Positions 1 through 64,000 of a DNA stretch of 64,000 bases are shown here, piece after piece. Positions within the stretch are counted from its first letter, which is position 1, and the number at the start of each line of letters is the position of its first letter. The notes under the pieces were generated by a model, which worked only from the letters and a program-made list of their open reading frames with translations, was not told the origin of the DNA and did not search any database. Made by a program: the position numbers and the translations under genes. The DNA comes from Candidatus Poribacteria bacterium (GTDB lineage: Bacteria; Poribacteria; WGA-4E; WGA-3G): positions 2,141,743 through 2,205,742 of the forward strand of contig OZ244048.1 of assembly GCA_965215265.1 (NCBI GenBank), written 5' to 3'.

Positions 1-35
1 GGGAAGGCTATCAATTAGAAGATGTTGATACCTAC

Positions 36-425
36 ATGAGCGCATTCTGGGAAGAAGGATTCCTTTACGTATCTGATATGGGAACAGACGGCGATAAAAC
101 GGATGACGTAGAATTTGACGATATTCGCCAAGAGCGCGATGCCGCAATTCGAGTCTTCTCACGGTTCCAAGACATCGAAATTGAACTCTCCCTGCCACCC
201 GAGATAATTATTAACAGAGAAGGCAATCAAGCCGAAGTCCGGAATCACTATCGCATCCAACTGTTTATCGCCGATGGCGAAACCCTTGAAGGCGGATACT
301 CCGGCGTCTACGCAGAGGGCGACAATCTCTTTCTCTTTGAGAAAAGAAAAGACGAATGGCGGATAGTTGAATGGCATGACGAAGCCTTTGATGACGAAGA
401 AATTCGCATCGCCAATAATCTATAG
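36..425 (+). CDS. hypothetical acidic protein; the frame stays open to the window start, so it may be 5'-truncated
   Basis: 129-aa ORF with no in-frame stop upstream of position 36. No recognisable motif. Confidence 0.3.
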   Translation: MSAFWEEGFLYVSDMGTDGDKTDDVEFDDIRQERDAAIRVFSRFQDIEIELSLPPEIIINREGNQAEVRNHYRIQLFIADGETLEGGYSGVYAEGDNLFLFEKRKDEWRIVEWHDEAFDDEEIRIANNL

Positions 426-489
426 CAGCACTTACACACAAGATTATTTTCCCTCGCATGCTTTGTTGAACTTCAATATGGAAACATGA

Positions 490-2001
490 GTGGTCCGGAG
501 CACTCCGCACCACTCTGTTTCTATAGATGACTCAGGTGAATCTGAACTTCAAACCCCAAAGCAGCGCTTTTTTATACTCATGGCACAACAGGAAGAGTCC
601 TTAAACGACTATCTACAACTCATCCGAAAACATGACTTTACCATCTGCCTGAGCCTTCTCCTAGTCTTAGGAACAGCCCTCGTTATTTCCCTTCGATTGC
701 CTAAAACCTATGCAGCTTCAACACTCATGCTACTCGTACAACCCGCTACCACCCCGGCAATCTCATCAACAAACTTATTCCAAACGGTTTTATCGGGCAG
801 CGGAGACTCGCGCGAATTGGAGACGATCACCACACGATTTACAACCGAGTCTATGCTGGCAGCAGCAATCGAAAATCTTGAAGAAAACGGGAACCGTCAA
901 GCTGCATCCATACTTCCACCCATTGGCGCACTCAAACGCAAAGTAAAAGCACAAATATATCCAGATTCCTACTATATTGAATTAGCCTTGGAACTAACCG
1001 AAGCAGAAGGCGGAGCACGCAACGCCGCACTCCTCGTTAATCAACTAGCAGAAGATATGCAGACGCTGAGAACTGAAGATGAAAAAACGAAACTTGTAAA
1101 ACGAAAACAGTTCCTTGACCAAAAACAGAAAGAAATTACTTCCGAACTTGAGAAACACTTAGAAGCCGTTCTCCAATTTGTCAGAGAAAACGGGAGCCCT
1201 GAAATATGGATACCTAAACTCACCAATTTGCTTGAACGACACGCGAATTTGCACGCACAACTTGAGACAACCCAGCAGAACCTCCACCAAACCCAGGCAC
1301 ACATAGTATATTTACAAGAACGCATCCACTTGCTCCCTGAGGAGATACCACTTTCTCAGACTACCTCCTACAACCCTATTTGGCTTTTTCAACAAGAAAA
1401 GTTATTCACATTAGAAACACAACGCAGCGCTGATGAAAAAAAAGTTGGCAAGGATTCATCCGAATTGAAAGGGCTCGATGCCCAAATTCAAGACATCACC
1501 GAAAGAAACCACAACACACCACAAAATGCTACCACCACGACATCCGGGATTTCTCCATATTATACCTATATCCAAAATCGCCTAACCGAATTAATTCCGA
1601 TGCGCGCCCGCTATGAAAATGCTCAAGAACGGATTAAACATGAACTTCGCCGCCTAGATACGCAATTGGAGCAGCTACTAAAACAAATCCCTGAAAACCA
1701 TTCCGTTCTTACCCAATTAAAGGCACGAATTGATAAAATTAATGAATTGAATGAAGAAATCGCAAAACGCGCACTCGACGCAGAAATTTTGAGTGCCGAA
1801 TCAACAGTGACCTCTTCTCAAAATCGGCGCGGCGGCATCGAAATCATCGACCGGGCCGTACCCAGAAAAATACCTATTGCCCCACAACTCAAATTGATCG
1901 TTATCATTGCCGGCGCAGTGGGCTTAGCCTTAGGAACCGCCATTTCACTATTCATTGATTTTACCAGTTCTTCTGATAATCTAAGTAAACGGAACAGATA
2001 A
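490..2001 (+). CDS. polysaccharide chain-length determinant (Wzz/GumC-like, no kinase domain); alternative ATG start at 580
   Basis: N-terminal TM after a short cytoplasmic segment (ICLSLLLVLGTALVISL...LLVQP), a long coiled-coil middle region and a C-terminal TM (LKLIVIIAGAVGLALGTAISLFIDF). This matches PCP-family topology. The 490 start is GTG. Confidence 0.5.
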   Translation: MVRSTPHHSVSIDDSGESELQTPKQRFFILMAQQEESLNDYLQLIRKHDFTICLSLLLVLGTALVISLRLPKTYAASTLMLLVQPATTPAISSTNLFQTVLSGSGDSRELETITTRFTTESMLAAAIENLEENGNRQAASILPPIGALKRKVKAQIYPDSYYIELALELTEAEGGARNAALLVNQLAEDMQTLRTEDEKTKLVKRKQFLDQKQKEITSELEKHLEAVLQFVRENGSPEIWIPKLTNLLERHANLHAQLETTQQNLHQTQAHIVYLQERIHLLPEEIPLSQTTSYNPIWLFQQEKLFTLETQRSADEKKVGKDSSELKGLDAQIQDITERNHNTPQNATTTTSGISPYYTYIQNRLTELIPMRARYENAQERIKHELRRLDTQLEQLLKQIPENHSVLTQLKARIDKINELNEEIAKRALDAEILSAESTVTSSQNRRGGIEIIDRAVPRKIPIAPQLKLIVIIAGAVGLALGTAISLFIDFTSSSDNLSKRNR

Positions 2002-2033
2002 ACTACTTACTTGCATCGAGATAAATAAAAAAA

Positions 2034-2063
2034 TTTACAATTTATCTCAAAATATGGTATAAT
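2034..2063 (+). promoter_or_regulatory. sigma70-type promoter (TTTACA, 18-nt spacer, TATAAT)
   Basis: Exact -10 hexamer at 2058-2063 and a near-consensus -35 at 2034-2039. It points into the GC-rich non-coding island. Confidence 0.5.
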
Positions 2064-2099
2064 ATATAGAAATAAAAGAGTATTAACTTACAGATCGGT

Positions 2100-2640
2100 T
2101 TGTGCAAGTCTTCGCTTCACAGAAAGGCGAGCGCATGCTATCTTGTCAAACATGTCAAAGTCCACACATGACGAAAAACGGGTTTGGCCAACTCACCTAA
2201 CATGTGGAGATAATTCTGTTCTTGGGGCTCGGCGCTTCATGCCCCAAACTGCCATCCCACGCTCCGGCACCGGCCTGCTTCCCAGCAACGCCGCTTCGGG
2301 CGCGCATGCTAAGTGAATTGATGGCTCGCCGGCCCTTGTGCAAACACGGAGAAAGAAAACCGGAAGCGGTACTGTTGCCCGCCCCTGAGCATCTTCACCA
2401 CCGATAACCGTGTGTGCTCGAGAGAAGCCGTGTTATCAGTCGAAAAAAACAGAAACCGAATTTTTAAGCCTGTTTGGCATCAAAGCCGGCCACCCATCGC
2501 CGCGGAACGTGGCCGTCGTGATGTTCAATATACGGAACGCCGCGACACTGCCGCAGTTGTACACATATCCGTTTGATACCGATGAAGGGTGCGTTTCTGT
2601 GAGGACCGCCTACTTCGCGCATAACGGGTAACGTTAAAAC
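2100..2640 (+). other. GC-rich island with no convincing ORF inside a 1.2-kb AT-rich intergenic region; candidate ncRNA or decayed gene remnant
   Basis: There is a sharp composition shift relative to its flanks. It is preceded by the 2034-2063 promoter. The only ORFs are short, frame-discordant and Pro/Ala-rich (2204-2407, 2410-2631). No RNase P, tmRNA or SRP core motifs were seen. Confidence 0.2.
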
Positions 2641-2821
2641 GTTAAATTGTATTCACCGCGGATACGCTGCTACAGCGTAAGAGAATACAAGTTTTTTTCA
2701 ATATCTGCATGCACGGTACCTTTAAGCAAACACCACATTTGGAAATATAGTGCATTTGTGGTATCATGCAATAATAAATTTTTCACATGTACGCGGAAAA
2801 AACTTTTTTTGATAAAAAAAG

Positions 2822-2850
2822 TTGACAGAAAATTGCCGTCGTGCTATATT
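2822..2850 (+). promoter_or_regulatory. sigma70-type promoter (TTGACA, 17-nt spacer, TATATT)
   Basis: Consensus -35 at 2822-2827 and good -10 at 2845-2850. Confidence 0.45.
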
Positions 2851-2958
2851 TAAACACTAAGAACAGTTTTGTGAAAATTTTATCAATTTTGATACTGATT
2901 TTTCTCGAAACGAATCCTTAATTTAGTGGAAGAAACTCACTTTTTGTGCTCGCGCTAC

Positions 2959-2987
2959 TTGAGATTTTGCAGTATCCGGTATATAAT
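2959..2987 (+). promoter_or_regulatory. sigma70-type promoter (TTGAGA, 17-nt spacer, TATAAT), likely serving the 3195 gene
   Basis: Exact -10 at 2982-2987 and -35 at 2959-2964. It would give a ~200-nt leader before ATG 3195. Confidence 0.5.
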
Positions 2988-3194
2988 GGTTCATTAACAC
3001 AAACGAGCACTCTTTATATTTAGTAACGAAACCTTAACGCTTTCCGTTTACATAATATAGTGGTTTCCAACTATTTTTTAAGGTTTTTGTTGGAGTCGGA
3101 ACTGTTGTGTTCGCAGCGATGCCCAGAATTTTCAGGCAGTCGCTTGCAGCTCACATATCCGACTAAATTATTCCCAAGGAGGAAAAATAAAGTA

Positions 3195-6100
3195 ATGAAT
3201 GAGTTAAGACAATCAATTAATGTTTTACTTGTCGTGACCTGTATCTTGAGTAGTTTTGTACTCTACGGTTGTGGGGCGCAAAGCCTAGGTCCGCAAGAAC
3301 CGCTCTTACCAACTATTGAGGGTAGCTCTAAGTTCTCTGCCCGGTTCCAATTAGAAGAAGAACCGCAGTTCTTCTACGATCTATTTGGAAAAGAGCTGCT
3401 TGAAGGAAACGAAGTCTATAACTATCGCGAGCAAAAAGAATTCGACCAGAACGGTGAATTGATTGTAGGTTGGACTGGACAGCTCGATAGTGAAAGATTT
3501 TCCGCACAGCTCGACCGGACGGTATTAACAGAAGATAGTTTCCGAGGGAGATACACGGAATTTGCTATTGGTGATGATATGCGGTTCAAGCCTGCTACGT
3601 TGTTCCCAAACCGGTACATTCTCTATAAAACAGAGTTTGACGGCTTCCGTTGGGACATCTCTTTTTCGCAGGAGCGACATCTATTTACGTTGATTAACTC
3701 CCGTATCTCTAACCCAGCAAGATTAACTGATGCCGCAGCGAACCTCGCACCAACACTCGGCCGACGGAACGGGTTAAACGCGGATGCCGGCACTCGGCAT
3801 ATTGAAAACGCACGCTTGATCGGTTTCAGGGCACAGGGACTCTTAGGCGATATCTTCCGTGTTGGGTTCACCTATGTCAACCTACACAAAGAACACCCCG
3901 AACGCGTTGAGAACCCTCTCATGGGTACCGTCGCCAATACCCCACCTGAAGTCATCTCTGTTGTTTTTCGTGATGATTCTCCAGAAGATAATCACAACGT
4001 CGTTACCCAATTCTCTGGCTACGATGCTAACCTCCATGGAGATAACATCCAGGGCGGTGTCGGTGCTGCCTTCAAATCCATGAAAGCTACCGTCATAACA
4101 CAAGCATTAGAAGAACTCACAGCCGAAGAAATTGAAGAAGGTGTCGAACCGGCAACTCAGCCCGAACAGACGCAAACAATCGATATTTTTGTTGACGACA
4201 TCACGCCTATTGATGTCGGCGGACTTCCATCCGAAATTCGAGACTCCGTTGATGGTGAATGGAAAATCGTAGACGGTTTCAATAAAATGAAATATGATCT
4301 GGTCTTTGCTGACCACGATATTGAACCGCGCACCGTCAAATCCGTGGTCTTTGAGATGATAGTTGCAGGCGATTACAACATCGCTATCATCGGATTCAGT
4401 GACGCAAACAAAGCCGCTGAAGGCGCTGACCCCCTTGTCGAAGAGTGGATTAAAACCGAAGATGGACATATTGAAATGCCATACAGGGATGTCATTCAAG
4501 CACCCGGCAACTACGGACAATCTTCGGATTATGCCAGCAATCGGACAAGTCTTCTCGATAATCCAAGCGACTGGGAAGGAGAAGGAAGACCCCGGAAAGT
4601 CCAATATCGTTACGGCGCAGCACGCGCAGCACTTCTCTACGGACTTGATCTCGAAGGAACCATCGGGAATGTCTTCGTCCGAGCACATTATTCCATTAAC
4701 GGGAAATATAAGCAGTATCCTACTTTGCCCAAAGACAAAGTCGGTTTTAGTCGGCTCAAAACCACAATTATCACGGACAATGGTGAAGAAGAAACCGGCA
4801 TATCCATAGATCCGGCCACAGGACTGCCTCTAGACCGGAACGGCATACCGACCTACTCAGAAACCGAAGGCGAACGGTTTGAAGCAAGGTTGGGCGGAGA
4901 CGGAAGCGATGAAACCGGCGATGGCGAACTCGGAAGAGAAACTGCCTGGTTCGTACAGCTTAAATCACGATTCGGTAAACTCTACCTTGAAGGTGTTTGG
5001 TACCATATTGACCCAGGATATACCACCACCTATCTCAACTTCGGTTCAAACACCGATAGAGACCAGACATATTCACTGGAACGGACACCTGAATCACAAT
5101 CAGAAGAAGACCCCTGGGATGAAACCAATTACGCTCTCATTGAAGATGACGATGATGATGACGACTGGCCCGATGACATCGACTTTGATGGAGTACTACC
5201 ACGAGCCGATGACAGAGACCAGAACGGGATTTTGGACTTCCAAGAAGACTTCCTAATCTTTGATGCAGATCCGCCGGTCTTTACCGACCTGGTTGACTTG
5301 AACAACAACGGTACTATTGATTCCCTCGAAGATGACTTTGAACCACAATATGAATACGGAATTGACCGCGCCGGCTACCATGTCTTCGCCGAGTACGATC
5401 TACTCGACAACCTTTCTCTCAAAGTGGGGTGGCTCAACGAAGACGAAGTCTCCAGCCGACGACAGAATGATTCCAAATATTTGCACGTCACTTACCAACG
5501 TGACATTCCAGATTTTGGAACGATCCTCTTCCAAAACCGATTCGTCCGGGTTAACGACGATATTCCAGATTACACAATCACTCTCCGGGTCGGTGAATTG
5601 GACCCCGTTCAAATCTCTGACGAACTTGACTTCTACAACGCGCGGGTCAATACCACAACTCTTCAGTTCCTCTATACCGCTATACCCAACTTAACCCTTG
5701 AAGCAAAGTTTCTCGTGGTTTTGCAACATCAGTACGAACAAGATGAGGAAGGCGCTATCTTCCTCGATGTTGAGGGATCCGGTGATGAAAATGATCCGCT
5801 TAACGCAGATCAACGCGTTGACTTCATGGTACCTATCGAACAGGTTCGAGCCTCCGGCGAGAAACGGGAATATCCATTCTATCCTGACCACGGAATTAAC
5901 GCCCTTGATCCGGAAGATCCCGGACTTATCTATGACTCCGAAAACTGGAAGAAACGACGCTATCCAGAACGGGATATTCGCAACCAGCAGACTATTCTCA
6001 AAGCAAGATACGAAATCCCGCTCGGAGATCTACCCTTTGTTGATAAAATCGGTGAGGACTTAACCCTCACCCCCATGGTTAAATATATTTGGGATCGTGC

Positions 6101-6521
6101 CTTTGACCGCGGGGCCGAAGAAATCCCGGAATCGCTTAACCCGCGTTTGTTCGTCCCTACGGATGAAGAACCTGTTGGATACCTCCGATTCAATCGCCGA
6201 AGCCGGGAGGATGTCCTCGGTGTCCGCCTAGATTACCAGTTCACACAAAGAATGAACATCCTCGGCGGATTCCAGTACCGGAAATTTACCAACCGAGACG
6301 ATAACTTCAAAAACTATTTGGGGAACTTCCCGGAAGATGAAGACGTACCGATCCTCTTCCGCCCGGACCTGCGGACCCGAATCTTTGAAATCCAAGCCAT
6401 CAACCGCGGCGAATGGCTCGGTTTTAACATTGTTATCCTCGCAGGTTACAGACGAACCACCATCCTCCTTGAACATACAACCAGTAACACTACGTTTGTT
6501 CGAGCGATGATGGGTTTCTAA
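3195..6521 (+). CDS. giant (1108 aa) secreted, highly acidic outer-membrane-type beta-barrel protein with EF-hand/dockerin-like Ca-binding loops; family unknown
   Basis: RBS AAGGAGG 3176-3182 precedes ATG 3195. Signal/lipoprotein-like N-terminus (LLVVTCILSSFVLYGCGAQS). D7 run and DxNxNGxID / DxDxNGxxD loops (DLNNNGTID, DRDQNGILD). Alternating beta-strand pattern and a terminal aromatic (…AMMGF-stop) are typical of OMP barrels. No TonB box or plug motifs were seen. Confidence 0.55.
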   Translation: MNELRQSINVLLVVTCILSSFVLYGCGAQSLGPQEPLLPTIEGSSKFSARFQLEEEPQFFYDLFGKELLEGNEVYNYREQKEFDQNGELIVGWTGQLDSERFSAQLDRTVLTEDSFRGRYTEFAIGDDMRFKPATLFPNRYILYKTEFDGFRWDISFSQERHLFTLINSRISNPARLTDAAANLAPTLGRRNGLNADAGTRHIENARLIGFRAQGLLGDIFRVGFTYVNLHKEHPERVENPLMGTVANTPPEVISVVFRDDSPEDNHNVVTQFSGYDANLHGDNIQGGVGAAFKSMKATVITQALEELTAEEIEEGVEPATQPEQTQTIDIFVDDITPIDVGGLPSEIRDSVDGEWKIVDGFNKMKYDLVFADHDIEPRTVKSVVFEMIVAGDYNIAIIGFSDANKAAEGADPLVEEWIKTEDGHIEMPYRDVIQAPGNYGQSSDYASNRTSLLDNPSDWEGEGRPRKVQYRYGAARAALLYGLDLEGTIGNVFVRAHYSINGKYKQYPTLPKDKVGFSRLKTTIITDNGEEETGISIDPATGLPLDRNGIPTYSETEGERFEARLGGDGSDETGDGELGRETAWFVQLKSRFGKLYLEGVWYHIDPGYTTTYLNFGSNTDRDQTYSLERTPESQSEEDPWDETNYALIEDDDDDDDWPDDIDFDGVLPRADDRDQNGILDFQEDFLIFDADPPVFTDLVDLNNNGTIDSLEDDFEPQYEYGIDRAGYHVFAEYDLLDNLSLKVGWLNEDEVSSRRQNDSKYLHVTYQRDIPDFGTILFQNRFVRVNDDIPDYTITLRVGELDPVQISDELDFYNARVNTTTLQFLYTAIPNLTLEAKFLVVLQHQYEQDEEGAIFLDVEGSGDENDPLNADQRVDFMVPIEQVRASGEKREYPFYPDHGINALDPEDPGLIYDSENWKKRRYPERDIRNQQTILKARYEIPLGDLPFVDKIGEDLTLTPMVKYIWDRAFDRGAEEIPESLNPRLFVPTDEEPVGYLRFNRRSREDVLGVRLDYQFTQRMNILGGFQYRKFTNRDDNFKNYLGNFPEDEDVPILFRPDLRTRIFEIQAINRGEWLGFNIVILAGYRRTTILLEHTTSNTTFVRAMMGF

Positions 6522-6530
6522 ACTGTTTGT

Positions 6531-6567
6531 GGTTTGCTAGACACGATTTCTTCGTGTCTAGCAAACC
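6531..6567 (+). terminator. strong stem-loop (15-bp perfect stem) 10 nt after the stop of the 3195-6521 gene
   Basis: ggtttgctagacacg-atttctt-cgtgtctagcaaacc. There is no clear U-tract, so it is a terminator or processing hairpin. Confidence 0.5.
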
Positions 6568-6668
6568 AGATTCTAAACAAAACGCGTAACTTTCTTATAC
6601 TAGTGGTGTTCATATAGGTAAAGTTTGCTAACTAAACCTATCTCACGCTCAAAATGGAAATATAACAG

Positions 6669-7382
6669 ATGGTCCGGGCTTGTTTAGTTTTTTTCATTCT
6701 ATTAACCGTCTCTTTGGGGATGTGGAACCTTATCGCACAAACCCAAGAAACACATGTTGAAAACGTTGAAAACGGAGTTGTGCGGGGTTACATTTCCGAT
6801 ATAACACGGCAACAATCACCGATTGCCAACGTTCACGTGACACTCACACGGCTTGAACCAGACTTCGAGACGACAACCAACGCGAAGGGCGAATTTGAGC
6901 TCACCAATTTAGCACCCGGACGCTACGTTGTTACTCTGAGTAAAGATGACTACGACCGGGGGATTGTACAACTTGTAACCGTTGTGAATAGGGGAGAGCA
7001 GTATGTCACACTTAAAATGGGCCCAGAGGCGATAGAAAACGTCCCAATTCCGGAAAAGATTCGCACGCCGGTACCAAAAAATGGCGGCACCGTCCGTGGG
7101 CAAATTGTGGATACATCAACCGCCCAAAACCCTATTCCTGACGTGCGTGTCGTCATTGCCAGCCAAGATGGCGAATATGAAGCGACAACAGATGCAAATG
7201 GCGAGTTTGAACGCACTGGTGTCCCCGCAGGACGCTACTTGATTAGTATCTATAGAGAAGGATACGGAGATCGCGAAGGCAAACCCGTAACCGTCGTGAA
7301 TGGCGGCGAGCACTATATTCCACTCAAGATGACTCAAAAATTCTCTTTTTTCCAAAAATTGGGAAAGGTCTTCGGTTTTTAA
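6669..7382 (+). CDS. secreted protein with two tandem carboxypeptidase-regulatory-like (CarboxypepD_reg, transthyretin-like) domains
   Basis: Signal peptide. Two ~80-aa repeats with the pattern G.VRG.I.D....PI..V.V.........T.T.A.GEFE...PG.Y......GY. The second repeat is nucleotide-identical (98%) to the N-terminus of the next gene. Confidence 0.55.
   Translation: MVRACLVFFILLTVSLGMWNLIAQTQETHVENVENGVVRGYISDITRQQSPIANVHVTLTRLEPDFETTTNAKGEFELTNLAPGRYVVTLSKDDYDRGIVQLVTVVNRGEQYVTLKMGPEAIENVPIPEKIRTPVPKNGGTVRGQIVDTSTAQNPIPDVRVVIASQDGEYEATTDANGEFERTGVPAGRYLISIYREGYGDREGKPVTVVNGGEHYIPLKMTQKFSFFQKLGKVFGF
7082..7333 (+). repeat. 252-bp segment 98.4% identical to 7693-7944 (copy 1, inside CDS 6669-7382)
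   Basis: Direct reading comparison gives 4 mismatches over 252 nt at an offset of 611 bp. Confidence 0.9.
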
Positions 7383-7603
7383 CTTTAAATTACAGATAGT
7401 TGGACCTGTCTTGATAGGAGGGGCCACTACAATCTATTCTCCTACAATGGCGTGGGAGAACCTGAATAATCAACCCTGAAAAAAAGCGTAACTTCTTAGT
7501 GTCTCAGGTGTTGATAGATACAAAACTTGTTAGGAATACGAGGGCATACTTGTCCGATTCGAGAACTTTACTAACAAGTTACCTAAAGGAGGAAACAGTC
7601 CGA

Positions 7604-8599
7604 ATGAAACGTTTAAGTTTAATGTTAATGTTAGCTGCCTGTATCGGAATGTCCGCTGGAATCGTCTTTGCACAAGATGACATTGCCAGCAGTGGCGGCA
7701 CCGTCCGTGGGCAAATTGTGGATACATCAACCGCCCAAAACCCTATTCCTGACGTGCGTGTCGTCATTGCCAGCCAAGATGGCGAATACGAAGCGACAAC
7801 AGATGCAAATGGCGAGTTTGAACGCACTGGTGTCCCCGCAGGACGCTACTTGATTAGTATCTATAGAGAAGGATACGGAGATCGCGAAGGCAAACCTGTA
7901 ACCGTCGTGAATGGCGGTGACCACTATATTCCACTCAAGATGACCAAGAAAGACAATATCGTCTCCTTCTTCATGAAGTTCGGTTTCGTCTTCTGGCCCT
8001 TGGCTCTTTGTTCCGTCACAGCACTCACCTTCATTATTGAACGGCTCTTCACGTTCGTCCGAAGCCGTTCACGTATCGGCACCGAACAGTTCATCGCAAA
8101 CATCGCGGATTCTTTGCGGAAAGAGAATATCATGGAAGCCGTTTCAATCTGTGAAGAAGCAGGCGGACCCCTCGCCAACGTGCTTAAAGCAGGGCTCCTG
8201 CGTTACAGCCAAGCCCAGATTGAAGAACGCGACATTACCAAAGAGGAAATTCAGGAAGCGATTGAAGAAGCAAGCCTCCTTGAAATACCCGAATTGGAAA
8301 GAAATCTCCCTGTATTGGGAACAGTTGCAGTGGTTTCGCCCCTATTCGGTCTGCTCGGAACAGTCACTGGTATGATTAGTGCATTTACAACTATTGCACT
8401 TGAAGGTACGGGAGACCCGCAGCAGCTCGCCGGTGGTATCTCACAGGCTCTCCTCACGACTGCTGCAGGCCTAACAGTCGCTATTCCATGCCTGATCTTC
8501 TTCCAACTCTTTGATAGCTGGGTTAACAGGCACATGGTTGAGATTTCTCAGGTCTCCACTGAAATTGTTAACCAATTGGTTGTTGGTGAAGGGTCGTAA
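7604..8599 (+). CDS. exbB: MotA/TolQ/ExbB-family proton channel with an N-terminal signal peptide plus CarboxypepD_reg-like periplasmic domain (unusual fusion)
   Basis: RBS AAAGGAGG 7586-7593. The C-terminal 230 aa are a classic ExbB/TolQ (…LGTVAVVSPLFGLLGTVTGMISAF…AGGISQALLTTAAGLTVAIPCLIFF…). The N-terminal 110 aa are signal plus the GTVRGQIVD…GEFE…PAGRY…GY domain. Confidence 0.8.
   Translation: MKRLSLMLMLAACIGMSAGIVFAQDDIASSGGTVRGQIVDTSTAQNPIPDVRVVIASQDGEYEATTDANGEFERTGVPAGRYLISIYREGYGDREGKPVTVVNGGDHYIPLKMTKKDNIVSFFMKFGFVFWPLALCSVTALTFIIERLFTFVRSRSRIGTEQFIANIADSLRKENIMEAVSICEEAGGPLANVLKAGLLRYSQAQIEERDITKEEIQEAIEEASLLEIPELERNLPVLGTVAVVSPLFGLLGTVTGMISAFTTIALEGTGDPQQLAGGISQALLTTAAGLTVAIPCLIFFQLFDSWVNRHMVEISQVSTEIVNQLVVGEGS
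7693..7944 (+). repeat. 252-bp segment 98.4% identical to 7082-7333 (copy 2, inside the exbB-fusion CDS)
   Basis: See copy 1. Confidence 0.9.
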
Positions 8600-8625
8600 T
8601 GTCTATCCCTTGGAAGGGGCGAGTG

Positions 8626-8649
8626 GAAACCACTCGCCCTACCCTTAAA
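8626..8649 (+). promoter_or_regulatory. 10-bp stem-loop between exbB and exbD (gggcgagtgg-aaac-ccactcgccc); possible attenuator or processing site
   Basis: Perfect inverted repeat with no U-tract. Confidence 0.35.
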
Positions 8650-8666
8650 CAAATGGAGATTTTGAA

Positions 8667-9116
8667 ATGCAACAACTCGCTGAAGGCAAATTGAACATGC
8701 TTGCAAATAAAATTAAGGAACGCAAGGCACCAACCCTCAGCATGGCACCGATGATTGATTGTGTCTTTCTACTCCTAATTTTCTTCATGGTTTCAACAAC
8801 CTTCTCACCCATTCCAGGGCTCCGGGTACAGCTCCCACCGCCAGGGAAACCGTCTCCGGATAAACCGAAAGGGCTCACCGTCAGAATCGCTAACCCGGAA
8901 CCAGGTGAGAGCAGAGGCACCATGGTCCTGAATGACGAGGTCGTTCAACTTGAGGAAATGTTTACGCAATTCATCAACGCCCCAGAAGAAGCAACGAGCA
9001 TGTTGATTATCCAATCTGAACGCGACGTACTTCATGAACAAATTGTACAAGTTATGGATATTGCTAAACAAGCAGGTATTGATAAAATCGGTTTTGCTAT
9101 TGTCGCCCGAGACTGA
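8667..9116 (+). CDS. exbD: biopolymer transport protein ExbD/TolR
   Basis: RBS GGAG. The hallmark N-terminus is MAPMIDCVFLLLIFFMVSTTF with a single TM. Confidence 0.8.
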   Translation: MQQLAEGKLNMLANKIKERKAPTLSMAPMIDCVFLLLIFFMVSTTFSPIPGLRVQLPPPGKPSPDKPKGLTVRIANPEPGESRGTMVLNDEVVQLEEMFTQFINAPEEATSMLIIQSERDVLHEQIVQVMDIAKQAGIDKIGFAIVARD

Positions 9117-9163
9117 ACCTATACACTCGGCGACACTGACACTTATAGGAAAGGAGAATTCCA

Positions 9164-9586
9164 ATGGCTTTGAACATTTCCCGAAACCGGAATAAGGACG
9201 AAGATGAAGATATTCCGATGGCACCCATGATTGATTGTGTGTTCTTGCTATTAATTTTCTTCATGGTCTCTGCTATTATGCGGGTTCCCCCACCTTTCAC
9301 GGTGACGCTCCCGGATTCCTCTACGCAACATGAATTCACGCGAAAGAAGTACAATCTTTTCATCAGCAGCGACGGCCGCGTCTCAATTGACGATCAGGAA
9401 ATGCTCACCCTGGAGGACATGGAGATGTTCCTATCTGCCCATGAAAACCAGATCAGCACCTTGATTATCAAGGCAGATAAACGTGCAAAACACGGCGTTG
9501 TCATTGACGTGGTTGAACGCGCGAAAATGCGCTCCAGTAAAACGGAGGGACTTGAAGTCGCTTTCGCAGTGTCTGAAGAAGATTGA
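9164..9586 (+). CDS. exbD: second ExbD/TolR paralog
   Basis: RBS AAGGAG. It has the same …IPMAPMIDCVFLLLIFFMVSA… motif. Confidence 0.8.
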   Translation: MALNISRNRNKDEDEDIPMAPMIDCVFLLLIFFMVSAIMRVPPPFTVTLPDSSTQHEFTRKKYNLFISSDGRVSIDDQEMLTLEDMEMFLSAHENQISTLIIKADKRAKHGVVIDVVERAKMRSSKTEGLEVAFAVSEED

Positions 9587-9606
9587 ACGGCAAACTGAAT
9601 CAGAAA

Positions 9607-9634
9607 AAGGCAGCATCGGCTGCCTTTTTTTTTG
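9607..9634 (+). terminator. rho-independent terminator of the exb operon
   Basis: aaggcagc-atcg-gctgcctt followed by T9. Confidence 0.8.
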
Positions 9635-9686
9635 CACGCTTGTGCCACCGAAAAAGGCGTAACCTGCTAAACACTAGATATGGTAA

Positions 9687-9800
9687 TTATTAATTATCGC
9701 CGCGGAACCAGATGTGTACCACGAACAGATTGTGCAGGTTATGGACATCGCCAAACAGGCTGGAATTGATAAGGTTGGGTTTGCTCTCGTAAAACAATGA
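9687..9800 (+). pseudogene. remnant of a third exbD: only the C-terminal ~37 codons remain (LLIIAAEPDVYHEQIVQVMDIAKQAGIDKVGFALVKQ-stop)
   Basis: It aligns residue-for-residue with the C-terminus of ExbD 8667-9116 (MLIIQSERDVLHEQIVQVMDIAKQAGIDKIGFAIVARD). An in-frame stop lies immediately upstream at 9684-9686. There is no start or RBS. It sits between two terminators. Confidence 0.6.
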
Positions 9801-9806
9801 GTGCGG

Positions 9807-9840
9807 TACACAAAATAGGGCGAGCACTTGTGTCTCGCCC
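9807..9840 (-). terminator. rho-independent terminator of gltB (minus strand)
   Basis: gggcgag-N9-ctcgccc followed on the minus strand by UAUUUUGUGU, 15 nt past the gltB stop. Confidence 0.65.
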
Positions 9841-9854
9841 ATACGCTCTCCTGA

Positions 9855-12800
9855 TTACCGTTTCCGCCGTTTGCGCCGCGGATTTTTTCTCTCAAGCTGA
9901 GCCGGTGGAGGGCTCGGGGGTGGTGGTGCAACAACTTTTCGGAATTGCGGGAGAAAAACGTCCCAATTGGCGATAATCTCTTGGGCGCGGCAGCTACCCG
10001 TTAATTCGGCATGCTCCCGAATTAGTGTACTAAGCGTTTCAATATCCGCTTTTGACGTGATATTTTCTAGCTTAATCAATTCCAAGTTGCATTTTGTTTG
10101 GAATTCTCCACTTCCATCAAGTACGTACGCGGTTCCACCGGTCATGCCAGCCCCAAAGTTGCGTCCCGTTTCTCCAAGAATCACGACAATTCCTGCTGTC
10201 ATATACTCACAACCGTGGTCGCCGACACCTTCTACCACTGTCGTGGCCCCACTATTCCTGACACAGAATCGCTCACCCGCCCGTCCGGCGGCGTACAACT
10301 TCCCGCCTGTTGCCCCGTACAATACCGTATTCCCGATGATAGTATTTTCATGGCTCCGGAATTGCGCGGCTGCTGACGGTTTGATGACAATCTCCCCGCC
10401 TGCCATACCTTTTCCGACATAGTCATTCGCTTCACCGATAAGCGACAATTTCACCCCATGGATACAGAATGCGCCGAAACTCTGACCTGCACTGCCAACG
10501 AAACTGCACTGAATTGTCGCATTAGGCAGCCCCTCGTCTCCATAAAACTTCGCGATTGTCCCAGATAACTTCGCTCCGACTGTACGGTGTATGTTACGAA
10601 TTGCGTATGACAACTGAATCGGTTCTTTGTCTCTAATCGCCCTCTCTGCATCCATCAAAATTTGGTCATCAAGTGGCGTATCTTCCCGGTCATTCCGTGG
10701 CTGTAGGTGATACCGGGGCTGTTTCCCTGTCGGATCGGCAGGTGTCAGAATTTCGCTCAAATCAAGCATAGTGGCTTTCGGATACTCGGATAGATTCTTC
10801 CGTTCAAGCAATTCCGGTCTGCCGATAACCTCGTCCAGCGACCTGTACCCGAGATTCGCCAAAATTTCTCTCACTTCATTCGCGACACCGAGCATGAAGT
10901 TGACAACCATTTCCGGCGTGCCGGGGTACTTCGCACGAAGTCCCGGATCCTGCGTCGCGATACCTACCGGACATGTGTTTAGATGACACTGACGTGCCAT
11001 AATGCAGCCTGTGGCTACCATCGCTATTGTGCCAAAACCGTACTCTTCGGCACCCAACATCGCCGCCATGACGATATCCCTACCGGAACGCATCCCGCCA
11101 TCAACACGTAACACGACACGGTCACGCAGTTCGTTTGCAACCAGCGCACGTTGCGTTTCTGCCAGCCCGAGCTCCCACGGTGTACCCGCATTTTTGATCG
11201 AACTGAGCGGCGATGCACCGGTCCCCCCCTCATGCCCACTAATTTGAATCACATCGGCATACCCCTTCGCTACCCCAGACGCAATCGTTCCAATTAAGAA
11301 CTCAGAGACCAGCTTAACAGCAACTTTTGCATCTGGATTCGCCTGCTTCAAGTCATAGATGAGCTGCGCCAGGTCCTCTATTGAATAGATATCGTGGTGC
11401 GGCGGAGGGGAAATCAGGGGTACGCCGGGAACCGAATGGCGGATCGCAGCGATTTCCTCTGTGACTTTATGCCCCGGAATCTGCCCACCTTCCCCAGGTT
11501 TTGAGCCTTGTGCCATTTTGATTTCTAGCTCTTTTGCTGATGCGAGATACGTCGGTGTTACGCCAAAACGTCCCGAGGCGACCTGCTTCAAGGCACTAGA
11601 CGCAAGATCGCCGTTAGCCCTCACCTTATATCGCGCGCTATCTTCGCCACCCTCACCACTTCCGGATTTCGCACCGAGACGGTTCATCGCTATAGCCAAG
11701 GTTTCGTGCGTTTCACGGCTCAGTGCACCAAAAGACATACTACCTGTCGTAAAACGGCGAACGAGCTGCTCTGCAGGTTCTACCTCTTCAATTGGAACCG
11801 GGGCACCCGGCTTAAAGTCAAGCAGCTCCCGTAAACTAGAAGGCTCCCCATTTTCAACGGCAGCGACATATTTTTCATAATCTTCTGATTTGCCTGCTTT
11901 CACAAAGCGGTGGAGTGATTTAAACACTGTCGGATTATACGCATGGAATTCGCCATTCCTGCGGAAGCGGAAATGCCCGGCTTCTTCAAGGGAGTCAGTC
12001 CCATCATGGCCTGAAAACGCCTTCGTATGAAAATGGAGCGTTTCGGCAGCGATATGCTCAAAGCCTATACCGCTTAAGCGCGAGGCAGTCCCGGTAAAAC
12101 ACCTATCGATTACTTCCGGATGGATACCGATTGCCTCAAAAATTTGAGCACCGCGATAGCTTGACACAGTCGAGATACCCATCTTCGCCATAATTTTCAG
12201 AATCCCTTTTTCCACAGCTGCCTTATAATTGGCAACTGCTTCACCGGCTGTAAGTCCATCCAGTTCATCGTTTTCCGAGAGCTCCGCAATCGTAGAAAAA
12301 GCAAGATACGGATTAATAGCATCTGCCCCATAACCGAGCAGTACAGCAAAATGGTGTTCTTCCCGCGGGTCCCCGGCTTCAGCTATCAGACTCGCTTGCA
12401 TCCGTTTGCCTTCACGAATCAAGTGATGATGTACAGCACCCACGGCGAGTGCCATCGGAATCGGGGCAAGTGCTGCATCTACCGTTTTATCGCTCAGGAC
12501 GAGGAGTACCTTACCAGCTCCAATTTCAGTTGACGCACGTTGACAGAGTTGCTCTAACGCAGCTTCTAATCCTTGTATACCCGAGGCAACGGGGAAATGG
12601 ATAGGTAAGGTGGCGACTTGAAATTCAGGTAAATTCTGCGTTCGCAACGCGTTTAATTCTTCGTTTCCCAACACCGGAGAGGAGAGACGAATTAAACGCG
12701 CGTGCTCTGCTGTTTCAGTCAGCAGACTGCCACGTCGCCCCATATAAGTCGTTAGCGACATCACCAAACGTTCCCGCAGTGAATCAATCGCTGGATTCGT

Positions 12801-14387
12801 TACCTGAGCGAAACGTTGTTTAAAATAGCTATAGAGCATCCGTGGATGCCGGGAAATCGCCGCCGGCGGTGTATCATCACCCATAGAACCGACTGCCTCT
12901 TTCTTCAAAGCTATCATCGGTTTAATGAACCGTTCGACATCCTCTGTTGTGTAGCCAAACGCTTTCTGCGATAGTGCCAGCCGGGCAGGCACGTCTTCTG
13001 ATTGGATAGACGGGGCGGCTGCGTTTCGATCAAGCAATCTTTTCAGCGGAGTTATACCCTTCCGAACCCACTCCGTGTAGGGTTTTTGCTGCACGACGCT
13101 CGCTTTTATCTCTGAATCTGTCAACAATCTACCGTTAACGGTATCAACCGCAATCATCTGTCCAGGACCCAAACGTCCCTTCTTGACCACCTGTCTATCG
13201 TCTAATTCAATAATGCCTACCTCAGAACCCATCACTACAATATCATCGTCGGTTACCTTATACCGGGCTGGACGCAACCCATTTCTATCTAAACTAGCAC
13301 CGACAACAACCCCATCTGTAAAAGCAACAGCTGCCGGACCATCCCACGGTTCGCTGACACAAGATAGGTACTCATAACATCCCTTCAACGTCTCAGGCAT
13401 ATCCGGAATCTGCTCGTATGCTTCTGGAATCAGACACATCATGGAATGGAGAATACTTCTACCAGAGTGCCGCAGGAGTTCTAACACGTTATCCAGACTC
13501 ATAGAGTCACTTCCCTGTGGACTGATGACGGGTACCAATTTCCGTATCCGTTCTTTCCAGATAGGCGATTTCAGATCCGCTTCTCGTGCCCTCATCCAAT
13601 TGCGATTCCCCATCAACGTGTTAATCTCACCGTTATGCGCCAGCATTCGGAACGGCTGTGCAAGATTCCAAGTCGATGAAGTATTTGTACTATAACGTTG
13701 ATGGAAAACAGCTAATCCTGCCTCAAAGTCCGAGTTTTGTAAGTCCGGATAGAAGTGTGACAGCTGCGGGGCTACCAATAAGCCTTTGTAGACAATCGTT
13801 CGATGCGAAAAAGAGGCAACGTGAAATTCTTCTAATTCTGCTTCAGCGATGCGCTGCTCCAACTCTTTGCAGATAAGATAGAGCTCCTGTTCAAATACTT
13901 CAGCCGGGAGATGGTCAGGCCTTCCCATCAGCACCTGTTGAATATCGGGCAATGCTGCCAACGCTTTGTCGCCAATAGCATTAACGTTTATAGGGACTGA
14001 ACGCCATCCAAGGTGTGGGATACGGTGCTTCTGTAATATTTTTTCAATGAGTGCACGTCCGTGTACTTGTGCATTCCGATCCTGCCCCGGTAGGAAAATC
14101 ATCCCTACACCCAGATCCTTAATTGACTCAAGGTGTACACCCTGTTTTTCAATTTCTTTGCGAAATAGTTTATCCGGAATTTGGGTTAAGAGCCCGGCAC
14201 CATCCCCGGTCTTGGCATCCGCTGCTACCGCCCCACGGTGCGTTAAATTTGTCACCGCTTGTATGGCCATCTTAATAATCTCGTGGCTCCGAGCTCCTGA
14301 GCGGTTTGCAACAAACCCTACGCCGCAGGCATCTTTTTCCTTTAAATCATTATACATCTGTAAACTGATTCTCCATCCTTTCTTCAA
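9855..14387 (-). CDS. gltB: glutamate synthase large subunit (Ntn-amidotransferase, central, FMN and GXGXG domains)
   Basis: 1510 aa. N-terminal …DACGVGFVA… Cys nucleophile context, FMN-binding and C-terminal GXGXG regions. An alternative start lies 10 codons in. There is no gltD in the window. Confidence 0.9.
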   Translation of the reverse strand: MKKGWRISLQMYNDLKEKDACGVGFVANRSGARSHEIIKMAIQAVTNLTHRGAVAADAKTGDGAGLLTQIPDKLFRKEIEKQGVHLESIKDLGVGMIFLPGQDRNAQVHGRALIEKILQKHRIPHLGWRSVPINVNAIGDKALAALPDIQQVLMGRPDHLPAEVFEQELYLICKELEQRIAEAELEEFHVASFSHRTIVYKGLLVAPQLSHFYPDLQNSDFEAGLAVFHQRYSTNTSSTWNLAQPFRMLAHNGEINTLMGNRNWMRAREADLKSPIWKERIRKLVPVISPQGSDSMSLDNVLELLRHSGRSILHSMMCLIPEAYEQIPDMPETLKGCYEYLSCVSEPWDGPAAVAFTDGVVVGASLDRNGLRPARYKVTDDDIVVMGSEVGIIELDDRQVVKKGRLGPGQMIAVDTVNGRLLTDSEIKASVVQQKPYTEWVRKGITPLKRLLDRNAAAPSIQSEDVPARLALSQKAFGYTTEDVERFIKPMIALKKEAVGSMGDDTPPAAISRHPRMLYSYFKQRFAQVTNPAIDSLRERLVMSLTTYMGRRGSLLTETAEHARLIRLSSPVLGNEELNALRTQNLPEFQVATLPIHFPVASGIQGLEAALEQLCQRASTEIGAGKVLLVLSDKTVDAALAPIPMALAVGAVHHHLIREGKRMQASLIAEAGDPREEHHFAVLLGYGADAINPYLAFSTIAELSENDELDGLTAGEAVANYKAAVEKGILKIMAKMGISTVSSYRGAQIFEAIGIHPEVIDRCFTGTASRLSGIGFEHIAAETLHFHTKAFSGHDGTDSLEEAGHFRFRRNGEFHAYNPTVFKSLHRFVKAGKSEDYEKYVAAVENGEPSSLRELLDFKPGAPVPIEEVEPAEQLVRRFTTGSMSFGALSRETHETLAIAMNRLGAKSGSGEGGEDSARYKVRANGDLASSALKQVASGRFGVTPTYLASAKELEIKMAQGSKPGEGGQIPGHKVTEEIAAIRHSVPGVPLISPPPHHDIYSIEDLAQLIYDLKQANPDAKVAVKLVSEFLIGTIASGVAKGYADVIQISGHEGGTGASPLSSIKNAGTPWELGLAETQRALVANELRDRVVLRVDGGMRSGRDIVMAAMLGAEEYGFGTIAMVATGCIMARQCHLNTCPVGIATQDPGLRAKYPGTPEMVVNFMLGVANEVREILANLGYRSLDEVIGRPELLERKNLSEYPKATMLDLSEILTPADPTGKQPRYHLQPRNDREDTPLDDQILMDAERAIRDKEPIQLSYAIRNIHRTVGAKLSGTIAKFYGDEGLPNATIQCSFVGSAGQSFGAFCIHGVKLSLIGEANDYVGKGMAGGEIVIKPSAAAQFRSHENTIIGNTVLYGATGGKLYAAGRAGERFCVRNSGATTVVEGVGDHGCEYMTAGIVVILGETGRNFGAGMTGGTAYVLDGSGEFQTKCNLELIKLENITSKADIETLSTLIREHAELTGSCRAQEIIANWDVFLPQFRKVVAPPPPSPPPAQLERKNPRRKRRKR

Positions 14388-14658
14388 ATTTCTTTTTTTG
14401 TCTATTAAAGCGGTAAGGCGAGTTTTACGTGAAGTCTCCTGTGCCTATCTCACCAGAGCAGTTAAATCAAGGGGCGAATGTGCAGATCGCATCCCGCCGG
14501 CTTTTTGCTTAGTACGCCGTATGCTTATATCTTCATTCTCATCGCTTGGCAGGCTTGCATGTTGGGGGACCGTTTTACGCGTGTGAATAGAGGCAAAATT
14601 ATACTTTTTAAATATTATACCTTAATTTACACCAAAAGTCAAGAACATTTCAATGCTT

Positions 14659-16269
14659 CTAATACCCGATCGCACAGCCATCTCGCCTCGGGTCAGAACC
14701 AGCGATAAGGGTGCCAAATTCCGGATGAACAAAAATCGCTTGTCCCCCGCCAAAGAATGTATTGCCAGGCACGATGTGATGTCCTTTCCGTGCCAACGTC
14801 GCCTGTGCGTTCATCGGAATTCCATTTTCAAGCATAATCCCTGAACCATCAAGCACCCGAAAACGCGGTGCATCCAACGCAGATTGAACATCCATATTAA
14901 AATCAACCAGATTGCATACAAACTGTAAATGCCCTTGCGGCTGCATCTGCCCACCCATCACCCCGAACGTCACTAAAGGCACTCCCTTGTGGGCAATCAT
15001 GCCCGGGATAATCGTATGTAGTGCCCGCTTATGTGGCGCGATGCAATTCGCATGACTCGGATTGAGTGAGAAACCTGCACCCCGGTTTTGCAACATGATA
15101 CCAGTCTCACCCGCAACCAATCCTGAACCGAATCCTGCGAAGAGACTATTAATGAATGAGACAACGTTACGTTCTCTATCAACAACCGAAACGTAGACCG
15201 TATCACTCCCAAGTGAAGGCGTACCAGCACTCGGTTCAACATTCGCCCGCTCAGCAGAGACGCGCCCCCTCTGACTTTGGGTGTACTCGTCACTGAGAAG
15301 TCCTGCAACTGGCACATCAACAAACTTTGGATCCGTCACATATTGATAAAGATCGGCAAAACCTAATTTCATCGCTTCAATTGCGTAGTGTAGATATTCA
15401 GGGCTATTATGCCCCATGGCACGTAGATCTAACCCTTCAACGATATTAAGTGCTAGGAGGGCGGCGATGCCTTGTCCATTCGGCGGTATCTCGTAAATGT
15501 CGTAACCTCGATAGTTTGTCGAAATCGGTTCCACCCAATCCGAGCGATGGTCTTTGAAGTCCTGTATTGTAAACAGCCCCCCGTTTTCATCGGAAAACTT
15601 GACGATGTTTTCCGCAATTTCGCCCCGGTAAAATGCGTCTGTGCCGCCCTCGGCTATGAGTCGAAACGTGCGTGCAAGGTTCGGTTGTCGAAAAATTTCG
15701 CCTGGCACAGGGGCTCTGCCATTATTGAGGTAGGTTCGTGCGCTGTCCGGATGTCGCGCTAACATCTCCGTGCTGCCCTGCCAAGCAAGTGAGATCTGCG
15801 GACTGACCGGAAACCCGTTTTCTGCATAGTCAATCGCCGGCTGAAGCACCTCTGCTAAGGACATCGTTCCATGTGCCTCAAGAAGCGTTGCCCATCCATC
15901 AACCGTACCCGGCACCGTCACTGGATAAAGACTCCCTGATGCAGGAATATGGGTTAGTCCTTGTTTGGTAAAGAACTCCGGTTCTGCAGCGTACGGAGCT
16001 CTGCCGCTTCCGTTTAAACCACGGATGCTCCCTTCTTTCGGCTGATAGACCAGCATAAAGGCATCTCCGCCAATACCCGTGGACATCGGTTCAACAATGT
16101 TAAGGACCGCACCTGTTGCAACTGCTGCATCAATTGCATTCCCGCCATCACGCAAGATCTGTAAACCGCTTTGTGCAGCGAGAGGCTGGCTCGTCGCAAC
16201 CGCACCGTGTTGGCATATAACCGCTGAACGCCCCGGCCCGAATCGGTTCGGGCGATATTCATCAAACAC
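14659..16269 (-). CDS. ggt: gamma-glutamyltranspeptidase (no signal peptide; start probably the GTG after GAGGAG)
   Basis: VATSQPLAAQSGLQILRDGGNAIDAAVA N-terminal motif, a DTVYVSVVD autoprocessing region and a GGQMQPQGH C-terminal motif. Confidence 0.8.
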   Translation of the reverse strand: MFDEYRPNRFGPGRSAVICQHGAVATSQPLAAQSGLQILRDGGNAIDAAVATGAVLNIVEPMSTGIGGDAFMLVYQPKEGSIRGLNGSGRAPYAAEPEFFTKQGLTHIPASGSLYPVTVPGTVDGWATLLEAHGTMSLAEVLQPAIDYAENGFPVSPQISLAWQGSTEMLARHPDSARTYLNNGRAPVPGEIFRQPNLARTFRLIAEGGTDAFYRGEIAENIVKFSDENGGLFTIQDFKDHRSDWVEPISTNYRGYDIYEIPPNGQGIAALLALNIVEGLDLRAMGHNSPEYLHYAIEAMKLGFADLYQYVTDPKFVDVPVAGLLSDEYTQSQRGRVSAERANVEPSAGTPSLGSDTVYVSVVDRERNVVSFINSLFAGFGSGLVAGETGIMLQNRGAGFSLNPSHANCIAPHKRALHTIIPGMIAHKGVPLVTFGVMGGQMQPQGHLQFVCNLVDFNMDVQSALDAPRFRVLDGSGIMLENGIPMNAQATLARKGHHIVPGNTFFGGGQAIFVHPEFGTLIAGSDPRRDGCAIGY

Positions 16270-16482
16270 CCTAACACTCCTCAGTTTAAATAATTTAAAA
16301 CAGTATAGCACTCCCGCTCTTTTTTGTCAAATATGCGTTTATTATCCCTATATTGCCCCGTTAATTGCAGAGGAAATCCATCGCATTGATTTCCAAGCTG
16401 TCTGCGCCGTCTGTAGACTTGCAATATGAGATGTTTTAGTATATAATGCATGATATGGAATTTCATCGAGACAGGAGCATTT

Positions 16483-17865
16483 ATGTCCACGTACGACGTT
16501 GGAATTATCGGAGGGGGTCCCGGCGGTTACGTCGCTGCGATTAAAGCGGCGCAGATGGGGGGCACAGTCTGCCTTATAGAAAAAGGAGCATGGGGTGGCA
16601 CGTGTCTCAATCGGGGATGTATCCCGACTAAAACTCTCTTTTCGGTGGCTTCACTCGCCACCCATGTTCAGGAGGCCGCCGCTTTCGGGCTACAGATTAA
16701 GGAATCAGCAATTGATTACGCACAGGTACTCGCACACAAAGACGCTGTCGTCCAGCGGTTGACAGGAGGCATCGCGCAACTGCTGAAGGGCAATGAGGTT
16801 AATACTCTTAACGGCACCGCAACACTCACCGACAAAAACACGATTGCTGTTAATAAACCAGACGGCACCACCGAAGAGGTGCATGCCAAAAATGTCATTA
16901 TCGCTACAGGCTCCGACCCGGCTGAGCCGCCTGTTTTTGAAATTGATGAAACTCACGTCTTGACGACAACAGGCATTCTAAATCTTACTGCACTCCCTGA
17001 AAGCCTGATTATTGTTGGCGCTGGCGTTTCCGGGTGCGAATTTGCCTCTATCTTTAACGCCCTCGGTTGCCGCGTCACTGTACTAGAACTCCTACCTACC
17101 ATTCTGTCGACGGAAGATGTTCACGTTATTCGCCACATTCAACTTTTCATGAAACGAAAAGGAATTAATATCCACACGCAGGCGAAACTTGACCACGTTA
17201 AAAAAACAGAAACACGCGTTACCGCAGTACTTGAATCTGGAGAGGAATTAACCGCAGAAAAAATTCTTATCTCGATCGGACGGCATTTTAATACAACCGG
17301 TATCGGCTTAGAAAACGTTGGAATTCGGACAGATAACGGGAAAATTCGGGTGAATGCACAGATGCAGACAACTCTTCCGGGTATCTACGCCGTTGGGGAT
17401 GTCGCCAGTCGATACTTGTTAGCACACGTAGCATCGGCCGAGGGAAAGGTAGCAGCGCAAAACAGTTTGGGGAAAACCGCTACAATGGACTATCAGGTGA
17501 TTCCATGGTGTGTTTTCACACTGCCCGAAATTGGACGGGTCGGCATGACAGAAAAAGAGGCAACTGATGAAGGCTATAAGGTGCAAGTCGGGAGATTTCC
17601 GTATACAGCAAACGGAATGGCGTTGGGGATGCGAGAGACTGATGGCTTTGTGAAAACCGTCGCCGATACTGATAGCGGAGATATTCTCGGTGTCCATATC
17701 GTCGGTGCACATGCCTCAATCCTTATCCATGAGGCAGCAGTAGCGATTCGTTCAGGCGCAACTGTGACAGACCTCGCAGATACTGTGCATGCCCACCCAA
17801 CCCTCGCAGAATTGGTGATGGAATCGGCTGAGGCAGCCTACGGAAAAGCCATCCACAGCCTTTAA
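16483..17865 (+). CDS. lpdA: dihydrolipoyl dehydrogenase (pyridine nucleotide-disulfide oxidoreductase class I)
   Basis: RBS AGGAG. GIIGGGPGGYVAA FAD motif, the redox disulfide GGTCLNRGCIPTK and a C-terminal HAHPTL interface motif. Confidence 0.85.
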   Translation: MSTYDVGIIGGGPGGYVAAIKAAQMGGTVCLIEKGAWGGTCLNRGCIPTKTLFSVASLATHVQEAAAFGLQIKESAIDYAQVLAHKDAVVQRLTGGIAQLLKGNEVNTLNGTATLTDKNTIAVNKPDGTTEEVHAKNVIIATGSDPAEPPVFEIDETHVLTTTGILNLTALPESLIIVGAGVSGCEFASIFNALGCRVTVLELLPTILSTEDVHVIRHIQLFMKRKGINIHTQAKLDHVKKTETRVTAVLESGEELTAEKILISIGRHFNTTGIGLENVGIRTDNGKIRVNAQMQTTLPGIYAVGDVASRYLLAHVASAEGKVAAQNSLGKTATMDYQVIPWCVFTLPEIGRVGMTEKEATDEGYKVQVGRFPYTANGMALGMRETDGFVKTVADTDSGDILGVHIVGAHASILIHEAAVAIRSGATVTDLADTVHAHPTLAELVMESAEAAYGKAIHSL

Positions 17866-18767
17866 AACCGGACCAATTCTTGCAGCTCTTCATACCGTGT
17901 CGATATTTCAGTAAACCGTACACGAGTTTGCCGGTTGATGCTGAAATCTTCTATGTTAAAAGAGGCAACAACGGTACCGTAAATCATCGCACGACGGATT
18001 GACTCTTCCGACGTATCGTCAGTCGCTGCGAGGTAACCTACAAACGCCCCCGCAAAACTATCACCCGCCCCAGTCGGATCGACTACGTCCGTGATTGGAT
18101 AAGCCGGTGCACTAAAAAACGATGAATCCGTGACGCTAATCGCCCCGTGCTCGCCTTTCTTAACAATAACCTGCTTCGGACCATAACCTAAAATCGTGCG
18201 TGCTGCACGCACTACATTGGAATCTCCCGTCAAGAGACGCGCCTCACTATCGTTCAAAATTAGAATATCCACACGCGCTAACGTTGCCTCTAACGCCTCC
18301 CTCGCAGTGTTAATCCAAATATCCATCGTATCACAGACAACCAGTTTCGGCTGCGTTGCCTGTTCAATGATACGCAATTGCATTTCCGGTGGATTATTAG
18401 CGAGGAAGAGATAAGGAGTTTCCTTGTAAGTCTCAGGCAAAACCGGTTCAACGTCAGTCGCCACGTTTAATTCAGTAAACAACGTCTCCCGCACGTTAAA
18501 GTCTTCAGCATAACGGCCACCCCAACGAAAGGTTTTCCCACTTTCAACCTGCTGGACACCTGCAAGGTCGATACCGCACCCCTGGAGCAATTCCGAATAT
18601 GCAGACGGGAAATCGCCACCGACGGCTCCAACGAGGCGAACCGGATTATGAAAAAAACTGGCTGCAACAGCAGCATACGTGCCGGAACCACCGAGTACAT
18701 CGGCAACGCGTTGATCTGGAGTTTCTATTGTATCTAAGGTAGCGGACCCGTAAACTAAAACACCCAT
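17862..18767 (-). CDS. PfkB-family carbohydrate/nucleoside kinase, probably adenosine kinase given the ahcY/metK neighbours
   Basis: DPTGAGDSFAGAF PfkB signature. Its stop overlaps the lpdA stop by 4 nt (convergent). Confidence 0.65.
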   Translation of the reverse strand: MGVLVYGSATLDTIETPDQRVADVLGGSGTYAAVAASFFHNPVRLVGAVGGDFPSAYSELLQGCGIDLAGVQQVESGKTFRWGGRYAEDFNVRETLFTELNVATDVEPVLPETYKETPYLFLANNPPEMQLRIIEQATQPKLVVCDTMDIWINTAREALEATLARVDILILNDSEARLLTGDSNVVRAARTILGYGPKQVIVKKGEHGAISVTDSSFFSAPAYPITDVVDPTGAGDSFAGAFVGYLAATDDTSEESIRRAMIYGTVVASFNIEDFSINRQTRVRFTEISTRYEELQELVRF

Positions 18768-18817
18768 TTAATCAACCTATTGTTTCTCTTTCCTACCAAG
18801 CGTTCAGCTGGGGCACC

Positions 18818-19048
18818 TTAGAACGGGCCCGGTCTGTTCTTGTTATCGCGAATTGCATGGATGATCCGGCGGACACGACGCACACAGATCACGCCAAGCA
18901 CAACAACAACGGGGATCTGCAGGAATTTGAAAACCCTTAACAGCCCCCCCGGAAATACTATCTGCTGAGAATGCGACAACCAGATCGGGAGCAATAGCAC
19001 CGCCGATAAAAGGATAATCACACCTTCCCAGATTTCTATCTTTTTCAT
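18818..19048 (-). CDS. small two-TM membrane protein of unknown function
   Basis: 76 aa from MKKIEIW… with RBS GAGAGG. Two hydrophobic helices. It lies between the PfkB kinase and ahcY on the same strand. Confidence 0.35.
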   Translation of the reverse strand: MKKIEIWEGVIILLSAVLLLPIWLSHSQQIVFPGGLLRVFKFLQIPVVVVLGVICVRRVRRIIHAIRDNKNRPGPF

Positions 19049-19062
19049 AGGAGCCCTCTCAA

Positions 19063-20346
19063 TTAGGTACCCATCTCCCAAGAATTCAGGTATCTCTCTT
19101 GTTCATCGGTTAGGGCATCAATATCAACGCCAAACGCTTCCAATTTCAACCGTGCCACGGTTTCATCGATCGCGGCGGGTACATCATAAACTCGATTTTC
19201 AAGTTTATCTGGGTTCTTCATGATATATTCCGTCACTAATGCTTGATTCGCAAAACTCATGTCCATCACGCTTGCTGGATGCCCTTCGGCGGCAGCTAAG
19301 TTGACAAGTCGTCCTTCGCCGACAAGGAACAGTTTCTTTCCATCCGCTAATGTGTAGGCCTCAACAAATTCGCGTGCGTCGGATTTTGCGACACTGAGTT
19401 CTTCAAGTGCCGGAATGTCAATTTCGACGTTAAAATGTCCAGAATTCGCGATAATGGTGCCGTCCTTCATGGCCTCAAAATGTTCCTTCCGCAGGACATG
19501 AATATCCCCGGTTAGCGTAATCACCACGTCTGCTTCTTGAACGGCAGCTTTCATGGGCATGACACGGAATCCGTCCATAACCGCTTCTAACGCTTTTAAG
19601 GCAGTAACCTCTGTCACAATGACGTTCGCCCCTAAGCCTCGTGCCCGACTTGCTACGCCTCTACCGCACCAGCCGTACCCTGCAATGACAACCGTTGTTC
19701 CAGCAATAAGGAGATTGGTTGCCCTGATAATCCCATCTAAAGTGCTTTGCCCGGTCCCGTACCGGTTATCAAAGAAATGTTTGGTTTGCGCATCGTTTAC
19801 AGCGATAATCGGGTACTTCAGTACGCCTTCTGCTGCCATGCTTTTGAGCCGAATCACCCCGGTCGTTGTCTCTTCGGTGCCAGCAATGACCTGCTCGGCG
19901 AGCGCTGGGTTTGTATTTTCAGCATGGAGCCTTGATACCAGATCTGCGCCATCATCCATGGTAATCATGGGTTGTAAATCCAGCGTCGCATCAATGTGTT
20001 GGTAATAGGTATCGGTATCTTCTCCATTAATCGCAAAAACGCCGATTTGCTCATCGGCAACGAGGGATGCAGCTACATCGTCCTGTGTACTAAGTGGATT
20101 TGACGCACACACAACTGCCTCAGCACCGCCTGCCTTCAACGTCTTCAGGAGATTCGCCGTTTCAGTTGTGACATGGAGACAAGCTGCAATCCGCAATCCA
20201 TCCAATGGACGTTCTTTTGCAAACCGGGCGCGGATCGTTTCTAAAACCGGCATAAACCTGTTAGCCCAATCAATACGTTGTTTTCCGGTTGATGCCAAGT
20301 CCGTCGTTTTAATATCGTAGTTCATCAATTCTCCGTTCCAATGCAA
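19063..20346 (-). CDS. ahcY: adenosylhomocysteinase
   Basis: 427 aa. NAD-binding GYGWCGRG motif and conserved AhcY blocks. Confidence 0.9.
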
Positions 20347-20495
20347 TTCTAAATTCTACCTAAGACATAAGTTAAAAAATCTGTGAAACGTCATATCGAG
20401 AGGCGTTCATGCCAAACCTGTTTAACTGCCTCTTGCCCGCATCCGTGGCTGCAGGAAAGGCACAAAAAAATTTTTTTTGCTGTGTCAAAATGTCT

Positions 20496-21641
20496 TTATT
20501 GGAGTTTTTCAACGTAGTCCGTTTTTTCCCACGTAAACCCGGGCTCCTCACGACCGAAATGTCCGTAAACTGCAGTGTTTCTATAAATAGGTTTTCGCAA
20601 TTCCAACCTTTCAATGATACCGTTTGGGGTTAGATCGAAATGCTGATTGACCAGTTGTGCCGCGCGGGTGTCATCGCCGGTTCCAAAGGTATCCACCATA
20701 ACGGATACGGGTGCTTTTCTGCCGATGACGTAAGAGAGCTGAATCTCACATCGTTCAGCTAATCCGGCGGCGACAAGGTTTTTGGCAGCGTGCCGTGCAG
20801 CGTAGGTTGCACTCCGGTCGACTTTGGTTGGATCTTTACCAGAGAAAGCCCCCCCACCGTGTCGTCCCATTCCGCCGTATGTATCAACAATGATTTTTCG
20901 ACCCGTTAAGCCAGCATCTCCTTGCGGGCCACCTGTCACAAACCGTCCAGTTGGATTAATGTGATATTCAATGTCCGGACCTCGGAGATGTTCAGGAATA
21001 ATTTTTTTTATAACTTCTTCAATAATGGCTTCTTTCAGCGTAGTATCTTCAACATCCGGATCGTGTTGCGTCGAAACGACGACAGCCGTGACGGCTTTAG
21101 GCTTGTTGTCAACATATTGAACAGTTACTTGAGATTTTCCATCGGGCCGGATAAAATTCAGGATGCCATCTTTGCGGACTTCTGCCAATCGGCGAGTCAA
21201 TTGGTGGGCAAGGGTGATGGGCAGGGGCATCAATTGCGGTGTTTCTCTACAAGCGTATCCGAACATGATACCTTGGTCTCCGGCACCGCCCGGATTAACC
21301 CCAATTGCAATATCGGGGGACTGTCTGTCAATCAGGCTCAGCACCGCGCTATTCTTGGCATCAAAACCATAGGCGATATCCGTGTAACCAATATCAGCAA
21401 ATACATCACGTGCAATCTGTTGTGCATCATACGAAGCATTCGTTGTGATTTCACCTGTGATGAGCGCAAGTCCGGTTGTTACTAAAGTTTCGCAAGCAAC
21501 CCTGCCCATTTTATCGGATACGAATATCGCATCAAGGACCGCATCAGAGATCTGATCTGCGATTTTGTCCGGATGTCCTTCGGTGACAGATTCGGACGTA
21601 AAAAGAACGTTGTTGTTCAATTCCAAGCTCCTGCTCTGCAT
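20496..21641 (-). CDS. metK: S-adenosylmethionine synthetase
   Basis: [41 protein letters not shown]. Confidence 0.95.
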
Positions 21642-21693
21642 CTCTAATTATCTTGTTCTTGAATATAAGTTGCGGTGGGCAAACTAGATATAT

Positions 21694-21734
21694 AAATTCC
21701 CCTTCTCCGTCTACGTAAACGAGAAGGGGAATTT
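21694..21734 (-). terminator. 14-bp perfect hairpin between rpsA and metK (rpsA terminator)
   Basis: aaattccccttctc-N13-gagaaggggaattt, 23 nt after the rpsA stop, with A/U-rich flanks. Confidence 0.55.
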
Positions 21735-21757
21735 ATATACCGTTAGATCCGTGGAAG

Positions 21758-24010
21758 TTACTCCTCGGAGTTAGCAGCGTTTGACTTCCCCATTTCCTCT
21801 TTGAGCAGTGCTCCCAGGGCGGTTACGGTTTTCTCAGGAACCTGTTTCGCACGTCTCGGTTCCCGCCGGGGTCTGGCGTGCTGCTCTCTCTGTTTTTCTT
21901 CCGTTTCTTCCGGAGCACGTACGGCTGCACGTTCTTGCTCAGCAATCGCTGCCTTCAAACTGAGGCCGATTCGCCGGTCTCGCGGGGAAAGGTTAATGAC
22001 CTTTAAGTCAAGTTCTTGCCCAACGGATACAATTTCGTGCGGGTTTTCAATGCGCCGGTCTGCCAATTCAGAGATGTGAATTAAACCTTCAATTCCTTCC
22101 TCCAATTTGGTAAATGCACCAAAACTCGTGATATTGACAATTTCACCACGCACAACGGAACCAACCTTATACTTCTCCGGGACGTTTTCCCACGGATCCG
22201 GCTGCGTCTGTTTCAGTCCAAGTGAAACCCGGCGTTCCTGCGCATCAATTTGCAGAACAACCACCTCAATTTCGCTTCCTTCCTTCAAAGTTTCATGAGA
22301 TTCTGCACCCCGTTTTGTCCAAGAGAGGTCTGAGGTATGGATTAATCCATCAATACCTTCTTCAATTTCAACAAATACACCGAAATTCGTCAAGTTTCGG
22401 ATGCGACCTGTAATTCTAGCACCAACTGGATACTTTTGTTCCAACAGCTCCCACGGATTCTGTTGCAACTGTTTGATACCGAGCGAAATCCGTTTGTCTG
22501 ACTTAGAAATCTCAAGCACAACGGCTTCAACTTCCTGACCTTTACTCACAATACGGGAAGGTGCAACGTTCCGGCGGGTCCAGGACATTTCCGAGACATG
22601 AATTAATCCTTCAACCCCTTCTTCTAAATGAAGGAACGCGCCATAGTTAACGATATTCACAACGCGCCCGCGCACGGTGGAACCGACTGGATACTTCTCT
22701 TCAACATTCTCCCACGGATCCGGTGTCTTCTGTTTCAAGCCCAACGAAATTTTCTCGCTGTCCTTGCCGATACCGATAACTAAGACTTCAATATGGTTAC
22801 CAACGCCGACGACCTCAGACGGATGGTGAATCCTTCTCCAAGCCATATCTGTCTTGTGGAGTAAGCCATCAACACCACCTAGATCCACAAACGCGCCAAA
22901 GCTGGTTATATTTTTGACTTCACCGGTTACCAATTGTCCGACTTCCAGTCTACTCAGAACCTCAGCCTTCTTTTTCGCTAATTCTTCCTCTAACCAAGCA
23001 CGACGAGACAACACGATATTATGTCGCCGTTTGCTCAGGCTGATCACCTTCATTTCCAGGACCTGACCGACATAGTCTTCTAGATTCTGAACCGGCCGCA
23101 TTTCAATTTGAGAGGCAGGGAGAAAGCCACGGAGTGAGCCAACGCTCACACGGAACCCCCCTTTAATCCTTTCTGTAATCCGGCCATCTACTGGCGTACC
23201 GCTCTCATGTGCACGCGTAATCTTATCCCAAATAAGCGTCTGGTCTGCTATGTTTTTTGAAAGAACTATCTGTCCTTCCGAATCTTCGCGACGGACAATG
23301 TAGACATCTATGACATCGCCTACCTGCACCGGCGGCATATCGCTTCTGCCGGCACCAAATTCCGCTGCAGGGATATAGCCCTCTGATTTAAAGCCGATAT
23401 CGATCATCACCTCATCGCGGTTGACATCTACAACGGTGCCTTTAACTATTTCACCATCCGTAAATGCCTTAATTGAATTATCATACGCCTCTTCAAGAGA
23501 TTCCGGGCTCATTGGTTCTGGAGACGATTCCGGGGCATCCGCAGCAGCGGCAGCCTCATCTGGAAACTCCACCGGCTGTTCAACTTCAGCCGTGTCCTCA
23601 GTTGTCTCCGATTCATCGGTAAGGACTGCTGCCTGTTCCGTTTCAGCGGAGCCTGACGTGCTAGCTGCCTCGGCATCTGAAGCAACCTGCACAACTTCAG
23701 GGGGCTCGTTTGCAGAACCCGCTTCTGTCTCTACTTCGGCGGTCTGTTCAATTGCCTCTTCACCGGTAAGAGAGGTACGTGCCTCAGATAGTGTTGCTGC
23801 TTGATCAGATTCTGAACTGTCAGAAACAAGAGGCTCCTCCTCGCCCGTCTGCGCTTCATGCTCCTCAGGGGCATCCTCGGTTACCGGGGGCGAATTTTCA
23901 GTGTCCGGTGTTTCTGTCTCGCTTACTGCTTCCTTATTCACTTCAACTGTCTCATGCTTTTCTTCCACTTCAACAGCGGATGGATTAGTTGTTGACTGTA
24001 CGTTATTCAT
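21758..24010 (-). CDS. rpsA: 30S ribosomal protein S1 with a ~166-aa acidic low-complexity N-terminal extension
   Basis: At least four S1 domains (…GAFV.L..G..GL.H.S…). A typical S1 start would correspond to the internal Met at 23512. Confidence 0.85.
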   Translation of the reverse strand: MNNVQSTTNPSAVEVEEKHETVEVNKEAVSETETPDTENSPPVTEDAPEEHEAQTGEEEPLVSDSSESDQAATLSEARTSLTGEEAIEQTAEVETEAGSANEPPEVVQVASDAEAASTSGSAETEQAAVLTDESETTEDTAEVEQPVEFPDEAAAAADAPESSPEPMSPESLEEAYDNSIKAFTDGEIVKGTVVDVNRDEVMIDIGFKSEGYIPAAEFGAGRSDMPPVQVGDVIDVYIVRREDSEGQIVLSKNIADQTLIWDKITRAHESGTPVDGRITERIKGGFRVSVGSLRGFLPASQIEMRPVQNLEDYVGQVLEMKVISLSKRRHNIVLSRRAWLEEELAKKKAEVLSRLEVGQLVTGEVKNITSFGAFVDLGGVDGLLHKTDMAWRRIHHPSEVVGVGNHIEVLVIGIGKDSEKISLGLKQKTPDPWENVEEKYPVGSTVRGRVVNIVNYGAFLHLEEGVEGLIHVSEMSWTRRNVAPSRIVSKGQEVEAVVLEISKSDKRISLGIKQLQQNPWELLEQKYPVGARITGRIRNLTNFGVFVEIEEGIDGLIHTSDLSWTKRGAESHETLKEGSEIEVVVLQIDAQERRVSLGLKQTQPDPWENVPEKYKVGSVVRGEIVNITSFGAFTKLEEGIEGLIHISELADRRIENPHEIVSVGQELDLKVINLSPRDRRIGLSLKAAIAEQERAAVRAPEETEEKQREQHARPRREPRRAKQVPEKTVTALGALLKEEMGKSNAANSEE

Positions 24011-24158
24011 TAAGATAACTGGTTCATCTACAAACGCGAAACTGCGTCGCTTTGCCAGTTCCTCCTTATATTCAAAGTGTTTTTAACACTTTGCAAATCG
24101 GTTACTTAATAGTATATCATAAATCCAGATAAAAAAGCAAAGAAATTAAAAAAAATCT

Positions 24159-24187
24159 TTGACATTTTTCGGAATTTAAGATAAAAT
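24159..24187 (+). promoter_or_regulatory. sigma70-type promoter (TTGACA, 17-nt spacer, TAAAAT) for the STAS/RsbW operon
   Basis: Consensus -35 with good spacing. Confidence 0.45.
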
Positions 24188-24246
24188 CATTATCGGTTCT
24201 CAATAAGCATGCAGAATTTTTATGTAATGTATAGTAGGTGATTTTT

Positions 24247-24591
24247 ATGACTGCAACCGAATTGATGATGCTCCGGGACTATTCCGGAATCAAAATTATA
24301 AAAATAAAAACAGAACTCAGTAGTTATGCCGCATCCGATTTACGTAAAATGCTTGAGAGACTCTTAGAGCAAAAAGTTGATAAAATTATCGTTAATCTAA
24401 GTCAAGTCAATCATATCAACAGTACCGCTGTGGGTGCTCTCGTCGGCATTGCCAAGCGATTACGCCAAAATGGAGGAGACCTTAAAATCTGCGAATTAGC
24501 CGATAATTTGACACGGACTTTTAATTTAATAGGCGCATCAAGCGTTATTGAAATCTATGAGTCTGAAAACAGTGCGATTGCCGCCTTTTAA
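24247..24591 (+). CDS. STAS-domain anti-sigma-factor antagonist (SpoIIAA/RsbV-like)
   Basis: RBS AGGTG. ~115 aa STAS fold, with the conserved Ser region …INSTAVGALVG…. Confidence 0.7.
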   Translation: MTATELMMLRDYSGIKIIKIKTELSSYAASDLRKMLERLLEQKVDKIIVNLSQVNHINSTAVGALVGIAKRLRQNGGDLKICELADNLTRTFNLIGASSVIEIYESENSAIAAF

Positions 24592-24628
24592 ATACAGCGA
24601 CTTTTGGAACAAAGCAGATCTGAAGCCC

Positions 24629-25054
24629 ATGGAGAAAGCGCATATTAAAATTAAGATTCCGAGCGACGTTTTTTATTTAGAACCGGTTCGGGCCTTTATA
24701 GGAAACTTAGCACAACACCTCGGATTCTCCAGAAAACGAATTGCCGATATTCAACTCGCGGTTGATGAAATCTGTAGCAACGCAGTGGATCACGGTTCCC
24801 TGAGTACCGAAGCCGAAATTAAATTGCAAATTTGCGGTAATTCGCAAGCACTTGAGATTTTGGTGCAGGATGCTGGAACAGGAGTCGCTTGGTTAACGCC
24901 GGAAAGACTCGCCGAAATTGAGGCGAATCGCTCATCCAACAACGAGAGCGGGCACGGTATTTTTCTCGCAAAATTGCTCTCTGATACTTACGATATACGA
25001 TGCAATGCCGACGGCGGAACGGATGTTCATGTAATCTTTTACCAGAAGGATTAG
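24629..25054 (+). CDS. anti-sigma regulatory factor, Ser-protein kinase (RsbW/SpoIIAB-like GHKL ATPase)
   Basis: N-box E.CSNAVDHG and G-box DAGTGV. 141 aa from Met 24629. The longer TTG ORF overlaps the STAS gene. Confidence 0.7.
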   Translation: MEKAHIKIKIPSDVFYLEPVRAFIGNLAQHLGFSRKRIADIQLAVDEICSNAVDHGSLSTEAEIKLQICGNSQALEILVQDAGTGVAWLTPERLAEIEANRSSNNESGHGIFLAKLLSDTYDIRCNADGGTDVHVIFYQKD

Positions 25055-25547
25055 ATATTTGGCGGAGCGGAGACATCTTTCTCAAAAATAAGTATACTGT
25101 TCTTATCACGTAGCGAAGACGTTTCCACAGATTTCCACCTGGGCAGCCGCCAAGCCAAACGTTTGTGGATACACTATAAAGCATGATATACGAGTCCTTC
25201 TAATGATTTTTGGAGTTCAGGAATGATGAATTCAATATGGAAGATTAACAAGCAACGAGATGATCATCTGCTAATCATTGCTTCTTTTCTCCTAATACTT
25301 AGATGGATGCTGGATGAGCTCAAAGGAGATGTATTTGATGGGTTAGATTTGTTCCTGATGATTAGCAGTTCCTGGGTGTACTTTTGGGTACTTCGGCATC
25401 GGAATAAACTCACAAAGGGAGGACTCCTTTTTTTTTCTAGGGGTAAATGTGTTTGTGAGTGTACTGGCAATTGGCGTTATCTTTTGGGGATGGCAGTTCA
25501 AATTGTATCCTGAAAACCTAGCTTTAGGTACGAAGAGGGGAGAAGCC

Positions 25548-26744
25548 CTAATGCTTCTCCCCTCTCTGTTGTAACTGTTGTGCAGCTGCCTCAATTGCAA
25601 TGAGCGTCAGATCATCGTCTTTAGGACAGGTATCCGTGAACGCATCAATGATTTGGGAGACATTGTTAATGAGTAGAGAGACGGGTTGTTCAGTAGAGGC
25701 GTTGAGGAGTTTCAGGAGTCGTTCTGCTGTAAATTCTTCACCTTGCGGGTTTTTGGCTTCGTAAGTCCCATCGGTATAGAGAAATAGTCGGCTGGACTTG
25801 TCAAACGGATAATGGATAGTTTCATACGTCGATTCCCGCCAAATCCCTAATCCGTTCCCCGTGTTTTTATCGCCAATCGGATGATAGGTCTGCTGTTCGC
25901 TGCTATACAGAAACGGGAACGGGTGCCCCGCATTAGCGCAGATAAATTGGCCTTGAGAGATGTCAAGGACACCACAAAACGCGGTTGCAAACATGAAAAG
26001 GTGGGAACTAATCATATCGTTGAATCGAGTATTGAGGATTTTGAGGAGCCGACTCGGGTCATCTGGGATAAGGGGTTGGAATTCTGCCAAAACGGTTTTG
26101 ATGAAAACTGTCACAAAAGCCGCTGAGACACCGTGTCCCATCACATCAGAGATAAAAACGCCTAATCGATTCGGGGTAATCTCCCAGATATCAAAGAAAT
26201 CCCCACCGACCGCCATTTCCGGGCGGCAATGCGAAGCAATGCTAAATCCCGATAATTCCTGAACGCCATCCTCAGGAAGCAGAATTTCCTGAATGCTTCG
26301 TGCCATTTGGAGTTCTTCTTCTAATCGCGCGTTATGGCTTTCAAGCGTGTCATGATAGTGTTTGATACGCAATAGCGACCGGACGCGTGCTAACACCTCA
26401 AGGCTATTAAACGGTTTTTCAATCAAATCATCTGCACCTGCATCGATTGCCTTAATCCGATTTTCGTATGTATCTCGCAGGGCTGTTATCATAACAATCG
26501 GGATAAATGCAGTCGCAGCATTCGCACGAAGGCGTTCAACAACTTTAAATCCGTCCATCCGCGGCATGTTTATATCTAATAAGATCAGGTCCGGCATTTC
26601 GTTCTCTACAGCCTCTAAGGCTTCAAGTCCATCTATTGCACTGCAAACTGTGTACCCGCGTGCACTGAGATGAATTTGAAGAATTCTCACATTCTTCGGT
26701 TCATCATCAACTACGAGAATTTTGGCTGGAGTTTCGGAGTTCAT
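25548..26744 (-). CDS. response-regulator receiver fused to a PP2C/SpoIIE-type Ser phosphatase (RsbY/RsbP-like)
   Basis: REC: ILVVDDEP…DLILLDINMPRMDGF. The C-terminal half is a PP2C domain (GDFFDIWEI…DVMGHGVSAA…). Confidence 0.8.
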   Translation of the reverse strand: MNSETPAKILVVDDEPKNVRILQIHLSARGYTVCSAIDGLEALEAVENEMPDLILLDINMPRMDGFKVVERLRANAATAFIPIVMITALRDTYENRIKAIDAGADDLIEKPFNSLEVLARVRSLLRIKHYHDTLESHNARLEEELQMARSIQEILLPEDGVQELSGFSIASHCRPEMAVGGDFFDIWEITPNRLGVFISDVMGHGVSAAFVTVFIKTVLAEFQPLIPDDPSRLLKILNTRFNDMISSHLFMFATAFCGVLDISQGQFICANAGHPFPFLYSSEQQTYHPIGDKNTGNGLGIWRESTYETIHYPFDKSSRLFLYTDGTYEAKNPQGEEFTAERLLKLLNASTEQPVSLLINNVSQIIDAFTDTCPKDDDLTLIAIEAAAQQLQQRGEKH

Positions 26745-27133
26745 TTACCGTTTCCTTTAATGTGAGCTTCTACGCGTTCCACCAGGACCTGGATATCAAT
26801 CGGTTTGCTCAGATAATCGTCACAGCCTGCTTTTAAGATGCGTTCCTTGTCCCCAGACATCGCTGCAGCGGTTAAGGCGATGATTGGGATATCTGCCCAT
26901 CTCAATTCCGATTTAATTTTGCGTACTAAATCCTCACCGCTCTCTCCAGGGAGGGCAATATCCATCAGAATGAGTTGAGGCTTTGCCGCTTCTAAGCAGG
27001 CGATTGCTTCCACAGCGTCTGTCGCTTCAATAACAGTATATCCTTTTGACTGTAGCACAATCCGCACCACTTTCCGGTTCAATTCCTGGTCTTCAATCAC
27101 CAATATTCGCGGCAGTGAGTTTGTGGTGTTCAC
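26741..27133 (-). CDS. single-domain response regulator (CheY-like)
   Basis: ILVIEDQELN…LILMDIALPGESGEDL…K. Overlaps the downstream gene by 4 nt. Confidence 0.8.
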   Translation of the reverse strand: MNTTNSLPRILVIEDQELNRKVVRIVLQSKGYTVIEATDAVEAIACLEAAKPQLILMDIALPGESGEDLVRKIKSELRWADIPIIALTAAAMSGDKERILKAGCDDYLSKPIDIQVLVERVEAHIKGNGK

Positions 27134-27187
27134 GGGTTGCCCTCAATTCAAGCGAAAGAATCTTATATTATCGACACGTTGCATGGA

Positions 27188-29497
27188 TTAATCTTTTCGC
27201 TGCGTCCGTGGAATTCTAAAACTGAAGTTACTTCCTTTGCCCACATTGCTGGTGATACTGATGCCCCCCTGATGCAATTCAATTAAGCGATGGGTAAGAG
27301 CCAAACCGAGGCCTGTTCCACCGTAACGACGAGACTTCGAGGTATCAATCTGTGTAAACGGAGCGAAGAGTTTCCCCAAATCTTCTTTAGTGATGCCTAT
27401 ACCGGTGTCAATTACCTCGGCCCGGAGTTCTGTCGAAGTCAGTTCCAATTCAGTTGTAACCTTTCCGTTGTCCGGGGTGAACTTCACAGCGTTTGAGAGT
27501 AGATTATAAAAAATCTGCTTCAATTTAACACGGTCAGCTTCAATTGTTCCATTTTGATTGTAGTTCAAGGTGATATGCAAATTCTTTTTTCCGGTGAGGG
27601 CTTTAATAATCGTGTTGACTTCCTCCACGGCTTCTACAATAGAGAAGGTTTCGAGTTGTAGCATCATTTTCCCAGCTTCAATTTTTGAAAGATCAAGGAT
27701 GTCATTAATCATCTCTAACAGATGTTGCCCACTTGTATGAATGTCGTTCACACACTCCTTCTGCTCTGGATTGATGCTACCGACGAGCTCGTCTCGGAGA
27801 ATTTCGGCGAATCCAATGATCGCGTTTAACGGTGTCCGAAGTTCGTGGCTCATGTTCGCGAGGAAGTCGCTCTTTGCACGACTTGCGTATTCAGCCGTCT
27901 CTTTCGCACGCTGCATCGTCTGCTGTGCCCGGATGCGTTCGGTTATATTCAGTGCCATGCTAATACCGAGATTCCTTCCATCCGGTAGGATTCCCAATAA
28001 AGACGAACTAAATTCCCATATCTGTTTTTTACCGTGTTTGGTAACAATTTCATACTCGCCCTCAGCGACACGTTCTGTAGAACCATATAACTGTGCAAGA
28101 TGGACTCTGATGTCATTCACTTTTCCGCCATCTGTTTGTTCCAACCATTTGGAAACCGTAGGAATGTCCTCAAGTTTATACCCTGTTAATTCTGTCCAGG
28201 CACGGCTAATCAGAATCACTTCTCCATCTTCAGCATGAATCATAACGGGGAGGGGCGCGTTAAGCACCGCTCTGCGAAAACGTGCCTCACTGTTCTGGAG
28301 CTCAATTTCTGCTTGTTTCCGGTCCGTGATATCCGTTGAAGTCATCACAAAACCGACTAATTCTCCATCTCGTTTAATGGGACCTAGACAAGAGGCGTAC
28401 CAGTTTCCGCTCATTTGGCCTTGCACTTCGTACGTCGCCACCTCTCCAGTTTCAATAACCTTTGAACAAGCTTTTCGGAATCTATCATGATGCTCGCTAT
28501 TCAAGAATTCAAAAATGCTTTTTCCAACAACGTCTTTGGTTGTTAAGCTAAGTCCGGTAGGGATCCGGTTGAGGAACTCTAGCTGATAGGCAAGGTTCAT
28601 TGTTGTAATCAGATCTGGCGCACTTTGAACGAGAGAACGCCATTTCGCTTCCGAATCCCGCAACGCTTGTTCCGCACGATAGTATTCAGTAATGTCCCGC
28701 GAAATACCACACGTTCCTTGAATTCGGCCATTTCTATCCCGAATTGGTACCTTGGTTGTCGAAACCCATGTATCTCGTCCATCCGGCCATGTCTCTTTTT
28801 CCTGTTTACCCTCAATTGGCTTACCCGATTCAATAATCGTTTTTTCGTCTTTGTACGCCTGCTGTGCATGTTCACGAGTAAAAAAATCAAAATCCGTTTT
28901 TTCGACAGCATCCGCAGGGTTTTTCAAACCGAACCGGTTTGCCAACGAACGGTTGATGCGGATAAACTTACTCTCTGTATCCTTGAAGTAGATCTGATCG
29001 GTGGAACTGTCCATAAGCGTATGCAACAGATCGCGTTCTTGCGTATGCACCGCCGCCAGTTTCTGATACCGCTTCTCACTCTCTTTCACTCTAGCTTTCA
29101 GATGCTTTGTCTGCGTTATATCTTTGACCACAACATAGCAGGTTTCTTGTGCTGATGGTTTATGAACTTGCCACCGCAGCCACTTGTAAGACGAATCTTT
29201 GCACAGATAGCGGTTCTCAAAGGAGACTATGACACATGCCCCGCATCTCAGCTTTTCGATTTCGCTGAACGTATGCTCCATATCATCTGGATGTATCAGA
29301 TCCAACCAGTGATGCCTCTGAAATTCTGCCTCGCTAAATCCGAGGACTTCCTCCCAGACAGGATTTAATACCACAAGTGCCCCATCAAGTTTTAGAGAGC
29401 CGAACATCTCAGAGGACAGATGCAAAAAAGAGGCACTCTGATCGATTTCCCCTTCAGCTTGCAATATTGTCGTTCCAGTTAAACCCAAATGTGTCAT
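27188..29497 (-). CDS. multi-PAS sensor histidine kinase
   Basis: Several PAS/PAC blocks, H-box HELRTPLNAIIGF and HATPase G-boxes GTGLGLAL. There is no C-terminal REC. Confidence 0.85.
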   Translation of the reverse strand: MTHLGLTGTTILQAEGEIDQSASFLHLSSEMFGSLKLDGALVVLNPVWEEVLGFSEAEFQRHHWLDLIHPDDMEHTFSEIEKLRCGACVIVSFENRYLCKDSSYKWLRWQVHKPSAQETCYVVVKDITQTKHLKARVKESEKRYQKLAAVHTQERDLLHTLMDSSTDQIYFKDTESKFIRINRSLANRFGLKNPADAVEKTDFDFFTREHAQQAYKDEKTIIESGKPIEGKQEKETWPDGRDTWVSTTKVPIRDRNGRIQGTCGISRDITEYYRAEQALRDSEAKWRSLVQSAPDLITTMNLAYQLEFLNRIPTGLSLTTKDVVGKSIFEFLNSEHHDRFRKACSKVIETGEVATYEVQGQMSGNWYASCLGPIKRDGELVGFVMTSTDITDRKQAEIELQNSEARFRRAVLNAPLPVMIHAEDGEVILISRAWTELTGYKLEDIPTVSKWLEQTDGGKVNDIRVHLAQLYGSTERVAEGEYEIVTKHGKKQIWEFSSSLLGILPDGRNLGISMALNITERIRAQQTMQRAKETAEYASRAKSDFLANMSHELRTPLNAIIGFAEILRDELVGSINPEQKECVNDIHTSGQHLLEMINDILDLSKIEAGKMMLQLETFSIVEAVEEVNTIIKALTGKKNLHITLNYNQNGTIEADRVKLKQIFYNLLSNAVKFTPDNGKVTTELELTSTELRAEVIDTGIGITKEDLGKLFAPFTQIDTSKSRRYGGTGLGLALTHRLIELHQGGISITSNVGKGSNFSFRIPRTQRKD

Positions 29498-29521
29498 GAA
29501 GCACCTTTTGTTTACAGTGTG

Positions 29522-30283
29522 CTACTTCGTTACCAAAACAGCACGATTGGCCAATTTGACGACGGTCTGCGTTGTACTTTGGAAGACGAGTTCGTACAAT
29601 CTGCCGTGATGGCTAGCACTCAGTGCGATAAGGTCGCAATCTGTTGCCTCAGCGTTTTCTAAGATGTTCGTTACCGTAAAACCACGAGCCGTCAAAAATT
29701 CCGTCGTGACATCATAGTAATTCAGATACGCTTCCATCTGTTGCTTAATTTGCGTCGCTTCATATTGCGTATTTGAAAGGGCGAGCCCCAAAATACCGGC
29801 CTTTGTCAATTCGCCAATTTCAGCCACAAGACTTAAGACATGGTCCGAATAGATATCACCGTGATGGACAGCTAAAATTTTGCGTAAAAGTGTACACTGT
29901 TCATGAACAATGATGATCGGTTTCGTAATATGCGCGAGGATATCATCAATCTGGCTCTGAATTAATTTTAACCCGCGAGTTCTTATGTCTTCCGGTAGCC
30001 CGACGACGACAAGATCTGCCGAACGTGCTTTTTGGCAAATCATCTGCTCCGGATTTCCAGCAACGGCTTCAACGTGGTAATCAAGAAAATCATACAGCGA
30101 GCATTCCGCTTCTGTCCGGCGCACCACAGTTTCTGCAACATCCGCACTCCCACCATGCTCACTATCCTGAAAAAATACACATGATAAATGTGTTCCTAAG
30201 AGCACCGCCAACTGACCTGCGTACTCAAAGGCATTTTTCTCATAATCTGTATCACCAATAGCAACGAGAATGTTTTTTATCAT
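29522..30283 (-). CDS. tandem universal stress protein (UspA family)
   Basis: Two Usp-like halves, 253 aa. Confidence 0.6.
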   Translation of the reverse strand: MIKNILVAIGDTDYEKNAFEYAGQLAVLLGTHLSCVFFQDSEHGGSADVAETVVRRTEAECSLYDFLDYHVEAVAGNPEQMICQKARSADLVVVGLPEDIRTRGLKLIQSQIDDILAHITKPIIIVHEQCTLLRKILAVHHGDIYSDHVLSLVAEIGELTKAGILGLALSNTQYEATQIKQQMEAYLNYYDVTTEFLTARGFTVTNILENAEATDCDLIALSASHHGRLYELVFQSTTQTVVKLANRAVLVTK

Positions 30284-30402
30284 TACCTCTCACCTTCCGG
30301 GTTTTTGTAGATTGATGTGTTATGTTAACTGCGCTTGAATTTATCGCCCCACGTTAAAGCGGGTCCGGACGGGGATAATCAAGTAGATTATCCCCAACCT
30401 TA

Positions 30403-30753
30403 CTATGAATGCTCCAACAAAGCCGCACAAGCCTCATCTTCAGTTTCAAAGTTTTTAAAAACGGTGATTAATCTCGCCATCACAATCAGGTTTTTCACAT
30501 GTTTATTCACATTTATCACCGCTATTTTCCCCCCGCGTGGATGGATATCAGCGTAGATTTTCATCATCGCACCGAGAGCGGAACTGTCCATGCCTGTTAC
30601 TTCTTGAAAATCAAATACTAATTTCGGCGACCCTGTGAGCCCGGCGAGAGTACTTTCGATAACATCCGTTACCGTTGTAATACCCGGGGCCATAATCCTA
30701 CCGCTGAGTCTAAAAACAATAACCCCTTCTCTCTCAGACACGGTGATTGCCAT
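30403..30753 (-). CDS. STAS-domain anti-sigma-factor antagonist
   Basis: RBS GGAGGA. …FQEVTGMDSSALGAMM… conserved Ser region. Confidence 0.7.
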   Translation of the reverse strand: MAITVSEREGVIVFRLSGRIMAPGITTVTDVIESTLAGLTGSPKLVFDFQEVTGMDSSALGAMMKIYADIHPRGGKIAVINVNKHVKNLIVMARLITVFKNFETEDEACAALLEHS

Positions 30754-30811
30754 ATTTTCATCCTCCACGTTGTGCAGTGTGAAGTGAATTCAGTCAATCA
30801 AGTTGGCTGAA

Positions 30812-31159
30812 TCAGTTTTCGCTACCTAATTCTGAGACCGCAGCATCTTCCGTGTCATAATGTTCAAAGATACTAACGAGCCGGCTTCGGACAATCAGGT
30901 TTTTGATGTTTTTCCCAACGTTGATAACCCCAATCCTTCCACCTTGTCGTTTTGCCGCCACATGCGCACCCATCAGTGTACCCAAACCAGAACTGTCCAT
31001 CATTGTGACCCGGTTAAAATCTATCAGAATCCGTGGTGCCTCACTGTCATTGATCTGAGCTGTAATAGTTTCTCGTAACTCTGATACAGCAGCACCCATT
31101 ATTTTCCCCGTGGGTTCCAGAATGGCGACACCATCCTTTTGACGAATTGTCGTTGACAT
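30812..31159 (-). CDS. STAS-domain anti-sigma-factor antagonist
   Basis: RBS AAGGAG. …FNRVTMMDSSGLGTLMG…. Confidence 0.7.
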   Translation of the reverse strand: MSTTIRQKDGVAILEPTGKIMGAAVSELRETITAQINDSEAPRILIDFNRVTMMDSSGLGTLMGAHVAAKRQGGRIGVINVGKNIKNLIVRSRLVSIFEHYDTEDAAVSELGSEN

Positions 31160-31450
31160 GAATTGTCTCCTTGTTCGATAGCTGCGTCATGAATCAGTAC
31201 CTGAAAATCTTGATGAAAGTGATATAACCTTTATTCAAGCATCAGCCATCGCGCTATTAAGTGATGTAACAAATTTGAAACTGAGAATCACTTCATCTTA
31301 TCTCTTAATTTTACAAAGTTTTTTATTATTTGTCAAGATCTTTTTCAGTCTCATTTACTCTCATTTTTTAGAACGCTTGTCGTCAAACAGAGTAATAAAA
31401 AAAGTCTGCAAACTCCAAAAAATAGCGGCCAATGAGTCCAGTTGATTTAG

Positions 31451-31479
31451 TTGACATATTTTACAAATTCTGTTAATAT
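31451..31479 (+). promoter_or_regulatory. sigma70-type promoter (TTGACA, 17-nt spacer, TAATAT) for the TPR gene
   Basis: Consensus -35. Confidence 0.45.
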
Positions 31480-31545
31480 TTAATTACATAGTTTGCAAAG
31501 CGATATTACAACGCCAATTAATATGCATGTTTGGAGGAGAAACCG

Positions 31546-32784
31546 ATGAAAAAGTTCATAATCGCAGAAATTTGTGTCATTGTTGCTCTAGGTGGTGGGT
31601 TTTGGCTCGGACGAATTACAAGCACTGACAACAGTCACTTGCAATATTACAAAAATGCTGACCAAGCATGGGCTGCAGTTCAAAAAATTGACAGCCCGCC
31701 GATCCCGCTAGATGAATCGGATCAAAGCCGCATCCTCAAAGCGCGTGCTGGATACCGCGCAGTTTTTGAGAAATACCCAGACAGCCTCTGGGCAGACGAT
31801 GCCATGTATCAACTCGCCTCACGTTTCACACGAACGGATGAGGAAGCATTCGCTTTGTTGCGGCGGCTAATCAATGATTACCCAGACAGCGAGTGGACAG
31901 ATGATTCAATGTACGCCATCGCTGTTGCTTACTATAGAATTGCAGAAGAACTAAAAAAGACAGACACCCTTGAGTCAATTGATGCATACTACGACAAGGC
32001 ACTCGCCCTTTTCAATCAGTTAATCACCATCTTCCCCGGCAGCATATTCGAAGAACAGGCACATTTTAATACCGCGATGTGTTACTACGGGAAGGGTGAT
32101 TTCAACACCGCCCTTGCTCAATTTGGAAATCTGAGCCAAGATTTGAGAAATAGCTCACTCTTTTATCAGATTTTGTACGTCACCGGCGAAATTTATTTCA
32201 AAATGCAGGACTATGAGAAGGCACGCACTGAATTTACTAACATCGTAGATTCCGGTGATCCGGACTTCGGACCGCTTGCCAGCTTTGGTATCCCACAAAC
32301 CTACCTTGCCGAAGGGAAATATGAAGAAGCAATCGCCGGATACCAAAAAGTCATAGCTCTCTATCCAGATGCACAGGTCGGACAAGATGCACACTTCTAC
32401 ATCGGCTGGGCGTATGAAAAACTAGAAAAGTATGATAAAGCAATCGCACAGTTGGAGGAAGCTATCGACCGATATCCGCGAAACGAGAACGCTGCCAACT
32501 CCCAGATTTACATTGGACAAATTGCATACGCTAGTCAAGATATGCCCAGCGCGATTAGTGCTTATCAAAAAGTTGCCGATAACAGGATGTACAATTACGA
32601 CAGCCGGCGACAAGCACAGTACTGGGTAGGGAAAATCTATGAGGAAATCGGCGATATAGCTCAAGCCGTCGTTTCCTACCGGAAATTAGTCGACAATTTC
32701 CAAGAACCGCATAGAGAGACATCGCACCCTTCAAATAGTATAGATGATACTTATATACAGAATCTAAAAAGCGAACGACTCTAA
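31546..32784 (+). CDS. membrane-anchored tetratricopeptide-repeat protein
   Basis: RBS GGAGGAG. N-terminal TM, then many TPR-like helices (…AL.LF..L….P.S…A.F….YY..G.…). Confidence 0.55.
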   Translation: MKKFIIAEICVIVALGGGFWLGRITSTDNSHLQYYKNADQAWAAVQKIDSPPIPLDESDQSRILKARAGYRAVFEKYPDSLWADDAMYQLASRFTRTDEEAFALLRRLINDYPDSEWTDDSMYAIAVAYYRIAEELKKTDTLESIDAYYDKALALFNQLITIFPGSIFEEQAHFNTAMCYYGKGDFNTALAQFGNLSQDLRNSSLFYQILYVTGEIYFKMQDYEKARTEFTNIVDSGDPDFGPLASFGIPQTYLAEGKYEEAIAGYQKVIALYPDAQVGQDAHFYIGWAYEKLEKYDKAIAQLEEAIDRYPRNENAANSQIYIGQIAYASQDMPSAISAYQKVADNRMYNYDSRRQAQYWVGKIYEEIGDIAQAVVSYRKLVDNFQEPHRETSHPSNSIDDTYIQNLKSERL

Positions 32785-33981
32785 CGCTTGACCCAAGTCG
32801 GCAATAATATCCTCGGCATCCTCTAAGCCAATTGACATTCTGACTAAACCGTCCGAAATCCCGGTTTTTTCTCGAATGTCGTGCGGCACTTGTGAGTGTG
32901 TAGTGGAGGCAGGATGGCAAACTAACGTTCGTACATCCCCTAAACTGACTGCCAGCGAGCAGAGCTGAAGCTGGTTCACAAACTGCTCACCTGTCTCCTT
33001 ACCCCCCAAACGTCCGGCTTTAAGTTCAAACGTTATAATGCCACCGAACCCACTCATCTGCTGCCTTGCAAGCTCATGTTGCGGATGACTTTGCAAACCA
33101 GGATAGCGAACCCAGGCAACACAAGGATGACCTTCAAGAAACACCGCAACGCGCACCGCATTTTCACAGTGCCGAACCCAACGAAGCGGCAAGGTTGGAA
33201 TACCCAACAGCGTTAACCACGCGTTGAAAGGGCTAATGACTGCCCCAAAATTGCGCAAAATGTTTTTGTTGGCAAGCCCAATGAACTCCTTCTCTCCAAC
33301 AATCGCACCCGCTATGACAGTGCCGTTCCCGCTCAGGTACTTCGTCATGCTATGAACGACTACATCAATACCTAACGTAATCGGTTGCTGCCCGCAAGGT
33401 GTCGCGAACGTATTATCGATAATTGAGGTTAAACCGTGTCTTTTTGCTATCCCGGCACAAGAACCGAGGTCTACAATTTTCAGTAAAGGATTTGTCGGAC
33501 TTTCAAGGTAAAGAACTTTTGTATCAGGCCGAATTGCTTTTTCGATTTTATCCGTATCTGTTGCATCCACAAAGGTTGTCTCAATACCTAGTTGCCGGAG
33601 GTCTTGGGCTAGCAGGCGGTGTGTCGCAGAATAGAGCGTCTCCATGGCCACTACGTGCCCGCCGCTTCGGAGTGCAGTGAGTAACGCTGTACTAACTGCA
33701 CCCATGCCAGACGCGGTTGCAAGGGCGGCTCCGCCTTCTTCCATAACAGCGAGTTTCTGTTCTAAGGCACACTGTGTTGGATTACCCCAGCGCGTGTAGA
33801 CATAGCCACTTTCTTCATTGATAAACGCTGCGGCACACTCCTCTGCCGTTGTGAACCGAAACGTGCTATTCTGATAGATAGAAGGCAGTAACGGAATCCC
33901 ACTCTTTTCTGAGGAGGAAGGCGGTTGTTCTCCAGCATGGATAGCACGGGTAGCTGTTCCTAATTTTTTCACCAATACCAC
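32764..33981 (-). CDS. PLP-dependent Cys/Met-metabolism enzyme (cystathionine gamma-synthase / O-acylhomoserine sulfhydrylase / Met gamma-lyase family)
   Basis: PLP-Lys motif SMTKYLSGNGTVIAG and family-typical blocks. 405 aa. Confidence 0.75.
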   Translation of the reverse strand: MVLVKKLGTATRAIHAGEQPPSSSEKSGIPLLPSIYQNSTFRFTTAEECAAAFINEESGYVYTRWGNPTQCALEQKLAVMEEGGAALATASGMGAVSTALLTALRSGGHVVAMETLYSATHRLLAQDLRQLGIETTFVDATDTDKIEKAIRPDTKVLYLESPTNPLLKIVDLGSCAGIAKRHGLTSIIDNTFATPCGQQPITLGIDVVVHSMTKYLSGNGTVIAGAIVGEKEFIGLANKNILRNFGAVISPFNAWLTLLGIPTLPLRWVRHCENAVRVAVFLEGHPCVAWVRYPGLQSHPQHELARQQMSGFGGIITFELKAGRLGGKETGEQFVNQLQLCSLAVSLGDVRTLVCHPASTTHSQVPHDIREKTGISDGLVRMSIGLEDAEDIIADLGQALESFAF

Positions 33982-34565
33982 TCCCTCTCTATTTTTAATT
34001 TCTCAACCGGATAGCCTTCAAGCTCTAACAATTGACATTTGCGCCATACGCCACTGTTATAACCACTTAATCTGCCGTTACTTCCGATGACCCGATGGCA
34101 CGGAATGATAATGTTTAGCAGATTTCCAGCAACCGTATTGCCTATCGAACGTGCCGCGTTCGGCCTCCCAATCTGATTCGCAATCCATTTGTACGTCCGC
34201 ACCTCACCATAAGGAATCTGACGAACTGTGTTCCAGACGGCATGCTGGAACTCTGTGCTGCCATCTAAACTTATCGATAATTCGGAAAAGTCGACAATTT
34301 CTCCTGTAAAATAGCGCGTGAGTGCGTCAAACGCCATGCCTAAAACCGGATCCGTCGGAATCGTGAAATACTTAGGCCGAGGGACATCGTCAAAACTAGA
34401 CTCTATAATACAATCTCCTAAGCGAGCAATCTGTAAAAAGCCTATAGGAGAGAAAAAGTAAAATTGGACGATGTTACGAAAATCTAATGATTCCGTTGAA
34501 TCCAGACAATCCGCATTCTGAGAGGAATCCTTTCTGAATTGACTTTTTAATTCTTCTTGTTTCAT
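33969..34565 (-). CDS. ogt: methylated-DNA--protein-cysteine methyltransferase
   Basis: Active-site IPCHRVIGSNGRLSGY (PCHRV). Confidence 0.85.
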   Translation of the reverse strand: MKQEELKSQFRKDSSQNADCLDSTESLDFRNIVQFYFFSPIGFLQIARLGDCIIESSFDDVPRPKYFTIPTDPVLGMAFDALTRYFTGEIVDFSELSISLDGSTEFQHAVWNTVRQIPYGEVRTYKWIANQIGRPNAARSIGNTVAGNLLNIIIPCHRVIGSNGRLSGYNSGVWRKCQLLELEGYPVEKLKIEREWYW

Positions 34566-34614
34566 TTTTTTTCTTGACCTCCACTACGGAGTAAAGTATG
34601 CTATATAGCAAACC

Positions 34615-34995
34615 ATGGCTACATTTAAAACACCAGACCAGCTCTATAGAGAGCTCGGGAAGCTGTTTGAACGCATTGCCACAGAACCGGAAGTCCAAGA
34701 ATCCCTGAAGTCTTTACGGCTGTGCGTTCGATTTAACTACTCTGAGCCGGACGCGACGATGACATTGAACGCGAAGGATGGCGAATACTCCATCATCTGC
34801 GGTGATTGCGATAACACCCCCGACGTTGAATTAACAATGACCGGCGAGGTCGCTTACCGATTCTGGACCGGCGAACTCAATGTGATAGAAGCAATTACCA
34901 AGCGAGATATCGAGGTTATTGGTTCGCTTGGTAAAATCATGCGTCTAACTCCGGTTCTTAAGACTGCTATACGTTATTTTCGTATAGGGCAGTAA
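34615..34995 (+). CDS. SCP2 sterol-carrier-like domain protein
   Basis: 126 aa with an SCP-2-like pattern (…LKSLRLCVRFNYSEPDATMTLNAKDGEYSII…). Confidence 0.45.
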   Translation: MATFKTPDQLYRELGKLFERIATEPEVQESLKSLRLCVRFNYSEPDATMTLNAKDGEYSIICGDCDNTPDVELTMTGEVAYRFWTGELNVIEAITKRDIEVIGSLGKIMRLTPVLKTAIRYFRIGQ

Positions 34996-35178
34996 CCTCA
35001 CATCCTCAGGCAATGACACCTGACATTAAAATCTCATTGGCAGTTATACGATTTCACTATTCTAATGACGAGCCGGGGCAGTGCCACTTGCAATTTTTTA
35101 GGTGAAACGTTATAATGATTGTGCCTAGATAAGTTCGCTGTCGATACATCGCTGCTTCAGTTCCATTAGGAGGTTACT

Positions 35179-35967
35179 ATGGTAGACAAGTTATCCGAAA
35201 CAGTTGAACCTTACGTTACACAATTGCGTGAAGAAGGTTGGTGCATCTTAGAGAATGTTATACCTGCCGATGTAGTTGATGAAGTTCGCGAAGAGGTCGA
35301 GACCTCAGAGCTGGACTACAATCAATTTACAAAAGAGAACGGCAGATGGACGCGCAATGTTGTCTGTTTTGTGCCACGTTTTGCACAATATTTAGCCGAT
35401 GAACGACTATTAACGGTGATTCGCACATTATTAGGGCCCCAAGTTCGCATCTCACAAACGGAATATAAGATTCGACCTCCGCATTATGAATTAGTGCGCG
35501 CCTACCACTCTGATTTCCCGTACGACCTGAACCAAAAATGGCACATTCCTCAGCCGTTCCCTCGTGCTGTTATTGGCATCACTACCCTCTGGATGCTATC
35601 CAAATTCACTACAGAGAACGGCGGCACTTGGATTGTTCCCAAAACCCATGTAGACCTCAGAAATCCACGCGGCAAAGCCGATAACATCGGAGATCGGAAC
35701 CCTATTCTGGGTGAAATCCAAGCCACCGGTGAAACTGGCAGTGTACTCATCATGGACAGCCGAATCTGGCATTCCAACGCGGAGAACCCAAGTGATAGCA
35801 AACGCACAGCTGTCGTGGTGAGGTATGCACCGTGGTGGTTGAATTTAGAACTGTTCGGCGTTAATACCGCAACGATCCCCGGCGACATTTTTGACACCTT
35901 CCCAGAAAATGTCAAACGACTTTATGAACACCGCGCCGAAAACAGAGAACCCACGCTCTGGATATAG
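35179..35967 (+). CDS. phytanoyl-CoA dioxygenase (PhyH)-family Fe(II)/2-oxoglutarate oxygenase
   Basis: RBS AGGAGG. HSDFPY…WHSN… H-x-D…H facial-triad context. Confidence 0.55.
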   Translation: MVDKLSETVEPYVTQLREEGWCILENVIPADVVDEVREEVETSELDYNQFTKENGRWTRNVVCFVPRFAQYLADERLLTVIRTLLGPQVRISQTEYKIRPPHYELVRAYHSDFPYDLNQKWHIPQPFPRAVIGITTLWMLSKFTTENGGTWIVPKTHVDLRNPRGKADNIGDRNPILGEIQATGETGSVLIMDSRIWHSNAENPSDSKRTAVVVRYAPWWLNLELFGVNTATIPGDIFDTFPENVKRLYEHRAENREPTLWI

Positions 35968-35990
35968 CACAAAACAAAGGAGGACCTCTC

Positions 35991-36419
35991 ATGTCAACAA
36001 CACTTGTACACATTGGTGTCCGAACCACTGATCTGGAAAAAAGCATCCATTTCTGGCGGGATGCGCTCGGCTTAACCGTCTTCTCAACCATGAACGGGTG
36101 TTACGATCTCACGGATGGCTATCACAACTTCAGAGTTTTTCAACACCGTGGACCAGAACGGCCCAAACACGTCGGCGGTATGCTCGACTATCTGCACATC
36201 GGAGTCCGTGTCCCTAATTTGCGCGAAGCCGCAAAACGGTGTGAAGAACTCGGCTTCACAATCACTTGGGAAGGTTTAGACGGGAGTAAACCTTACGACC
36301 CGAATTCCAACCAGCTTCCTTCACAAGCCTTTAAAGTCGAAGACCCCGACGGAATTGTCGTTGATATTACGCAACGAGACGATCAGTGGCCAGGGGTTGA
36401 ACTCCAAAGCCGGCACTAA
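35991..36419 (+). CDS. glyoxalase/bleomycin-resistance (VOC) family protein
   Basis: RBS AAAGGAGG. VOC-like beta-alpha-beta-beta-beta pattern with HIGVRTTDLEKSI…HIGVRV. Confidence 0.5.
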   Translation: MSTTLVHIGVRTTDLEKSIHFWRDALGLTVFSTMNGCYDLTDGYHNFRVFQHRGPERPKHVGGMLDYLHIGVRVPNLREAAKRCEELGFTITWEGLDGSKPYDPNSNQLPSQAFKVEDPDGIVVDITQRDDQWPGVELQSRH

Positions 36420-36441
36420 AAACACGCAATTCGCAGCGCCC

Positions 36442-36570
36442 GTGGTGGCGGGAAAAGGGAATCCCAGTAGGTGGCGAGTAAAAGGTAGTAGTGCGTCACC
36501 TTCAGATGACGCAACACTACCTATCTCGCCACTTTGCTATCCTTCAGAATAAAAAAGAAAACCGGACCCC
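36442..36570 (+). repeat. intergenic repeat family A, copy A1 (REP/MITE-like, modular, internally palindromic)
   Basis: Shares modules ggtggcggg, cccagtaggtggcgagtaaaaggta and acctatctcgccactttgctatccttcagaataaaaaagaaaaccggacccc with A2, and inverted modules with A4. Confidence 0.8.
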
Positions 36571-36613
36571 ATCAGTGGAGTTACTACCTTGAACTCCGCC
36601 TATATCCACGAAA

Positions 36614-37318
36614 TCACTCATCACCTCCACCTAACAGCCCTAACCGGAAGAGATAATAGACTAACGTGAGCAGACTTGTCACTGCCGCAGCGAGATAAGT
36701 TAAGAACGCAGCATTCAGAACCTTACTTGCGTGACGATTTTCTTCTGGCGTGAGCATGCCCGCTTCATCCATCGCAACTTTAGCGCGCCGACTCGCATCC
36801 CATTCAACCGGAAGCGTTATCAGTGAAAATACCACCCCTACTGTGAACAGTGCCACACCCAACAATAGAAACGGTTGAATAAAAAGTCCAACCATAATCA
36901 GGATATAGGAAAACATTGAACTGAAATTAGTCGCTGGCACAAGCGCGGTACGCAGACTGAGCATGGAGTAACCGTGTGCATCCTGCATGGCGTGCCCAGC
37001 TTCATGACAGGCCACTCCTATTGCTGATAGAGACTGGCTTGAATACACATCATCCGATAGACGAAGGGCTTTCTGTGACGGATCATAGTGGTCGCTTAGC
37101 CAGCCACTTGAACGTTCAATTCTCACACCGCTGATCCCGTGTCTATGCAACATCTGTGCTGCTGCTTGCGCACCCGTCATACCGCTCCGAGAACCGACTT
37201 GTGAATATTTTGAGAATGTTGACCTTGTGCGCCATGTTGCATAGAGAGACAGGGCAAACCCGGGAGCAATAATGATAAAATAGAGCGGATCAAAGAAAAA
37301 CATGATATACACCTCCAA
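36614..37318 (-). CDS. membrane-embedded putative neutral zinc metallopeptidase (HExxH)
   Basis: HEAGHAMQDAHGY zinc motif with N- and C-terminal TM helices. ~230 aa. Confidence 0.55.
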   Translation of the reverse strand: MEVYIMFFFDPLYFIIIAPGFALSLYATWRTRSTFSKYSQVGSRSGMTGAQAAAQMLHRHGISGVRIERSSGWLSDHYDPSQKALRLSDDVYSSQSLSAIGVACHEAGHAMQDAHGYSMLSLRTALVPATNFSSMFSYILIMVGLFIQPFLLLGVALFTVGVVFSLITLPVEWDASRRAKVAMDEAGMLTPEENRHASKVLNAAFLTYLAAAVTSLLTLVYYLFRLGLLGGGDE

Positions 37319-37330
37319 TTTTAGATTCCT

Positions 37331-37456
37331 GTGGTGGCAGGGAAAGGTATCCTAGTGGGTGACGAGTAAAAGGTTATCTTCTCTCATGGACAGAGAAAGA
37401 ATACCTATCTCGCCACTTTGCTATCCTTCAGGATAGAAAAAGAAAACCGGACCCCG
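37331..37456 (+). repeat. repeat family A, copy A2, a direct repeat of A1 on the other side of the metallopeptidase gene
   Basis: The last ~60 nt are near-identical to A1. Same orientation. Confidence 0.8.
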
Positions 37457-38012
37457 CAATTTGTCTTTTGTTTGTTAAAAGCGTGTAGATCTAATTAGTT
37501 TAAAAAATTATACATGATATCCTTGAGAAATTCAAATTATTTTTGTAATTTGCCAGAAGTAAGACTAAATGAGTTGAATCTCTCTTGCTTTGTCGGAGTG
37601 AACTTTGTAAGCACTGCTTACATTTTAGACAAACGAAAAAACCGAAGCATAGAAAAACGGATAATAGCGGAAAGGGGTGAGAGCTCATTCTTTCTCCTTG
37701 GTTCTGTGACATTGATGCTTTTCAAGCAACGTTGTCAACCAGTTTGCCGTTTCTCGCCTCAACACGGCAGAGCTATACGGGTGAAAAACTTTGGCAAAGT
37801 CCAGTTCTCGAATCGTGAGAACAACCACATCACTATAAATCCGCAACTCAAGCGAAAATAGACCCGTCCTATTGACACACTAAAAAATGCTTGGAACTTC
37901 ACTTAGAAATATGATACAATGATTCTCAGTCAACACGGAACTACAGTACTCACTTACCCCTTTTTTTTTCTGAGAGTCGTCTGTGTGTGATATTATTAGG
38001 GTTGTGTATGAG

Positions 38013-38175
38013 AAAAGGTGGCAGGAGAGGTATTCTTTATCTCTCCTTCAAGGAGAGATAAGATAACCTTTTATTTATAGATGGCGGGGATAAGGTATTC
38101 TTTGTCTCTCCTGCAAGGAGAGAGGAGTTCGGCGGGTGGGAGCCACCTGCCACCCACTGGGCGGAGCAACCTTTT
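38013..38175 (+). repeat. repeat family A, composite copy A3
   Basis: Contains gtattctttatctctccttcaaggagagataaga (13-bp palindrome) twice in variant form, plus cacctgccacccactggg. Confidence 0.7.
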
Positions 38176-38635
38176 CTGTTTCGACTTCTCTCGTTTTACC
38201 GAAAGCGGCAAACGCGACGCGAGCGCATTGAGGCGACACGTTTGCGAGACACTGATGGCTATCAGCACAGAGAGCAAGTGACGCAACGCCGGTTTTTTGA
38301 TAGCAATAGACTTGAAGATGTCTTGAAAACGGGTTATCATAGATGTTGGATTTACCCGGTTCGGGTATCTCTAACCCACGGCTTTTCTCACACGTTTACA
38401 AACAAAAACCTTTCACCACAAACCTTCAAAAAAAAAGGGTAAATGAGGCAGAAAAATACCTTGTATTCTTCCCGTCTTTGTGATATTATTTAAAAAGAGG
38501 CCTTGTCAACCGTTTTAGGGATATATCCGTTACATAAATTGCATAATTAGAATACAGAGATAATAGTATACTGAAGCTGCCTAACGCACATCTGCTCGTT
38601 TAAATTATATCCCTAATCCAGAAAGGAATAAAACC

Positions 38636-39436
38636 ATGTTCGCCAAAATCAACCGCATGCTCTTAAAATTTTTGACCTTGATGCTCCTCTTCAGTCCTTA
38701 TGGCTGTTATATTGACACCAACGATTCTGATGATAACGAACCGCCCGCCGTGCCGCGCGGGGTTAGAACCATCACAGGCGATGAACAAGTTCACATCGAA
38801 TGGTACCCCAACGCCGAACACGACCTCGCAGGATACAGAATCTGGCGCAGCGTTGATGGCCTCAATTTTGACGAATTACTCACCGAAACCTCCGCCGGAA
38901 CAATACGCTACACCGATACCGGTGTCCGTAACGGTTATACCTACTACTACGCCGTTTCTGCTTTCGACTTTGAAGACAACGAAAGCGGACTCAGTCCCGA
39001 AGACGCATGGGATACACCCCGGCCTGAAGGGCGAAACATTACCCTTAACAATTACCAACTTTCTCCGGACCGAAGCGGCTTTGATTTCTCACAACCCGAA
39101 AAGGGCAGCATTCCATGGGACGCGCCCGAAACAGATGTCTATTTAGGATTCGATACCGATGTTAACGTTACATATCTCTATTCTGATAACGATACGTTGA
39201 TGCAGGACCTCGGATATCACGAACATTTTGACGACGTTGATGTCGTACCTGAAATCGGGTACATAACCCTATTTGTAGAGTTAATTGAAGGACATATTTA
39301 CGCACTCTATACACCTGATGGAAACTTCGCCAAAATTCGAGTCCGACGACTTTCTGAGGATGATCTCGTTTTTGACTGGGCATACCAACTCGAACAGGAT
39401 AATGTACAATTAGCACCCGCACTACAGAAACCTTAA
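38636..39436 (+). CDS. secreted fibronectin type III domain protein
   Basis: Signal peptide. FN3 pattern …IEWYPNAEHDLAGYRIWRS…YTDTGVRNGYTYYYAVSA…. Confidence 0.5.
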   Translation: MFAKINRMLLKFLTLMLLFSPYGCYIDTNDSDDNEPPAVPRGVRTITGDEQVHIEWYPNAEHDLAGYRIWRSVDGLNFDELLTETSAGTIRYTDTGVRNGYTYYYAVSAFDFEDNESGLSPEDAWDTPRPEGRNITLNNYQLSPDRSGFDFSQPEKGSIPWDAPETDVYLGFDTDVNVTYLYSDNDTLMQDLGYHEHFDDVDVVPEIGYITLFVELIEGHIYALYTPDGNFAKIRVRRLSEDDLVFDWAYQLEQDNVQLAPALQKP

Positions 39437-39515
39437 TCGATAGATTAGAAAGTTAAAATTTACTTCATGGTGAGGACGGCGCCTCGCCATGAAGCGACAT
39501 TAAAAAGGAAGAACT

Positions 39516-40148
39516 ATGAAAAAACTCGAACGCGTTTTTTTGCTATCCGTAATACTCCTCACCGTATCTACAGTAGCGCTTGCAGCAACCGCAAATAATG
39601 ACGCTAACGCCCGTATTGACGACAAGAAACCTCAACAGGCACAACCGCTCGTCCCCGGTTATACTACTGATAAACCGCAAAGTGAGTCGACGACGTACCC
39701 GCTCTTTCGGACGCATGCACAGCGGTTTTATCCAGAATTGGACATCCAAAAAGCGACTCGGTTATCAATGTTCATGCCCGGCTTAGGACAAGCGTACGCC
39801 GGCAACTACAGCAAAGCCACCCTTTTTCTTGCATCGGAATTGGGAGCCTTCGCACTCGCAGGCTATAACATCGCTCGCGCACTGCATTACAACGCCCAGG
39901 ACGGTTTCGAAACAGGATTCCAAGATTCGCGAATCGGTGAATTCTTAACCGCCGACCAGGCACGCGTGCGTATGAGGGACCACACCCTCTTTGGGGGGCT
40001 TTTTCTCCTCACCGGCATCGGCATCCATGTATGGAATATCCTCGACGCACCCAAAACAGCAGATGCATATAATAATCGAAGATTTTCCCTGCAAATGCTA
40101 CAAACAGAGAGTGGGATACGTTCAATTATTTTTACGCAACGATTCTAA
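39516..40148 (+). CDS. hypothetical secreted protein
   Basis: Signal peptide MKKLERVFLLSVILLTVSTVALA. RBS AAGGAAG. Family unknown. Confidence 0.4.
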   Translation: MKKLERVFLLSVILLTVSTVALAATANNDANARIDDKKPQQAQPLVPGYTTDKPQSESTTYPLFRTHAQRFYPELDIQKATRLSMFMPGLGQAYAGNYSKATLFLASELGAFALAGYNIARALHYNAQDGFETGFQDSRIGEFLTADQARVRMRDHTLFGGLFLLTGIGIHVWNILDAPKTADAYNNRRFSLQMLQTESGIRSIIFTQRF

Positions 40149-40203
40149 TCGCACTTTTTCTTTACACGTGTAGTCGAAACACGCAGATTGGAGACTGTTA
40201 AAG

Positions 40204-41082
40204 ATGCCTTATCCTAAGCAATTAACACGGATTTTTTACGGCTTAATCGCCGCAAACCTAATTGTGACTATTGGCGCGCTCGCACAGCAAAAAACCGGAA
40301 CACGCGATGATGTTTTGACCAGTCTCGTTCAAACTGAAAACATCTCACCTGCACCCTTTCAGGTAGGCGAAAAATTCACTTACAAAGTCAAAATCCGCAG
40401 ACTACCCGCAGGAAAACGCACCGACCTGGTCGTCAAAAAAACACAATTGAACGGGAAAAACGTCTATCATATCCGATCCGAGGCAAAAACCCATTCTATT
40501 TTTAGACTTTACCACTTCCGCAATCAGCAGGAGACTTTTTTACAACGCAGCACACCGCTAACCGATATGGAAAAAGAGAGCACATCATCCACACAAAAAT
40601 GCAGCCGACTCCCCGGGCTCTCGCCAGTCCGATTCCAGAACCGGATCGAAGACCGGAAATATCGCGCAACCGTCACAGCAAATTTCGGCATAGACGACGC
40701 TATCGAATATCAGAAAACTTCGCGGTTAAATCCAAAATCACCACAAAAACGCGAAACAAAAGTACTCTCCATGCCCAACGGAACACAAGATGAACTCTCT
40801 ATGCTCTATTTTCTACGCAGCAAAAAACTCGCTATTGGGAAAACCTATTTTTTCCCGCTCTTGGCTCAGGGAAAGATCGTCAAGGTTAACATCACCGTCC
40901 AACGTAGAGAATCTCTCAAAACAAAGGTATTAGGGACGGTTAAAACCCTCGTACTGCACGCCTCAAACGGGTCACAACTCTGGTTGACAGACGACACACG
41001 ACGCATACCTGTCAAAATTGAAGCGCAAAGCAAGATTGGAAAAATGGTAGCCAATCTAGAAAAGGTAGAATTTGCAAAATAG
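40204..41082 (+). CDS. hypothetical secreted protein
   Basis: N-terminal signal-like helix. 292 aa. Family unknown. Confidence 0.4.
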   Translation: MPYPKQLTRIFYGLIAANLIVTIGALAQQKTGTRDDVLTSLVQTENISPAPFQVGEKFTYKVKIRRLPAGKRTDLVVKKTQLNGKNVYHIRSEAKTHSIFRLYHFRNQQETFLQRSTPLTDMEKESTSSTQKCSRLPGLSPVRFQNRIEDRKYRATVTANFGIDDAIEYQKTSRLNPKSPQKRETKVLSMPNGTQDELSMLYFLRSKKLAIGKTYFFPLLAQGKIVKVNITVQRRESLKTKVLGTVKTLVLHASNGSQLWLTDDTRRIPVKIEAQSKIGKMVANLEKVEFAK

Positions 41083-41142
41083 ACATCAGCAAAACTAACG
41101 AATAAATTGAAACCCAAAATAGCAACACTAAACCACAAACTA

Positions 41143-41240
41143 GGTATTCTTTATCTCTTCTTTCAGGAGAGATAAGTGGCGAGATAGGTATCTTTCTCTG
41201 TCCATGAGAGAAGATTACCTTTTACCTGCCACCCACTGGG
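41143..41240 (-). repeat. repeat family A, copy A4 (inverted relative to A1)
   Basis: taccttttacctgccacccactggg is the reverse complement of the A1 module cccagtaggtggcgagtaaaaggta. It also carries the ggtattctttatctc…gagagataag palindrome. Confidence 0.75.
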
Positions 41241-41268
41241 TTGAAACAGATCGGATAAGGGAAATTTT

Positions 41269-44200
41269 GTGATAGAACTTTTACGCCATACCCAGAATTA
41301 TCAAAAACTGAGCACTGCCCTCAAACACAGGGAAGAACTTACATGGCTCCGAGGCTTGCCCAATGCATCCACGGCATATCTCTTAGCAGTGCTCATTGAC
41401 GACTTTCCTAATAAATCATTCCTAATTGTACTCCCATCACAACAAGAAGCAGAACAAGTGCACGCGGAAATCCAGACTTATTGGACGTATAGTCTTCCTA
41501 ATTCTGATGCCATGGATACTAGCACGCAAACACAAAAACCTCTGCCTGCACACCCACACATGACACTTTTTCCCGGATGGCAATCACAACTTTTTGATGG
41601 CATCCCGCCATCCAAAAATACGGCTGTCCAGCGGATGCAAACGCTGCAAACGTTGCTGCAAGCACGCGAACGCAGCGTGGTTGTAACGAACGCCCGAACG
41701 TTAACTTACAAACTGCCACCCCGTTCAACATTGGCAACCGCTTTCTGCGAACTTCAACTCGGTGATGAAGCAGAACCAGACGATGTCATTGAAATGCTCC
41801 TCTGCGGCGGTTATCAACAGGTCGAATTGGTAGAGGTCAAAGGCGAATTCGCTTTCCGCGGGGACATCCTCGATGTCTATCCCTCCACTCTTGATACACC
41901 CGTCCGAATCGAATTTTTCGGCGATGAAGTTGAGGCCATCCGCGCCTTTGAACCCATGTCGCAGCGCTCAACTGAACAACTTGATGCCGTTACACTCCCA
42001 CCGATGCGCGAAATTCTCGCACGTCACATCTCTCTCGAACACTGGCACTTGCAAACAGACCAAATCATCCAAGAATATGCAACGCCGCAATTGATACACC
42101 GTATTAATGAACTCACACAACACTTAAAGGAAGCTACTTGCGAGCCGACAATAAGACGCACACACACAACCGACAACTTTACAGCAGCACCCCCGATGTT
42201 CGATTGGATAGAGGCGTTCTTGCCGCTCCTCTATCCCAAAACTGAAGCACTCATCGACTATCTCCCCGATGACACTTGTGTTGTACTGATAGAACCACAC
42301 TGGCAAAAACGTGAAGCAGCCCAAATGCTCGAGCAGATGCACGAACTGTTTCAGAAAAATTTGGCAGAATCAAAACTCATGGTGCCACCAGATAAAATGT
42401 TCGTTCCATTTGAGGAGCTCCAGACGCAATTAAAGCAATATCCGCTCCTCTGTGCATCCTTGGCACCCCCACGCGACATCTCAGCCTCAGAAAAGACACA
42501 GCTACACTTTGATATGAAACCGTTGGGACTGCCACGAGGCAGCTACCAGATGGTTATCGACCACATCAAAACCTGGACAGACGAAGGATATCAGGTTTAT
42601 GTATTCTGTGAAACGCCACAGCAGGCGAAGCGCGTCTCAGAAATTTTAGCCGAACGAGAAGCCGACTCAGAAATCAGCGAACACGCTATCCACGCTAACC
42701 ACACGGACTTCACAGCCAGCAATCCTTATCGTCTTAATCGACTTTTCGTCACAGTCGGAACAATTACGGAAGGCTTCCTTAATGAATCGCTAAACATCGT
42801 TGTCATCTCCGAAGAAGAGATATTCGGCAATCGGCATCAACGGCGAATACGGCCGAAACGACCCAAGGACGGCACACCGGTTCTCAGCCTAATTGACTTG
42901 AAGATAGGAGACCATGTCGTGCATGTCTCGCACGGCATCGCGGTTTATGGAGGCATCCAGCGCTTGGATTTTAACGGAAAATTACAAGATTTCCTAGTCC
43001 TCAAATATAGCAATGACGATGTCCTCTATGTGCCTAATTATCAAGTCGAGCTGGTTCAAAAATATATCAGCAGCAACGATGAAACTTACAAACCGCGGCT
43101 AGACCGACTAGGCGGACCCGCATGGCGCAACCGAAAAAACAGAGTAAAAGCATCAATCGAAAAAATGGCCGATGAACTCCTCGAACTTTACGCCGCACGC
43201 CAAGCCCGAAAAGGTTATAGCTTCCCAGACGAAGTACCCTGGCAGACTGAATTTGAGGCCCTGTTTCCTTATCAAGAAACCGATGATCAGTTCCAAGCAA
43301 TTGAAGATGTTAAAGCCGACATGGAGGCAGAACAGCCCATGGACCGGCTCATCTGTGGCGATGTCGGATACGGTAAAACTGAAGTCGCCTTGCGCGCAGC
43401 CTTTAAAGCCGTCATGGCCGAAAGGCAGGTCGCCGTACTCGTTCCAACAACCATTCTCGCACTCCAGCACTACGACACCTTTGAGAAACGGTTCAAGCCC
43501 TTTCCTGTTCACGTCGAAATGTTGAACCGTTTCCGAACGCCAAAGCAGATAAAGCAGGTCAAAGCAGGACTCGCAGATGGCACGGTCGATATTGTTATCG
43601 GAACGCACAGCCTCCTCGCCAAAACCGTCGAATTTAGCAACCTTGGCCTCTTAATTGTTGACGAAGAACACCGATTCGGCGTGAGACATAAAGAGAAAAT
43701 TAAGAAATTTAAAGAGACAATTGACGTACTCACGTTGACCGCAACACCAATTCCGCGCACTTTGCACATGTCGCTCGTCGGAATCCGAGATTTCAGCGTT
43801 ATCAACACACCACCCGCCAATCGACTGCCGATTCAAACCTACGTGATGCCGTACAACACGGATGTCATCCGAACCGCAATCCTCCAAGAATTAAGTCGCA
43901 GCGGTCAGGTCTTCTTTGTACATAATCGCGTCCGGAGCATCCAGAGCATTGCCAAAAGGTTGGAGCAATTGGTCCCAGAGGCACGCATCGCCGTCGCACA
44001 TGGACAAATGCCCGAACGTGAACTCGAAACGATTATGCTTGAGTTTGTTCGCCACAAGCACGACATACTTGTTTGTACCATGATTATTGAATCCGGACTC
44101 GATATCTCGAACGTAAACACTATCCTGATTAACCGGGCTGATGCACTCGGGTTAGCCCAACTCTATCAACTTCGCGGGCGCGTCGGACGCGCCGAGGCAC

Positions 44201-44901
44201 AGGCGTACGGTTATATGTTCTATCCAGAGAACCAAGTAATTACCGAAGGCGCGCAGAAAAGACTCCGCGTCATTGAAGAATTTACCGACCTCGGCTCCGG
44301 TTTTAAAATCGCACTCCGAGACCTAGAAATCCGTGGAACAGGCAATATCCTCGGCGCAGAACAGCACGGACACATCGTTACAATCGGCTATGAACTTTAC
44401 TGCAAACTCCTTGAAGAAGCCGTTCAGAAGTTGAAAGGCGAAACGGTCGAGGAGAATATTGAAACGCGCATCAACCTACCTATTGAAGCTTACTTGCCAG
44501 ACGACTACGTACCAGATAGCCGCCAAAAGGTGGCGGTTTACCGAAAAATTGCCGCCTTAAAAAACGAAGAAGCCTTACAAGAACTTCGCGCTGAACTAAA
44601 CGATCGATACGGTGCTATTCCTGAACCCGCTCAGATGCTTCTCGCTGTCGCCAGTCTCAAGCAGCTTTGTCAAAAACTCAGCATTACCGCAATCGTGGCG
44701 GGGAAAGCACAGATAAAAGTCACTTTTGACGAGCACAAACCACGAATTAACATCGAACGGCTACTTGAGGACATCCGCAAAGATGATAAACTTCGGCTCC
44801 TTCCGCCAGCACAACTTATGATTCGCATGCCGAACGGAACAACCGGAGAGAAAATGCTTACTGAATTACAACAAACCCTAACACAGTTTGTTAAAACATA
44901 G
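41269..44901 (+). CDS. mfd: transcription-repair coupling factor
   Basis: 1210 aa. DEEHRFGV DExH box and helicase motifs …LTLTATPIPRTL…, with UvrB-homology N-terminal and TRCF C-terminal domains. Confidence 0.9.
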   Translation: MIELLRHTQNYQKLSTALKHREELTWLRGLPNASTAYLLAVLIDDFPNKSFLIVLPSQQEAEQVHAEIQTYWTYSLPNSDAMDTSTQTQKPLPAHPHMTLFPGWQSQLFDGIPPSKNTAVQRMQTLQTLLQARERSVVVTNARTLTYKLPPRSTLATAFCELQLGDEAEPDDVIEMLLCGGYQQVELVEVKGEFAFRGDILDVYPSTLDTPVRIEFFGDEVEAIRAFEPMSQRSTEQLDAVTLPPMREILARHISLEHWHLQTDQIIQEYATPQLIHRINELTQHLKEATCEPTIRRTHTTDNFTAAPPMFDWIEAFLPLLYPKTEALIDYLPDDTCVVLIEPHWQKREAAQMLEQMHELFQKNLAESKLMVPPDKMFVPFEELQTQLKQYPLLCASLAPPRDISASEKTQLHFDMKPLGLPRGSYQMVIDHIKTWTDEGYQVYVFCETPQQAKRVSEILAEREADSEISEHAIHANHTDFTASNPYRLNRLFVTVGTITEGFLNESLNIVVISEEEIFGNRHQRRIRPKRPKDGTPVLSLIDLKIGDHVVHVSHGIAVYGGIQRLDFNGKLQDFLVLKYSNDDVLYVPNYQVELVQKYISSNDETYKPRLDRLGGPAWRNRKNRVKASIEKMADELLELYAARQARKGYSFPDEVPWQTEFEALFPYQETDDQFQAIEDVKADMEAEQPMDRLICGDVGYGKTEVALRAAFKAVMAERQVAVLVPTTILALQHYDTFEKRFKPFPVHVEMLNRFRTPKQIKQVKAGLADGTVDIVIGTHSLLAKTVEFSNLGLLIVDEEHRFGVRHKEKIKKFKETIDVLTLTATPIPRTLHMSLVGIRDFSVINTPPANRLPIQTYVMPYNTDVIRTAILQELSRSGQVFFVHNRVRSIQSIAKRLEQLVPEARIAVAHGQMPERELETIMLEFVRHKHDILVCTMIIESGLDISNVNTILINRADALGLAQLYQLRGRVGRAEAQAYGYMFYPENQVITEGAQKRLRVIEEFTDLGSGFKIALRDLEIRGTGNILGAEQHGHIVTIGYELYCKLLEEAVQKLKGETVEENIETRINLPIEAYLPDDYVPDSRQKVAVYRKIAALKNEEALQELRAELNDRYGAIPEPAQMLLAVASLKQLCQKLSITAIVAGKAQIKVTFDEHKPRINIERLLEDIRKDDKLRLLPPAQLMIRMPNGTTGEKMLTELQQTLTQFVKT

Positions 44902-45007
44902 CAAGCTTGTAGAAGCGCAATTCATTCTCTGCCTCTCCACGCTTGCATCTTTAAACCATCGGAGCACTGTGAAAAGCACAGAGTCTTTCTCATAGCTCTC
45001 CATTTCT

Positions 45008-45097
45008 GATTACCACAGCAGCCTAAATCGGCTCTGACGAGATTTGTATAGGTATTATGAAAGCAGCAGCCTTTTATAATGCTTCAGGAGACAAAAA
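45008..45097 (+). repeat. repeat family B, copy B1 (core …ggctc[tc]gacgagatttgta…gcagcagcctt…)
   Basis: ~97% identical to B2 over 90 nt. Lies just 3' of mfd. Confidence 0.8.
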
Positions 45098-45217
45098 TAT
45101 GTAGCCGCGAGCTGATGCTCGCGATTCTTAATCGGAGATTCGCAGGAAAAGGTATTGACCTAAAGGTTAATTAATACCTTACCTGCGAACTTGAACCACA
45201 AAAAAGGAACTATGAAT

Positions 45218-46258
45218 ATGAAAAAAACGATTACTATTTTGAGCATCGTCGCCATAACTTGCCTGTTGACATGGCGATTTGTTCAGTCCGATAGCCATGT
45301 TGGAATTGGGCCGGTGGAAGCCACAGAAGAGCATTCTGCAAACCAGACATCTACAGACGATGAGAATCTACAGATTGTGGCTGAATTTAAATGGAACGGC
45401 CAACGTCATCAAATTTCTCTCGCAGACTTGAACGCCGCAATAGCAGAACTGCCGGTTTACCGCCAGCAAAACTATGAAAACCGGGCGGACAAAGCCGAAT
45501 ACTTAGAAGAACTGATAGAGGAACGCCTCAAAATCCTACGTGCTACTGACGAAGGGTTTGATAAACTACCAGAACACCTCAAAAAGTTAGATGACTATAC
45601 CCATCAACTCATGTTGGAAAAACTGACCGAAATTGAAGTAGACCAGAAAATCGTCTACACCGATGACGAACTCATGGCACACTATGAGGAAAACATAAGC
45701 GAGTACATTGAAGACGCTAAAGTCCGAGCAACCTGCATCAGCCTCGACGATGAAGACCTGGCCAACGAAACGTTAGATGCAATTATAGCAGGCAAAGACA
45801 TCGTAGAAATGGCAAATGAACTCTTTCAGGCAGGCAAATTAGCCAACGGCCCCGGAACCAATCGCGATGAACCCGGGAACACATATCTCTTTACAAAGGC
45901 AGTCTCTCCACGCTGGGAGGAATTCATCAACGCCACATTCGCCCAAGAAATTGGCGAAATCACCGATACCGTCTTTGAGACCGAGGTCAACGAGCAAACA
46001 TTCTATCTTATTTTCAGAAAAGAGGAACACCACCCCGAACGCCAGATGGAATTCGACGAGGTTAAAGACGATATCATACGCGACATCGAACGCAACAAGA
46101 AGCAGCTGCGCATAAACGAGTGGTTAGAAGAAATTTATGAACGCGGGAAACTGAAGACCTACCCTGAGAATATTCCTACTCCCTCAGAACCAGCGGAAGA
46201 GGAAAATCAAACTCAAGAGCATCCCTCAGATACCAAACAAGGAGAAAACGAGAATTGA
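45218..46258 (+). CDS. SurA-like periplasmic chaperone paralog with a degenerate parvulin (PpiC) domain
   Basis: Signal peptide. SurA_N-like …AEFKWNGQRHQISLADLNAAIAELP…. The parvulin-like region lacks GGDLG. Confidence 0.55.
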   Translation: MKKTITILSIVAITCLLTWRFVQSDSHVGIGPVEATEEHSANQTSTDDENLQIVAEFKWNGQRHQISLADLNAAIAELPVYRQQNYENRADKAEYLEELIEERLKILRATDEGFDKLPEHLKKLDDYTHQLMLEKLTEIEVDQKIVYTDDELMAHYEENISEYIEDAKVRATCISLDDEDLANETLDAIIAGKDIVEMANELFQAGKLANGPGTNRDEPGNTYLFTKAVSPRWEEFINATFAQEIGEITDTVFETEVNEQTFYLIFRKEEHHPERQMEFDEVKDDIIRDIERNKKQLRINEWLEEIYERGKLKTYPENIPTPSEPAEEENQTQEHPSDTKQGENEN

Positions 46259-47307
46259 AAACTTTAATCACAACGTTAACACACGCACGTGCCGCCCAGA
46301 ACAGCCTCGCATATCTGAGCCTATTCGCGATTATTGTGACACTACCCCTATTCTATGCATGCGGCGACAAAGCCATCGGAGCAGACGGAACTGTCATTGC
46401 TGAATTTGAATGGAACGGGAAGCACAAAATCACACTCGAAGAGATGATGCAGGAAATTAGTGAGCTCCCTGAATACAAACAACGCAAATATCAGGACAAA
46501 GAGGGACTCGAAACCTACATGCTCCTCATGGCAGAGAGCCGGCTCATCCTCAACCTCGCACGCGATATGCAACTCCAAGAAGATCCCGAAATCCTCAAAA
46601 AGGTTCAGGACTATCTTCATGAGCTAATGGTAAAGAAAATTACCACCCAGGAAGTTGATGACAAACTCTCTTTGAGTGAAGCGGATTATATCAGCTATTA
46701 CGAGGCACATAAGCAAGACTACATCCGTCCAGCACAAGTCCGACTCCTATGTATCACCCTGCTCAACAAGGAGCGCGCTGAGGAAGTCTTCGCGGAAATC
46801 AACGCAGGCAAAGACATCGCTGAAGCTGCACAGGAACTCTCCGATAGAGGCGAGCTCGTCGGACCAGGCGCAAACCCCGCAGCACCCGGCGATACCGACT
46901 ACATTGGTAGAAGCGCCTTTCCATCAGGCACAGAACCTTTCTTGGATGCAGCATTCTCCGCTGAAATCGGAACATTCCACGACAAGATAGTTGAAGTTGA
47001 CGTGCAAGGACAGAAATACTACATGATCTTCCGAAAAGACGAAGCACGCGATGAATACCAAAAACCTTTTGAGGAAGAAGATGTACGCAAAAATGTCGTC
47101 CGAAAGGCTGAACGCGAAAAACGACAAGCACTCATGAAAGAGTGGATCGCCAGCCTCAGGGAACGCGCTGAAGTCATCACATACATTGACCGCATCCCTG
47201 AAGCACAAAACGAAGAAGCACCTGCCGAAACCGAACCTGAGGCACAACCCGAACAAACGCCTGAGGCACAACCCGAACAAACGCCTGAGGACAATCAACC
47301 TGAATAA
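46255..47307 (+). CDS. second SurA-like paralog (degenerate PpiC) with a C-terminal 24-bp x2 PEAQPEQT repeat
   Basis: …AEFEWNGKHKITLEEMMQEISELPEY… parallels the previous gene. 4-nt overlap implies an operon. Tandem repeat at 47239-47286. Confidence 0.55.
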   Translation: MKTLITTLTHARAAQNSLAYLSLFAIIVTLPLFYACGDKAIGADGTVIAEFEWNGKHKITLEEMMQEISELPEYKQRKYQDKEGLETYMLLMAESRLILNLARDMQLQEDPEILKKVQDYLHELMVKKITTQEVDDKLSLSEADYISYYEAHKQDYIRPAQVRLLCITLLNKERAEEVFAEINAGKDIAEAAQELSDRGELVGPGANPAAPGDTDYIGRSAFPSGTEPFLDAAFSAEIGTFHDKIVEVDVQGQKYYMIFRKDEARDEYQKPFEEEDVRKNVVRKAEREKRQALMKEWIASLRERAEVITYIDRIPEAQNEEAPAETEPEAQPEQTPEAQPEQTPEDNQPE

Positions 47308-47325
47308 CCAATTTTGATTACCACA

Positions 47326-47406
47326 GCAGCCTAAATCGGCTCTGACGAGATTTGTATAGGTATTATGAAAGCAGCAGCCTTTTATAGTACTTCAGGAGAC
47401 AAAAAG
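47326..47406 (+). repeat. repeat family B, copy B2
   Basis: Near-identical to B1. Followed by a 15-bp perfect hairpin. Confidence 0.8.
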
Positions 47407-47408
47407 TT

Positions 47409-47451
47409 GTAAAGTGTCTAAAGTTACTACACAAGACTTTAGACACTTTAC
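47409..47451 (+). terminator. 15-bp perfect-stem hairpin after surA-like gene 2 (gtaaagtgtctaaag-N13-ctttagacactttac)
   Basis: Perfect inverted repeat with no U-tract. Confidence 0.4.
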
Positions 47452-47496
47452 AGCCCTTTAAACTTGAAGGAACCACGTTATGCTATGCCTAATGCG

Positions 47497-47565
47497 TCTC
47501 CGACGAGATTTACACTGTCATTAACAAAGCATAAAGCGTGATGGTACGGAGATATACAAAACACC
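47497..47565 (+). repeat. repeat family B-related element F1 (ctccgacgagattta…gatggtacggagatatac), abutting the surA start
   Basis: Shares both modules with F2 at 54847-54935. Confidence 0.7.
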
Positions 47566-48849
47566 ATGAAATGCAAAATCGGGGCTTATCTCTTGCTAAC
47601 TCTGATGTTTATCAGCACGGGGACAGCACGCACTTTTGACACCATCATCGCCTACGTCAACGATGATGTCATTACACAACGCGAACTTGATACCTTAGTC
47701 AAACAACGCGCCATGGAACTCCAACAGATGTACCGTTTCACTGAACGAGAGGCACTTCAGGAAGCCGAGCGGCAACGCCCAGAACTCCTTGATAGGCTCA
47801 TCCGCCAAATGCTCCTCCTTGAAGCAGCACTCACCTTGAAAGTCAACGTGACATCTGTAGAAGTTGAACAATACATCCAAGACTTTAAAAAGAGATACCA
47901 GATTAAGACAGATGAGGAACTTCAAAAACAGTTGAATCGCGAAGGACTCACCCTCATCGGGTTTCGGGAACAGACAGAACGCAACCTCAAAGCAGAGAAG
48001 TTAGTCATGGGCAGAATTATACCACGACTCCAGATTCGCGACAGTGAAGTCCAAAAATTTTTTGAAGAGAATCGGGACCAACTCCCAACTAAATCAGATA
48101 AGGTCCGATTCCGGCACATCTTTGTCGCTTTCAAACCGACGCAGACGGAACGTGACACCGCACTGCATAAAATTCACACCGCACGAAACGACATCGAAAA
48201 AGAACCAGCGCAGTTTGAACGCATCGCACGGCAAGAAATCGACGACTCCAACAACTCTCAAGTCGGCATACTCATAGAAGCTAGCCCCGAAGAGCTCAAA
48301 GAGTTCCCCGAAAACTTTCAAAATGCGCTAACCAATCTCAACGCTGGTGAATTTAGTGAACCCATCCAAGGAAACGAAGGGCTCTATCTCTTCAAAGTAG
48401 AAACAAAAACTGACACGCTCATCGCGTTTCGCTATCTCATCGTTCCGATTAAGTTGACTGAAGAAGCGAAACTTGAAGCACGGCTGCACGCCGCCAAAAT
48501 TTTTACAAAATTGGAGGAAGGACAACACTTCAACACCCTCGCCGCTGAACATTCCGACGATACGGAAACACGCGAAGACGGCGGCGACCTTGGCGTCCGC
48601 TCCCTGATTGAAATCAATCCAAAAACACGCAGAATCGTTGAAGCCCTCGAAGAAGGGACTTACAGTCAACCTTTTGAAACCGATTCCGGAATCCACATTT
48701 TTAAACTAGATGAACGAAATACACCCGAACTGAGCGAGGCCGAGAAAAAGCAGATTATCTCTATACTCCGCCAGCAGCGCTTTCAGGAAGAATGGGATGC
48801 ATATACCGATAGCCTCCTCGAAAACGCTTACGTCAAAATAAAACCGTAG
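47566..48849 (+). CDS. surA: periplasmic chaperone/peptidyl-prolyl isomerase SurA (two parvulin domains)
   Basis: Signal peptide. SurA_N (…IIAYVNDDVITQRELD…) and two PpiC-type domains. Confidence 0.75.
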   Translation: MKCKIGAYLLLTLMFISTGTARTFDTIIAYVNDDVITQRELDTLVKQRAMELQQMYRFTEREALQEAERQRPELLDRLIRQMLLLEAALTLKVNVTSVEVEQYIQDFKKRYQIKTDEELQKQLNREGLTLIGFREQTERNLKAEKLVMGRIIPRLQIRDSEVQKFFEENRDQLPTKSDKVRFRHIFVAFKPTQTERDTALHKIHTARNDIEKEPAQFERIARQEIDDSNNSQVGILIEASPEELKEFPENFQNALTNLNAGEFSEPIQGNEGLYLFKVETKTDTLIAFRYLIVPIKLTEEAKLEARLHAAKIFTKLEEGQHFNTLAAEHSDDTETREDGGDLGVRSLIEINPKTRRIVEALEEGTYSQPFETDSGIHIFKLDERNTPELSEAEKKQIISILRQQRFQEEWDAYTDSLLENAYVKIKP

Positions 48850-48938
48850 AAGCAATCTCCAACTCGCTACGCCTTTTCCACAATGAAAAAATACACACCT
48901 TTTTTTCATCCTGTTTCTCCTCAGGAGGGGGACGCACT

Positions 48939-51900
48939 TTGAACTTTCAAGACGCGCCGGCAAGCGGCGAACGAAAACCTAAATTTTGGGACACTTGCGC
49001 AGCTGCCATAATCGCACTACTCGCAATCCCGTACCTCCACTCTCCGGCAGCACCCGCGCATCCCGCTCTTAACGCACGGCTCATCGCTCAAACACCCCCG
49101 CCGGAACAGACAGAGACACCCACTGAGCCCCAAGAAGAAACAGACGAAAAAGAAAATGCCCCTACATTCAATCCAGAGCAGGAGACACCTGACTCCGGGT
49201 TTGTCATCGGCGACGGAGACGAGATGGTGATGCACGAGAATCTCGTACAAATCCATGGAAACGCTCTCGTCAAATTTGGGGATATCACTTTGCGGGCAGA
49301 CCACGTCTGGGCCGATTTCACCGAAAACGTCAATTTAATCCGCGCATCCGGGAACGTACATCTCATCACCGGCGACGAGGAGACATTCTCTGATGAACTC
49401 GTCTTTAACCTCGAAACCAAAAAGGGCATCGCACGAAACGGCTTTACCTACAGCGACCCCTGGTACTTCGGCGGGAGTGAAATCTTTAAAATTGAAGATA
49501 AGACATCTTACGTCCGAAGTGCTAGCTTGACAACCTGTTCCCTCAAATATCCACACTACTATTTTAGCGTCTCACGCGTTATCATACGAGTCAACGACGA
49601 GCTCATCGCCAAAAATATCATACTCCGCATCGGAGGCTTCCCACTCTTCTATTTTCCAGCCATCCGACGCGATCTGCAGAAGGGAAAAATCGCTAAAATT
49701 ATTGTCAAAGTCGGAACCGATAGCTACCAAGGCCCTTATATCAGTATCATTCAACCTGTCGCACGCAAAAGACGCTACGATGGCGCACTCCTCTACGATA
49801 GAAGTGCACGCAGAGGACACGGCTTCGGGCTTGAAACAAAATATCGATTCAATGATACACAATTCCAAGAAATTTATATCCCTATTCCACCCGACCTAAC
49901 CGCCGCGCAACGCTCAAAATTGGAGGATAAAGCCAAAGAGATACGCGAACGGCTCGAAGGCAAATACAACCGATATTGGCTAAAGCAAATTTTCCTACCT
50001 TATGAAATTACGGATGCTGACTTCAAACGCGCGAAAGAGAACGCTGAAGAACTGCATAATCAACTTGTCCAAGAAAACGCAGATTTCGCACAACTCGCAC
50101 AGCAGCATTCTAGCCACGAAACTCGATACGAAGGGGGCGACTTAGGGTTCATCACATTCGGAGAACTGATTGAGGACACAGAAAAATCAACGCCTGCCTC
50201 TAAAAACACAGATAAAAATACCGAAACACCGCAAACCCAATCCGGATCAGAAGACGCAGCACAAACAGACGACGATACGCCGCAATCCGATGATAAACCA
50301 CCACAAACAGACGACGATGCACCGCAATCCGATGATGAACCACCACAAACAGACGACGATACGCCGCAATCCGATGATGAACCACCACAAACAGACGACG
50401 ATACGCCGCAATCCGGATCAGAAGACGCAGTGCAGCCCATTGGGACACCCAAACTCGACCCGATTTTAGAAACAGCAGCATTTCAACTAGAGGAAGGCCA
50501 AATCAGTCAGGTTTTAAAGACTGAATCCGCTTTTCACATCCTCAAAATCGAACGGGCCCTTGATGTATACGGAGAACGCGAAATACAGGTCCGACGGATT
50601 GATATTAACATTGAACCCAGCGACGAAACACGGCAGAAAATACGCGAAACCGCAAATCAAATTTATCAACGTGCACACGAAGGCGAACCCTTGGAAAAAC
50701 TTGCCGAAGAATTCGACGAAGCCGCTTTATCAGAAATCAACCAAGGCAAAGGACTCCCACTCAATCAAATGGAGTCCGGATGGCAATATTCTGTCAGAAG
50801 GTTAGAGAAGCCCGGCGAAATCATACAACGCCGGCCAGTTTCCGCACCAGAGGGGTTATACATCTTCCAATTAATTAAAAAAGAAGAGACTCCCTCCTTT
50901 GAACAACTCGCTCAAGAATTTGAATTGGAATGGGAAACCTTCCAACAAGAGGTCATGCGTTCAACCGAAGAAGAGAAACAGGAAAACGCAGAAAAAAACC
51001 AAACAGCCGCAGCTGCCGAACCTCTACAAGCTAAAAGTATAGCACCGCAACAAAAGAAAAAAACAGAAGAAAAAAACGGAACACCTACACAACTAGACGA
51101 GCAGCCGGACGCGGAGAGTGAGAACACAACCCAAGAAGAAGATGAAGAAGATGAAGAAGATGAAGCAGCAGCAGCAGAGCAGGGTGTCTATCGAAAACAC
51201 GGATTTCGCGGACAGTGGGAAGATCCCCGCATGGTCGCAGCCGAAGCACGCAGTTTGTACACCGGCGAATTCAGTCGTGTCGTAAAAACAAAAAAAGCGA
51301 TCCGCCTTATTAAGGTCGATCGAAAACGCACTTACCGCGGGGATTTCTACTTCTACGGCAAAGATGCATACTCCTTCGACAGGCAGAACGCAACTCGTAT
51401 CGGCAGAACATGGATATCCCGATGGGGACACACGCAAGCTATCTATACACCCTGGGATAATCGCCAAGAAGGACGCCGCCCTATCAACTTTACCGGACGC
51501 CTCGAATGGCGCGCCCGAAACTACAAAGAAGAACTCCGACTCCCCGGAGAATCCACACTCAAATCGTTTGGACTCCTTAACTACGGCTCCGCATTCACCA
51601 CATGGTCTACTCAAGATGTCGATGAAAACAATAATCTCAAATTCTCAATGGAAACTATCGGAGATTTCGCAGGACGACTCGAAATCCGACATATCTATGA
51701 TTTCACCCAACAAGGCACTACATCTTTACAAAAACTCCCACAACTCTCCTTAAACTTTTCACGGATGCGGTTTAGCCAACTGCCTCTCTTTCGAACCATT
51801 AACTCCGGGTTAGTCTACCTCTCCGAAAAAGCCCAAAGCGACAAACCTTTTCTCTCACTACTCTCTGTACCAACATTAGATAACACCAGCTTCGATCTGG

Positions 51901-53012
51901 ACATGGAATTCGGAAATTTCTTTAGACAAATCTATAAAGGCAAAAACGAGGAAGAGAGAGATGTCTTCCTGCAGACGCTTGACTTCGGTTTTGACCTGCG
52001 CAAACAGGCAACCTTACTCATTACCCCGCTGCGCGAATTGGTAACCAACATCAATCTGAATACAAACTTTATCTGGCACGACCGGGACCAGGACAAAAAC
52101 AGGAACATTATCCGCGGCGTTTATAGTTTCAACGGCTCCGCCACAAATACACTCTTCCGTGTCTACAATATTAGTTTCATCCCACGGGCACGTAAACTAC
52201 GGCACGAGATGCAATCATCACTCCGGTTTGATTACCAACCCCCTGTTGATCGGAACGATAATCTCTATCCCTTCGGCCCCAGCACCTATTTCTACGAACG
52301 GAAAAGGATCGTCTATAACTTCAACACGAACATCGAAATTAAGACACAGCGCAGCCAATCCCCACATCGTATCTTCCATTTTGACACCCGACTCACTGCC
52401 GACTTTACCAAATTCGACCCGCTAAACAGACGCAAATATGAACCGATCGAGAGTGATTTCACTATCATACCGCTCCCCAATCGCAGCCTGAACATGACCG
52501 TCCGACTCACCCACGACCCCAATCCACACCCAGAGGACGGTACCATGTTCAAAGTTGTCGGAATCCGTTCCAACATCCGATACACACGACAGAAGTGGAA
52601 TGTCAGCATCGGAAACTCCTTTAGCAAACGGCACACCGCCATTCGAGCATCACGCTCCATCACCGCCAATGGCAGATACCGATTTAACGAGAACCTCGAT
52701 TTCGATTTCAACCTCATCTTTTATCCGATCGACAGGGACTTCTACTCACAACGCATTAGTATCAATCGGAACTTACACGATTGGAACTTGCGCGTCTCTT
52801 GGAGCCGCATCGGCATTAAACGCGGGCCGCCACCCCATAACAACGTCCGACAAGATTTCACTTTTCAGATTAGCTTAATTCCAGAACCAGCAGTCTCAAT
52901 GGGCATCGGCTACGATGCCACTACCGAAACATGGGGACTCCGTACCTTACCCGCCGGCGCACCTTACAACGCTTTCGGGGTAGGAAATGCACTCGGACGT
53001 TCTTACTTCTAA
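48939..53012 (+). CDS. LptD/OstA-like outer-membrane protein (1357 aa) carrying an embedded parvulin (PpiC) domain split by acidic PQ[ST]DD tandem repeats
   Basis: RBS AGGAGGGGG plus TTG. N-terminal LptA/OstA-type beta-jellyroll (…FGDITLRADHVWADFTENVNLIRASGNVHLITGDEE…). PpiC signature …ADFAQLAQQHS….GGDLGFITFGEL – [repeat insert] – AAFQLEEGQISQVLKTESAFHILKI. Long C-terminal beta-rich region ending …GRSYF-stop. Confidence 0.55.
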   Translation: MNFQDAPASGERKPKFWDTCAAAIIALLAIPYLHSPAAPAHPALNARLIAQTPPPEQTETPTEPQEETDEKENAPTFNPEQETPDSGFVIGDGDEMVMHENLVQIHGNALVKFGDITLRADHVWADFTENVNLIRASGNVHLITGDEETFSDELVFNLETKKGIARNGFTYSDPWYFGGSEIFKIEDKTSYVRSASLTTCSLKYPHYYFSVSRVIIRVNDELIAKNIILRIGGFPLFYFPAIRRDLQKGKIAKIIVKVGTDSYQGPYISIIQPVARKRRYDGALLYDRSARRGHGFGLETKYRFNDTQFQEIYIPIPPDLTAAQRSKLEDKAKEIRERLEGKYNRYWLKQIFLPYEITDADFKRAKENAEELHNQLVQENADFAQLAQQHSSHETRYEGGDLGFITFGELIEDTEKSTPASKNTDKNTETPQTQSGSEDAAQTDDDTPQSDDKPPQTDDDAPQSDDEPPQTDDDTPQSDDEPPQTDDDTPQSGSEDAVQPIGTPKLDPILETAAFQLEEGQISQVLKTESAFHILKIERALDVYGEREIQVRRIDINIEPSDETRQKIRETANQIYQRAHEGEPLEKLAEEFDEAALSEINQGKGLPLNQMESGWQYSVRRLEKPGEIIQRRPVSAPEGLYIFQLIKKEETPSFEQLAQEFELEWETFQQEVMRSTEEEKQENAEKNQTAAAAEPLQAKSIAPQQKKKTEEKNGTPTQLDEQPDAESENTTQEEDEEDEEDEAAAAEQGVYRKHGFRGQWEDPRMVAAEARSLYTGEFSRVVKTKKAIRLIKVDRKRTYRGDFYFYGKDAYSFDRQNATRIGRTWISRWGHTQAIYTPWDNRQEGRRPINFTGRLEWRARNYKEELRLPGESTLKSFGLLNYGSAFTTWSTQDVDENNNLKFSMETIGDFAGRLEIRHIYDFTQQGTTSLQKLPQLSLNFSRMRFSQLPLFRTINSGLVYLSEKAQSDKPFLSLLSVPTLDNTSFDLDMEFGNFFRQIYKGKNEEERDVFLQTLDFGFDLRKQATLLITPLRELVTNINLNTNFIWHDRDQDKNRNIIRGVYSFNGSATNTLFRVYNISFIPRARKLRHEMQSSLRFDYQPPVDRNDNLYPFGPSTYFYERKRIVYNFNTNIEIKTQRSQSPHRIFHFDTRLTADFTKFDPLNRRKYEPIESDFTIIPLPNRSLNMTVRLTHDPNPHPEDGTMFKVVGIRSNIRYTRQKWNVSIGNSFSKRHTAIRASRSITANGRYRFNENLDFDFNLIFYPIDRDFYSQRISINRNLHDWNLRVSWSRIGIKRGPPPHNNVRQDFTFQISLIPEPAVSMGIGYDATTETWGLRTLPAGAPYNAFGVGNALGRSYF
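50268..50417 (+). repeat. in-frame 42-bp tandem repeat x ~3.5 (DDD[AT]PQSDD[EK]PPQT) inside the LptD-like CDS
   Basis: Units at 50268, 50310, 50352 and a partial one at 50394. It is flanked by a longer direct repeat (…caatccggatcagaagacgcag…). A 9-bp x3 EED repeat lies at ~51131. Confidence 0.85.
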
Positions 53013-53096
53013 CATTATTAAATTGAAGACTCATAACCTAGAATGGCTCCCACTGGGAGCCTACTTAGGCATAGTCTTTTGAAGTCAAAGCATCAG

Positions 53097-53161
53097 AAGG
53101 CTCCGACGAGATTTGTAAAGGGTTTAACATTGCAGCAGCCTTGTATCGGGCTCCTGTAGAC
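53097..53161 (+). repeat. repeat family B, copy B3 (variant), 3' of the LptD-like gene
   Basis: gaaggctccgacgagatttgtaaagggtttaacattgcagcagccttgtatcgggctcctgtagac. Preceded by the small hairpin ggctccc-act-gggagcc at 53045-53061. Confidence 0.7.
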
Positions 53162-53820
53162 GAAAAGGCGATTTCAAGCAACTGAGCGCGGTTTTATATG
53201 AATGGAGAATCTACTACAGCACTGGATACCGGGTTTATTTCGGCGTTTTCCGCACCACAGCTATTCTGCTTTGTGGCGGAACTAAACGCACACAACAGCA
53301 AGACATTGCCAGAACACAAAACTATTGGAACGACTTCTTAGTACACAGGAAGGAACAAGGACAACAAATACCGAAACGAGGCTTCAGAGGCGCACATTGC
53401 CTTTCAATCCCCCTTTTCTTAAAGAACTTGCTGAACTGGGGTTTGCCAAAGTTTATCTGGAAGCTGCATGAGCCGATTTTGACAAGGATAGGAACATTGA
53501 AAGACTATTGCACGCCATAAAAGAGGTAGCAGAAGCACAAAGCGGAATTGGCATCCTTGTTGCATGGACACAACTCAGTTATCAGAATCTTGCTTATCTT
53601 CTTCGTGTCAAACATCCATTGCAATTGGATAAAACGTTAGATTCAAAAACAGAAACCGCTCATCAACCTAACCGTAGCGTGGACAGAGACGCTAATATCA
53701 TTGTCATCGACTTCGTGAACGGAAAAACGGAGAAAATCGGAACAGATTGAAACACTGAAACCGAAGCTGTTTTTTTATGAAACGAAGACACACCGACTGA
53801 CTCAGGGGCATTCCGATGCC

Positions 53821-54546
53821 TTAGTCTGCTTCAACATCCACAAGTAGCTCACGTCCATTCAACGGTTGCACCGGACGACTATTGCCCTGCATAATCGTTT
53901 CAAATGCCAAAATTTGCGATTCAGACATTTCAATAGGTGTCGTTATTATGAACCATTTGACCCCTTCCGAACACGGCGGAGTCGTTAACGAACCCTCGTA
54001 ACGATAGGTATGCCTCGTGCTTGGCAACAGTTCGTCGGCATTGACGGTAACACTCTCAATGCTGCGCATCTCGCCCGATACGGATGGCAAATTGCTCCAG
54101 ATTGAAGCAAACGTCGGATTATCACTTCCACGTTCTATTAACACACCAACCACAGCCAACGTTCCATCCTCACTTTGGTGAACGTAGTGCATCTCCATGT
54201 CAAACGCTCTACCGGCTACTGTATGTTCACCGGGGGCGTGGAAGTGGAATTGTTGCAATTCATACCTTGTGCCATCAACCTCAATCCAACTCCCTTCATT
54301 GTATGCAACTTGAATAGTATGTCCAGTATTGCGAATGTTCAAAACCGTTGGCTGGTATTTGAAAGTCATCGCTGGAAGTTCAACAGCTATCGGGTTCACC
54401 AAATCAATCGGCGATTGGTGTATCCCCACAGCACAAATGGCATACTCCGGATTTAATTGCCCCCAGATGTTTGGACCATTTTCTTCTGTATAACCCCACT
54501 CTACTGTGTGGGATTCACTAACTAATTCTTCGTGTATGATATCCAT
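53821..54546 (-). CDS. alpha-class carbonic anhydrase (apparently without a signal peptide)
   Basis: QSPIDL, HFHAPGEHTV…MEMHYVH and the SLTTPPCSEGVKWF zinc-ligand/active-site blocks. Confidence 0.85.
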   Translation of the reverse strand: MDIIHEELVSESHTVEWGYTEENGPNIWGQLNPEYAICAVGIHQSPIDLVNPIAVELPAMTFKYQPTVLNIRNTGHTIQVAYNEGSWIEVDGTRYELQQFHFHAPGEHTVAGRAFDMEMHYVHQSEDGTLAVVGVLIERGSDNPTFASIWSNLPSVSGEMRSIESVTVNADELLPSTRHTYRYEGSLTTPPCSEGVKWFIITTPIEMSESQILAFETIMQGNSRPVQPLNGRELLVDVEAD

Positions 54547-54682
54547 TATAAACTTATATCCATGAACTATAGTAGATTTAGTACGCTATCTTTATCCGTA
54601 TGCCATTTCAGGATGTTTACCAAGAACACGAAGCAAACGTTCATCTGCACCTTCCAAGACATAGTCAGGCATACGTTTGTTT

Positions 54683-54807
54683 GTCTACAGGAGCCCCATA
54701 CAAGGCTGCTGCAATGTTAAACCCTTTCCAAAACTCGCTCTTTAGTATATTTCAGCACAACAACGATGGCTGTAATGAACAACGAAAGCACAAATCTCGT
54801 CGGAGCC
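54683..54807 (-). repeat. repeat family B, copy B5 (inverted, with a ~62-nt internal insertion)
   Basis: The reverse complement reads ggctccgacgagatttgtg-[insert]-gggtttaacattgcagcagccttgtatggggctcctgtagac. Confidence 0.7.
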
Positions 54808-54846
54808 ATTTTAGGTTTTGATTTTAAAAGACTATACCTAGTTAAC

Positions 54847-54935
54847 CTCCGACGAGATTTACATCGGATTTAACAATACATAACCCTTGATGGTACCAAG
54901 ATATACAAAAAGATGGTACGGAGATATACGAAAAG
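54847..54935 (+). repeat. element F2 (ctccgacgagatttaca…gatggtaccaagatatacaaaaagatggtacggagatatacg, internally duplicated)
   Basis: Matches F1 modules. Confidence 0.7.
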
Positions 54936-55110
54936 AAGTGTTTGTTCTTTTGACATATTTCTAATACCTAAAAAAGCGTGTCTCCTGTTAAGATTCTTAA
55001 AAGTTTTCCGTTAATAACTCATGTCCTATTAGTATTCTGTGATAACTAGGGAAAGTCGTTCAGGCTGTTTACCCAATTCAGAGCCGTTTATGTTTAGATT
55101 CATAGCATAA

Positions 55111-55176
55111 GAAGGCTCCGGCGAGATTTATACAGGTTTTAGCATAGCAGCAGCCTTGTTGCGGGCTCCTGTAGAC
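55111..55176 (+). repeat. repeat family B, copy B4
   Basis: gaaggctccggcgagatttatacaggttttagcatagcagcagccttgttgcgggctcctgtagac. Confidence 0.7.
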
Positions 55177-55967
55177 AAATGAACCAAATCGATGTGGGCA
55201 GATGCAATGATATCGGCACCCATTCGCCCTGAAACTGCCTGTCGTTGGCAGCATTGATGACTGTGCAATCGGTGAATGTCACTCGCGCCCCCTTCAATGA
55301 CTTTTCCTGAATCTTGATACCGTAACCGACGGTATTCTCAACTGTGCAGTTATTAAATTCAATATGCCCCCTGGTCCATCGTCTCGAATCTTTGAAACGC
55401 GGATACCCGTTCCGTGTTGACTGCTGATGTAGCAATTTTCAAAGTGCATCGTCACAGCCTCGGATTCACCGGTGGTGTGCGCCAAGAACACTTCGATACC
55501 GTCTCCGCTGTTATCGACGTTGACGTTCTTGCAACCGCCTCTTCCAACGTCATCCGCCACTCGCCCTTTGGATACTGTCCATACCAGCGATGCCAGCCAA
55601 ATTGTTCGAGTACGAGCCCTGTGATATAGTCCTGTTTCCACATCCTGAAAGTCGCGCCGTAGCCACGGATGGTGAGATTCTCCACATTTTGTGCTGTTAA
55701 CATGGAGTCCCCTTTTCCCCGATATTCCCCGCGTTTTGCGGTAACGACTGTGCCGGGTTCAAAAAGCAATTCTTGATTCCCGGCAAGCCGAATTGGCTGA
55801 ATTATCCAATCGGTGTGCATATTCGGCACAAACACGCGTTTCGCGCCGGAGTCAATTGCTGCCTGCAGCGTCGTTGTCGCATCTTCAGGATCAAAACCCC
55901 ACCACGCAGCATTGGCAAAAGTCTTTTCTCCAGAACGAATCTCTTCAATCGCTTCAAGATTTTTCAT
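55139..55967 (-). pseudogene. frameshifted right-handed beta-helix (pectate-lyase-fold) protein gene
   Basis: Three successive minus-strand ORFs in three different frames (55967-55452, 55641-55294, 55435-55139) together read as one beta-helix protein (…AAWWGFDPEDATTTLQAAIDSGAKRVFVP…, …NCYISSQHGTGIRV…, …NCTVENTVGYGIKIQ…FTDCTVINAA…). The last ORF runs into repeat B4. Confidence 0.55.
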
Positions 55968-56091
55968 GGTTAACCTCTATTGCAATGCTTAAAATACTAA
56001 AGTCCCGACGATTTTTTTCGGATAAAAACAGGTAGAGAAAGGCGCATTTTTCACGCGCGGCTATTATCCCTTCTTACATAAAAAAGTGGGA

Positions 56092-57375
56092 CTATATCGC
56101 AAACGTCTTTTCATCGTCAAGCAGCATCAACGCAAACCAGGTTTTGATATCGGCACGCCCGGGCGCGAGTTTGTTGAGCATCCTCGCCATCATTTGCTTA
56201 TGTTGCTCAGTGGTAGGTCCCATCTCAGTCATATGCTGGTTATATGTCTCAATCTCCGCCGCTTGCTTGGGATAGTTTTCCGTGAGCCATGCCTCAACAT
56301 CGGCATCGGTTGGCATGTTCTTCAGTGCCGCTGCAAAATCCGTCGCGGAGATACCGAGAAAAGCGAGGGTTGCCCGGTCAATACCGGAATCTTCCCCGTA
56401 AAAATAGGCGCCCAATGTGTCTCCATTTACAGCCCGTGCTTTGTCAATCAATCGTGCGAGTTGAACCATTCCATAGACATCTGTATTGTAAGGGCTCCGT
56501 GGTGCGCGCCGTTGGAGATCTACGATTCCGAAACAGAGCTGATCGTCTATGTCTTGGAGTGCGACCCACGTGTCAATGTCCGTGCGGTCTGGAGCAACTT
56601 CACGGCATCGTGCTTCAAAGCGTTGGCGCGTGTTTTCATTGGGACCATAGTTTATCAACGTCTGATTGAAGGTATCGATTTCCGCGGATGATTTACCTGA
56701 GTTTTCCAGTACCCATGTGCCCAATTCGAGGTCGTTCGGGTTGTTCACTGCTGCTGCCTGAAAATCATCAGCTGAGATTCCGAGAGTTTCTAATATGCGT
56801 ATGTCTTGCCCGGAATCTTTGCCGTATTTATACTCTCCGATTTTTCCTGCGCGTGCGGCGCGTGCTTTATCGGCCATCCGTGCAACGCCACAAATGCCGC
56901 CAACATCTTTTGCCCGTGCGCTGCGGGGCGGCCGCACGGTGAGGTCTACCTGCCAAAAACTGCCCCAGTCATCAAGTTCCATAGATTGAAGCACCGTTTT
57001 AATATCGGTTCGCCCTGGGGCATACCGCGCGAGTCGTTCTTTTAGCCGCTGCTTGTGCCCTTCCGTATCTGGATTATGATTAATCGCGTCCTCGTTAAAA
57101 GCATCAATTTCTGCTGCGGTTTTTCCACTCGTTTCAAGCACCCAGTCTGCAAGTGCTTCATCGTCATGTTCTGCAACGGCTTCGGCGAAAGTGTCGGCTG
57201 AGATACCGAGGAACTGTAGGACGCGCAGGTCCAACCCTGAGTTTTCCCCGTACACATATTCCGCGAGAGTTTCGGCATTAGATGCACGTGCTTTGTCAGT
57301 CATTCGTGCTAAGCCAACAATCCCTGAAACGCCAAGATTCGTTGGCCGGCGTGGAGGTTGACGTGTTAAATCCAT
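56092..57375 (-). CDS. protein built of three tandem ~142-aa homologous repeats of unknown function
   Basis: Each repeat reads …P[PR]RS…G[IM]V.LARM.DKARA…G.Y.YG..SG.D…L.FLGISA..F…W..EN…AEI..FN…GP….RQ…AR…APGR.DI.TW…DD…. Confidence 0.6.
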   Translation of the reverse strand: MDLTRQPPRRPTNLGVSGIVGLARMTDKARASNAETLAEYVYGENSGLDLRVLQFLGISADTFAEAVAEHDDEALADWVLETSGKTAAEIDAFNEDAINHNPDTEGHKQRLKERLARYAPGRTDIKTVLQSMELDDWGSFWQVDLTVRPPRSARAKDVGGICGVARMADKARAARAGKIGEYKYGKDSGQDIRILETLGISADDFQAAAVNNPNDLELGTWVLENSGKSSAEIDTFNQTLINYGPNENTRQRFEARCREVAPDRTDIDTWVALQDIDDQLCFGIVDLQRRAPRSPYNTDVYGMVQLARLIDKARAVNGDTLGAYFYGEDSGIDRATLAFLGISATDFAAALKNMPTDADVEAWLTENYPKQAAEIETYNQHMTEMGPTTEQHKQMMARMLNKLAPGRADIKTWFALMLLDDEKTFAI

Positions 57376-57543
57376 AATTAATTTCTCCTTTCAAAATGAA
57401 ACAGTGTCAAATTTTAAAATATATTGACAAAAACTCTGATAAGATAGAGACAATTTATTTCCATCCGGGCCACAAAGTCTCTGCCGGGATGGACGTGTGA
57501 GCATTCACAAGAAAAGAACCGTATGACTTTAAATAGACAAAAC

Positions 57544-58998
57544 TTATTTCAATGGATGCAGGTTGACTTCAGCGGCGAGTCGCCCTTCTAAACGAAACCA
57601 AACCTGCAAACCGTTTTGTGTCAGATAAAGTGCCTCTGGTGCAACAGTATCGACGGTACCGCGCAAGATTACATACGAACCGAGCTTGCGTTTTTCTATC
57701 GCGCCTGATAACGTTTCATGTAATTGCGTGAGTTGTTGTTCTAGTGGAAAAACCAGTTTTTCTTCTACTGTCGTTCGGAGGTCAGGAAAGAAGCCTTCGC
57801 CCACGTCCTCCGCGATACTCAACAGCAGACTTTGGGTTGTGAGCGAATAGTCAAATTCGGTGACAGCGACCGTCATCTCGGTTGCATTATACACAGGTGT
57901 CCCGAGGAGATACAGTTTGCCCTTCGCGTTAAAGGTTGGCATCCCAAACGTCACACCTGCGACTAACTGCGTACCGCTACCGTAGAGAGTTAGGTTTCCA
58001 ACCTGTGTCTCAATACCCTTTAACTTATGCGTTTTTTCAACATAAGGCTTAGCAAGTTGTTGAATCGCCGTATAAGCGACCTCAACCGGGGCGATAATAT
58101 GATACCCTGATTCAAGCGAGTCAACAAAACGGAGGTCTGGTAGTGGTGGAATCGGTGCAGCTTCCACCGTCTCTCCAATACGTACGTGAATATGTGTTTT
58201 TATTCCTAGGTGGATAGAGAGCGTATCCACATCTCCAGAAAGTTGCTGCGTGAGAATCTCTAACGGTTGTATCACAAGAACTATAGGCGGTTCGTCTCTG
58301 ATAACAATCGGTTCATGGAGTTTCTCCCATAACCCGGCAACGCGACTTTTCAGATTCACACGGGTGATATGTGTCACAATGAGCTCTTCTAATTTAGGTA
58401 CAACTTTGTCTTCAACCAATTTAGTGAGGAGGCTCCGAATTGAGATAGTGATACCTACAATTTTAATATCTGCCCGCTGAATTGATATGTCAAGGCTGCT
58501 TTGAGCAGTAATTCTCCAATCAGGATTGAACATAAACCGAAGGTTTAACGTTGCGGCGGCTGCGCCATCAAAATCTTCTCGCTTCCGGATTACTTTCCGA
58601 AAGACCGTTTTAGAGACTTCCGCCCAACCGCTAAATTGAAACGGCATTTGTATCGAGATGGTGTCATCAGGCATCCTAGTCATCAGCATCGGACCTGGAT
58701 TTAGCTGAATGGACGATTCAATCGATCCATCTTTCCGTTGAATGGGCTTATGCAGATAGTCCTGCAAAGCGGATTCAACGAGTGGTTTAACATCCTGTAT
58801 CGGTAATTCCGCTTTAACAGCAAGCGTTGACGGTATCGGCGGTGGTAACGGTCTCAGTGTCACTTCTCTCGGTGGTGCGGGCGCGTTTACGATTCGGTCA
58901 GAACCGCTGAAAAGGGTAAGGAACAACACAACGCAAATGAGGACGGCCCCCAGCACAATCCCAATAATTATCTTGACGCGTTTCGTTAGTGCTTTCAT
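57544..58998 (-). CDS. hypothetical N-terminally membrane-anchored protein
   Basis: Start chosen at MKALTKRVKIIIGIVLGAVLICVVLFLTLF (TM), which avoids a 53-nt overlap with the upstream gene. 484 aa. Confidence 0.45.
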   Translation of the reverse strand: MKALTKRVKIIIGIVLGAVLICVVLFLTLFSGSDRIVNAPAPPREVTLRPLPPPIPSTLAVKAELPIQDVKPLVESALQDYLHKPIQRKDGSIESSIQLNPGPMLMTRMPDDTISIQMPFQFSGWAEVSKTVFRKVIRKREDFDGAAAATLNLRFMFNPDWRITAQSSLDISIQRADIKIVGITISIRSLLTKLVEDKVVPKLEELIVTHITRVNLKSRVAGLWEKLHEPIVIRDEPPIVLVIQPLEILTQQLSGDVDTLSIHLGIKTHIHVRIGETVEAAPIPPLPDLRFVDSLESGYHIIAPVEVAYTAIQQLAKPYVEKTHKLKGIETQVGNLTLYGSGTQLVAGVTFGMPTFNAKGKLYLLGTPVYNATEMTVAVTEFDYSLTTQSLLLSIAEDVGEGFFPDLRTTVEEKLVFPLEQQLTQLHETLSGAIEKRKLGSYVILRGTVDTVAPEALYLTQNGLQVWFRLEGRLAAEVNLHPLK

Positions 58999-59017
58999 AG
59001 CAATTCTCAAATTAAGG

Positions 59018-60160
59018 CTAACCCGAGTCCTGTCCAGAAAACCGATTGATAGAAAAATGGCTGATGTCAAAAGCGGTCTCGTCTGTAGATGCCAATTCGC
59101 TCAAGATACGTCCGACAAGCGCGCAAAATTTGAATCCGTGCCCTGAAAAACCTGCCGCAATTAAGACATCAGCACAGTCCGGGTGTACATCAATGATAAA
59201 ATCTTCGTCGGGTGTTTGTGTATAGAGACACACTTCCGCTTTAACAGTGGTACCAAGGCTCGGAAAACGTTCTTGCACATAAGCATCCAGATGTTGGATG
59301 TAGTCAGCATCGGCATCCCGATTGCATGTATTAGGTGAGACGGTTTGCCCTTTTCCGTCTCTCGCCACCTTTACACCGTTTTCCCCGAAAGCGGGGATAC
59401 CGTAAAAAAAATCACCTTCTGCGGTTGTCTCTGTGAAAACAGGGAACTGTTTTGGTTGGAACAGTGGCTGAGCCGTGGGTTGGTAGTAGCAGACCTGTTG
59501 GCGTGTAACAGTGAGCGGCAGTTTGAGTTCAGCAAGGAGAGCTGCTGTCCATGCGCCGGCTGTCACAATGAGTTTTTTGCCACGAAACGTCCCTGCTTCA
59601 GTCTCTACGCTCGGTACATCAGCATCCGTTAGGATTCGGGTTACCGGAATGTCTTCTCGGATTTCGGCACCGTGATGTGCAGCTAATTGCAAGTGGGTTG
59701 AAACGCAGTGAGCAGCGTGAAGAAAACCGGTATCCTTTTGCCAGAGGATGTGCATATCCTTTGACACGTGAAATTGCGGAAAACGGCGCGCTAACTGTGG
59801 TGCCTCCCACCACTCTGATTCAACACCGGCAGCATCCAAACTTGCACGCACCGACCTTCCATACGGATTGTCTTCAATACCGAGGTTGATACTTCCGGTA
59901 ATAGACAGCAACGAGTTACCTGAGGCAGCTTCTAATGCGCGCCATTCTGCATAGGCAGATTTCATTAATTCAGTGTAGAACGGCTTATCGTAGAACAGCC
60001 GGATAATCCGGGTTTCGCCATGCGAACTGCCGAACGCATGTCCACGATGGAATTGTTCCAAGGCAAGGACGTTCGCGCCAGATTTCGAAAGGTGGTAAGC
60101 TGTCGCGCTACCCATCCCGCCAACACCGATGACAATGGCATCATAAATATGAGTTTGCAT
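59018..60160 (-). CDS. FAD-dependent amine oxidase of the sarcosine / N-methyltryptophan oxidase (MSOX/DAO) family
   Basis: N-terminal Rossmann motif YDAIVIGVGGMGSATAYHL. 380 aa, typical of monomeric sarcosine oxidase-like enzymes. A Cys near the C-terminus (…GHGFKFCALVG…) lies where covalent FAD attaches in MSOX. Confidence 0.6.
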   Translation of the reverse strand: MQTHIYDAIVIGVGGMGSATAYHLSKSGANVLALEQFHRGHAFGSSHGETRIIRLFYDKPFYTELMKSAYAEWRALEAASGNSLLSITGSINLGIEDNPYGRSVRASLDAAGVESEWWEAPQLARRFPQFHVSKDMHILWQKDTGFLHAAHCVSTHLQLAAHHGAEIREDIPVTRILTDADVPSVETEAGTFRGKKLIVTAGAWTAALLAELKLPLTVTRQQVCYYQPTAQPLFQPKQFPVFTETTAEGDFFYGIPAFGENGVKVARDGKGQTVSPNTCNRDADADYIQHLDAYVQERFPSLGTTVKAEVCLYTQTPDEDFIIDVHPDCADVLIAAGFSGHGFKFCALVGRILSELASTDETAFDISHFSINRFSGQDSG

Positions 60161-60926
60161 GTGATTCCTCTTGTGAACCGAATGGGGGTTGCACCGTGGT
60201 AAAATTCTTATACAGGTCCTTACCGCGCAGGAGTATGGGCTTCCAGGGCCGTTTCAATGAATTCTCTTCGGCTTGCCGCACCGATGGCGGGATGTAGCGA
60301 ATCGTCAGTCCACAACGTCGACGGGTGGAGTGATTGGGAAGGCTGCCGTGAATTATCTGGCCATGGTGAATAGACATCTCCCCGGCTTTAAGCACCAAAT
60401 CGACGGCTGAGTCGGCCGCCTCCGTCGTGACAGAGACCTCCTGATTGATACTTAGTAGGTTCCCCGCCTGTTTCGATTTACCATGTGCCTGAATCCCCTG
60501 CTGATGGCTGCCAGGGATAACCTGCATGCATCCGTTCCCGGTGTCGCTGTCATCTACCGCGTACCAAGCGGTTATTGCCTCTGGTGGCTCAAGTCCCCAA
60601 TAGGTAACGTCTTGATGCCATGCGACAAATTTCTCGCGCGGGCCATATTTGCAGAAGAAGTGGGTGGCTAACAACATCACATCGGGCCCGATAATTTCTT
60701 CAATCACATCCACAATTTTCGGATGGGTTGCAAGTCCCCATATAAATTGATGCTCAAAATGCCAATCAACAAGTCCGATTTCGCATTTGTCTGCGCCGAC
60801 TTCGGCCTCCAACGCATTGTAAGCATCTTGATATCGTAGTGCTTCGGTTTCATCTGCAACGTGGATACCGGTTAAAAATCCATCCTTCCGGTACCGATTA
60901 GCCAGTTGTCCATTTGTCGTTTCCAT
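60141..60926 (-). CDS. second phytanoyl-CoA dioxygenase (PhyH)-family oxygenase
   Basis: RBS AAGGAGG before ATG 60926. …WHQD…PGSHQQG…IHHGQIIHGSLPN…R… 2OG-oxygenase pattern. Overlaps the FAD oxidase gene by 20 nt (operon). Confidence 0.55.
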   Translation of the reverse strand: METTNGQLANRYRKDGFLTGIHVADETEALRYQDAYNALEAEVGADKCEIGLVDWHFEHQFIWGLATHPKIVDVIEEIIGPDVMLLATHFFCKYGPREKFVAWHQDVTYWGLEPPEAITAWYAVDDSDTGNGCMQVIPGSHQQGIQAHGKSKQAGNLLSINQEVSVTTEAADSAVDLVLKAGEMSIHHGQIIHGSLPNHSTRRRCGLTIRYIPPSVRQAEENSLKRPWKPILLRGKDLYKNFTTVQPPFGSQEESHANSYL

Positions 60927-61330
60927 GTAATGTCCTCCTTTACCATTTTGTAACGCGTGCCGATATCTGTTATCAGAGTTTAGCAAAAAACACACAATTT
61001 GTCCAGTTTAAAATAGTGTTATTGAATGAAGTTGTTTACAACCACCCGCTGCATGTTTCTCTGAACCGTAGCGGATGGAGCCACAAGCACTTGCCTATCC
61101 TTAAAATTCTGATAGAGACAGTTTAGTTCTCCGCTAAGAACGAAGGCTAAATTGCTAGACTCCCCTATAGGAGGGCTTGACATCCTTCGCAAATCTGAGA
61201 GAGAGAATGTTGAAAACTAAATGCCCCTAAAATCTTGACAAATTCGCTTTTTTGTGTTACACTAAAAAAAAGCACTAACGTGAACAGATACTACCGTTTA
61301 TTTTTCAGACATCAACTTAGGAAGTTTACT

Positions 61331-61882
61331 ATGCTTATTACCATGCCGAAGACGTTTTTTTTCTATGGGGTGTTTATGCTTTGTGTCTTGTTTTCTGCTT
61401 GTGTAGAAGAGACACAAGTTGATGAATTTGTTGAAAATGCCCAGCAGGAAAAGGTCCCTGAGGAACCTGCAGCCACCTTGCCTGGCCTTCCGCTAGATGT
61501 CGCTGGCTACACAAAGTGGCTCAAACTGAACGCGGAACCTATTCCTCCTGTTGCTGGGGGTGACCCGCATAACGGGACAAAAAATGTGTACGTCAACCAA
61601 ACGCGAGAAAAACTCACAGCAAATGGTGAGCAGCAGTTCCCTTACCCCGAAGGCAGCATCGTTGTCAAAGAAGCGTCCCGTCCTAATAAGTCGTATGTTG
61701 GACTTATCGCTATTATGCGAAAGGTAGCCGGCACAGACCCGGCGCACAACGACTGGGAGTTCATTGAGTATACGCGAAATGCGCCGGATGCGGATTTCCG
61801 CGTCATTGCCTCTGGTGGAATCTGTTGGGGATGTCACGCCCGGGTTAAAGAGAGTGACTATGTTTTTACGCTACTTGATTAA
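61331..61882 (+). CDS. cytochrome P460-family mono-heme protein (lipoprotein-type signal)
   Basis: RBS AGGAAG. …NVYVNQ…FPYPEGSIVVKE…NDWEFIEY… and a C-terminal CWGCH heme motif followed by …DYVFT. Confidence 0.6.
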   Translation: MLITMPKTFFFYGVFMLCVLFSACVEETQVDEFVENAQQEKVPEEPAATLPGLPLDVAGYTKWLKLNAEPIPPVAGGDPHNGTKNVYVNQTREKLTANGEQQFPYPEGSIVVKEASRPNKSYVGLIAIMRKVAGTDPAHNDWEFIEYTRNAPDADFRVIASGGICWGCHARVKESDYVFTLLD

Positions 61883-61894
61883 AGGAGAGAATTT

Positions 61895-63130
61895 TTGTCG
61901 ACAGTTTACAATAGATTGATGACATTCATATTGAATTATGAAAAATGCGGCACATTTTTCAGAGCTGCTTCACTTCTCATCGCTATGGTTTCGATATGTC
62001 TTGTTGTGCCTGAGGCGACTGAGGCACGTCCGGAATTTGCAGCCGAATTAGAAAAAGAATGTAACTTTTGCCATATTGACCCGGCCGGCGGGGGTCCGCG
62101 AAACCGTATCGGAGAAATTTTTGAGGATAATTATTTTGAATTCCCTGAAGATTTTGACATGGAAGCCGTAATGGAGGAAGCAAAAGAAATTGTCAAACAA
62201 CTCACAACCTCTCTTGATTTGCAAACCGCTTTTATCAAGAGCATGCATGTGGACGAAGCCGAAAACACGGTTGCCGGATGTAATTCGTGTCACTCTTCAA
62301 TTGATAGATTTCTCCTGATGCAAGCAGAGGTGACGTTCAATGCACAGGCCTCCGAACACGTACGGCTAACCCTTTCTAATAACGTTGGAACGACACTCAA
62401 TGCATTTGCCACTGTAGATGCTATTCCAAAGCATCTCTACGTCAAGGTAGGACAATTCCGCTTACCTTTCGGTATTAAGCAAAAGGACCACAATATCCTT
62501 GTCCGCGAGGGTTATGGGCTCGGTTCTAACAAACGCAATGTCGGCGTAGAGCTTGGGGGTAGCCTTGGAAGAGTTTTTTACAATGCTGCCTTTTTTAATG
62601 CGAAGAATGCAACAGCCTCCGGCACACTAGGAACCGTTGGCGGGCAAATCGGTCCGATTCGAGCAGGTGTTTCTGGCAGAGTTGACCGGAACACTGAGGA
62701 ATGGGAACGCCTCATCGGCTTATTTATGACAACCTCCTATGCAGGCCTGAGCTTAGAAGGGGAGTTCAATTTGGGGAATACTGGTGTACTCAATGACAGT
62801 TCAGTCATATCACCTTACATCGCTGCTTTGACACCGGATGCTGTTGATTCAAAAGGCTACTATGTCGGGGCAAAATACCGTATCCATCCCCAATTGAGTG
62901 TTGCCTGCCGCTACGGGCTGTTTGATCCGGATAGAACTATCAAGGGCGACGCAGCCAGACGTGTAACGCTCAGTGGGCATTACAATTTTATGGAAAACGG
63001 GGCAATTTCACTCTTCTATTGGTCAAACTTGGCAAATCCTGACCGGGGTACGTCACACCGTAATACCGGCATGTCCCGGCAGCTGCAAGGCACAGATCAG
63101 GTGATTGTAATGTCACGATTCTGGTTTTAA
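61895..63130 (+). CDS. di-heme c-type cytochrome fused to a porin-like outer-membrane beta-barrel (Cyc2-like architecture)
   Basis: RBS AAGGAG plus TTG. Signal peptide. CNFCH and CNSCH heme motifs in the first 135 aa. Then ~275 aa of amphipathic beta-strand pattern ending …VMSRFWF-stop. Confidence 0.5.
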   Translation: MSTVYNRLMTFILNYEKCGTFFRAASLLIAMVSICLVVPEATEARPEFAAELEKECNFCHIDPAGGGPRNRIGEIFEDNYFEFPEDFDMEAVMEEAKEIVKQLTTSLDLQTAFIKSMHVDEAENTVAGCNSCHSSIDRFLLMQAEVTFNAQASEHVRLTLSNNVGTTLNAFATVDAIPKHLYVKVGQFRLPFGIKQKDHNILVREGYGLGSNKRNVGVELGGSLGRVFYNAAFFNAKNATASGTLGTVGGQIGPIRAGVSGRVDRNTEEWERLIGLFMTTSYAGLSLEGEFNLGNTGVLNDSSVISPYIAALTPDAVDSKGYYVGAKYRIHPQLSVACRYGLFDPDRTIKGDAARRVTLSGHYNFMENGAISLFYWSNLANPDRGTSHRNTGMSRQLQGTDQVIVMSRFWF

Positions 63131-63168
63131 CAATTGAGATTAACTTGAGTCAATACGGAGGATTAAAA

Positions 63169-64000
63169 GTGATACCTCAATTCTCAAAACGTTTTCTCAT
63201 AGGGATTATCGGTTTCCTCGTGCTCATCATTATTGTAGGTATTTTCTACATTGTGCGCACCCAGGTGGGTGCGAGAATCAACTACAGTGTCAAAACGTTC
63301 ACTCCTCAAGATGAGGTCCCGCAATGGGTAGATTTCTCAATTACCTTGTCGGAACCTGTGATTGATAATTTTCAAATGGGTTCTGAAGTGCCGCAGGACG
63401 CTATCCAATTCACCCCTGCCATTGACGGGAAAGCGCAGTGGATAGCCCTCGATAGAGTTGATTTCTTTTTAGAGAGTGCGTTGGCCCCTTCGACTCAGTA
63501 CACGGTGGAGCTGACCTCCAAATTGAGTCCATCTAGTGTTTTTATGTTGACGGGGCGGCGCACTTTTAAATTTGCGACGCAACGTTTTGCTGTGGTTGAA
63601 ACCGCTATTGAATTCAAGTATGACAAGGCGCGGCAGAATGCTAAAGCGGTCGGCAGCATTTCTTTCAACTATCCGATAAATATAGCCGATTTAAAGGCAC
63701 ATCTTTCTGTACAACATGACGATGGGACGGAAATCCCGTATCAAATCCTGCCTGGTGCCTCAACGGAAACGCGTATGGTGAAACTGGAAACCGTCCAAAT
63801 CCCGCGCGAACTTGAAGATCAGTTAATTAAGATAAAGATAGAAAAAGGGTTCAAATGTATTGGGGCGCAGCTCGGGCTCAAAGCTGCCAGCATTACGCCG
63901 ATAATCCTGAACGGTAGTGGTACACTGGGTGTTACGTACTGTAATGTCACAGAGAGGGCGGGTAACCCGTATTTCGCGCTCCGATTTAGCACGCCGATCA
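63169..64000 (+). CDS. hypothetical membrane-anchored protein, 3'-truncated by the window end
   Basis: RBS GGAGGA plus GTG. N-terminal TM FLIGIIGFLVLIIIVGIFYIV. The ORF is open to the end of the window. Confidence 0.4.
   Translation, partial: MIPQFSKRFLIGIIGFLVLIIIVGIFYIVRTQVGARINYSVKTFTPQDEVPQWVDFSITLSEPVIDNFQMGSEVPQDAIQFTPAIDGKAQWIALDRVDFFLESALAPSTQYTVELTSKLSPSSVFMLTGRRTFKFATQRFAVVETAIEFKYDKARQNAKAVGSISFNYPINIADLKAHLSVQHDDGTEIPYQILPGASTETRMVKLETVQIPRELEDQLIKIKIEKGFKCIGAQLGLKAASITPIILNGSGTLGVTYCNVTERAGNPYFALRFSTPI

Follow-up and report, generated by a model that had tools for sequence, protein, structure and literature searches.

A cluster of short repeats (B/F) in a chromosome of Candidatus Poribacteria, a sponge-associated phylum, probably represents non-coding, unstructured interspersed DNA elements of ~80-95 nt that multiply by chromosomal insertion and that were found here only in this phylum. 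The family is best read as a new, selfish-type repeat without inverted ends. Eight copies or part-copies, all with the 14-mer CTCYGRCGAGATTT, lie at 45.0-55.2 kb of the window (the whole 64-kb stretch of DNA analysed), and its remainder has none (Table 1). Copies are present at every site where an earlier note on this DNA had placed them, and its view of a genuine repeat family, not a chance similarity, held up and extends to other Poribacteria genomes. A separate palindromic repeat family also occurs in the window, at 36.4-41.2 kb.

Table 1. B/F copies and the gene enclosed by two of them (positions are those of the window).
Feature	Position	Strand	Description
B1	45003..45099	+	Full copy, core 45032-45045
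B2	47311..47407	+	Full copy, core 47340-47353
F1	47482..47562	+	Full copy, diverged subfamily, core 47498-47511
B3	53084..53168	+	Full copy, core 53101-53114
Alpha-carbonic anhydrase gene	53821-54546	-	Between B3 and B5b
B5b	54680..54737	-	5'-truncated, starts inside core (GCGAGTTTTGG)
B5a	54741..54827	-	5' part and core (54792-54805) intact, 3' half diverged
F2	54831..54933	+	Full copy, core 54847-54860
B4	55099..55183	+	Full copy, core CTCCGGCGAGATTT at 55116-55129

Anatomy of the repeat and its copies

Each element begins with a 5' lead-in of ~12-25 nt resembling GCATCAGAAAS, followed by the 14-mer, a variable body of ~50 nt (TTTAACA/ACTACA block) and an A-rich 3' tail (GAC[AG]AAAA). The 14-mer is near-invariant, partly through ascertainment, copies in other genomes having first been found by a 14-mer search and the profile HMM being weighted towards it; two copies inside ORFs have decayed cores (GAGAGCT and GAGAACT). 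Exact matches to CTCYGRCGAGATTT are the cores of B1, B2, F1, B3, F2 and B4 on the plus strand and of B5a on the minus strand, and allowing up to two mismatches added just three weak sites in the window (1.7 expected; none of 100 shuffled sequences reached 10). Five occurrences of GCAGCAGCCTT are exclusive to B copies, and GATGGTACGGAGATATAC is found three times, in F1 and F2. B1 and B2, put at ~97% identity in the earlier note, are 98% identical over 95 nt, B3 and B5b 91-93% (93% over 58 nt), B3 and B4 86%, and F1 and F2 75%; at 68-76% identity to B, the F copies form a diverged subfamily of one common element. Searched with a profile HMM trained on 19 copies, the remaining 54 kb of the window contained no match, even at E ≤ 10. 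No terminal inverted repeats common to the copies emerged from an inverted-repeat search (seed 6, 8 copies) or from a 17-copy alignment. The motif TAGGCATAG, which precedes B3 and B5 and recurs at the 3' end of copies of the OY282383.1 type, was considered as such a repeat and rejected, its placement being inconsistent and its count in the window (5 versus 2.7 expected) not significant.

Intergenic landing sites include 3'UTRs before a terminator, positions directly before start codons, and antisense positions between genes. B1 lies between the mfd stop codon (44901) and a terminator-like hairpin (45106-45123), and B2 between the stop codon (47307) of the second PPIase-like gene and another (47401-47459), both hairpins being older flanks also present in a sister species (locus L036). 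The A-rich 3' end of F1 stops 5 nt short of the surA ATG (47566). Upstream of B3 come an LptD-like gene, its hairpin (53043-53060) and a TTAGGCATAGTC motif (53065-53076), and B4 overlaps the 3' end of a frameshifted opposite-strand gene (55139-55967). B5a and F2 are arranged head-to-head, and F2, with no co-oriented gene downstream, has its 3' end duplicated in tandem over 23 nt (54889-54933). What had been described as one minus-strand copy with a ~62-nt insertion is better seen as two copies, a diverged full one (54817-54741) and, after it, a 5'-truncated one (54737-54680). Pfam searches bear out the gene placement proposed earlier, with two corrections: mfd does not belong to the envelope genes, and the ends next to which F1 and B5 lie are 5' ends, not 3' ends.

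The copies share no RNA structure

The earlier note had proposed that B/F is a small structured RNA, terminator or insulator family. In favour of this are the intergenic location, the several copies directly after genes, and B1, the one copy that folds better than its shuffles (z = -2.7). Yet Rfam yielded no B/F match at gathering thresholds in the whole window and no relevant match at E ≤ 5 at 44.8-55.4 kb. In RNAalifold analyses of the six local copies and of 17 copies from seven genomes, the sole stem was an invariant 3-bp CTC/GAG, and neither alignment contained a compensatory pair. Apart from that of B1, single-copy fold z-scores were near zero on either strand (+0.4 to -1.5). An intrinsic terminator consists of a GC-rich hairpin and then a T-run on the sense strand, and a terminator scan found no such arrangement within any B/F element. 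Copies moreover persist within coding sequence in both orientations. The proposal is thus largely refuted, and we regard it as highly improbable; the note had let it fall on lack of covariation or structure, which is what we found, coupled with confinement of the copies to the window, which is contradicted by their presence in other genomes.

Other folded or RNA-derived origins were also discarded. A hammerhead-like reading of CUGACGAG fails because most copies have C in place of the U, a GAAA/stem arrangement is missing and Rfam gives no match; an outer hairpin (TTGCAT...ATGCAG) in the Poribacteria locus L018 is absent from loci L007 and L025 and from the window copies; and the region has no tRNA or tmRNA gene from which the element could derive. 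Integron attC sites and IS200-IS605-type ends form imperfect palindromes or subterminal hairpins that are recognised in folded, single-stranded form, and no such structure was found on either strand of the element.

Filled and empty sites mark the copies as insertions

In the sister species (SurA 79% identical), the order mfd-PPIase-PPIase-surA-lptD is the same as in the window, and no copy was found in 21 kb at L036 nor in a further 21 kb at L041 (42 kb in total). Compared with L036, B2 forms a clean insert of ~97 nt that separates GGAATAAC from the conserved hairpin, the B1 site is empty there with conserved flanks, and F1 replaces an older surA leader, leaving surA intact; the L036 leader is ~59 nt shorter than that in the window and has its own GGAG. 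No target-site duplication is seen at the three best-resolved filled/empty junctions, within a 1-nt ambiguity; B2 is bordered by AATAAC(C/T)CA and (C)TGT(A/G)AAG. As these sequence comparisons show, the copies have been inserted at sites that are empty in the orthologous DNA of relatives. Because terminal inverted repeats and target-site duplications are both lacking, transposition of B/F is deduced from filled and empty sites only, and recombination or gene conversion may instead account for its spread. New copies arise in the vicinity of existing ones, as shown by the eight within 10 kb of the window and by the clusters and 118-nt tandems of other loci; local clustering is accompanied by recent duplication, as in the B1/B2 (98%) and B3/B5b (91%) pairs.

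In another lineage, copies have also inserted within ORFs. The BatA/VWA gene (Pfam) of OY282383.1 contains three copies, one antisense and two sense in different frames, which the DNA alignment resolves as insertions of 87 nt (between GTT and AAC), 54 nt and ~36 nt. In a nine-way protein alignment, orthologues of ≤85% identity are all gapped exactly at these copies, and the first insertion, compared with an empty GTTAAC, has no target-site duplication. An AsmA-like ORF has a fourth copy in its open frame, and a fifth is antisense in an HSP70-like ORF; among in-ORF copies, solely frame-keeping ones were seen, in either orientation. One frame (GSDEI...) is open through many copies and is the translated one in two ORFs, as might be expected if B/F were a protein-coding fragment or protein-level repeat, such as a duplicated gene 5' end encoding ...SDEIF.AVKTT..... 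However, the two sense copies in BatA do not share a frame, and their companion is antisense. The core varies at none of the three codon positions, open frames are about as frequent in shuffled sequence (0.24) as in the copies (0.27), and most copies have no start codon and have stop codons just upstream. The frame and orientation data refute this reading, to which we attach next to no probability.

B/F elsewhere in Candidatus Poribacteria

A pattern scan of 185,579 species genomes found the element-type context in Poribacteria MAGs only, namely OY282383.1 (seven matches, hence a copy number of at least 7 by the strict pattern) and four other MAGs. Pattern matches outside the phylum were coincidences within coding sequence with the core alone in common, and metagenome and viral scans gave just chance matches to the core by itself. 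A profile HMM found additional copies beyond those picked by the pattern, and at least 20 copies are now placed at loci outside the window, copy number and target preference resting on ~27 independent copies and other-genome loci of 8-22 kb. The contiguous loci L014 and L018 hold at least seven copies, including tandems, which in L018 have a 118-nt period. Truncation is frequent, as is interleaving with small hairpin repeats of other kinds; in OY282383.1 the latter are the modules CCCCGCAAAGCGGGG and GTAGGGGTAGG..CCTACCC. Loci L007 and L012 are uninformative on conservation because they come from ~97% identical strains. Neighbour or host genes elsewhere include dxs, tlyA-like, thiL-like, phosphoribosyltransferase, radical-SAM, ADH, ABC-2, BatA/VWA and HSP70-like genes. 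The association with envelope biogenesis in the earlier note is therefore incidental, as these neighbours are unrelated and the sister species has the same gene cluster free of copies. A literature search turned up no description of intergenic repeats in Poribacteria.

Rearrangements next to B/F copies

B5b is inverted relative to B3, and the pair therefore flanks the alpha-carbonic anhydrase gene, which the sister genome has in a different context, 170 kb away from its surA locus. Gene order common to the two species stops exactly at B3, after lptD. Independent rearrangement breakpoints fall just after GAGATTTGT/GAGATTTTTGCGG at B5 in the window, at 3562-3531 in L014 and in a split copy upstream of batA that has different inserts in two strains. 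Together with the 93% identity of the inverted pair around a relocated gene, these coincidences are what would be expected if a site-specific recombinase used the 14-mer for crossover or binding and the copies marked capture, inversion or deletion junctions, as with integron or dif-like sites. Against this, no recombinase gene is nearby (Pfam detected no transposase, integrase or reverse transcriptase in the window), the element has no attC-like imperfect palindrome, and most copies, among them B1, B2 and the BatA insertions, consist of the element alone with no cargo. We consider a recombination site very unlikely.

Copies abutting start codons

Of ~20 independent intergenic copies, seven stop ≤12 nt short of a co-oriented start codon, the genes concerned being unrelated and including surA (F1). 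This excess could reflect selection for a regulatory role instead of insertion bias. It would fit a portable promoter/leader cassette, kept for its promoter or regulator-binding site (the 14-mer) and for a leader whose translation start region is A-rich, and copied before genes to drive or co-regulate them, as would the replacement of the older leader of an intact surA by F1, the position of B5 upstream of the carbonic anhydrase gene in the same orientation, and the mostly sense orientation of copies relative to neighbouring genes. A strict 14-mer in an otherwise 70%-identical element also appears to resemble a protein-binding site. Nevertheless, inspection by eye and scans for sigma-70, Bacteroidetes-type, sigma-54 and ECF-type promoters revealed no consistent -35/-10 pair across copies, and in no copy a sense-strand pair of the sigma-70 type. 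B1 and B2 lie between stop codon and terminator, B3, B4 and F2 have no co-oriented gene downstream, and antisense and in-ORF copies exist. The downstream genes are functionally unrelated, and their orthologues in the sister species manage without the element. Moreover, AAGGAG-type ribosome-binding sites precede 29 of 40 sampled Poribacteria genes, whereas most element tails have none. A promoter/leader cassette is, on balance, unlikely.

Discussion

For the inserting, non-coding repeat that we favour, a trans-acting enzyme encoded elsewhere may recognise the 14-mer and move or copy the element, so that the copies would be non-autonomous passengers. Its action would leave neither terminal inverted repeats nor target duplications, and side effects on the host would be determined by the landing place: the final ~75 nt of the surA leader, translation start region included, would now come from F1, B1 and B2 would have lengthened the mfd and PPIase 3'UTRs, and the inverted B3/B5 pair would bracket a relocated carbonic anhydrase gene at a gene-order break.

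A bolder proposal, to which we give only a modest chance, is that B/F is a class of mobile DNA moved by a mechanism not recognised before: directional, with a single strongly conserved feature, a 14-nt word and then an A-rich tail, and inserting cleanly in either orientation (once mid-GTTAAC) and often exactly before start codons. If true, it would imply a dedicated sequence-specific nuclease or recombinase, or reverse-transcription-based copying, in an uncultured sponge-symbiont phylum; the latter is suggested by intact A-rich 3' ends and several 5'-truncated copies. A repeat that enters new sites without inverted ends, target duplications or hairpins, yet keeps one 14-nt word, offers a tractable handle towards the enzyme that moves it.

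In annotation, the ~90-nt B/F blocks should be masked as repeats and kept out of small-RNA, terminator and small-ORF calls. The copies explain lineage-specific indels in Poribacteria proteins (BatA/VWA, AsmA-like and HSP70-like) and mark recent local rearrangement in the genome of a sponge symbiont, signs of which in the window are the gene-order break after lptD, the relocated carbonic anhydrase gene and one truncated gene.

Without terminal inverted repeats, target duplication or palindrome, B/F is not a classic MITE, REP or RPE. MIRUs, as Supply et al. reportedly described them in 1997, are 40-100-nt directional, non-palindromic units between operon genes, often tandem and sense, with ends touching stop and start codons; they are mainly minisatellite arrays at fixed loci. 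B/F may be compared with them for the 118-nt tandem of L018 and for the seven of ~20 copies abutting start codons, but is mostly present as one unit per site, inserts cleanly as a single unit and also occurs antisense and in ORFs. A REP/REPIN is a 20-40-nt GC-rich imperfect palindrome that forms a stem-loop. Like the REP/BIME elements of enterobacteria and pseudomonads, B/F is intergenic, clustered and mosaic with other short motifs, but its unit is no palindrome and its conserved stem is only the 3-bp CTC/GAG. MITEs such as Correia/NEMIS in Neisseria, ERIC/RU in enterobacteria and QMITE in Coxiella can alter promoters, leaders and 3'UTRs or fuse into ORFs (PMC10969869, PMC3184786). B/F resembles them in this and in being small (80-95 nt), non-coding, multi-copy and polymorphic in presence between relatives, but lacks the terminal inverted repeats and target-site duplications that define them. 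RPEs are short repeats of intergenic regions that are also inserted, with the frame kept, in unrelated housekeeping ORFs, to which they add a peptide segment (PMC10969869); no in-ORF insertion of this kind occurs in the window itself. RPEs and B/F are both short (~100-150 bp for the pair as compared), reside in a host-associated bacterium and are found intergenically and in-frame in unrelated ORFs. RPEs, however, are palindromic, whereas B/F has no inverted repeat or stable fold, and its in-ORF copies occur in both orientations and different frames with no conserved peptide.

A single repeat family clustered in 10 kb of the window

The repeats lie where the earlier note had placed them and, on direct reading, with the copy sequences quoted there: a repeat search grouped B1-B4, all on the plus strand, into one family and F1 with F2 into a second, and returned the minus-strand copy (B5) as inverted matches to B1-B4. 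In a multiple alignment B and F form a single family with ~30 invariant columns, and they share a 14-mer core, CTCYGRCGAGATTT; pairwise identity is 98% for B1/B2, 91% for B3/B5b, 86% for B3/B4 and 75% for F1/F2. The exact core occurs seven times in the window, always within 45032-55129, and with up to two mismatches ten times, compared to 1.7 expected (ten was reached by 0 shuffles), while GCAGCAGCCTT (five occurrences) and GATGGTACGGAGATATAC (three) are restricted to family copies. Proliferation has been local, with eight copies in 10 kb and no further copy detected in the other 54 kb of the window by a profile HMM from 19 copies. B5, described earlier as one copy with a 62-nt insertion, holds as a site, but is better read as two copies, of which the first (54817-54741) is full and diverged and the second (54737-54680) is truncated at its 5' end. 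At their 3' ends (45086-45103 and 47394-47411), B1 and B2 read AGGAGACAAAAATATGTAG and AGGAGACAAAAAGTTGTAA, in which a Shine-Dalgarno-like AGGAG, an 8-nt spacer and a start codon are directly followed by a stop; this could be a mini-ORF or coincidence.

Repeat copies, neighbouring genes and associated hairpin modules (window positions unless a locus is named)
Feature	Coordinates	Strand	Basis or remark
mfd	41269-44901		Pfam
B1	45003-45099	plus	
PPIase-like genes (two)	45191-46258, 46255-47307		Pfam
B2	47311-47407	plus	
F1	47482-47562	plus	
surA	47566-48849		Pfam
PPIase/LptD-like protein, 1357 aa	48939-53012		Pfam
B3	53084-53168	plus	
Alpha-carbonic anhydrase	53821-54546	minus	Pfam
B5b	54680-54737	minus	
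B5a	54741-54827	minus	
F2	54831-54933	plus	
B4	55099-55183	plus	
Apparent frameshifted gene, three overlapping ORFs of 171, 115 and 98 aa	55139-55967	minus	3' end enters B4
DUF5069 and DUF4403 genes	downstream		Pfam
Mosaic hairpin modules	L018 1700-2660, L014 840-880, L040 9860-9900		OY282383.1 lineage

The last residues of the frameshifted gene are the translated reverse strand of B4, and the gene therefore appears to be decayed and cut by the repeat; its 171-aa piece has no Pfam match. The rest of the window contains housekeeping genes (gltB, ggt, metK, ahcY, S1 and others) and no transposase.

Other repeats were seen in the window. A 21-nt (7-aa) tandem array at 50250-50457, coding for PPQTDDD(A/T)PQSDD(E/K), lies in an acidic linker of the 1357-aa protein, in which PPIase domains are combined with an LptD-like C-terminus; the version in a 99% strain has 1344 aa, 13 fewer. 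A 259-nt direct repeat of 97% identity (7082-7340 and 7693-7951) spans two neighbouring genes, both with CarboxypepD_reg and the second fused to a MotA/ExbB domain, which points to gene conversion or to a domain duplicated recently. A separate, strongly palindromic family (36455-36570, 37343-37454, 38015-38127 and 41142-41240), intergenic and in both orientations, has nested hairpins (such as AGGTATTCTTTATCTCTCC..GGAGAGATAAG and GGTGGCGAG..CTCGCCAC) and looks REP/BIME-like. In a sister species (L036), the spacer from the DUF3108 gene to mfd lacks the block of this family that the window has there and is ~110 nt shorter.

Insertion polymorphism between and within genes

B/F sites are polymorphic for insertion. 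The sister species (4.0 Mb contig; SurA 79% identical) has the same DUF3108-mfd-PPIase-PPIase-surA-lptD order as the window, with no family copy in 21 kb or in a second 21-kb locus of the same genome. In pairwise alignment the ~97 nt of B2 are cleanly inserted, with the stop codon region (GGAATAAC) on one side and, on the other, a hairpin kept in both species; B1 also has conserved flanks and lies 5' of a conserved hairpin, GCCGCGAGC..GCTCGCG, terminator-like in our scan. With F1, the surA leader is ~59 nt longer and the older GGAG is displaced. At the start of mfd in the sister species (L036 4000-4013) stands CTCTAGACGAAAA-ATG, a sequence similar to the element's 3' tail (TGTAGACGAAAA in B3). 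It could be what is left of a decayed copy, or a coincidence; the HMM detected no copy at that start.

Copies have also inserted within ORFs. In the lineage of chromosome OY282383.1, the BatA/VWA gene (811 aa; Pfam) contains three, one antisense (6258-6330) and two sense, the latter 280 nt apart and hence in different frames (translated ...KPPTRATSNFKLQQ... and ...ETSDENYKQLQTTA...). On alignment with eight orthologues, these segments are present in the 95% strain, with gaps exactly there in all orthologues of 85% identity or less. At the DNA level the insertions measure 87, 54 and ~36 nt, and the first splits GTT and AAC, the empty allele having GTTAAC uninterrupted. Further in-ORF copies occur in an AsmA-like gene (in open frame) and an HSP70-like gene (antisense). 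That copies can be read through might point to a coding relic, but a protein-level repeat is incompatible with copies in two orientations and two frames, and open frames are no commoner in copies (0.27) than in shuffles (0.24); we find this origin scarcely credible.

Occurrence in Poribacteria

The family reaches outside the window. A degenerate pattern (the core plus three invariant downstream positions) was run against bacterial and archaeal genomes, each species being represented by one. Matches had element-like flanks in Candidatus Poribacteria only: OY282383.1, a 5.5 Mb chromosome, had seven spread over five loci, and four other MAGs had one each. Matches in Haloarcula, Clostridia and others were to the core alone, within coding sequence, and JGI metagenomes and IMG/VR gave just chance matches to the core alone. 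The window's SurA and carbonic anhydrase have 100% identical counterparts on a 4.83 Mb contig, and their remaining homologues were in named Poribacteria. The consensus in the phylum is (T)GCATCAGAAAS - CTCYGRCGAGATTT - TCA.nG..TTTACAACTACAG... - (C)TAGGCATAGAC/GACGAAAA, with the window copies as a branch ~70% identical. Core invariance is partly by construction, since outside copies were first located through the core; copies found solely by the HMM mostly retain it (at 18970, 20228, 11809 and 9841 in L040, the 95% strain locus), and it is decayed in two in-ORF copies. A full-text literature search found no description of intergenic repeats in Poribacteria.

Lack of RNA structure and of sigma-70-type promoters

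The small structured RNA or terminator/insulator family proposed earlier from conserved core and placement found no support in Rfam, folding, covariation or terminator scans. In Rfam, the window as a whole had no hit at gathering thresholds, and relaxing the cutoff to E<=5 for the repeat region brought up nothing relevant. RNAalifold on 17 copies from seven genomes yielded a 3-bp CTC/GAG invariant stem alone with zero compensatory changes, as it did on six local copies, and single-sequence folds on either strand were no better than shuffles (z +0.4 to -1.5), except for B1 (z = -2.7). The copies thus lack RNA structure; no tRNA-like genes were found, the sense strand of no copy has a hairpin plus T-run, and we judge a structured RNA or terminator very improbable.

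The weightiest rival, a portable promoter/leader cassette, draws on the co-oriented start codon that lies 12 nt or less past the copy end in seven of ~20 independent intergenic copies. The seven genes are unrelated (ABC-2 permease, radical SAM, Zn-ADH, phosphoribosyltransferase, AsmA-like, methyltransferase and surA), and the sense strand of no copy has a sigma-70-type promoter. Moreover, AAGGAG-type sites, present in 29 of 40 sampled Poribacteria genes, are usual, so that start-adjoining copies stand in for the usual start region and are not examples of it. We regard such a cassette as rather unlikely.

Mobility and relation to known repeats

The second rival, that copies are recombination sites marking captured segments, rests on the B3/B5 inverted pair flanking a relocated carbonic anhydrase gene and on the loss at B3 of the gene order common with the sister species. 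There, ~170 kb separate the orthologue (72%) from the surA locus, its neighbourhood is a different one, and the coding region alone aligns (78% DNA identity). In the window the gene, eukaryotic-type alpha, is surrounded by ~1.2 kb of DNA that appears not to code (53172-53820 and 54547-55100). We hold this to be improbable as an account of the family.

Truncated copies are of both kinds, 5'-truncated with the A-rich 3' end intact and 3'-truncated, and the position directly after the core is a recurrent breakpoint: in B5, in a short copy of L014 whose tail is joined straight to the core, and in a split copy upstream of batA, whose inserts differ between two strains, one being an CCCCGCAAAGCGGGG hairpin module. 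The contiguous loci L014 and L018 of the OY282383.1 lineage have at least seven copies, two of them in tandem at a period of 118 nt; five copies lie within 3 kb around batA, and L040 (22 kb) has nine matches. Two small hairpin modules, GTAGGGGTAG(G)..CCTACCC and CCCCGCAAAGCGGGG(T/A)AAATACC, recur beside or within B/F-type copies, forming mosaic repeat blocks with them; the AsmA-like ORF itself contains one. A Transposase_31 gene (PF04754, YhgA/Rpn-like; L040 1-997, minus strand) is ~9 kb from the batA cluster; no element copy lies beside it, hence a link is not shown.

B/F is a lineage-restricted selfish-type repeat of unusual anatomy, and it is probably a Poribacteria-specific insertion-type repeat, short, interspersed and non-autonomous. 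A trans-acting enzyme would recognise the 14-mer, and copies may have consequences for surA translation and 3'UTRs; a new mobilisation mechanism is possible but doubtful. Unlike MITEs, B/F lacks the defining terminal inverted repeats and target duplication, neither of which was found; unlike REPs and RPEs it has no palindrome, and unlike attC or IS200-type ends no folded single strands. With no Rfam match either, it is therefore a bacterial small interspersed repeat outside the named families. Its directional units, occasional tandems and, in some copies, ends at start codons recall MIRUs, and its mosaicism with hairpin modules is BIME-like. In behaviour it resembles MITEs in general (PMC3184786) and, most of all, RPEs, which like B/F insert in frame within ORFs (PMC10969869).

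Follow-up and report, generated by a model that had tools for sequence, protein, structure and literature searches.

The open reading frame at positions 48939 to 53012 (plus strand) of the 64,000-nucleotide stretch of Poribacteria DNA analysed here (the window) raises the question of which protein it encodes and what parvulin domains could be doing inside it. Poribacteria are a phylum of sponge symbionts. LptD is an essential protein, an antibiotic target and the hardest known substrate of the outer membrane folding machinery, which in Escherichia coli depends on SurA, Skp, LptE and a disulfide rearrangement. The 1357-aa product, called from a TTG start codon, was identical to the public protein P0188 encoded on a 4.83-Mb Poribacteria contig. 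We found that this open reading frame encodes the poribacterial homolog of LptD, the LPS translocon consisting of a periplasmic β-jellyroll and a very large outer membrane β-barrel. This corrects the annotation in public records, where the names "peptidylprolyl isomerase" or "hypothetical protein" hide the LptD of the phylum.

Pfam scans of the single sequence placed its similarity to LptD and LptD_2 only at the threshold. The LptD_N model scored 14.2 bits, below its cutoff of 20.4, so that the jellyroll was not convincingly recovered in this way, and LptD_2 was borderline (21.5-22.9 bits, cutoff 22.5). However, the LptD_2 match was clear in the relatives (17 of 38 members, best E 8.6e-11). 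When the family was compared by hhalign with 12 canonical LptD proteins, which carry Pfam LptD_2, LptD and LptD_N and match solved LptD at E 1.7e-33, the probability was 100% with an E value of 5.6e-57 over 646 columns, and after excision of the parvulin array the E value was 3-5e-65. Moreover, the array-excised protein matched the canonical LptD HMM in a single continuous stretch of 244 bits. A sequence search with the homolog found no solved LptD, whereas in the Foldseek search with the AF2 model (pLDDT 77.6) the top 31 matches were solved LptD structures (best 4q35_A, E 7.4e-19). DSSP assigned about 27-30 strand elements to this model, LptD having 26 transmembrane strands, and confidence was low for the initial strands and for the final two. 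Thus, the earlier note, made from the sequence alone, was right to describe an LptD-like protein that begins with an OstA/LptA-type jellyroll and ends in a large barrel, both of which were recovered by profile and structure comparison; of the HMM scans that it proposed, those for the rotamase domain succeeded, while LptD_N stayed below its cutoff and LptD_2 at the border on the single sequence.

The protein follows the plan common to LptD (Imp/OstA; E. coli, and the LptD-LptE complexes 4q35, 5iv9 and 8h1r), in which the jellyroll precedes the barrel, and the canonical proteins gave both the collinear profile match and the best structural matches. A putative signal-peptide-like segment (basic residues, then hydrophobic residues at aa ~12-33) and an acidic linker make up the N-terminal part (48939-49193, plus strand; sequence reading and alignment A1), and the linker at aa 45-85 is variable, rich in Pro, Glu and Thr, with a net charge of -9. 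They are followed by the jellyroll (aa ~88-245; 49200-49673, plus strand), which contains an invariant TTC motif, and by the first barrel strands (aa ~250-318; 49686-49892, plus strand), which both hhalign and a MAFFT alignment with E. coli K-12 LptD equate with β1-β4/β5 and which were partly of low confidence in AF2 (pLDDT 38-57). The rest of the LptD-type barrel (aa 798-1357; 51330-53009, plus strand) ends in ...GRSYF.

In E. coli LptD the two domains are joined by the disulfides C31-C724 and C173-C725, and prolines in β1 and β2 (P231 and P246) weaken the β1/β26 lateral gate. C200 in the jellyroll of the poribacterial protein aligned with C173, and P273, invariant in the family, aligned with P246, whereas the alignment with E. 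coli LptD showed no proline opposite P231, the β1 proline thus not being kept. C200 is also the single cysteine of the mature protein, and a single cysteine was likewise found in 114 of the 125 homologs. The position of the barrel cysteine of the E. coli disulfides is occupied by Asp, so that the C-terminal motif "HCW" or "SCC" of LptD reads "LHDW" and the inter-domain disulfide is lacking. Such disulfides are characteristic of proteobacterial LptD but may not be a defining feature of the whole family. The 64-kb window contained no other lpt gene. The product is presumably the sole LptD of the cell.

What distinguishes the poribacterial LptD is an array of about 480 aa, which according to hhalign and the MAFFT alignment with E. 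coli LptD interrupts the barrel behind strand β4/β5. The earlier note had envisaged a single parvulin domain between the jellyroll and the barrel. The presence of a parvulin was borne out, but the array lies behind the first four or five barrel strands and consists of a helix, two complete parvulin domains and, after another helix, a third parvulin that is half-degenerate. Domain 1 (aa ~345-545; 49971-50573, plus strand) has the parvulin fold and matched Pfam Rotamase PF00639 above the curated cutoff (E 1.5e-24) in two stretches, aa 358-426 and ~504-544, which flank an acidic insert. Domain 2 (aa ~546-650; 50574-50888, plus strand) matched the same model with 22.7 bits when analysed as an isolated segment, and its secondary structure in AF2 was of the parvulin type (pLDDT 85-96). 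An acidic low-complexity linker (aa 675-748, net charge -17; 50961-51182, plus strand; TRF and composition), in which TRF detected 13-bp and 9-bp micro-repeats, had a pLDDT of 34-43, and its length differed among the homologs (alignment A1). Only the C-terminal half of the third parvulin is present (aa 749-797; 51183-51329, plus strand), as judged from the AF2 secondary structure and the A4 consensus "GGDxGFRGRWE...", and its last strand is directly continuous with a strand of the barrel. In free-living relatives the parvulin at this position is complete, and there are up to four parvulins in all; P0123, P0129 and P0141 showed three or four Rotamase stretches.

The array resembles, and is collinear with, the P1-P2-C-terminal-helix portion of SurA. 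Its best folds in Foldseek were 8hm4, a SurA-like PPIase of Bacteroides fragilis (E 3.6e-9), and SurA 1m5y (E 1e-3), both of which have tandem parvulins followed by a helix; in addition, it was collinear with aa 168-418 of the neighbouring SurA (blastp, E 1e-7), and parvulin 1 superposed on SurA P1 at 2.0 Å. However, no Pfam match to SurA_N was obtained anywhere in the 1357-aa protein, and the array lacks the N/C chaperone core together with SurA_N. Unlike SurA, it is covalently embedded in a membrane barrel, and only the array has a third, degenerate parvulin and disordered acidic insertions inside and between its domains. With parvulin PPIases in general (PpiC/Par10, Pin1, PrsA), domain 1 shares the Pfam Rotamase match, the β-α3-β-α-β2 order, the GGDLGF motif, the hydrophobic pocket residues and the second His (H533). 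It differs from them by its β2-α4 loop, in which 94 aa form an acidic segment predicted to be disordered, by an invariant Gln350 instead of the first catalytic His and by Ser at the Cys/Asp position in the present strain (Asp in most homologs). Gln350, Ser392, Ser530 and His533 are presumably the counterparts of H59, C113, S154 and H157 of Pin1. Read in this way, the catalytic tetrad of parvulin 1 appears to be incomplete, with Gln350 and Ser392 at the positions of the first His and of Cys/Asp.

The genes upstream of lptD encode further proteins of this kind. Directly upstream is surA (47566-48849, plus strand; Pfam, NCBIfam), with SurA_N and two parvulin domains, preceded by two PrsA/PpiD-like genes of the parvulin family (45191-47307, plus strand), which overlap by 4 bp and whose products have acidic C-terminal tails rich in Pro, Glu, Gln and Thr. 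All three had been described in the earlier note as surA-like, and all three do belong to the parvulin family, but only the third is a true SurA, since the other two matched Rotamase_2 only in Pfam and NCBIfam. Among the 80 loci kept for neighbourhood counts, all from Poribacteria MAGs or "uncultured bacterium" MAGs, surA was located upstream of lptD in 77, in agreement with the neighbourhood noticed earlier, the two Rotamase_2 genes were kept in 74, and the order mfd-ppi-ppi-surA-lptD was observed in 73-77. In E. coli lptD also neighbours surA, but there the order is lptD then surA. The homologs of the 1357-aa protein are numerous (>120 full-length homolog clusters, 60-71% identity), relatives were found in 146 species-representative genomes, the parvulin-LptD fusion is kept across the Poribacteria and every family member carries the array. 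The probability that a frameshift or an assembly artefact joined a surA-like gene to lptD is therefore practically nil, since the fusion and the gene order are conserved throughout the phylum, the open reading frame is uninterrupted in the public contig and in L081, an independent assembly of a 98% identical relative, and a separate intact surA lies upstream. Our literature search found no paper on an LptD with a built-in parvulin array, and the combination of LptD, spliced-in SurA-like parvulins and a fast-evolving disordered acidic repeat is, as the earlier note held, previously undescribed.

Where is the array located, and what does it do? The best explanation as a whole, to which we give slightly better than even credence, is that of a periplasmic folding or docking array tethered to the LptD homolog, and its function is most likely that of a tethered chaperone or docking module. 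The array would be suspended in the periplasm by a β-stalk of two strands, with the β1/β26 gate and the jellyroll a few strands away. There it could hold or recognise unfolded barrel segments of the exceptionally SurA-dependent LptD during delivery to BAM, or else organise partners where the translocon opens to the periplasm. In the AF2 model, a continuous strand of 23 residues (aa 293-315, pLDDT 86-90) leads into the array and another of 25 residues (aa 787-811, pLDDT ~91) leads out of it, and no hairpin was seen in the secondary structure at the position of the E. coli β4-β5 turn, which argues for periplasmic placement. At the same time, the pTM of the model is only 0.54, so that it does not fix where the array lies with respect to the barrel, and periplasmic and extracellular insertion sites scored alike (244.9 vs 244.5 bits; 535 vs 537). 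E. coli LptD is "principally dependent on SurA", and the chaperone activity of E. coli SurA resides in its N/C core, the parvulins being largely dispensable (PMC3747590). The earlier note had spoken of a chaperone fused to its own substrate; the parvulins do lie within LptD, but because the array is devoid of the SurA core the chaperone role is something that we infer.

Alternatively, the array could be displayed on the cell surface in the extracellular loop L3 (β5-β6) after export through the nascent 26-strand barrel, and act outside the cell, e.g., on host matrix or surface proteins, with the acidic segments as exposed variable regions. The inserts and linkers are indeed hypervariable between close relatives, as is common for surface loops, but the upstream periplasmic PPIases likewise bear acidic repeat tails, and such tails therefore do not imply surface exposure. 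The alignment with E. coli K-12 LptD placed five strand-equivalents before the insertion, which replaces E. coli residues 294-309, and the β5-β6 connection is extracellular by strand parity because P231 and P246 mark β1 and β2 (PMC6164715). However, instead of a β4-β5 hairpin the AF2 model has one continuous strand in and one out (pLDDT 86-91), as would be expected of a periplasmic stalk if "DFYFYGKDAYSF" were the true β5; written as F.F.G...YSF, this segment matches the canonical β5 motif Y.L.G...GSY. Furthermore, we know of no other case in which a folded array of ~480-570 aa is exported as part of an internal loop, and surface display appears unlikely. It is quite improbable that the array, or a single domain of it, takes the place of LptE in a phylum without it, as a cis-encoded factor that assists assembly and plugs the barrel by occupying or capping its lumen. 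In E. coli LptE is required for the assembly of LptD and plugs its lumen (PMC11784454; PMC6164715), outer membrane lipoproteins such as LptE have a much narrower distribution than barrel proteins (PMC11784454), and a substitute would suit both a conserved lptD operon in which no lptE-like gene was found and an array that no family member lacks. Yet the top structural matches included no fold similar to LptE, and in other non-proteobacterial phyla the canonical proteins of the LptD_2 type do without an insert of this kind. That the array is not a passive periplasmic appendage but is either surface-displayed in L3 or a cis-encoded substitute for LptE that plugs the barrel and aids its assembly is, all told, a tentative proposition; if true, it would represent a new way to build or use the LptD translocon, fixed across the phylum.

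A further alternative is that the protein is a diverged LptD paralog which does not export LPS and whose barrel anchors the chaperone array at the outer membrane for general OMP biogenesis, LPS export being left to a separate, canonical LptD. The strong divergence, with the Pfam LptD models at or below threshold on the single sequence, the absence of solved LptD from the sequence search, the lost inter-domain disulfide partner and the non-LPS roles proposed for Borrelia LptD homologs (PMC11784454) would all be compatible with such a paralog. We nevertheless consider it very unlikely, given that the complete jellyroll and barrel are kept and very highly conserved across the phylum, that the insert-excised protein is collinear with canonical LptD over ~640 columns and, as a weaker point, that the named matches outside the family included no canonical LptD of Poribacteria.

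With SurA-type parvulins hard-wired into the LptD barrel, the disulfide partner lost and no LptE evident in the operon, the Poribacteria thus provide a natural experiment on what the SurA parvulin domains do for LptD, on how LptD is assembled and plugged outside the Proteobacteria, and on the size limit of a folded insertion that is tolerated by a BAM-assembled barrel.

The acidic low-complexity insert of parvulin 1 (aa 410-503, net charge -25; 50166-50447, plus strand), located in the β2-α4 loop, is of minor interest as a clean case of a slippage-prone disordered expansion tolerated within a folded domain. It had no secondary structure in AF2 (pLDDT 32-44) and is predicted to be disordered, whereas the native array segment around it was modelled with a pLDDT of 92-96. 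The earlier observation that an acidic tandem repeat divides the parvulin is supported, and, to judge from the model, the fold tolerates the insert, a point that the note had proposed to examine with AlphaFold. The insert lies in a surface loop beside the proline pocket and probably has no specific catalytic role. It contains a 42-bp tandem repeat (50260-50415, plus strand; TRF: 3.7 copies, 95% matches, no indels, score 291), which is translated in frame as DDD[TA]PQSDD[KE]PPQT, each unit being composed of two 21-bp half-units, and an exact 22-nt direct repeat is present on both sides of the repeat array (50238-50259 and 50409-50430). The insert is not a property of the family, in which the β2-α4 loop measured 11 aa in 103 of 115 homologs and 64-99 aa in the other 12; the long insert is limited to a small clade, and the 42-bp repeat to the present strain and its closest relative. 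It is a lineage-specific, replication-slippage-prone expansion of a disordered loop, and the copy-number variation that the earlier note had proposed to look for was found in L081, which has exactly 42 bp, i.e., one unit, fewer.

The LptD that carries a parvulin array is a real, phylum-wide architecture. At 48939-53012 (+) there is a genuine ORF with a TTG start, and its product of 1357 aa is the same in every residue as the public protein P0188 from a contig of 4.83 Mb. We found more than 120 clusters of full-length homologs with an identity of 60-71% and a diverged clade of free-living homologs with an identity of about 31-33%; the homologs that bear a name are assigned to 'Candidatus Poribacteria', the sponge-symbiont phylum. 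The species-representative genomes yielded 146 relatives, from which 80 loci, titled Poribacteria or 'uncultured bacterium' MAGs, were kept, and the gene order DUF3108-mfd-ppi-ppi-surA-lptD was observed in 73-77 of them. In a relative with 49% identity surA is also located directly upstream. The earlier note had been concerned that a mis-assembly or a frameshift might have joined separate genes; this is excluded by the homolog clusters, the species genomes, the conserved synteny, the locus of a 98%-identical relative (L081) and the identity with P0188, in which the same ORF recurs.

The three genes upstream of lptD that had been described as surA-like all belong to the parvulin family, but only the product of 47566-48849 has a SurA_N domain and is a true SurA. 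The conserved block reaches upstream past the chaperone genes in most of the 80 loci, and in the window DUF5683 and DUF3108 genes precede mfd (39516-44901). Directly downstream of lptD we observed a gene for a eukaryotic-type (alpha) carbonic anhydrase (53821-54546, -), which is shared with L081 and was not detected at the other 80 loci. A scan of the operon for promoters gave nothing above the shuffled expectation, and a scan for terminators gave no convincing candidate. Elsewhere in the window, an ORF of 1153 aa (3060-6521, +) had no Pfam match at E <= 1e-4.

That the window protein is an LptD homolog is settled. HMM scans of the single sequence recovered the Rotamase (parvulin) domain (E 1.5e-24), but the LptD_2 match was borderline (21.5-22.9 bits at a cutoff of 22.5) and that of LptD_N sub-threshold (14.2 bits at a cutoff of 20.4); in Pfam and NCBIfam alike, the OstA/LptD matches of the single sequence were sub-threshold or borderline only. 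A PDB sequence search with the family profile returned parvulins only and no solved LptD; the link to LptD needed canonical LptD intermediates and structure prediction. Among 1.84 billion representative proteins, just 42 matched a profile derived from the last 562 aa. The strong matches were relatives containing parvulins, and the weak ones submitted to a domain scan, P0143-P0146 and P0151 with E-values of 1e-9 to 2e-5, contained Pfam LptD_2, LptD and LptD_N. A profile built from 12 such weak matches hit solved LptD at E 1.7e-33, and in profile-profile comparison the family matched canonical LptDs with a probability of 100% (E 5.6e-57, 646 columns). When the inserted block was excised, the E-value improved to 3-5e-65, and the excised window protein matched the canonical LptD HMM in a single continuous stretch with 244 bits. 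Moreover, in a Foldseek search with an AlphaFold2 model of the window protein minus its two disordered segments (mean pLDDT 77.6), the 31 best matches were all solved LptD structures, led by 4q35_A (E 7.4e-19). Thus, the weak matches with LptD domains, the profile-profile comparison and the predicted structure together bear out the jellyroll and the barrel proposed from the sequence. The canonical LptD_2 relatives that make up the cluster of P0151 (1051 aa) carry some 280 additional residues between LptD_N/OstA_2 and their barrel. They represent a further LptD lineage whose periplasmic part is expanded, though without parvulins.

The parvulin domain reported within LptD is present, but it is not single: Pfam and the AlphaFold2 models, the second of which covered the native segment aa 318-830, gave two complete domains and half of a third. 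In these models a helix (aa 322-339) is followed by parvulin 1 at aa ~345-545 and parvulin 2 at aa ~546-650. A further helix (aa 654-671) and an acidic linker at aa 675-748 then lead to a third parvulin represented by its C-terminal half alone (aa 749-797), the last strand of which passes straight into a barrel strand. In the free-living relatives the last unit is a complete parvulin, and three or four Rotamase stretches were counted in their proteins P0123, P0129 and P0141. Residues 168-418 of the neighbouring SurA align collinearly with the array, in which parvulin 1 is 35% identical to the P2 domain of SurA; the best fold matches of the array were the SurA-like PPIase 8hm4 and SurA. The SurA_N domain is absent from the array.

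The placement of the parvulin between jellyroll and barrel did not hold: when E. coli K-12 LptD was aligned to the window protein via canonical intermediates, the array came after the segments matching E. coli strands β1-β4/β5, away from the jellyroll/barrel junction. In E. coli LptD, P231 is on β1 and P246 on β2 (PMC6164715); the β1 proline of proteobacterial LptD is not conserved in the poribacterial homolog. In the sequence alignment the window motif 'QFQEIYIPIPP' pairs with E. coli β5, which would locate the array between β5 and β6, by parity in an extracellular loop, and thus speaks for an array displayed at the surface in L3. The AlphaFold2 secondary structure has no β4-β5 hairpin; a single continuous strand of 23 residues (aa 293-315, pLDDT 86-90) leads into the array and one of 25 residues (aa 787-811, pLDDT ~91) leads out of it. 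These predicted strands fit a β4 that is extended into the periplasm as half of a stalk, with 'DFYFYGKDAYSF', which is similar to the canonical β5 motif Y.L.G...GSY, as the real β5. Constructs spliced with β5 before or after the array did not discriminate between the two, either with the canonical LptD HMM (244.9 vs 244.5 bits) or in hhalign of spliced family alignments (535 vs 537). We consider the array to be probably periplasmic and its display in L3 rather unlikely. A 12-residue link between two barrel strands (aa 837-848, 'TPWDNRQEGRRP'; 51447-51482) is near-invariant across Poribacteria, whereas E. coli LptD lacks a counterpart and has a turn of one residue there; a contact of this link with the parvulin array or with the jellyroll is conceivable.

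In E. coli, LptD is the OMP most dependent on SurA, whose chaperone activity resides in the N/C core while the parvulins modulate activity and specificity (PMC3747590). The most economical reading, we infer, has a parvulin array derived from SurA tethered to LptD in Poribacteria, where it would serve in the periplasm as an inbuilt module for folding or docking, positioned near the jellyroll and the lateral gate, beside a separate SurA encoded by the adjacent gene. In E. coli, LptE is required for the assembly and plugging of LptD (PMC11784454; PMC6164715), and the array could alternatively be a cis-encoded substitute for it, which appears improbable. The window protein also departs from E. coli LptD in its cysteines: C200 (49536-49538), aligned with E. 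coli C173, is the only one in the mature protein, and the barrel site of the disulfide partner (C724/C725 in E. coli; 'HCW' in canonical LptD_2) is occupied by Asp in 'LHDWN' (aa 1279-1283, about 52776-52790). A single Cys is likewise found in 114 of 125 homologs. Inter-domain disulfides are impossible with one Cys left and Asp in place of the barrel partners. In E. coli lptD adjoins surA too, but in the opposite order. A paralog of LptD with a non-LPS role seems to us improbable. Searches of 8 million full-text papers and preprints gave no description of an LptD with parvulin domains, in agreement with the claim that this is not a described LptD architecture, and nothing on LptD in Poribacteria.

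The splitting of a parvulin by an acidic tandem repeat was corroborated, as the Rotamase match is broken up, with pieces before and after the repeat. Tandem Repeats Finder located the 42-bp repeat at 50260-50415 (3.7 copies, 95% matches, no indels); it is in frame and codes for DDD[TA]PQSDD[KE]PPQT, and every unit is made up of two related halves of 21 bp. The repeat array is flanked at 50238-50259 and 50409-50430 by an exact direct repeat of 22 nt, CAATCCGGATCAGAAGACGCAG (coding for QSGSEDA), which places the 42-bp array inside a larger duplication of 171 bp. The insert occupies the β2-α4 loop of parvulin 1, from GGDLGF...GE to PKLDP. In the native-segment model parvulin 1 had a pLDDT of 92-96 on both sides and insert residues 414-498 a pLDDT of 32-44 without secondary structure, so the predicted fold tolerates the insert, as the earlier note had asked of a model. 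The loop is 11 residues long in 103 measurable homologs and 64-99 residues in 12, which form the clade of the window strain. The 14-aa repeat occurs only in this strain and its nearest relative (98-99% DNA identity), which differs by exactly one 42-bp unit; copy number therefore varies between close strains. That the acidic repeat is a functional element conserved in the family was rejected, and the tandem repeat is an embellishment at strain level.

Further acidic low-complexity stretches are located at aa 45-85 and aa 675-748. The latter, which links parvulin 2 to the degenerate third parvulin, contains micro-repeats at 51049-51081 (13-bp unit, 2.5 copies) and 51135-51165 (GAAGAAGAT, 3.4 copies), and here too the closest relative differs (EEDEA-AAA vs EEDEEDEAE). 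Both upstream PPIases have acidic Pro/Glu/Gln/Thr C-terminal tails, and the 3' end of the second (46255-47307) contains a 24-bp tandem repeat coding for PEAQPEQT units (47235-47294, 2.5 copies). Since the window protein and both PPIases carry them, such segments look like a general habit of the periplasmic proteins of this lineage and operon and not a specific device.

In public records the homologs, where named, are called 'peptidylprolyl isomerase', 'parvulin-like peptidyl-prolyl isomerase' or 'hypothetical protein'. Two shorter relatives from hot-spring 'Candidatus Poribacteria' (P0147 and P0176, 856-865 aa) have two Rotamase stretches and a barrel profile match limited to the first 143 positions, and may represent a truncated or differently built form of the fusion.

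Follow-up and report, generated by a model that had tools for sequence, protein, structure and literature searches.

Microbial iron oxidation is inferred from genomes mainly by using Cyc2 as the marker. Cyc2 is an outer-membrane iron oxidase whose electrons go to periplasmic cytochromes (PMC8406198, PMC5566968), and it was defined by a signal peptide, a single N-terminal CxxCH and a 16-strand barrel of the OprP/OprO type (Keffer et al. 2021, PMC8406198). Its signature consists of AxPxFAR[Q/K][T/Y] before the CxxCH and PxL 4 residues after it (PMC8406198). In the MtrAB/MtrCAB, MtoAB and PioAB systems, hemes also run through an outer-membrane barrel and electrons are moved across the membrane, with a separate decaheme protein threaded in a 26-strand barrel.

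The characterised P460 and c'-beta proteins are, to our knowledge, soluble. A heme-Lys cross-link defines the cytochromes P460, and the position of Phe61 in c'-beta corresponds to Lys70 in N. europaea P460 (NeP460), Lys78 in M. capsulatus P460 (McP460) and Lys106 in NsP460 (PMC11928373, Table 2). The carboxylate for NH2OH oxidation is Glu96 in NeP460 and Asp102 in McP460, and the P460 of Nitrosomonas sp. AL212 (NsP460), which has Ala131, binds NH2OH and does not oxidise it (PMC11928373). A 2025 review of the P460/c'-beta superfamily mentions neither porins nor lipoproteins (PMC11928373). In the literature, we found no paper in which Poribacteria and cytochrome P460 appear together, and no description of a two-heme Cyc2-like protein.

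A P460-porin gene pair in Poribacteria

We analysed a 64,000-nucleotide stretch of DNA from a Candidatus Poribacteria bacterium, referred to here as the window. The open reading frame calls agreed with the original prediction on the places of two neighbouring genes on the + strand. ORF A (61331-61882, +; 183 aa) encodes a putative lipoprotein with the cytochrome P460/c'-beta fold, as indicated by Pfam and PDB matches, and ORF B (61895-63130, +; 411 aa) encodes a two-heme fused cytochrome-porin that belongs, distantly, to the Cyc2 superfamily. The two genes are 12 bp apart, and ORF B starts with a TTG codon located 7 nt 3' of AGGAG. A sigma-70-like promoter candidate, identified by consensus match only (TTGACA, a 17 nt spacer and TACACT, with TG; 61235-61263, +), lies ~70 nt 5' of ORF A and was the region's best site with 10/12 matches. 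ORF A and ORF B probably form an operon.

A P460 gene was found upstream of the porin gene, on the same strand, in 74 of the 80 Poribacteria species genomes, including this one, and it is well supported that the two genes are a unit found across Poribacteria. A profile search with a narrower ORF B alignment returned loci that were all from Poribacteria. In this genome, the genes farther upstream depart from the usual FtsY context, and the P460-porin pair is kept. However, adjacency alone is weak evidence for a module, because FtsY (near the pair in 57/80 Poribacteria loci) and an alpha-2-macroglobulin (A2M) gene (3' of the porin in 76/80) are also syntenic in the phylum, and the P460-porin adjacency may partly reflect general conservation of gene order.

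This gene-order conservation fits an explanation in which ORF A and ORF B are independent and their adjacency is inherited; ORF A would then be a periplasmic protective protein that binds NO or NH2OH, and ORF B a diffusion pore whose hemes are structural, sensing or local antioxidant. The pairing is indeed missing in some Poribacteria, as a subclade (L074, L078, L082 and L083) keeps the porin with no adjacent P460, and in all relatives examined outside the phylum. Among the more distant two-heme relatives, P0121, P0128, P0139 and members of clusters P0122 and P0123 lack a P460 next to the porin gene, and stand-alone soluble c'-beta and P460 proteins are known (PMC11928373). On the other hand, the pair here is intact although its farther-upstream context has changed, the gap is as short as stated above, and ORF A differs from the characterised soluble proteins in its invariant lipobox Cys; anchoring in the membrane would suit a protein whose partner is there. 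Independence is also hard to reconcile with the heme sites that are invariant across the ORF B family and the cytochrome neighbours of its relatives (see below), and we consider it unlikely. Note that no P460 homologue was found in 133 other loci examined (~926 kb), which rules out P460-Cyc2 pairing as a general rule.

Relationship of ORF B to Cyc2

We compared the ORF B family with 73 metagenomic proteins picked by the published Cyc2 motif alone. By hhalign, the family matched these Cyc2-signature proteins over the full length with 99.4% probability (E 1e-21, 367 columns), and the cytochrome domain alone and the barrel alone gave 98.4% and 97.1%, respectively, while a control with reversed barrel gave 1.3%. 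The Cyc2-like fused cytochrome-porin architecture that had been proposed for ORF B is thus accompanied by homology, and these alignments give good support for distant homology between ORF B and the Cyc2 fused cytochrome-porins. Like A. ferrooxidans Cyc2, Mariprofundus Cyc2PV-1 and Leptospirillum Cyt572, ORF B has a signal peptide, an N-terminal c-heme domain and a 16-strand OprP/OprO-type barrel; its heme domain opens with A-x-P-x-F-A, and the CxxCH comes three residues after the nine-residue motif.

The published signature was, however, not found in ORF B. In its ARPEFAAEL, the residues A, P, F and A agree with the Cyc2 motif, whereas R, [QK] and [TY] do not (FAAEL, with family consensus FAART, versus FAR[QK][TY]), and PxFAR was present in none of 110 family representatives. 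After heme motif 1, ORF B reads H-I-D-P-A-G-G-G-P-R-N (family consensus H-V-N-P-x-G-G-G-x-R-N), so that DPAGGGPRN stands in place of PxL. Furthermore, ORF B has two heme motifs, whereas all of the 73 Cyc2-signature proteins and most of the ORF B family have a single CxxCH, in line with the earlier view that two hemes are unusual. Given this failure of the Cyc2 signature, ORF B belongs to a large unannotated sister family, and neither "Cyc2" nor "iron oxidase" fits it as a name. The sister family, which was detected by neither Pfam, NCBIfam nor the published motif filter, is found mainly in Myxococcota, Ignavibacteria and candidate phyla, in addition to Poribacteria; a tblastn search of plasmids with a single-heme relative gave no match. 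ORF B is a previously undescribed two-heme relative of Cyc2.

Like Cyc2, the relatives of ORF B cluster with periplasmic cytochromes. A diheme cytochrome c gene was located immediately downstream in 3/3 loci of the Myxococcota/"Deltaproteobacteria" relatives, a five-heme cytochrome neighbour was also found among relatives in other phyla, and the gene of the two-heme relative P0128 is directly followed by a Rieske plus cytochrome b/c pair. Together with the invariant heme sites of the family, these cytochrome neighbours argue for electron transfer.

The homology to Cyc2 raises the question of whether ORF B oxidises soluble Fe(II) or another small extracellular reductant in the manner of Cyc2, with electrons that would feed the respiratory chain, for energy or metal detoxification, and with the P460 as an unrelated or minor acceptor. 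The full-length match to Cyc2-signature proteins, the Cyc2-like barrel and N-terminal heme domain, and the respiratory genes next to P0128 are consistent with this, and a FeGenie survey lists cyc2 in a free-living Poribacteria genome (PMC12482716). However, both AxPxFAR[QK][TY] and PxL are missing from ORF B, and iron oxidation is not known from the Myxococcota, Ignavibacteria and candidate phyla in which the family mainly occurs. ORF B has a P460 as its partner gene, instead of Cyc1 or rusticyanin, and neither a Cyc1-like cytochrome nor a cupredoxin was found nearby in the window as a canonical periplasmic acceptor. In addition, ORF B comes from a sponge symbiont and not from a known iron oxidiser, the Poribacteria loci are mostly from sponge- or coral-associated genomes as judged by record titles, and we know of no obvious Fe(II) supply in the sponge or coral habitat. 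Such a Cyc2-type oxidase seems unlikely to us.

Heme sites and barrel of ORF B

The signal peptide of ORF B, as read from the sequence, comprises residues 1-44 (61895-62026, +) with the hydrophobic core AASLLIAMVSICLVV. Cleavage would occur after T-E-A and before R-P-E-F-A, and the A-x-P-x-F-A motif directly after the hydrophobic leader is conserved in the family and in Cyc2-type proteins. Conservation and the structural model place the N-terminal cytochrome domain at residues 45-100 (62027-62194, +), which carries the family signature ARPEFAAEL-EKE-CNFCH-IDPAGGGPRN and includes heme motif 1, CNFCH (residues 56-60; 62060-62074, +). In this domain, C56, C59 and H60 were invariant in 106/106 family sequences, and P46, G65-G67 and R69 were at least 92% conserved.

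Heme motif 2, CNSCH (residues 129-133; 62279-62293, +), is located in loop L1 of the barrel. Exactly two CxxCH motifs, with a spacing of 73-77 residues, were found in 120/120 orthologue clusters (69-100% identity), so that a lack of conservation in orthologues, which had been named as an outcome against the original prediction, was not seen. The four Cys of these motifs are the sole Cys of the mature protein in most orthologues. Chance occurrence was ruled out by shuffling the residues of ORF B, since none of 200,000 shuffles had two or more CxxCH and 0.22% had at least one. The second CxxCH is restricted to Poribacteria and a few relatives (P0121, P0122, P0123, P0128, P0133 and P0139), and the majority of the family is single-heme without it. 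M142 and H199, each conserved in 84% of the 106 family sequences, may serve as axial heme ligands; M142 and the pair D198-H199 are specific to the family and distinguish ORF B from Cyc2.

In an AlphaFold2 model of ORF B, residues 103-410 (62201-63124, +) form a 16-strand beta-barrel, which is followed by the C-terminal Phe411 (the C-terminus reads ...SRFWF); the Cyc2 barrel likewise ends in an aromatic residue. The model had a mean pLDDT of 87.1 and a pTM of 0.82, with pLDDT 88-92 in the cytochrome domain, and was built on a 106-sequence family alignment, while 20 near-identical orthologues alone gave pLDDT 39. The two CxxCH motifs and Phe-terminated porin-like barrel originally read from ORF B were therefore borne out, and its C-terminal region, for which a soluble fold had been set beforehand as the refuting outcome, was modelled as a barrel. 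Periplasmic turns of 2-4 residues alternate with loops, of which L1, L3, L6 and L8 are 20-26 residues long. The best Foldseek matches were 16-strand general porins (E 6e-13 to 1e-9), and the matches included VhChiP, OmpU/OmpT, Omp32, OprP (2o4v) and OprO (4rjw). PDB sequence searches with ORF B profiles returned nothing useful; the one weak match, 6qvm "multiheme cytochrome cf", covers only the leader and the first heme motif, and the match to Pfam MtrC/MtrF was insignificant (E 0.16).

Loop L1 (residues 118-137; 62246-62305, +) lies between strands 1 and 2 in the predicted topology, and its pLDDT was only 62-73. This loop, and heme motif 2 with it, is predicted to be on the extracellular side; the side of heme 2 and the heme-heme distance are read from the strand and loop order only. 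Loop L3 (residues 189-214; 62459-62536, +) has a short helix in the model, is at the position of the porin constriction loop and carries the family-conserved D198-H199. We know of no other barrel that carries a heme on an extracellular loop. ORF B also differs from MtrAB/MtrCAB, MtoAB and PioAB, as it is one polypeptide with 16 strands and two hemes, and its strand number together with hemes on the same chain rules it out as an MtrB/PioB-type partner porin.

The P460 protein ORF A

The P460 assignment made for ORF A in the original prediction held, with a match to Pfam PF16694 Cytochrome_P460 (E 7.7e-13; 49.4 bits against a cut-off of 27) and a Lys at the cross-link position. The PDB sequence matches were M. 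capsulatus cytochrome c'-beta (McCP-beta, 6hih; E 1.4e-6), Thermus c'-beta (TtCP-beta, 7ead) and P460 (6hiu), the closest solved sequences being c'-beta proteins (E 1e-6) and not P460s (1e-2). Fold and heme site are also like those of c'-beta. The heme motif C165-W-G-C-H169, read from the sequence near the C-terminus as in P460s (61823-61837, +), has C165, C168 and H169 invariant in 78/78 orthologues.

Lys113 (61667-61669, +) is at the position of the heme-Lys cross-link, and was likewise invariant in 78/78 orthologues. It aligned with Phe61 of both McCP-beta and TtCP-beta, a placement made by alignment to low-similarity proteins (E ~1e-6) on which the two templates agreed, and these alignments give good support to a position of Lys113 from which the heme-lysine cross-link of P460s could form. 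This Lys rules out ORF A as a c'-beta protein, in which the position is Phe, Met or Leu (PMC11928373). At the position of the distal carboxylate, which was not found in ORF A, there is Ala127, invariant in 78/78 orthologues and aligned with Gly82 of McCP-beta and Ala131 of NsP460; ORF A resembles in this respect the P460 that binds NH2OH without oxidation. His80, invariant in 78 orthologues, occupies the "capping" position, where known P460 and c'-beta proteins have Phe or Arg (PMC11928373).

Unlike the known P460s, ORF A appears to be a lipoprotein and is encoded beside a cytochrome-porin. Orthologue conservation marks Cys24 (61400-61402, +) as the lipobox cysteine (L-F-S-A-C), which was invariant in 78/78 orthologues with [AS] at -1, mostly T/S/A at -2 and mostly F/L/I at -3, and from which lipidation is inferred. 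A tether of ~35 residues, acidic and Pro-rich, follows Cys24.

The downstream alpha-2-macroglobulin gene

The 5' part of an A2M-type gene, recognised by a Big_5 match, follows ORF B and runs off the window (63169-64000, +). Five full-length orthologues were read (~1,820-1,870 aa) and have bMG/A2M domains, and PBP1C comes after A2M in the loci read that far. We regard the A2M gene primarily as a syntenic neighbour of the pair. It is conceivable that P460, cytochrome-porin, A2M and PBP1C act together as a single unit that defends the envelope against the host, in which the heme proteins would remove host NO or peroxide at the surface, A2M would trap proteases and PBP1C would repair the wall. All four products are periplasmic or outer-membrane, the 76 loci with A2M after the porin include the P460-less subclade, and in the window ORF B and A2M are 38 bp apart with no terminator-like site between them. 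However, the gap before A2M is ~300 bp or more in other genomes, and in many bacteria A2M and PBP1C are known as a pair that stands by itself. Such a defence unit seems to us very improbable.

Proposed function of the pair

The two genes had first been read as an outer-membrane redox module that would serve extracellular electron transfer or the handling of N-oxides, and this is plausible from the sequences. On the side of such a module are the tight phylum-wide adjacency and the cytochrome or respiratory genes beside relatives from other phyla; on the other side are the syntenic flanks, the P460-less subclade and the lack of the carboxylate in ORF A.

Our best reading, to which we assign a probability of roughly 0.45, is a module for electron transfer at the outer membrane, with a periplasmic partner of the P460 type and NO/NH2OH chemistry at the P460 heme; the substrate may be N-oxides or Fe(II). 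ORF B probably moves electrons across the outer membrane, and it is well supported that it is a Sec-exported protein with two covalent c-type heme sites and the fold of a 16-strand outer-membrane barrel. Likewise well supported is that heme 1, in the conserved N-terminal domain, is located at the periplasmic mouth of the barrel or inside it and is ancestral and common to the whole family, and that heme 2 on loop L1 is a later addition at the predicted outer rim. The two porin hemes could then make a short electron path through the outer membrane, between an extracellular small redox partner and the periplasm. The tethered P460 heme, ligand-binding with an open coordination site, would be the periplasmic end-point, where NO or NH2OH may be bound, oxidised or reduced, with electrons exchanged via the porin. 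Against an electron-exchange role of the P460, hemes of this type rest at very low potentials and are therefore poorly suited as simple electron shuttles.

A more specific version, which we hold to be improbable, has a two-heme wire in one barrel, with one heme on the extracellular loop and the other in the lumen or at the periplasmic mouth, and a tethered P460, so that periplasmic NO/NH2OH chemistry would be coupled to external redox partners. In sponge symbionts, such partners might be the host matrix or neighbouring nitrifiers. If true, no smaller electron conduit across the outer membrane would be known.

For the family, the second heme that the Poribacteria proteins carry on what is predicted to be the outer face hints at a way in which pores with one heme could evolve toward true trans-membrane wires, and in the P460/c'-beta superfamily a lipoprotein P460 paired with a porin is a new arrangement. 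Metagenome surveys should be cautious in scoring such genes as "cyc2 = iron oxidation". For the Poribacteria, which are major uncultured sponge symbionts, the pair suggests a link, which can be tested, between electron exchange outside the cell and the chemistry of nitrogen oxides.

Results

The flagged interval is occupied by two genes on the + strand, ORF A (61331-61882; 183 aa), encoding a P460-type lipoprotein, and ORF B (61895-63130; 411 aa), encoding a two-heme cytochrome-porin. ORF B starts with TTG preceded by AGGAG, 12 bp past the stop codon of ORF A, and its product carries CNFCH at residues 56-60 (heme motif 1) and CNSCH at residues 129-133 (heme motif 2) and ends in RFWF. All named close homologues are, like the window itself, from Poribacteria. 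Pfam gave only sub-threshold porin matches (Porin_4, E 5.7e-4), and the NCBIfam search gave no meaningful match. The original prediction of two CxxCH motifs after the leader had been made dependent on their conservation in orthologues; both were kept in 120/120 orthologue clusters (exactly two in each, 73-77 residues apart). When the protein was shuffled 200,000 times, two CxxCH motifs never arose, and a chance origin is excluded.

A model of ORF B from a shallow alignment was uninformative (pLDDT 39). An exhaustive search over 1.84 billion cluster representatives yielded 405 clusters related to ORF B, and the model from a 106-sequence family alignment reached a mean pLDDT of 87.1 and a pTM of 0.82. 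In the model, residues 1-44 form the leader, residues 45-100 (pLDDT about 90) a compact domain at the N-terminus with heme motif 1, and residues 103-410 a set of 16 beta-strands, the strand count proposed as a check of the porin-like barrel thus agreeing with it. Even-to-odd strand connections are 2-4 residues long, matching periplasmic turns, and odd-to-even connections include four long loops (L1, 20; L3, 26, with a short helix; L6, 20; L8, 21 residues), L7 having 9 residues. This alternation is the classical porin pattern, suggesting that the long loops are extracellular. Foldseek likewise matched the model to 16-strand general porins (E 6e-13 to 1e-9), among them OprP and OprO, the modelling templates of the fused cytochrome-porin iron oxidase Cyc2. 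Heme motif 2 lies within L1 (residues 118-137), five residues ahead of strand 2, and is therefore predicted at the outer rim, a placement derived from strand order in a loop of pLDDT 62-73.

We next compared the family with Cyc2. Typical relatives of ORF B have 360-430 aa, a single CxxCH right behind the leader and an aromatic C-terminus, usually with the signature A-L-P-R-F-A-A-R-T-G-x-x-CxxCH-V-N-P-x-G-G-G-x-R-N; Pfam domains and informative names are absent throughout. The members with a named source belong to Myxococcota (Kofleriaceae, Polyangiales), 'Deltaproteobacteria', Ignavibacteria, Krumholzibacteria and Eisenbacteria. Cyc2 is defined by a single CxxCH, preceded by AxPxFAR[Q/K][T/Y] and followed four residues later by PxL, and by 16 predicted strands (Keffer et al., PMC8406198). 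Metagenome contigs were scanned with a back-translated FAR[QK][TY]-gap-CxxCH pattern, most hits having a three-codon gap, which yielded 73 full-length sequences of 395-581 aa that satisfy the whole published signature, PxL included; this set was chosen by motif and may not include biochemically characterised proteins. In profile-profile comparison, the ORF B family matched the set over its full length, from leader to C-terminal aromatic (probability 99.4%, E 1.1e-21, 367 columns), with the cytochrome domain alone without leader (98.4%, E 7.6e-15, 40 columns) and with the barrel alone (97.1%, E 5e-11, 263 columns), whereas the reversed-barrel control gave 1.3% (E 0.04, 61 columns). The family HMM also matched 73/73 of these proteins. 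For ORF B, these results establish two conserved sites of heme attachment, a porin fold with 16 strands and homology to Cyc2. The FAR[QK][TY] test was failed by ORF B (ARPEFAAEL...CNFCH-IDPAGGG) and by 110/110 family representatives. ORF B is thus a member of the Cyc2 superfamily, within a sister family that falls outside the published filter. The predicted Cyc2-type architecture therefore stands as superfamily homology and strand number but not as Cyc2 by the published definition. A plain Cyc2-like Fe(II) oxidase, to which the shared N-terminal heme domain and barrel would point and from which the failed signature departs, is an unlikely reading. Outside the family, residues 3-42 of 6qvm chain A ('multiheme cytochrome cf', ATEQYAKDTGKNCSYCH) matched the family profile with leader and first heme motif (E 9.5e-6), so that the A-x-x-x-[FY]-A-x-x-x-G-x-x-CxxCH start may be a wider-spread N-terminal heme module.

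ORF B differs from Cyc2 in having two CxxCH motifs, as had been foreseen; exactly one was present in 73/73 Cyc2-type proteins. The L1-type second motif was found in all Poribacteria orthologues and six remoter representatives (P0121, P0122, P0123, P0128, P0133 and P0139; 30-48% identity), whereas L1 lacks Cys in the single-heme majority; this motif is therefore a later acquisition of one lineage, added to a protein that ancestrally had one heme. Five other representatives (P0146, P0203, P0220, P0249 and P0255) have another layout, in which both motifs lie in the N-terminal domain at a distance of ~25 residues, suggesting that extra hemes were gained independently more than once. M142 and H199 (in L3), each conserved at 84% family-wide, could be axial ligands, their assignment to either heme being speculation. 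A single-heme Poribacteria paralogue (P0292; 360 aa, L089/L090 6001-7083, 34% identity to ORF B) lies among transposase fragments with no P460 neighbour.

ORF A, with CWGCH at residues 165-169, matched Pfam Cytochrome_P460 (49.4 bits, E 7.7e-13, cut-off 27), in agreement with its predicted family. Its nearest solved sequences are the cytochromes c'-beta of M. capsulatus (McCP-beta; 6hih, E 1.4e-6) and Thermus (7ead), true P460 structures scoring weaker. Diagnostic positions were taken from Table 2 of a 2025 review (PMC11928373) and carried over via c'-beta alignments. At the heme cross-link position (McCP-beta Phe61, equivalent to Lys70, Lys78 and Lys106 of the P460s of N. europaea, M. capsulatus and Nitrosomonas sp. 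AL212, NeP460, McP460 and NsP460; PMC11928373), ORF A has Lys113 as in P460s, whereas c'-beta proteins have Phe or Met. At the proton-relay carboxylate position (Glu96 in NeP460, Asp102 in McP460, Gly82 in McCP-beta), ORF A has Ala127; it thus lacks the side chain on which NH2OH turnover depends in characterised active P460s and shares Ala with the inactive NsP460 (Ala131). The capping position is His80, as opposed to Phe or Arg in known proteins. Lys113, Ala127, His80, the Cys and His of CxxCH, and the lipobox Cys24 were invariant in 78 orthologues. ORF A thus has the P460 fold, a lipoprotein signature and the cross-link Lys, and we predict it to be a P460 with a lipid anchor and a heme cross-linked to Lys.

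Across 80 Poribacteria species genomes, a same-strand P460 orthologue lay upstream of the porin gene in 74; among the six exceptions, two had no usable upstream sequence. This establishes a tight, phylum-wide adjacency. With only 12 bp between them and a promoter-like site upstream (61235-61263), the two genes are probably co-transcribed. A search of 133 further loci (926 kb) surrounding genes of the family or of Cyc2-type proteins found no P460 homologue. That the two proteins function independently, their adjacency being inherited, is improbable, although a subclade (loci L074, L078, L082 and L083) has no P460 beside its two-heme porin gene, which is still accompanied by A2M (alpha-2-macroglobulin). 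The A2M gene, downstream of the porin in 76/80 genomes, is commoner than the P460; in the window it starts 38 bp beyond ORF B (63169-64000, +, running past the end). Five full-length orthologues have about 1,820-1,870 aa with bMG/A2M domains, and PBP1C comes next in loci read that far (e.g. L001 9545-17242). A four-gene envelope-defence unit with A2M-PBP1C would fit this order; we regard it as quite unlikely.

FtsY lies farther upstream in 57/80 genomes. Where most other Poribacteria have this context, the window has a protein of three tandem DUF5069 domains (56092-57375, -; 427 aa, E 6e-84), an adjoining DUF4403 protein (57544-59070), a DAO-family FAD oxidase (59018-60160) and a PhyH dioxygenase (60141-60995); the P460-porin-A2M order is kept despite this alteration. 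Farther upstream, four PPIase/SurA-type genes run from 45191 to 53012 (+), the last (1,357 aa) with rotamase domains and a weak LptD_2-like region, an unusual density of outer-membrane-protein chaperone genes ~9 kb from the porin. A eukaryotic-type (alpha) carbonic anhydrase lies at 53821-54546 (-; E 7e-46).

Outside Poribacteria, a diheme cytochrome c gene (526-580 aa) abuts a single-heme porin gene downstream, overlapping or within ~10 bp, in 3/3 Myxococcota/'Deltaproteobacteria' loci (L088 7214-8956; L094 6215-7795; L095 6312-7919), two of the three products matching CarboxypepD_reg and cytochrome c domains. Nearby are Ser/Thr kinase, PEGA and PccH/PSCyt1-like multiheme genes, and together these genes possibly form a redox cluster that is conserved but so far undescribed. 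A five-heme cytochrome gene lies two genes upstream of P0139, and a Rieske protein and a cytochrome b/c fusion directly downstream of P0128; the remaining contexts were uninformative. These redox neighbours, often seen outside Poribacteria, support an electron-transfer role of the ORF B family and, by analogy, the P460 as the putative periplasmic partner specific to Poribacteria.

Discussion

We propose that heme 1 would sit at or inside the periplasmic mouth of the barrel, as likewise proposed for Cyc2 (PMC8406198), and heme 2 at the outer vestibule; the porin hemes would exchange electrons with the heme of the tethered P460, the predicted binding site for NO or NH2OH. We hold this whole model tentatively, at a probability of roughly 0.45. 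The predicted outer-membrane redox module draws support from the adjacency and the redox neighbours of relatives for electron transfer, whereas Ala127 speaks against its N-oxide part as regards NH2OH oxidation.

Our literature search found no paper joining Poribacteria and P460 and no description of a two-heme Cyc2-like protein, and the 2025 review of P460 and c'-beta mentions neither porins nor lipoproteins (PMC11928373). What is new here is a two-heme, P460-linked branch within an unannotated sister family of Cyc2. Its surprising features are the second heme, predicted to lie on a loop, and the partnership with a P460, the function being deduced from sequence and model, and ORF B-type genes should not be taken as a sign of iron oxidation.
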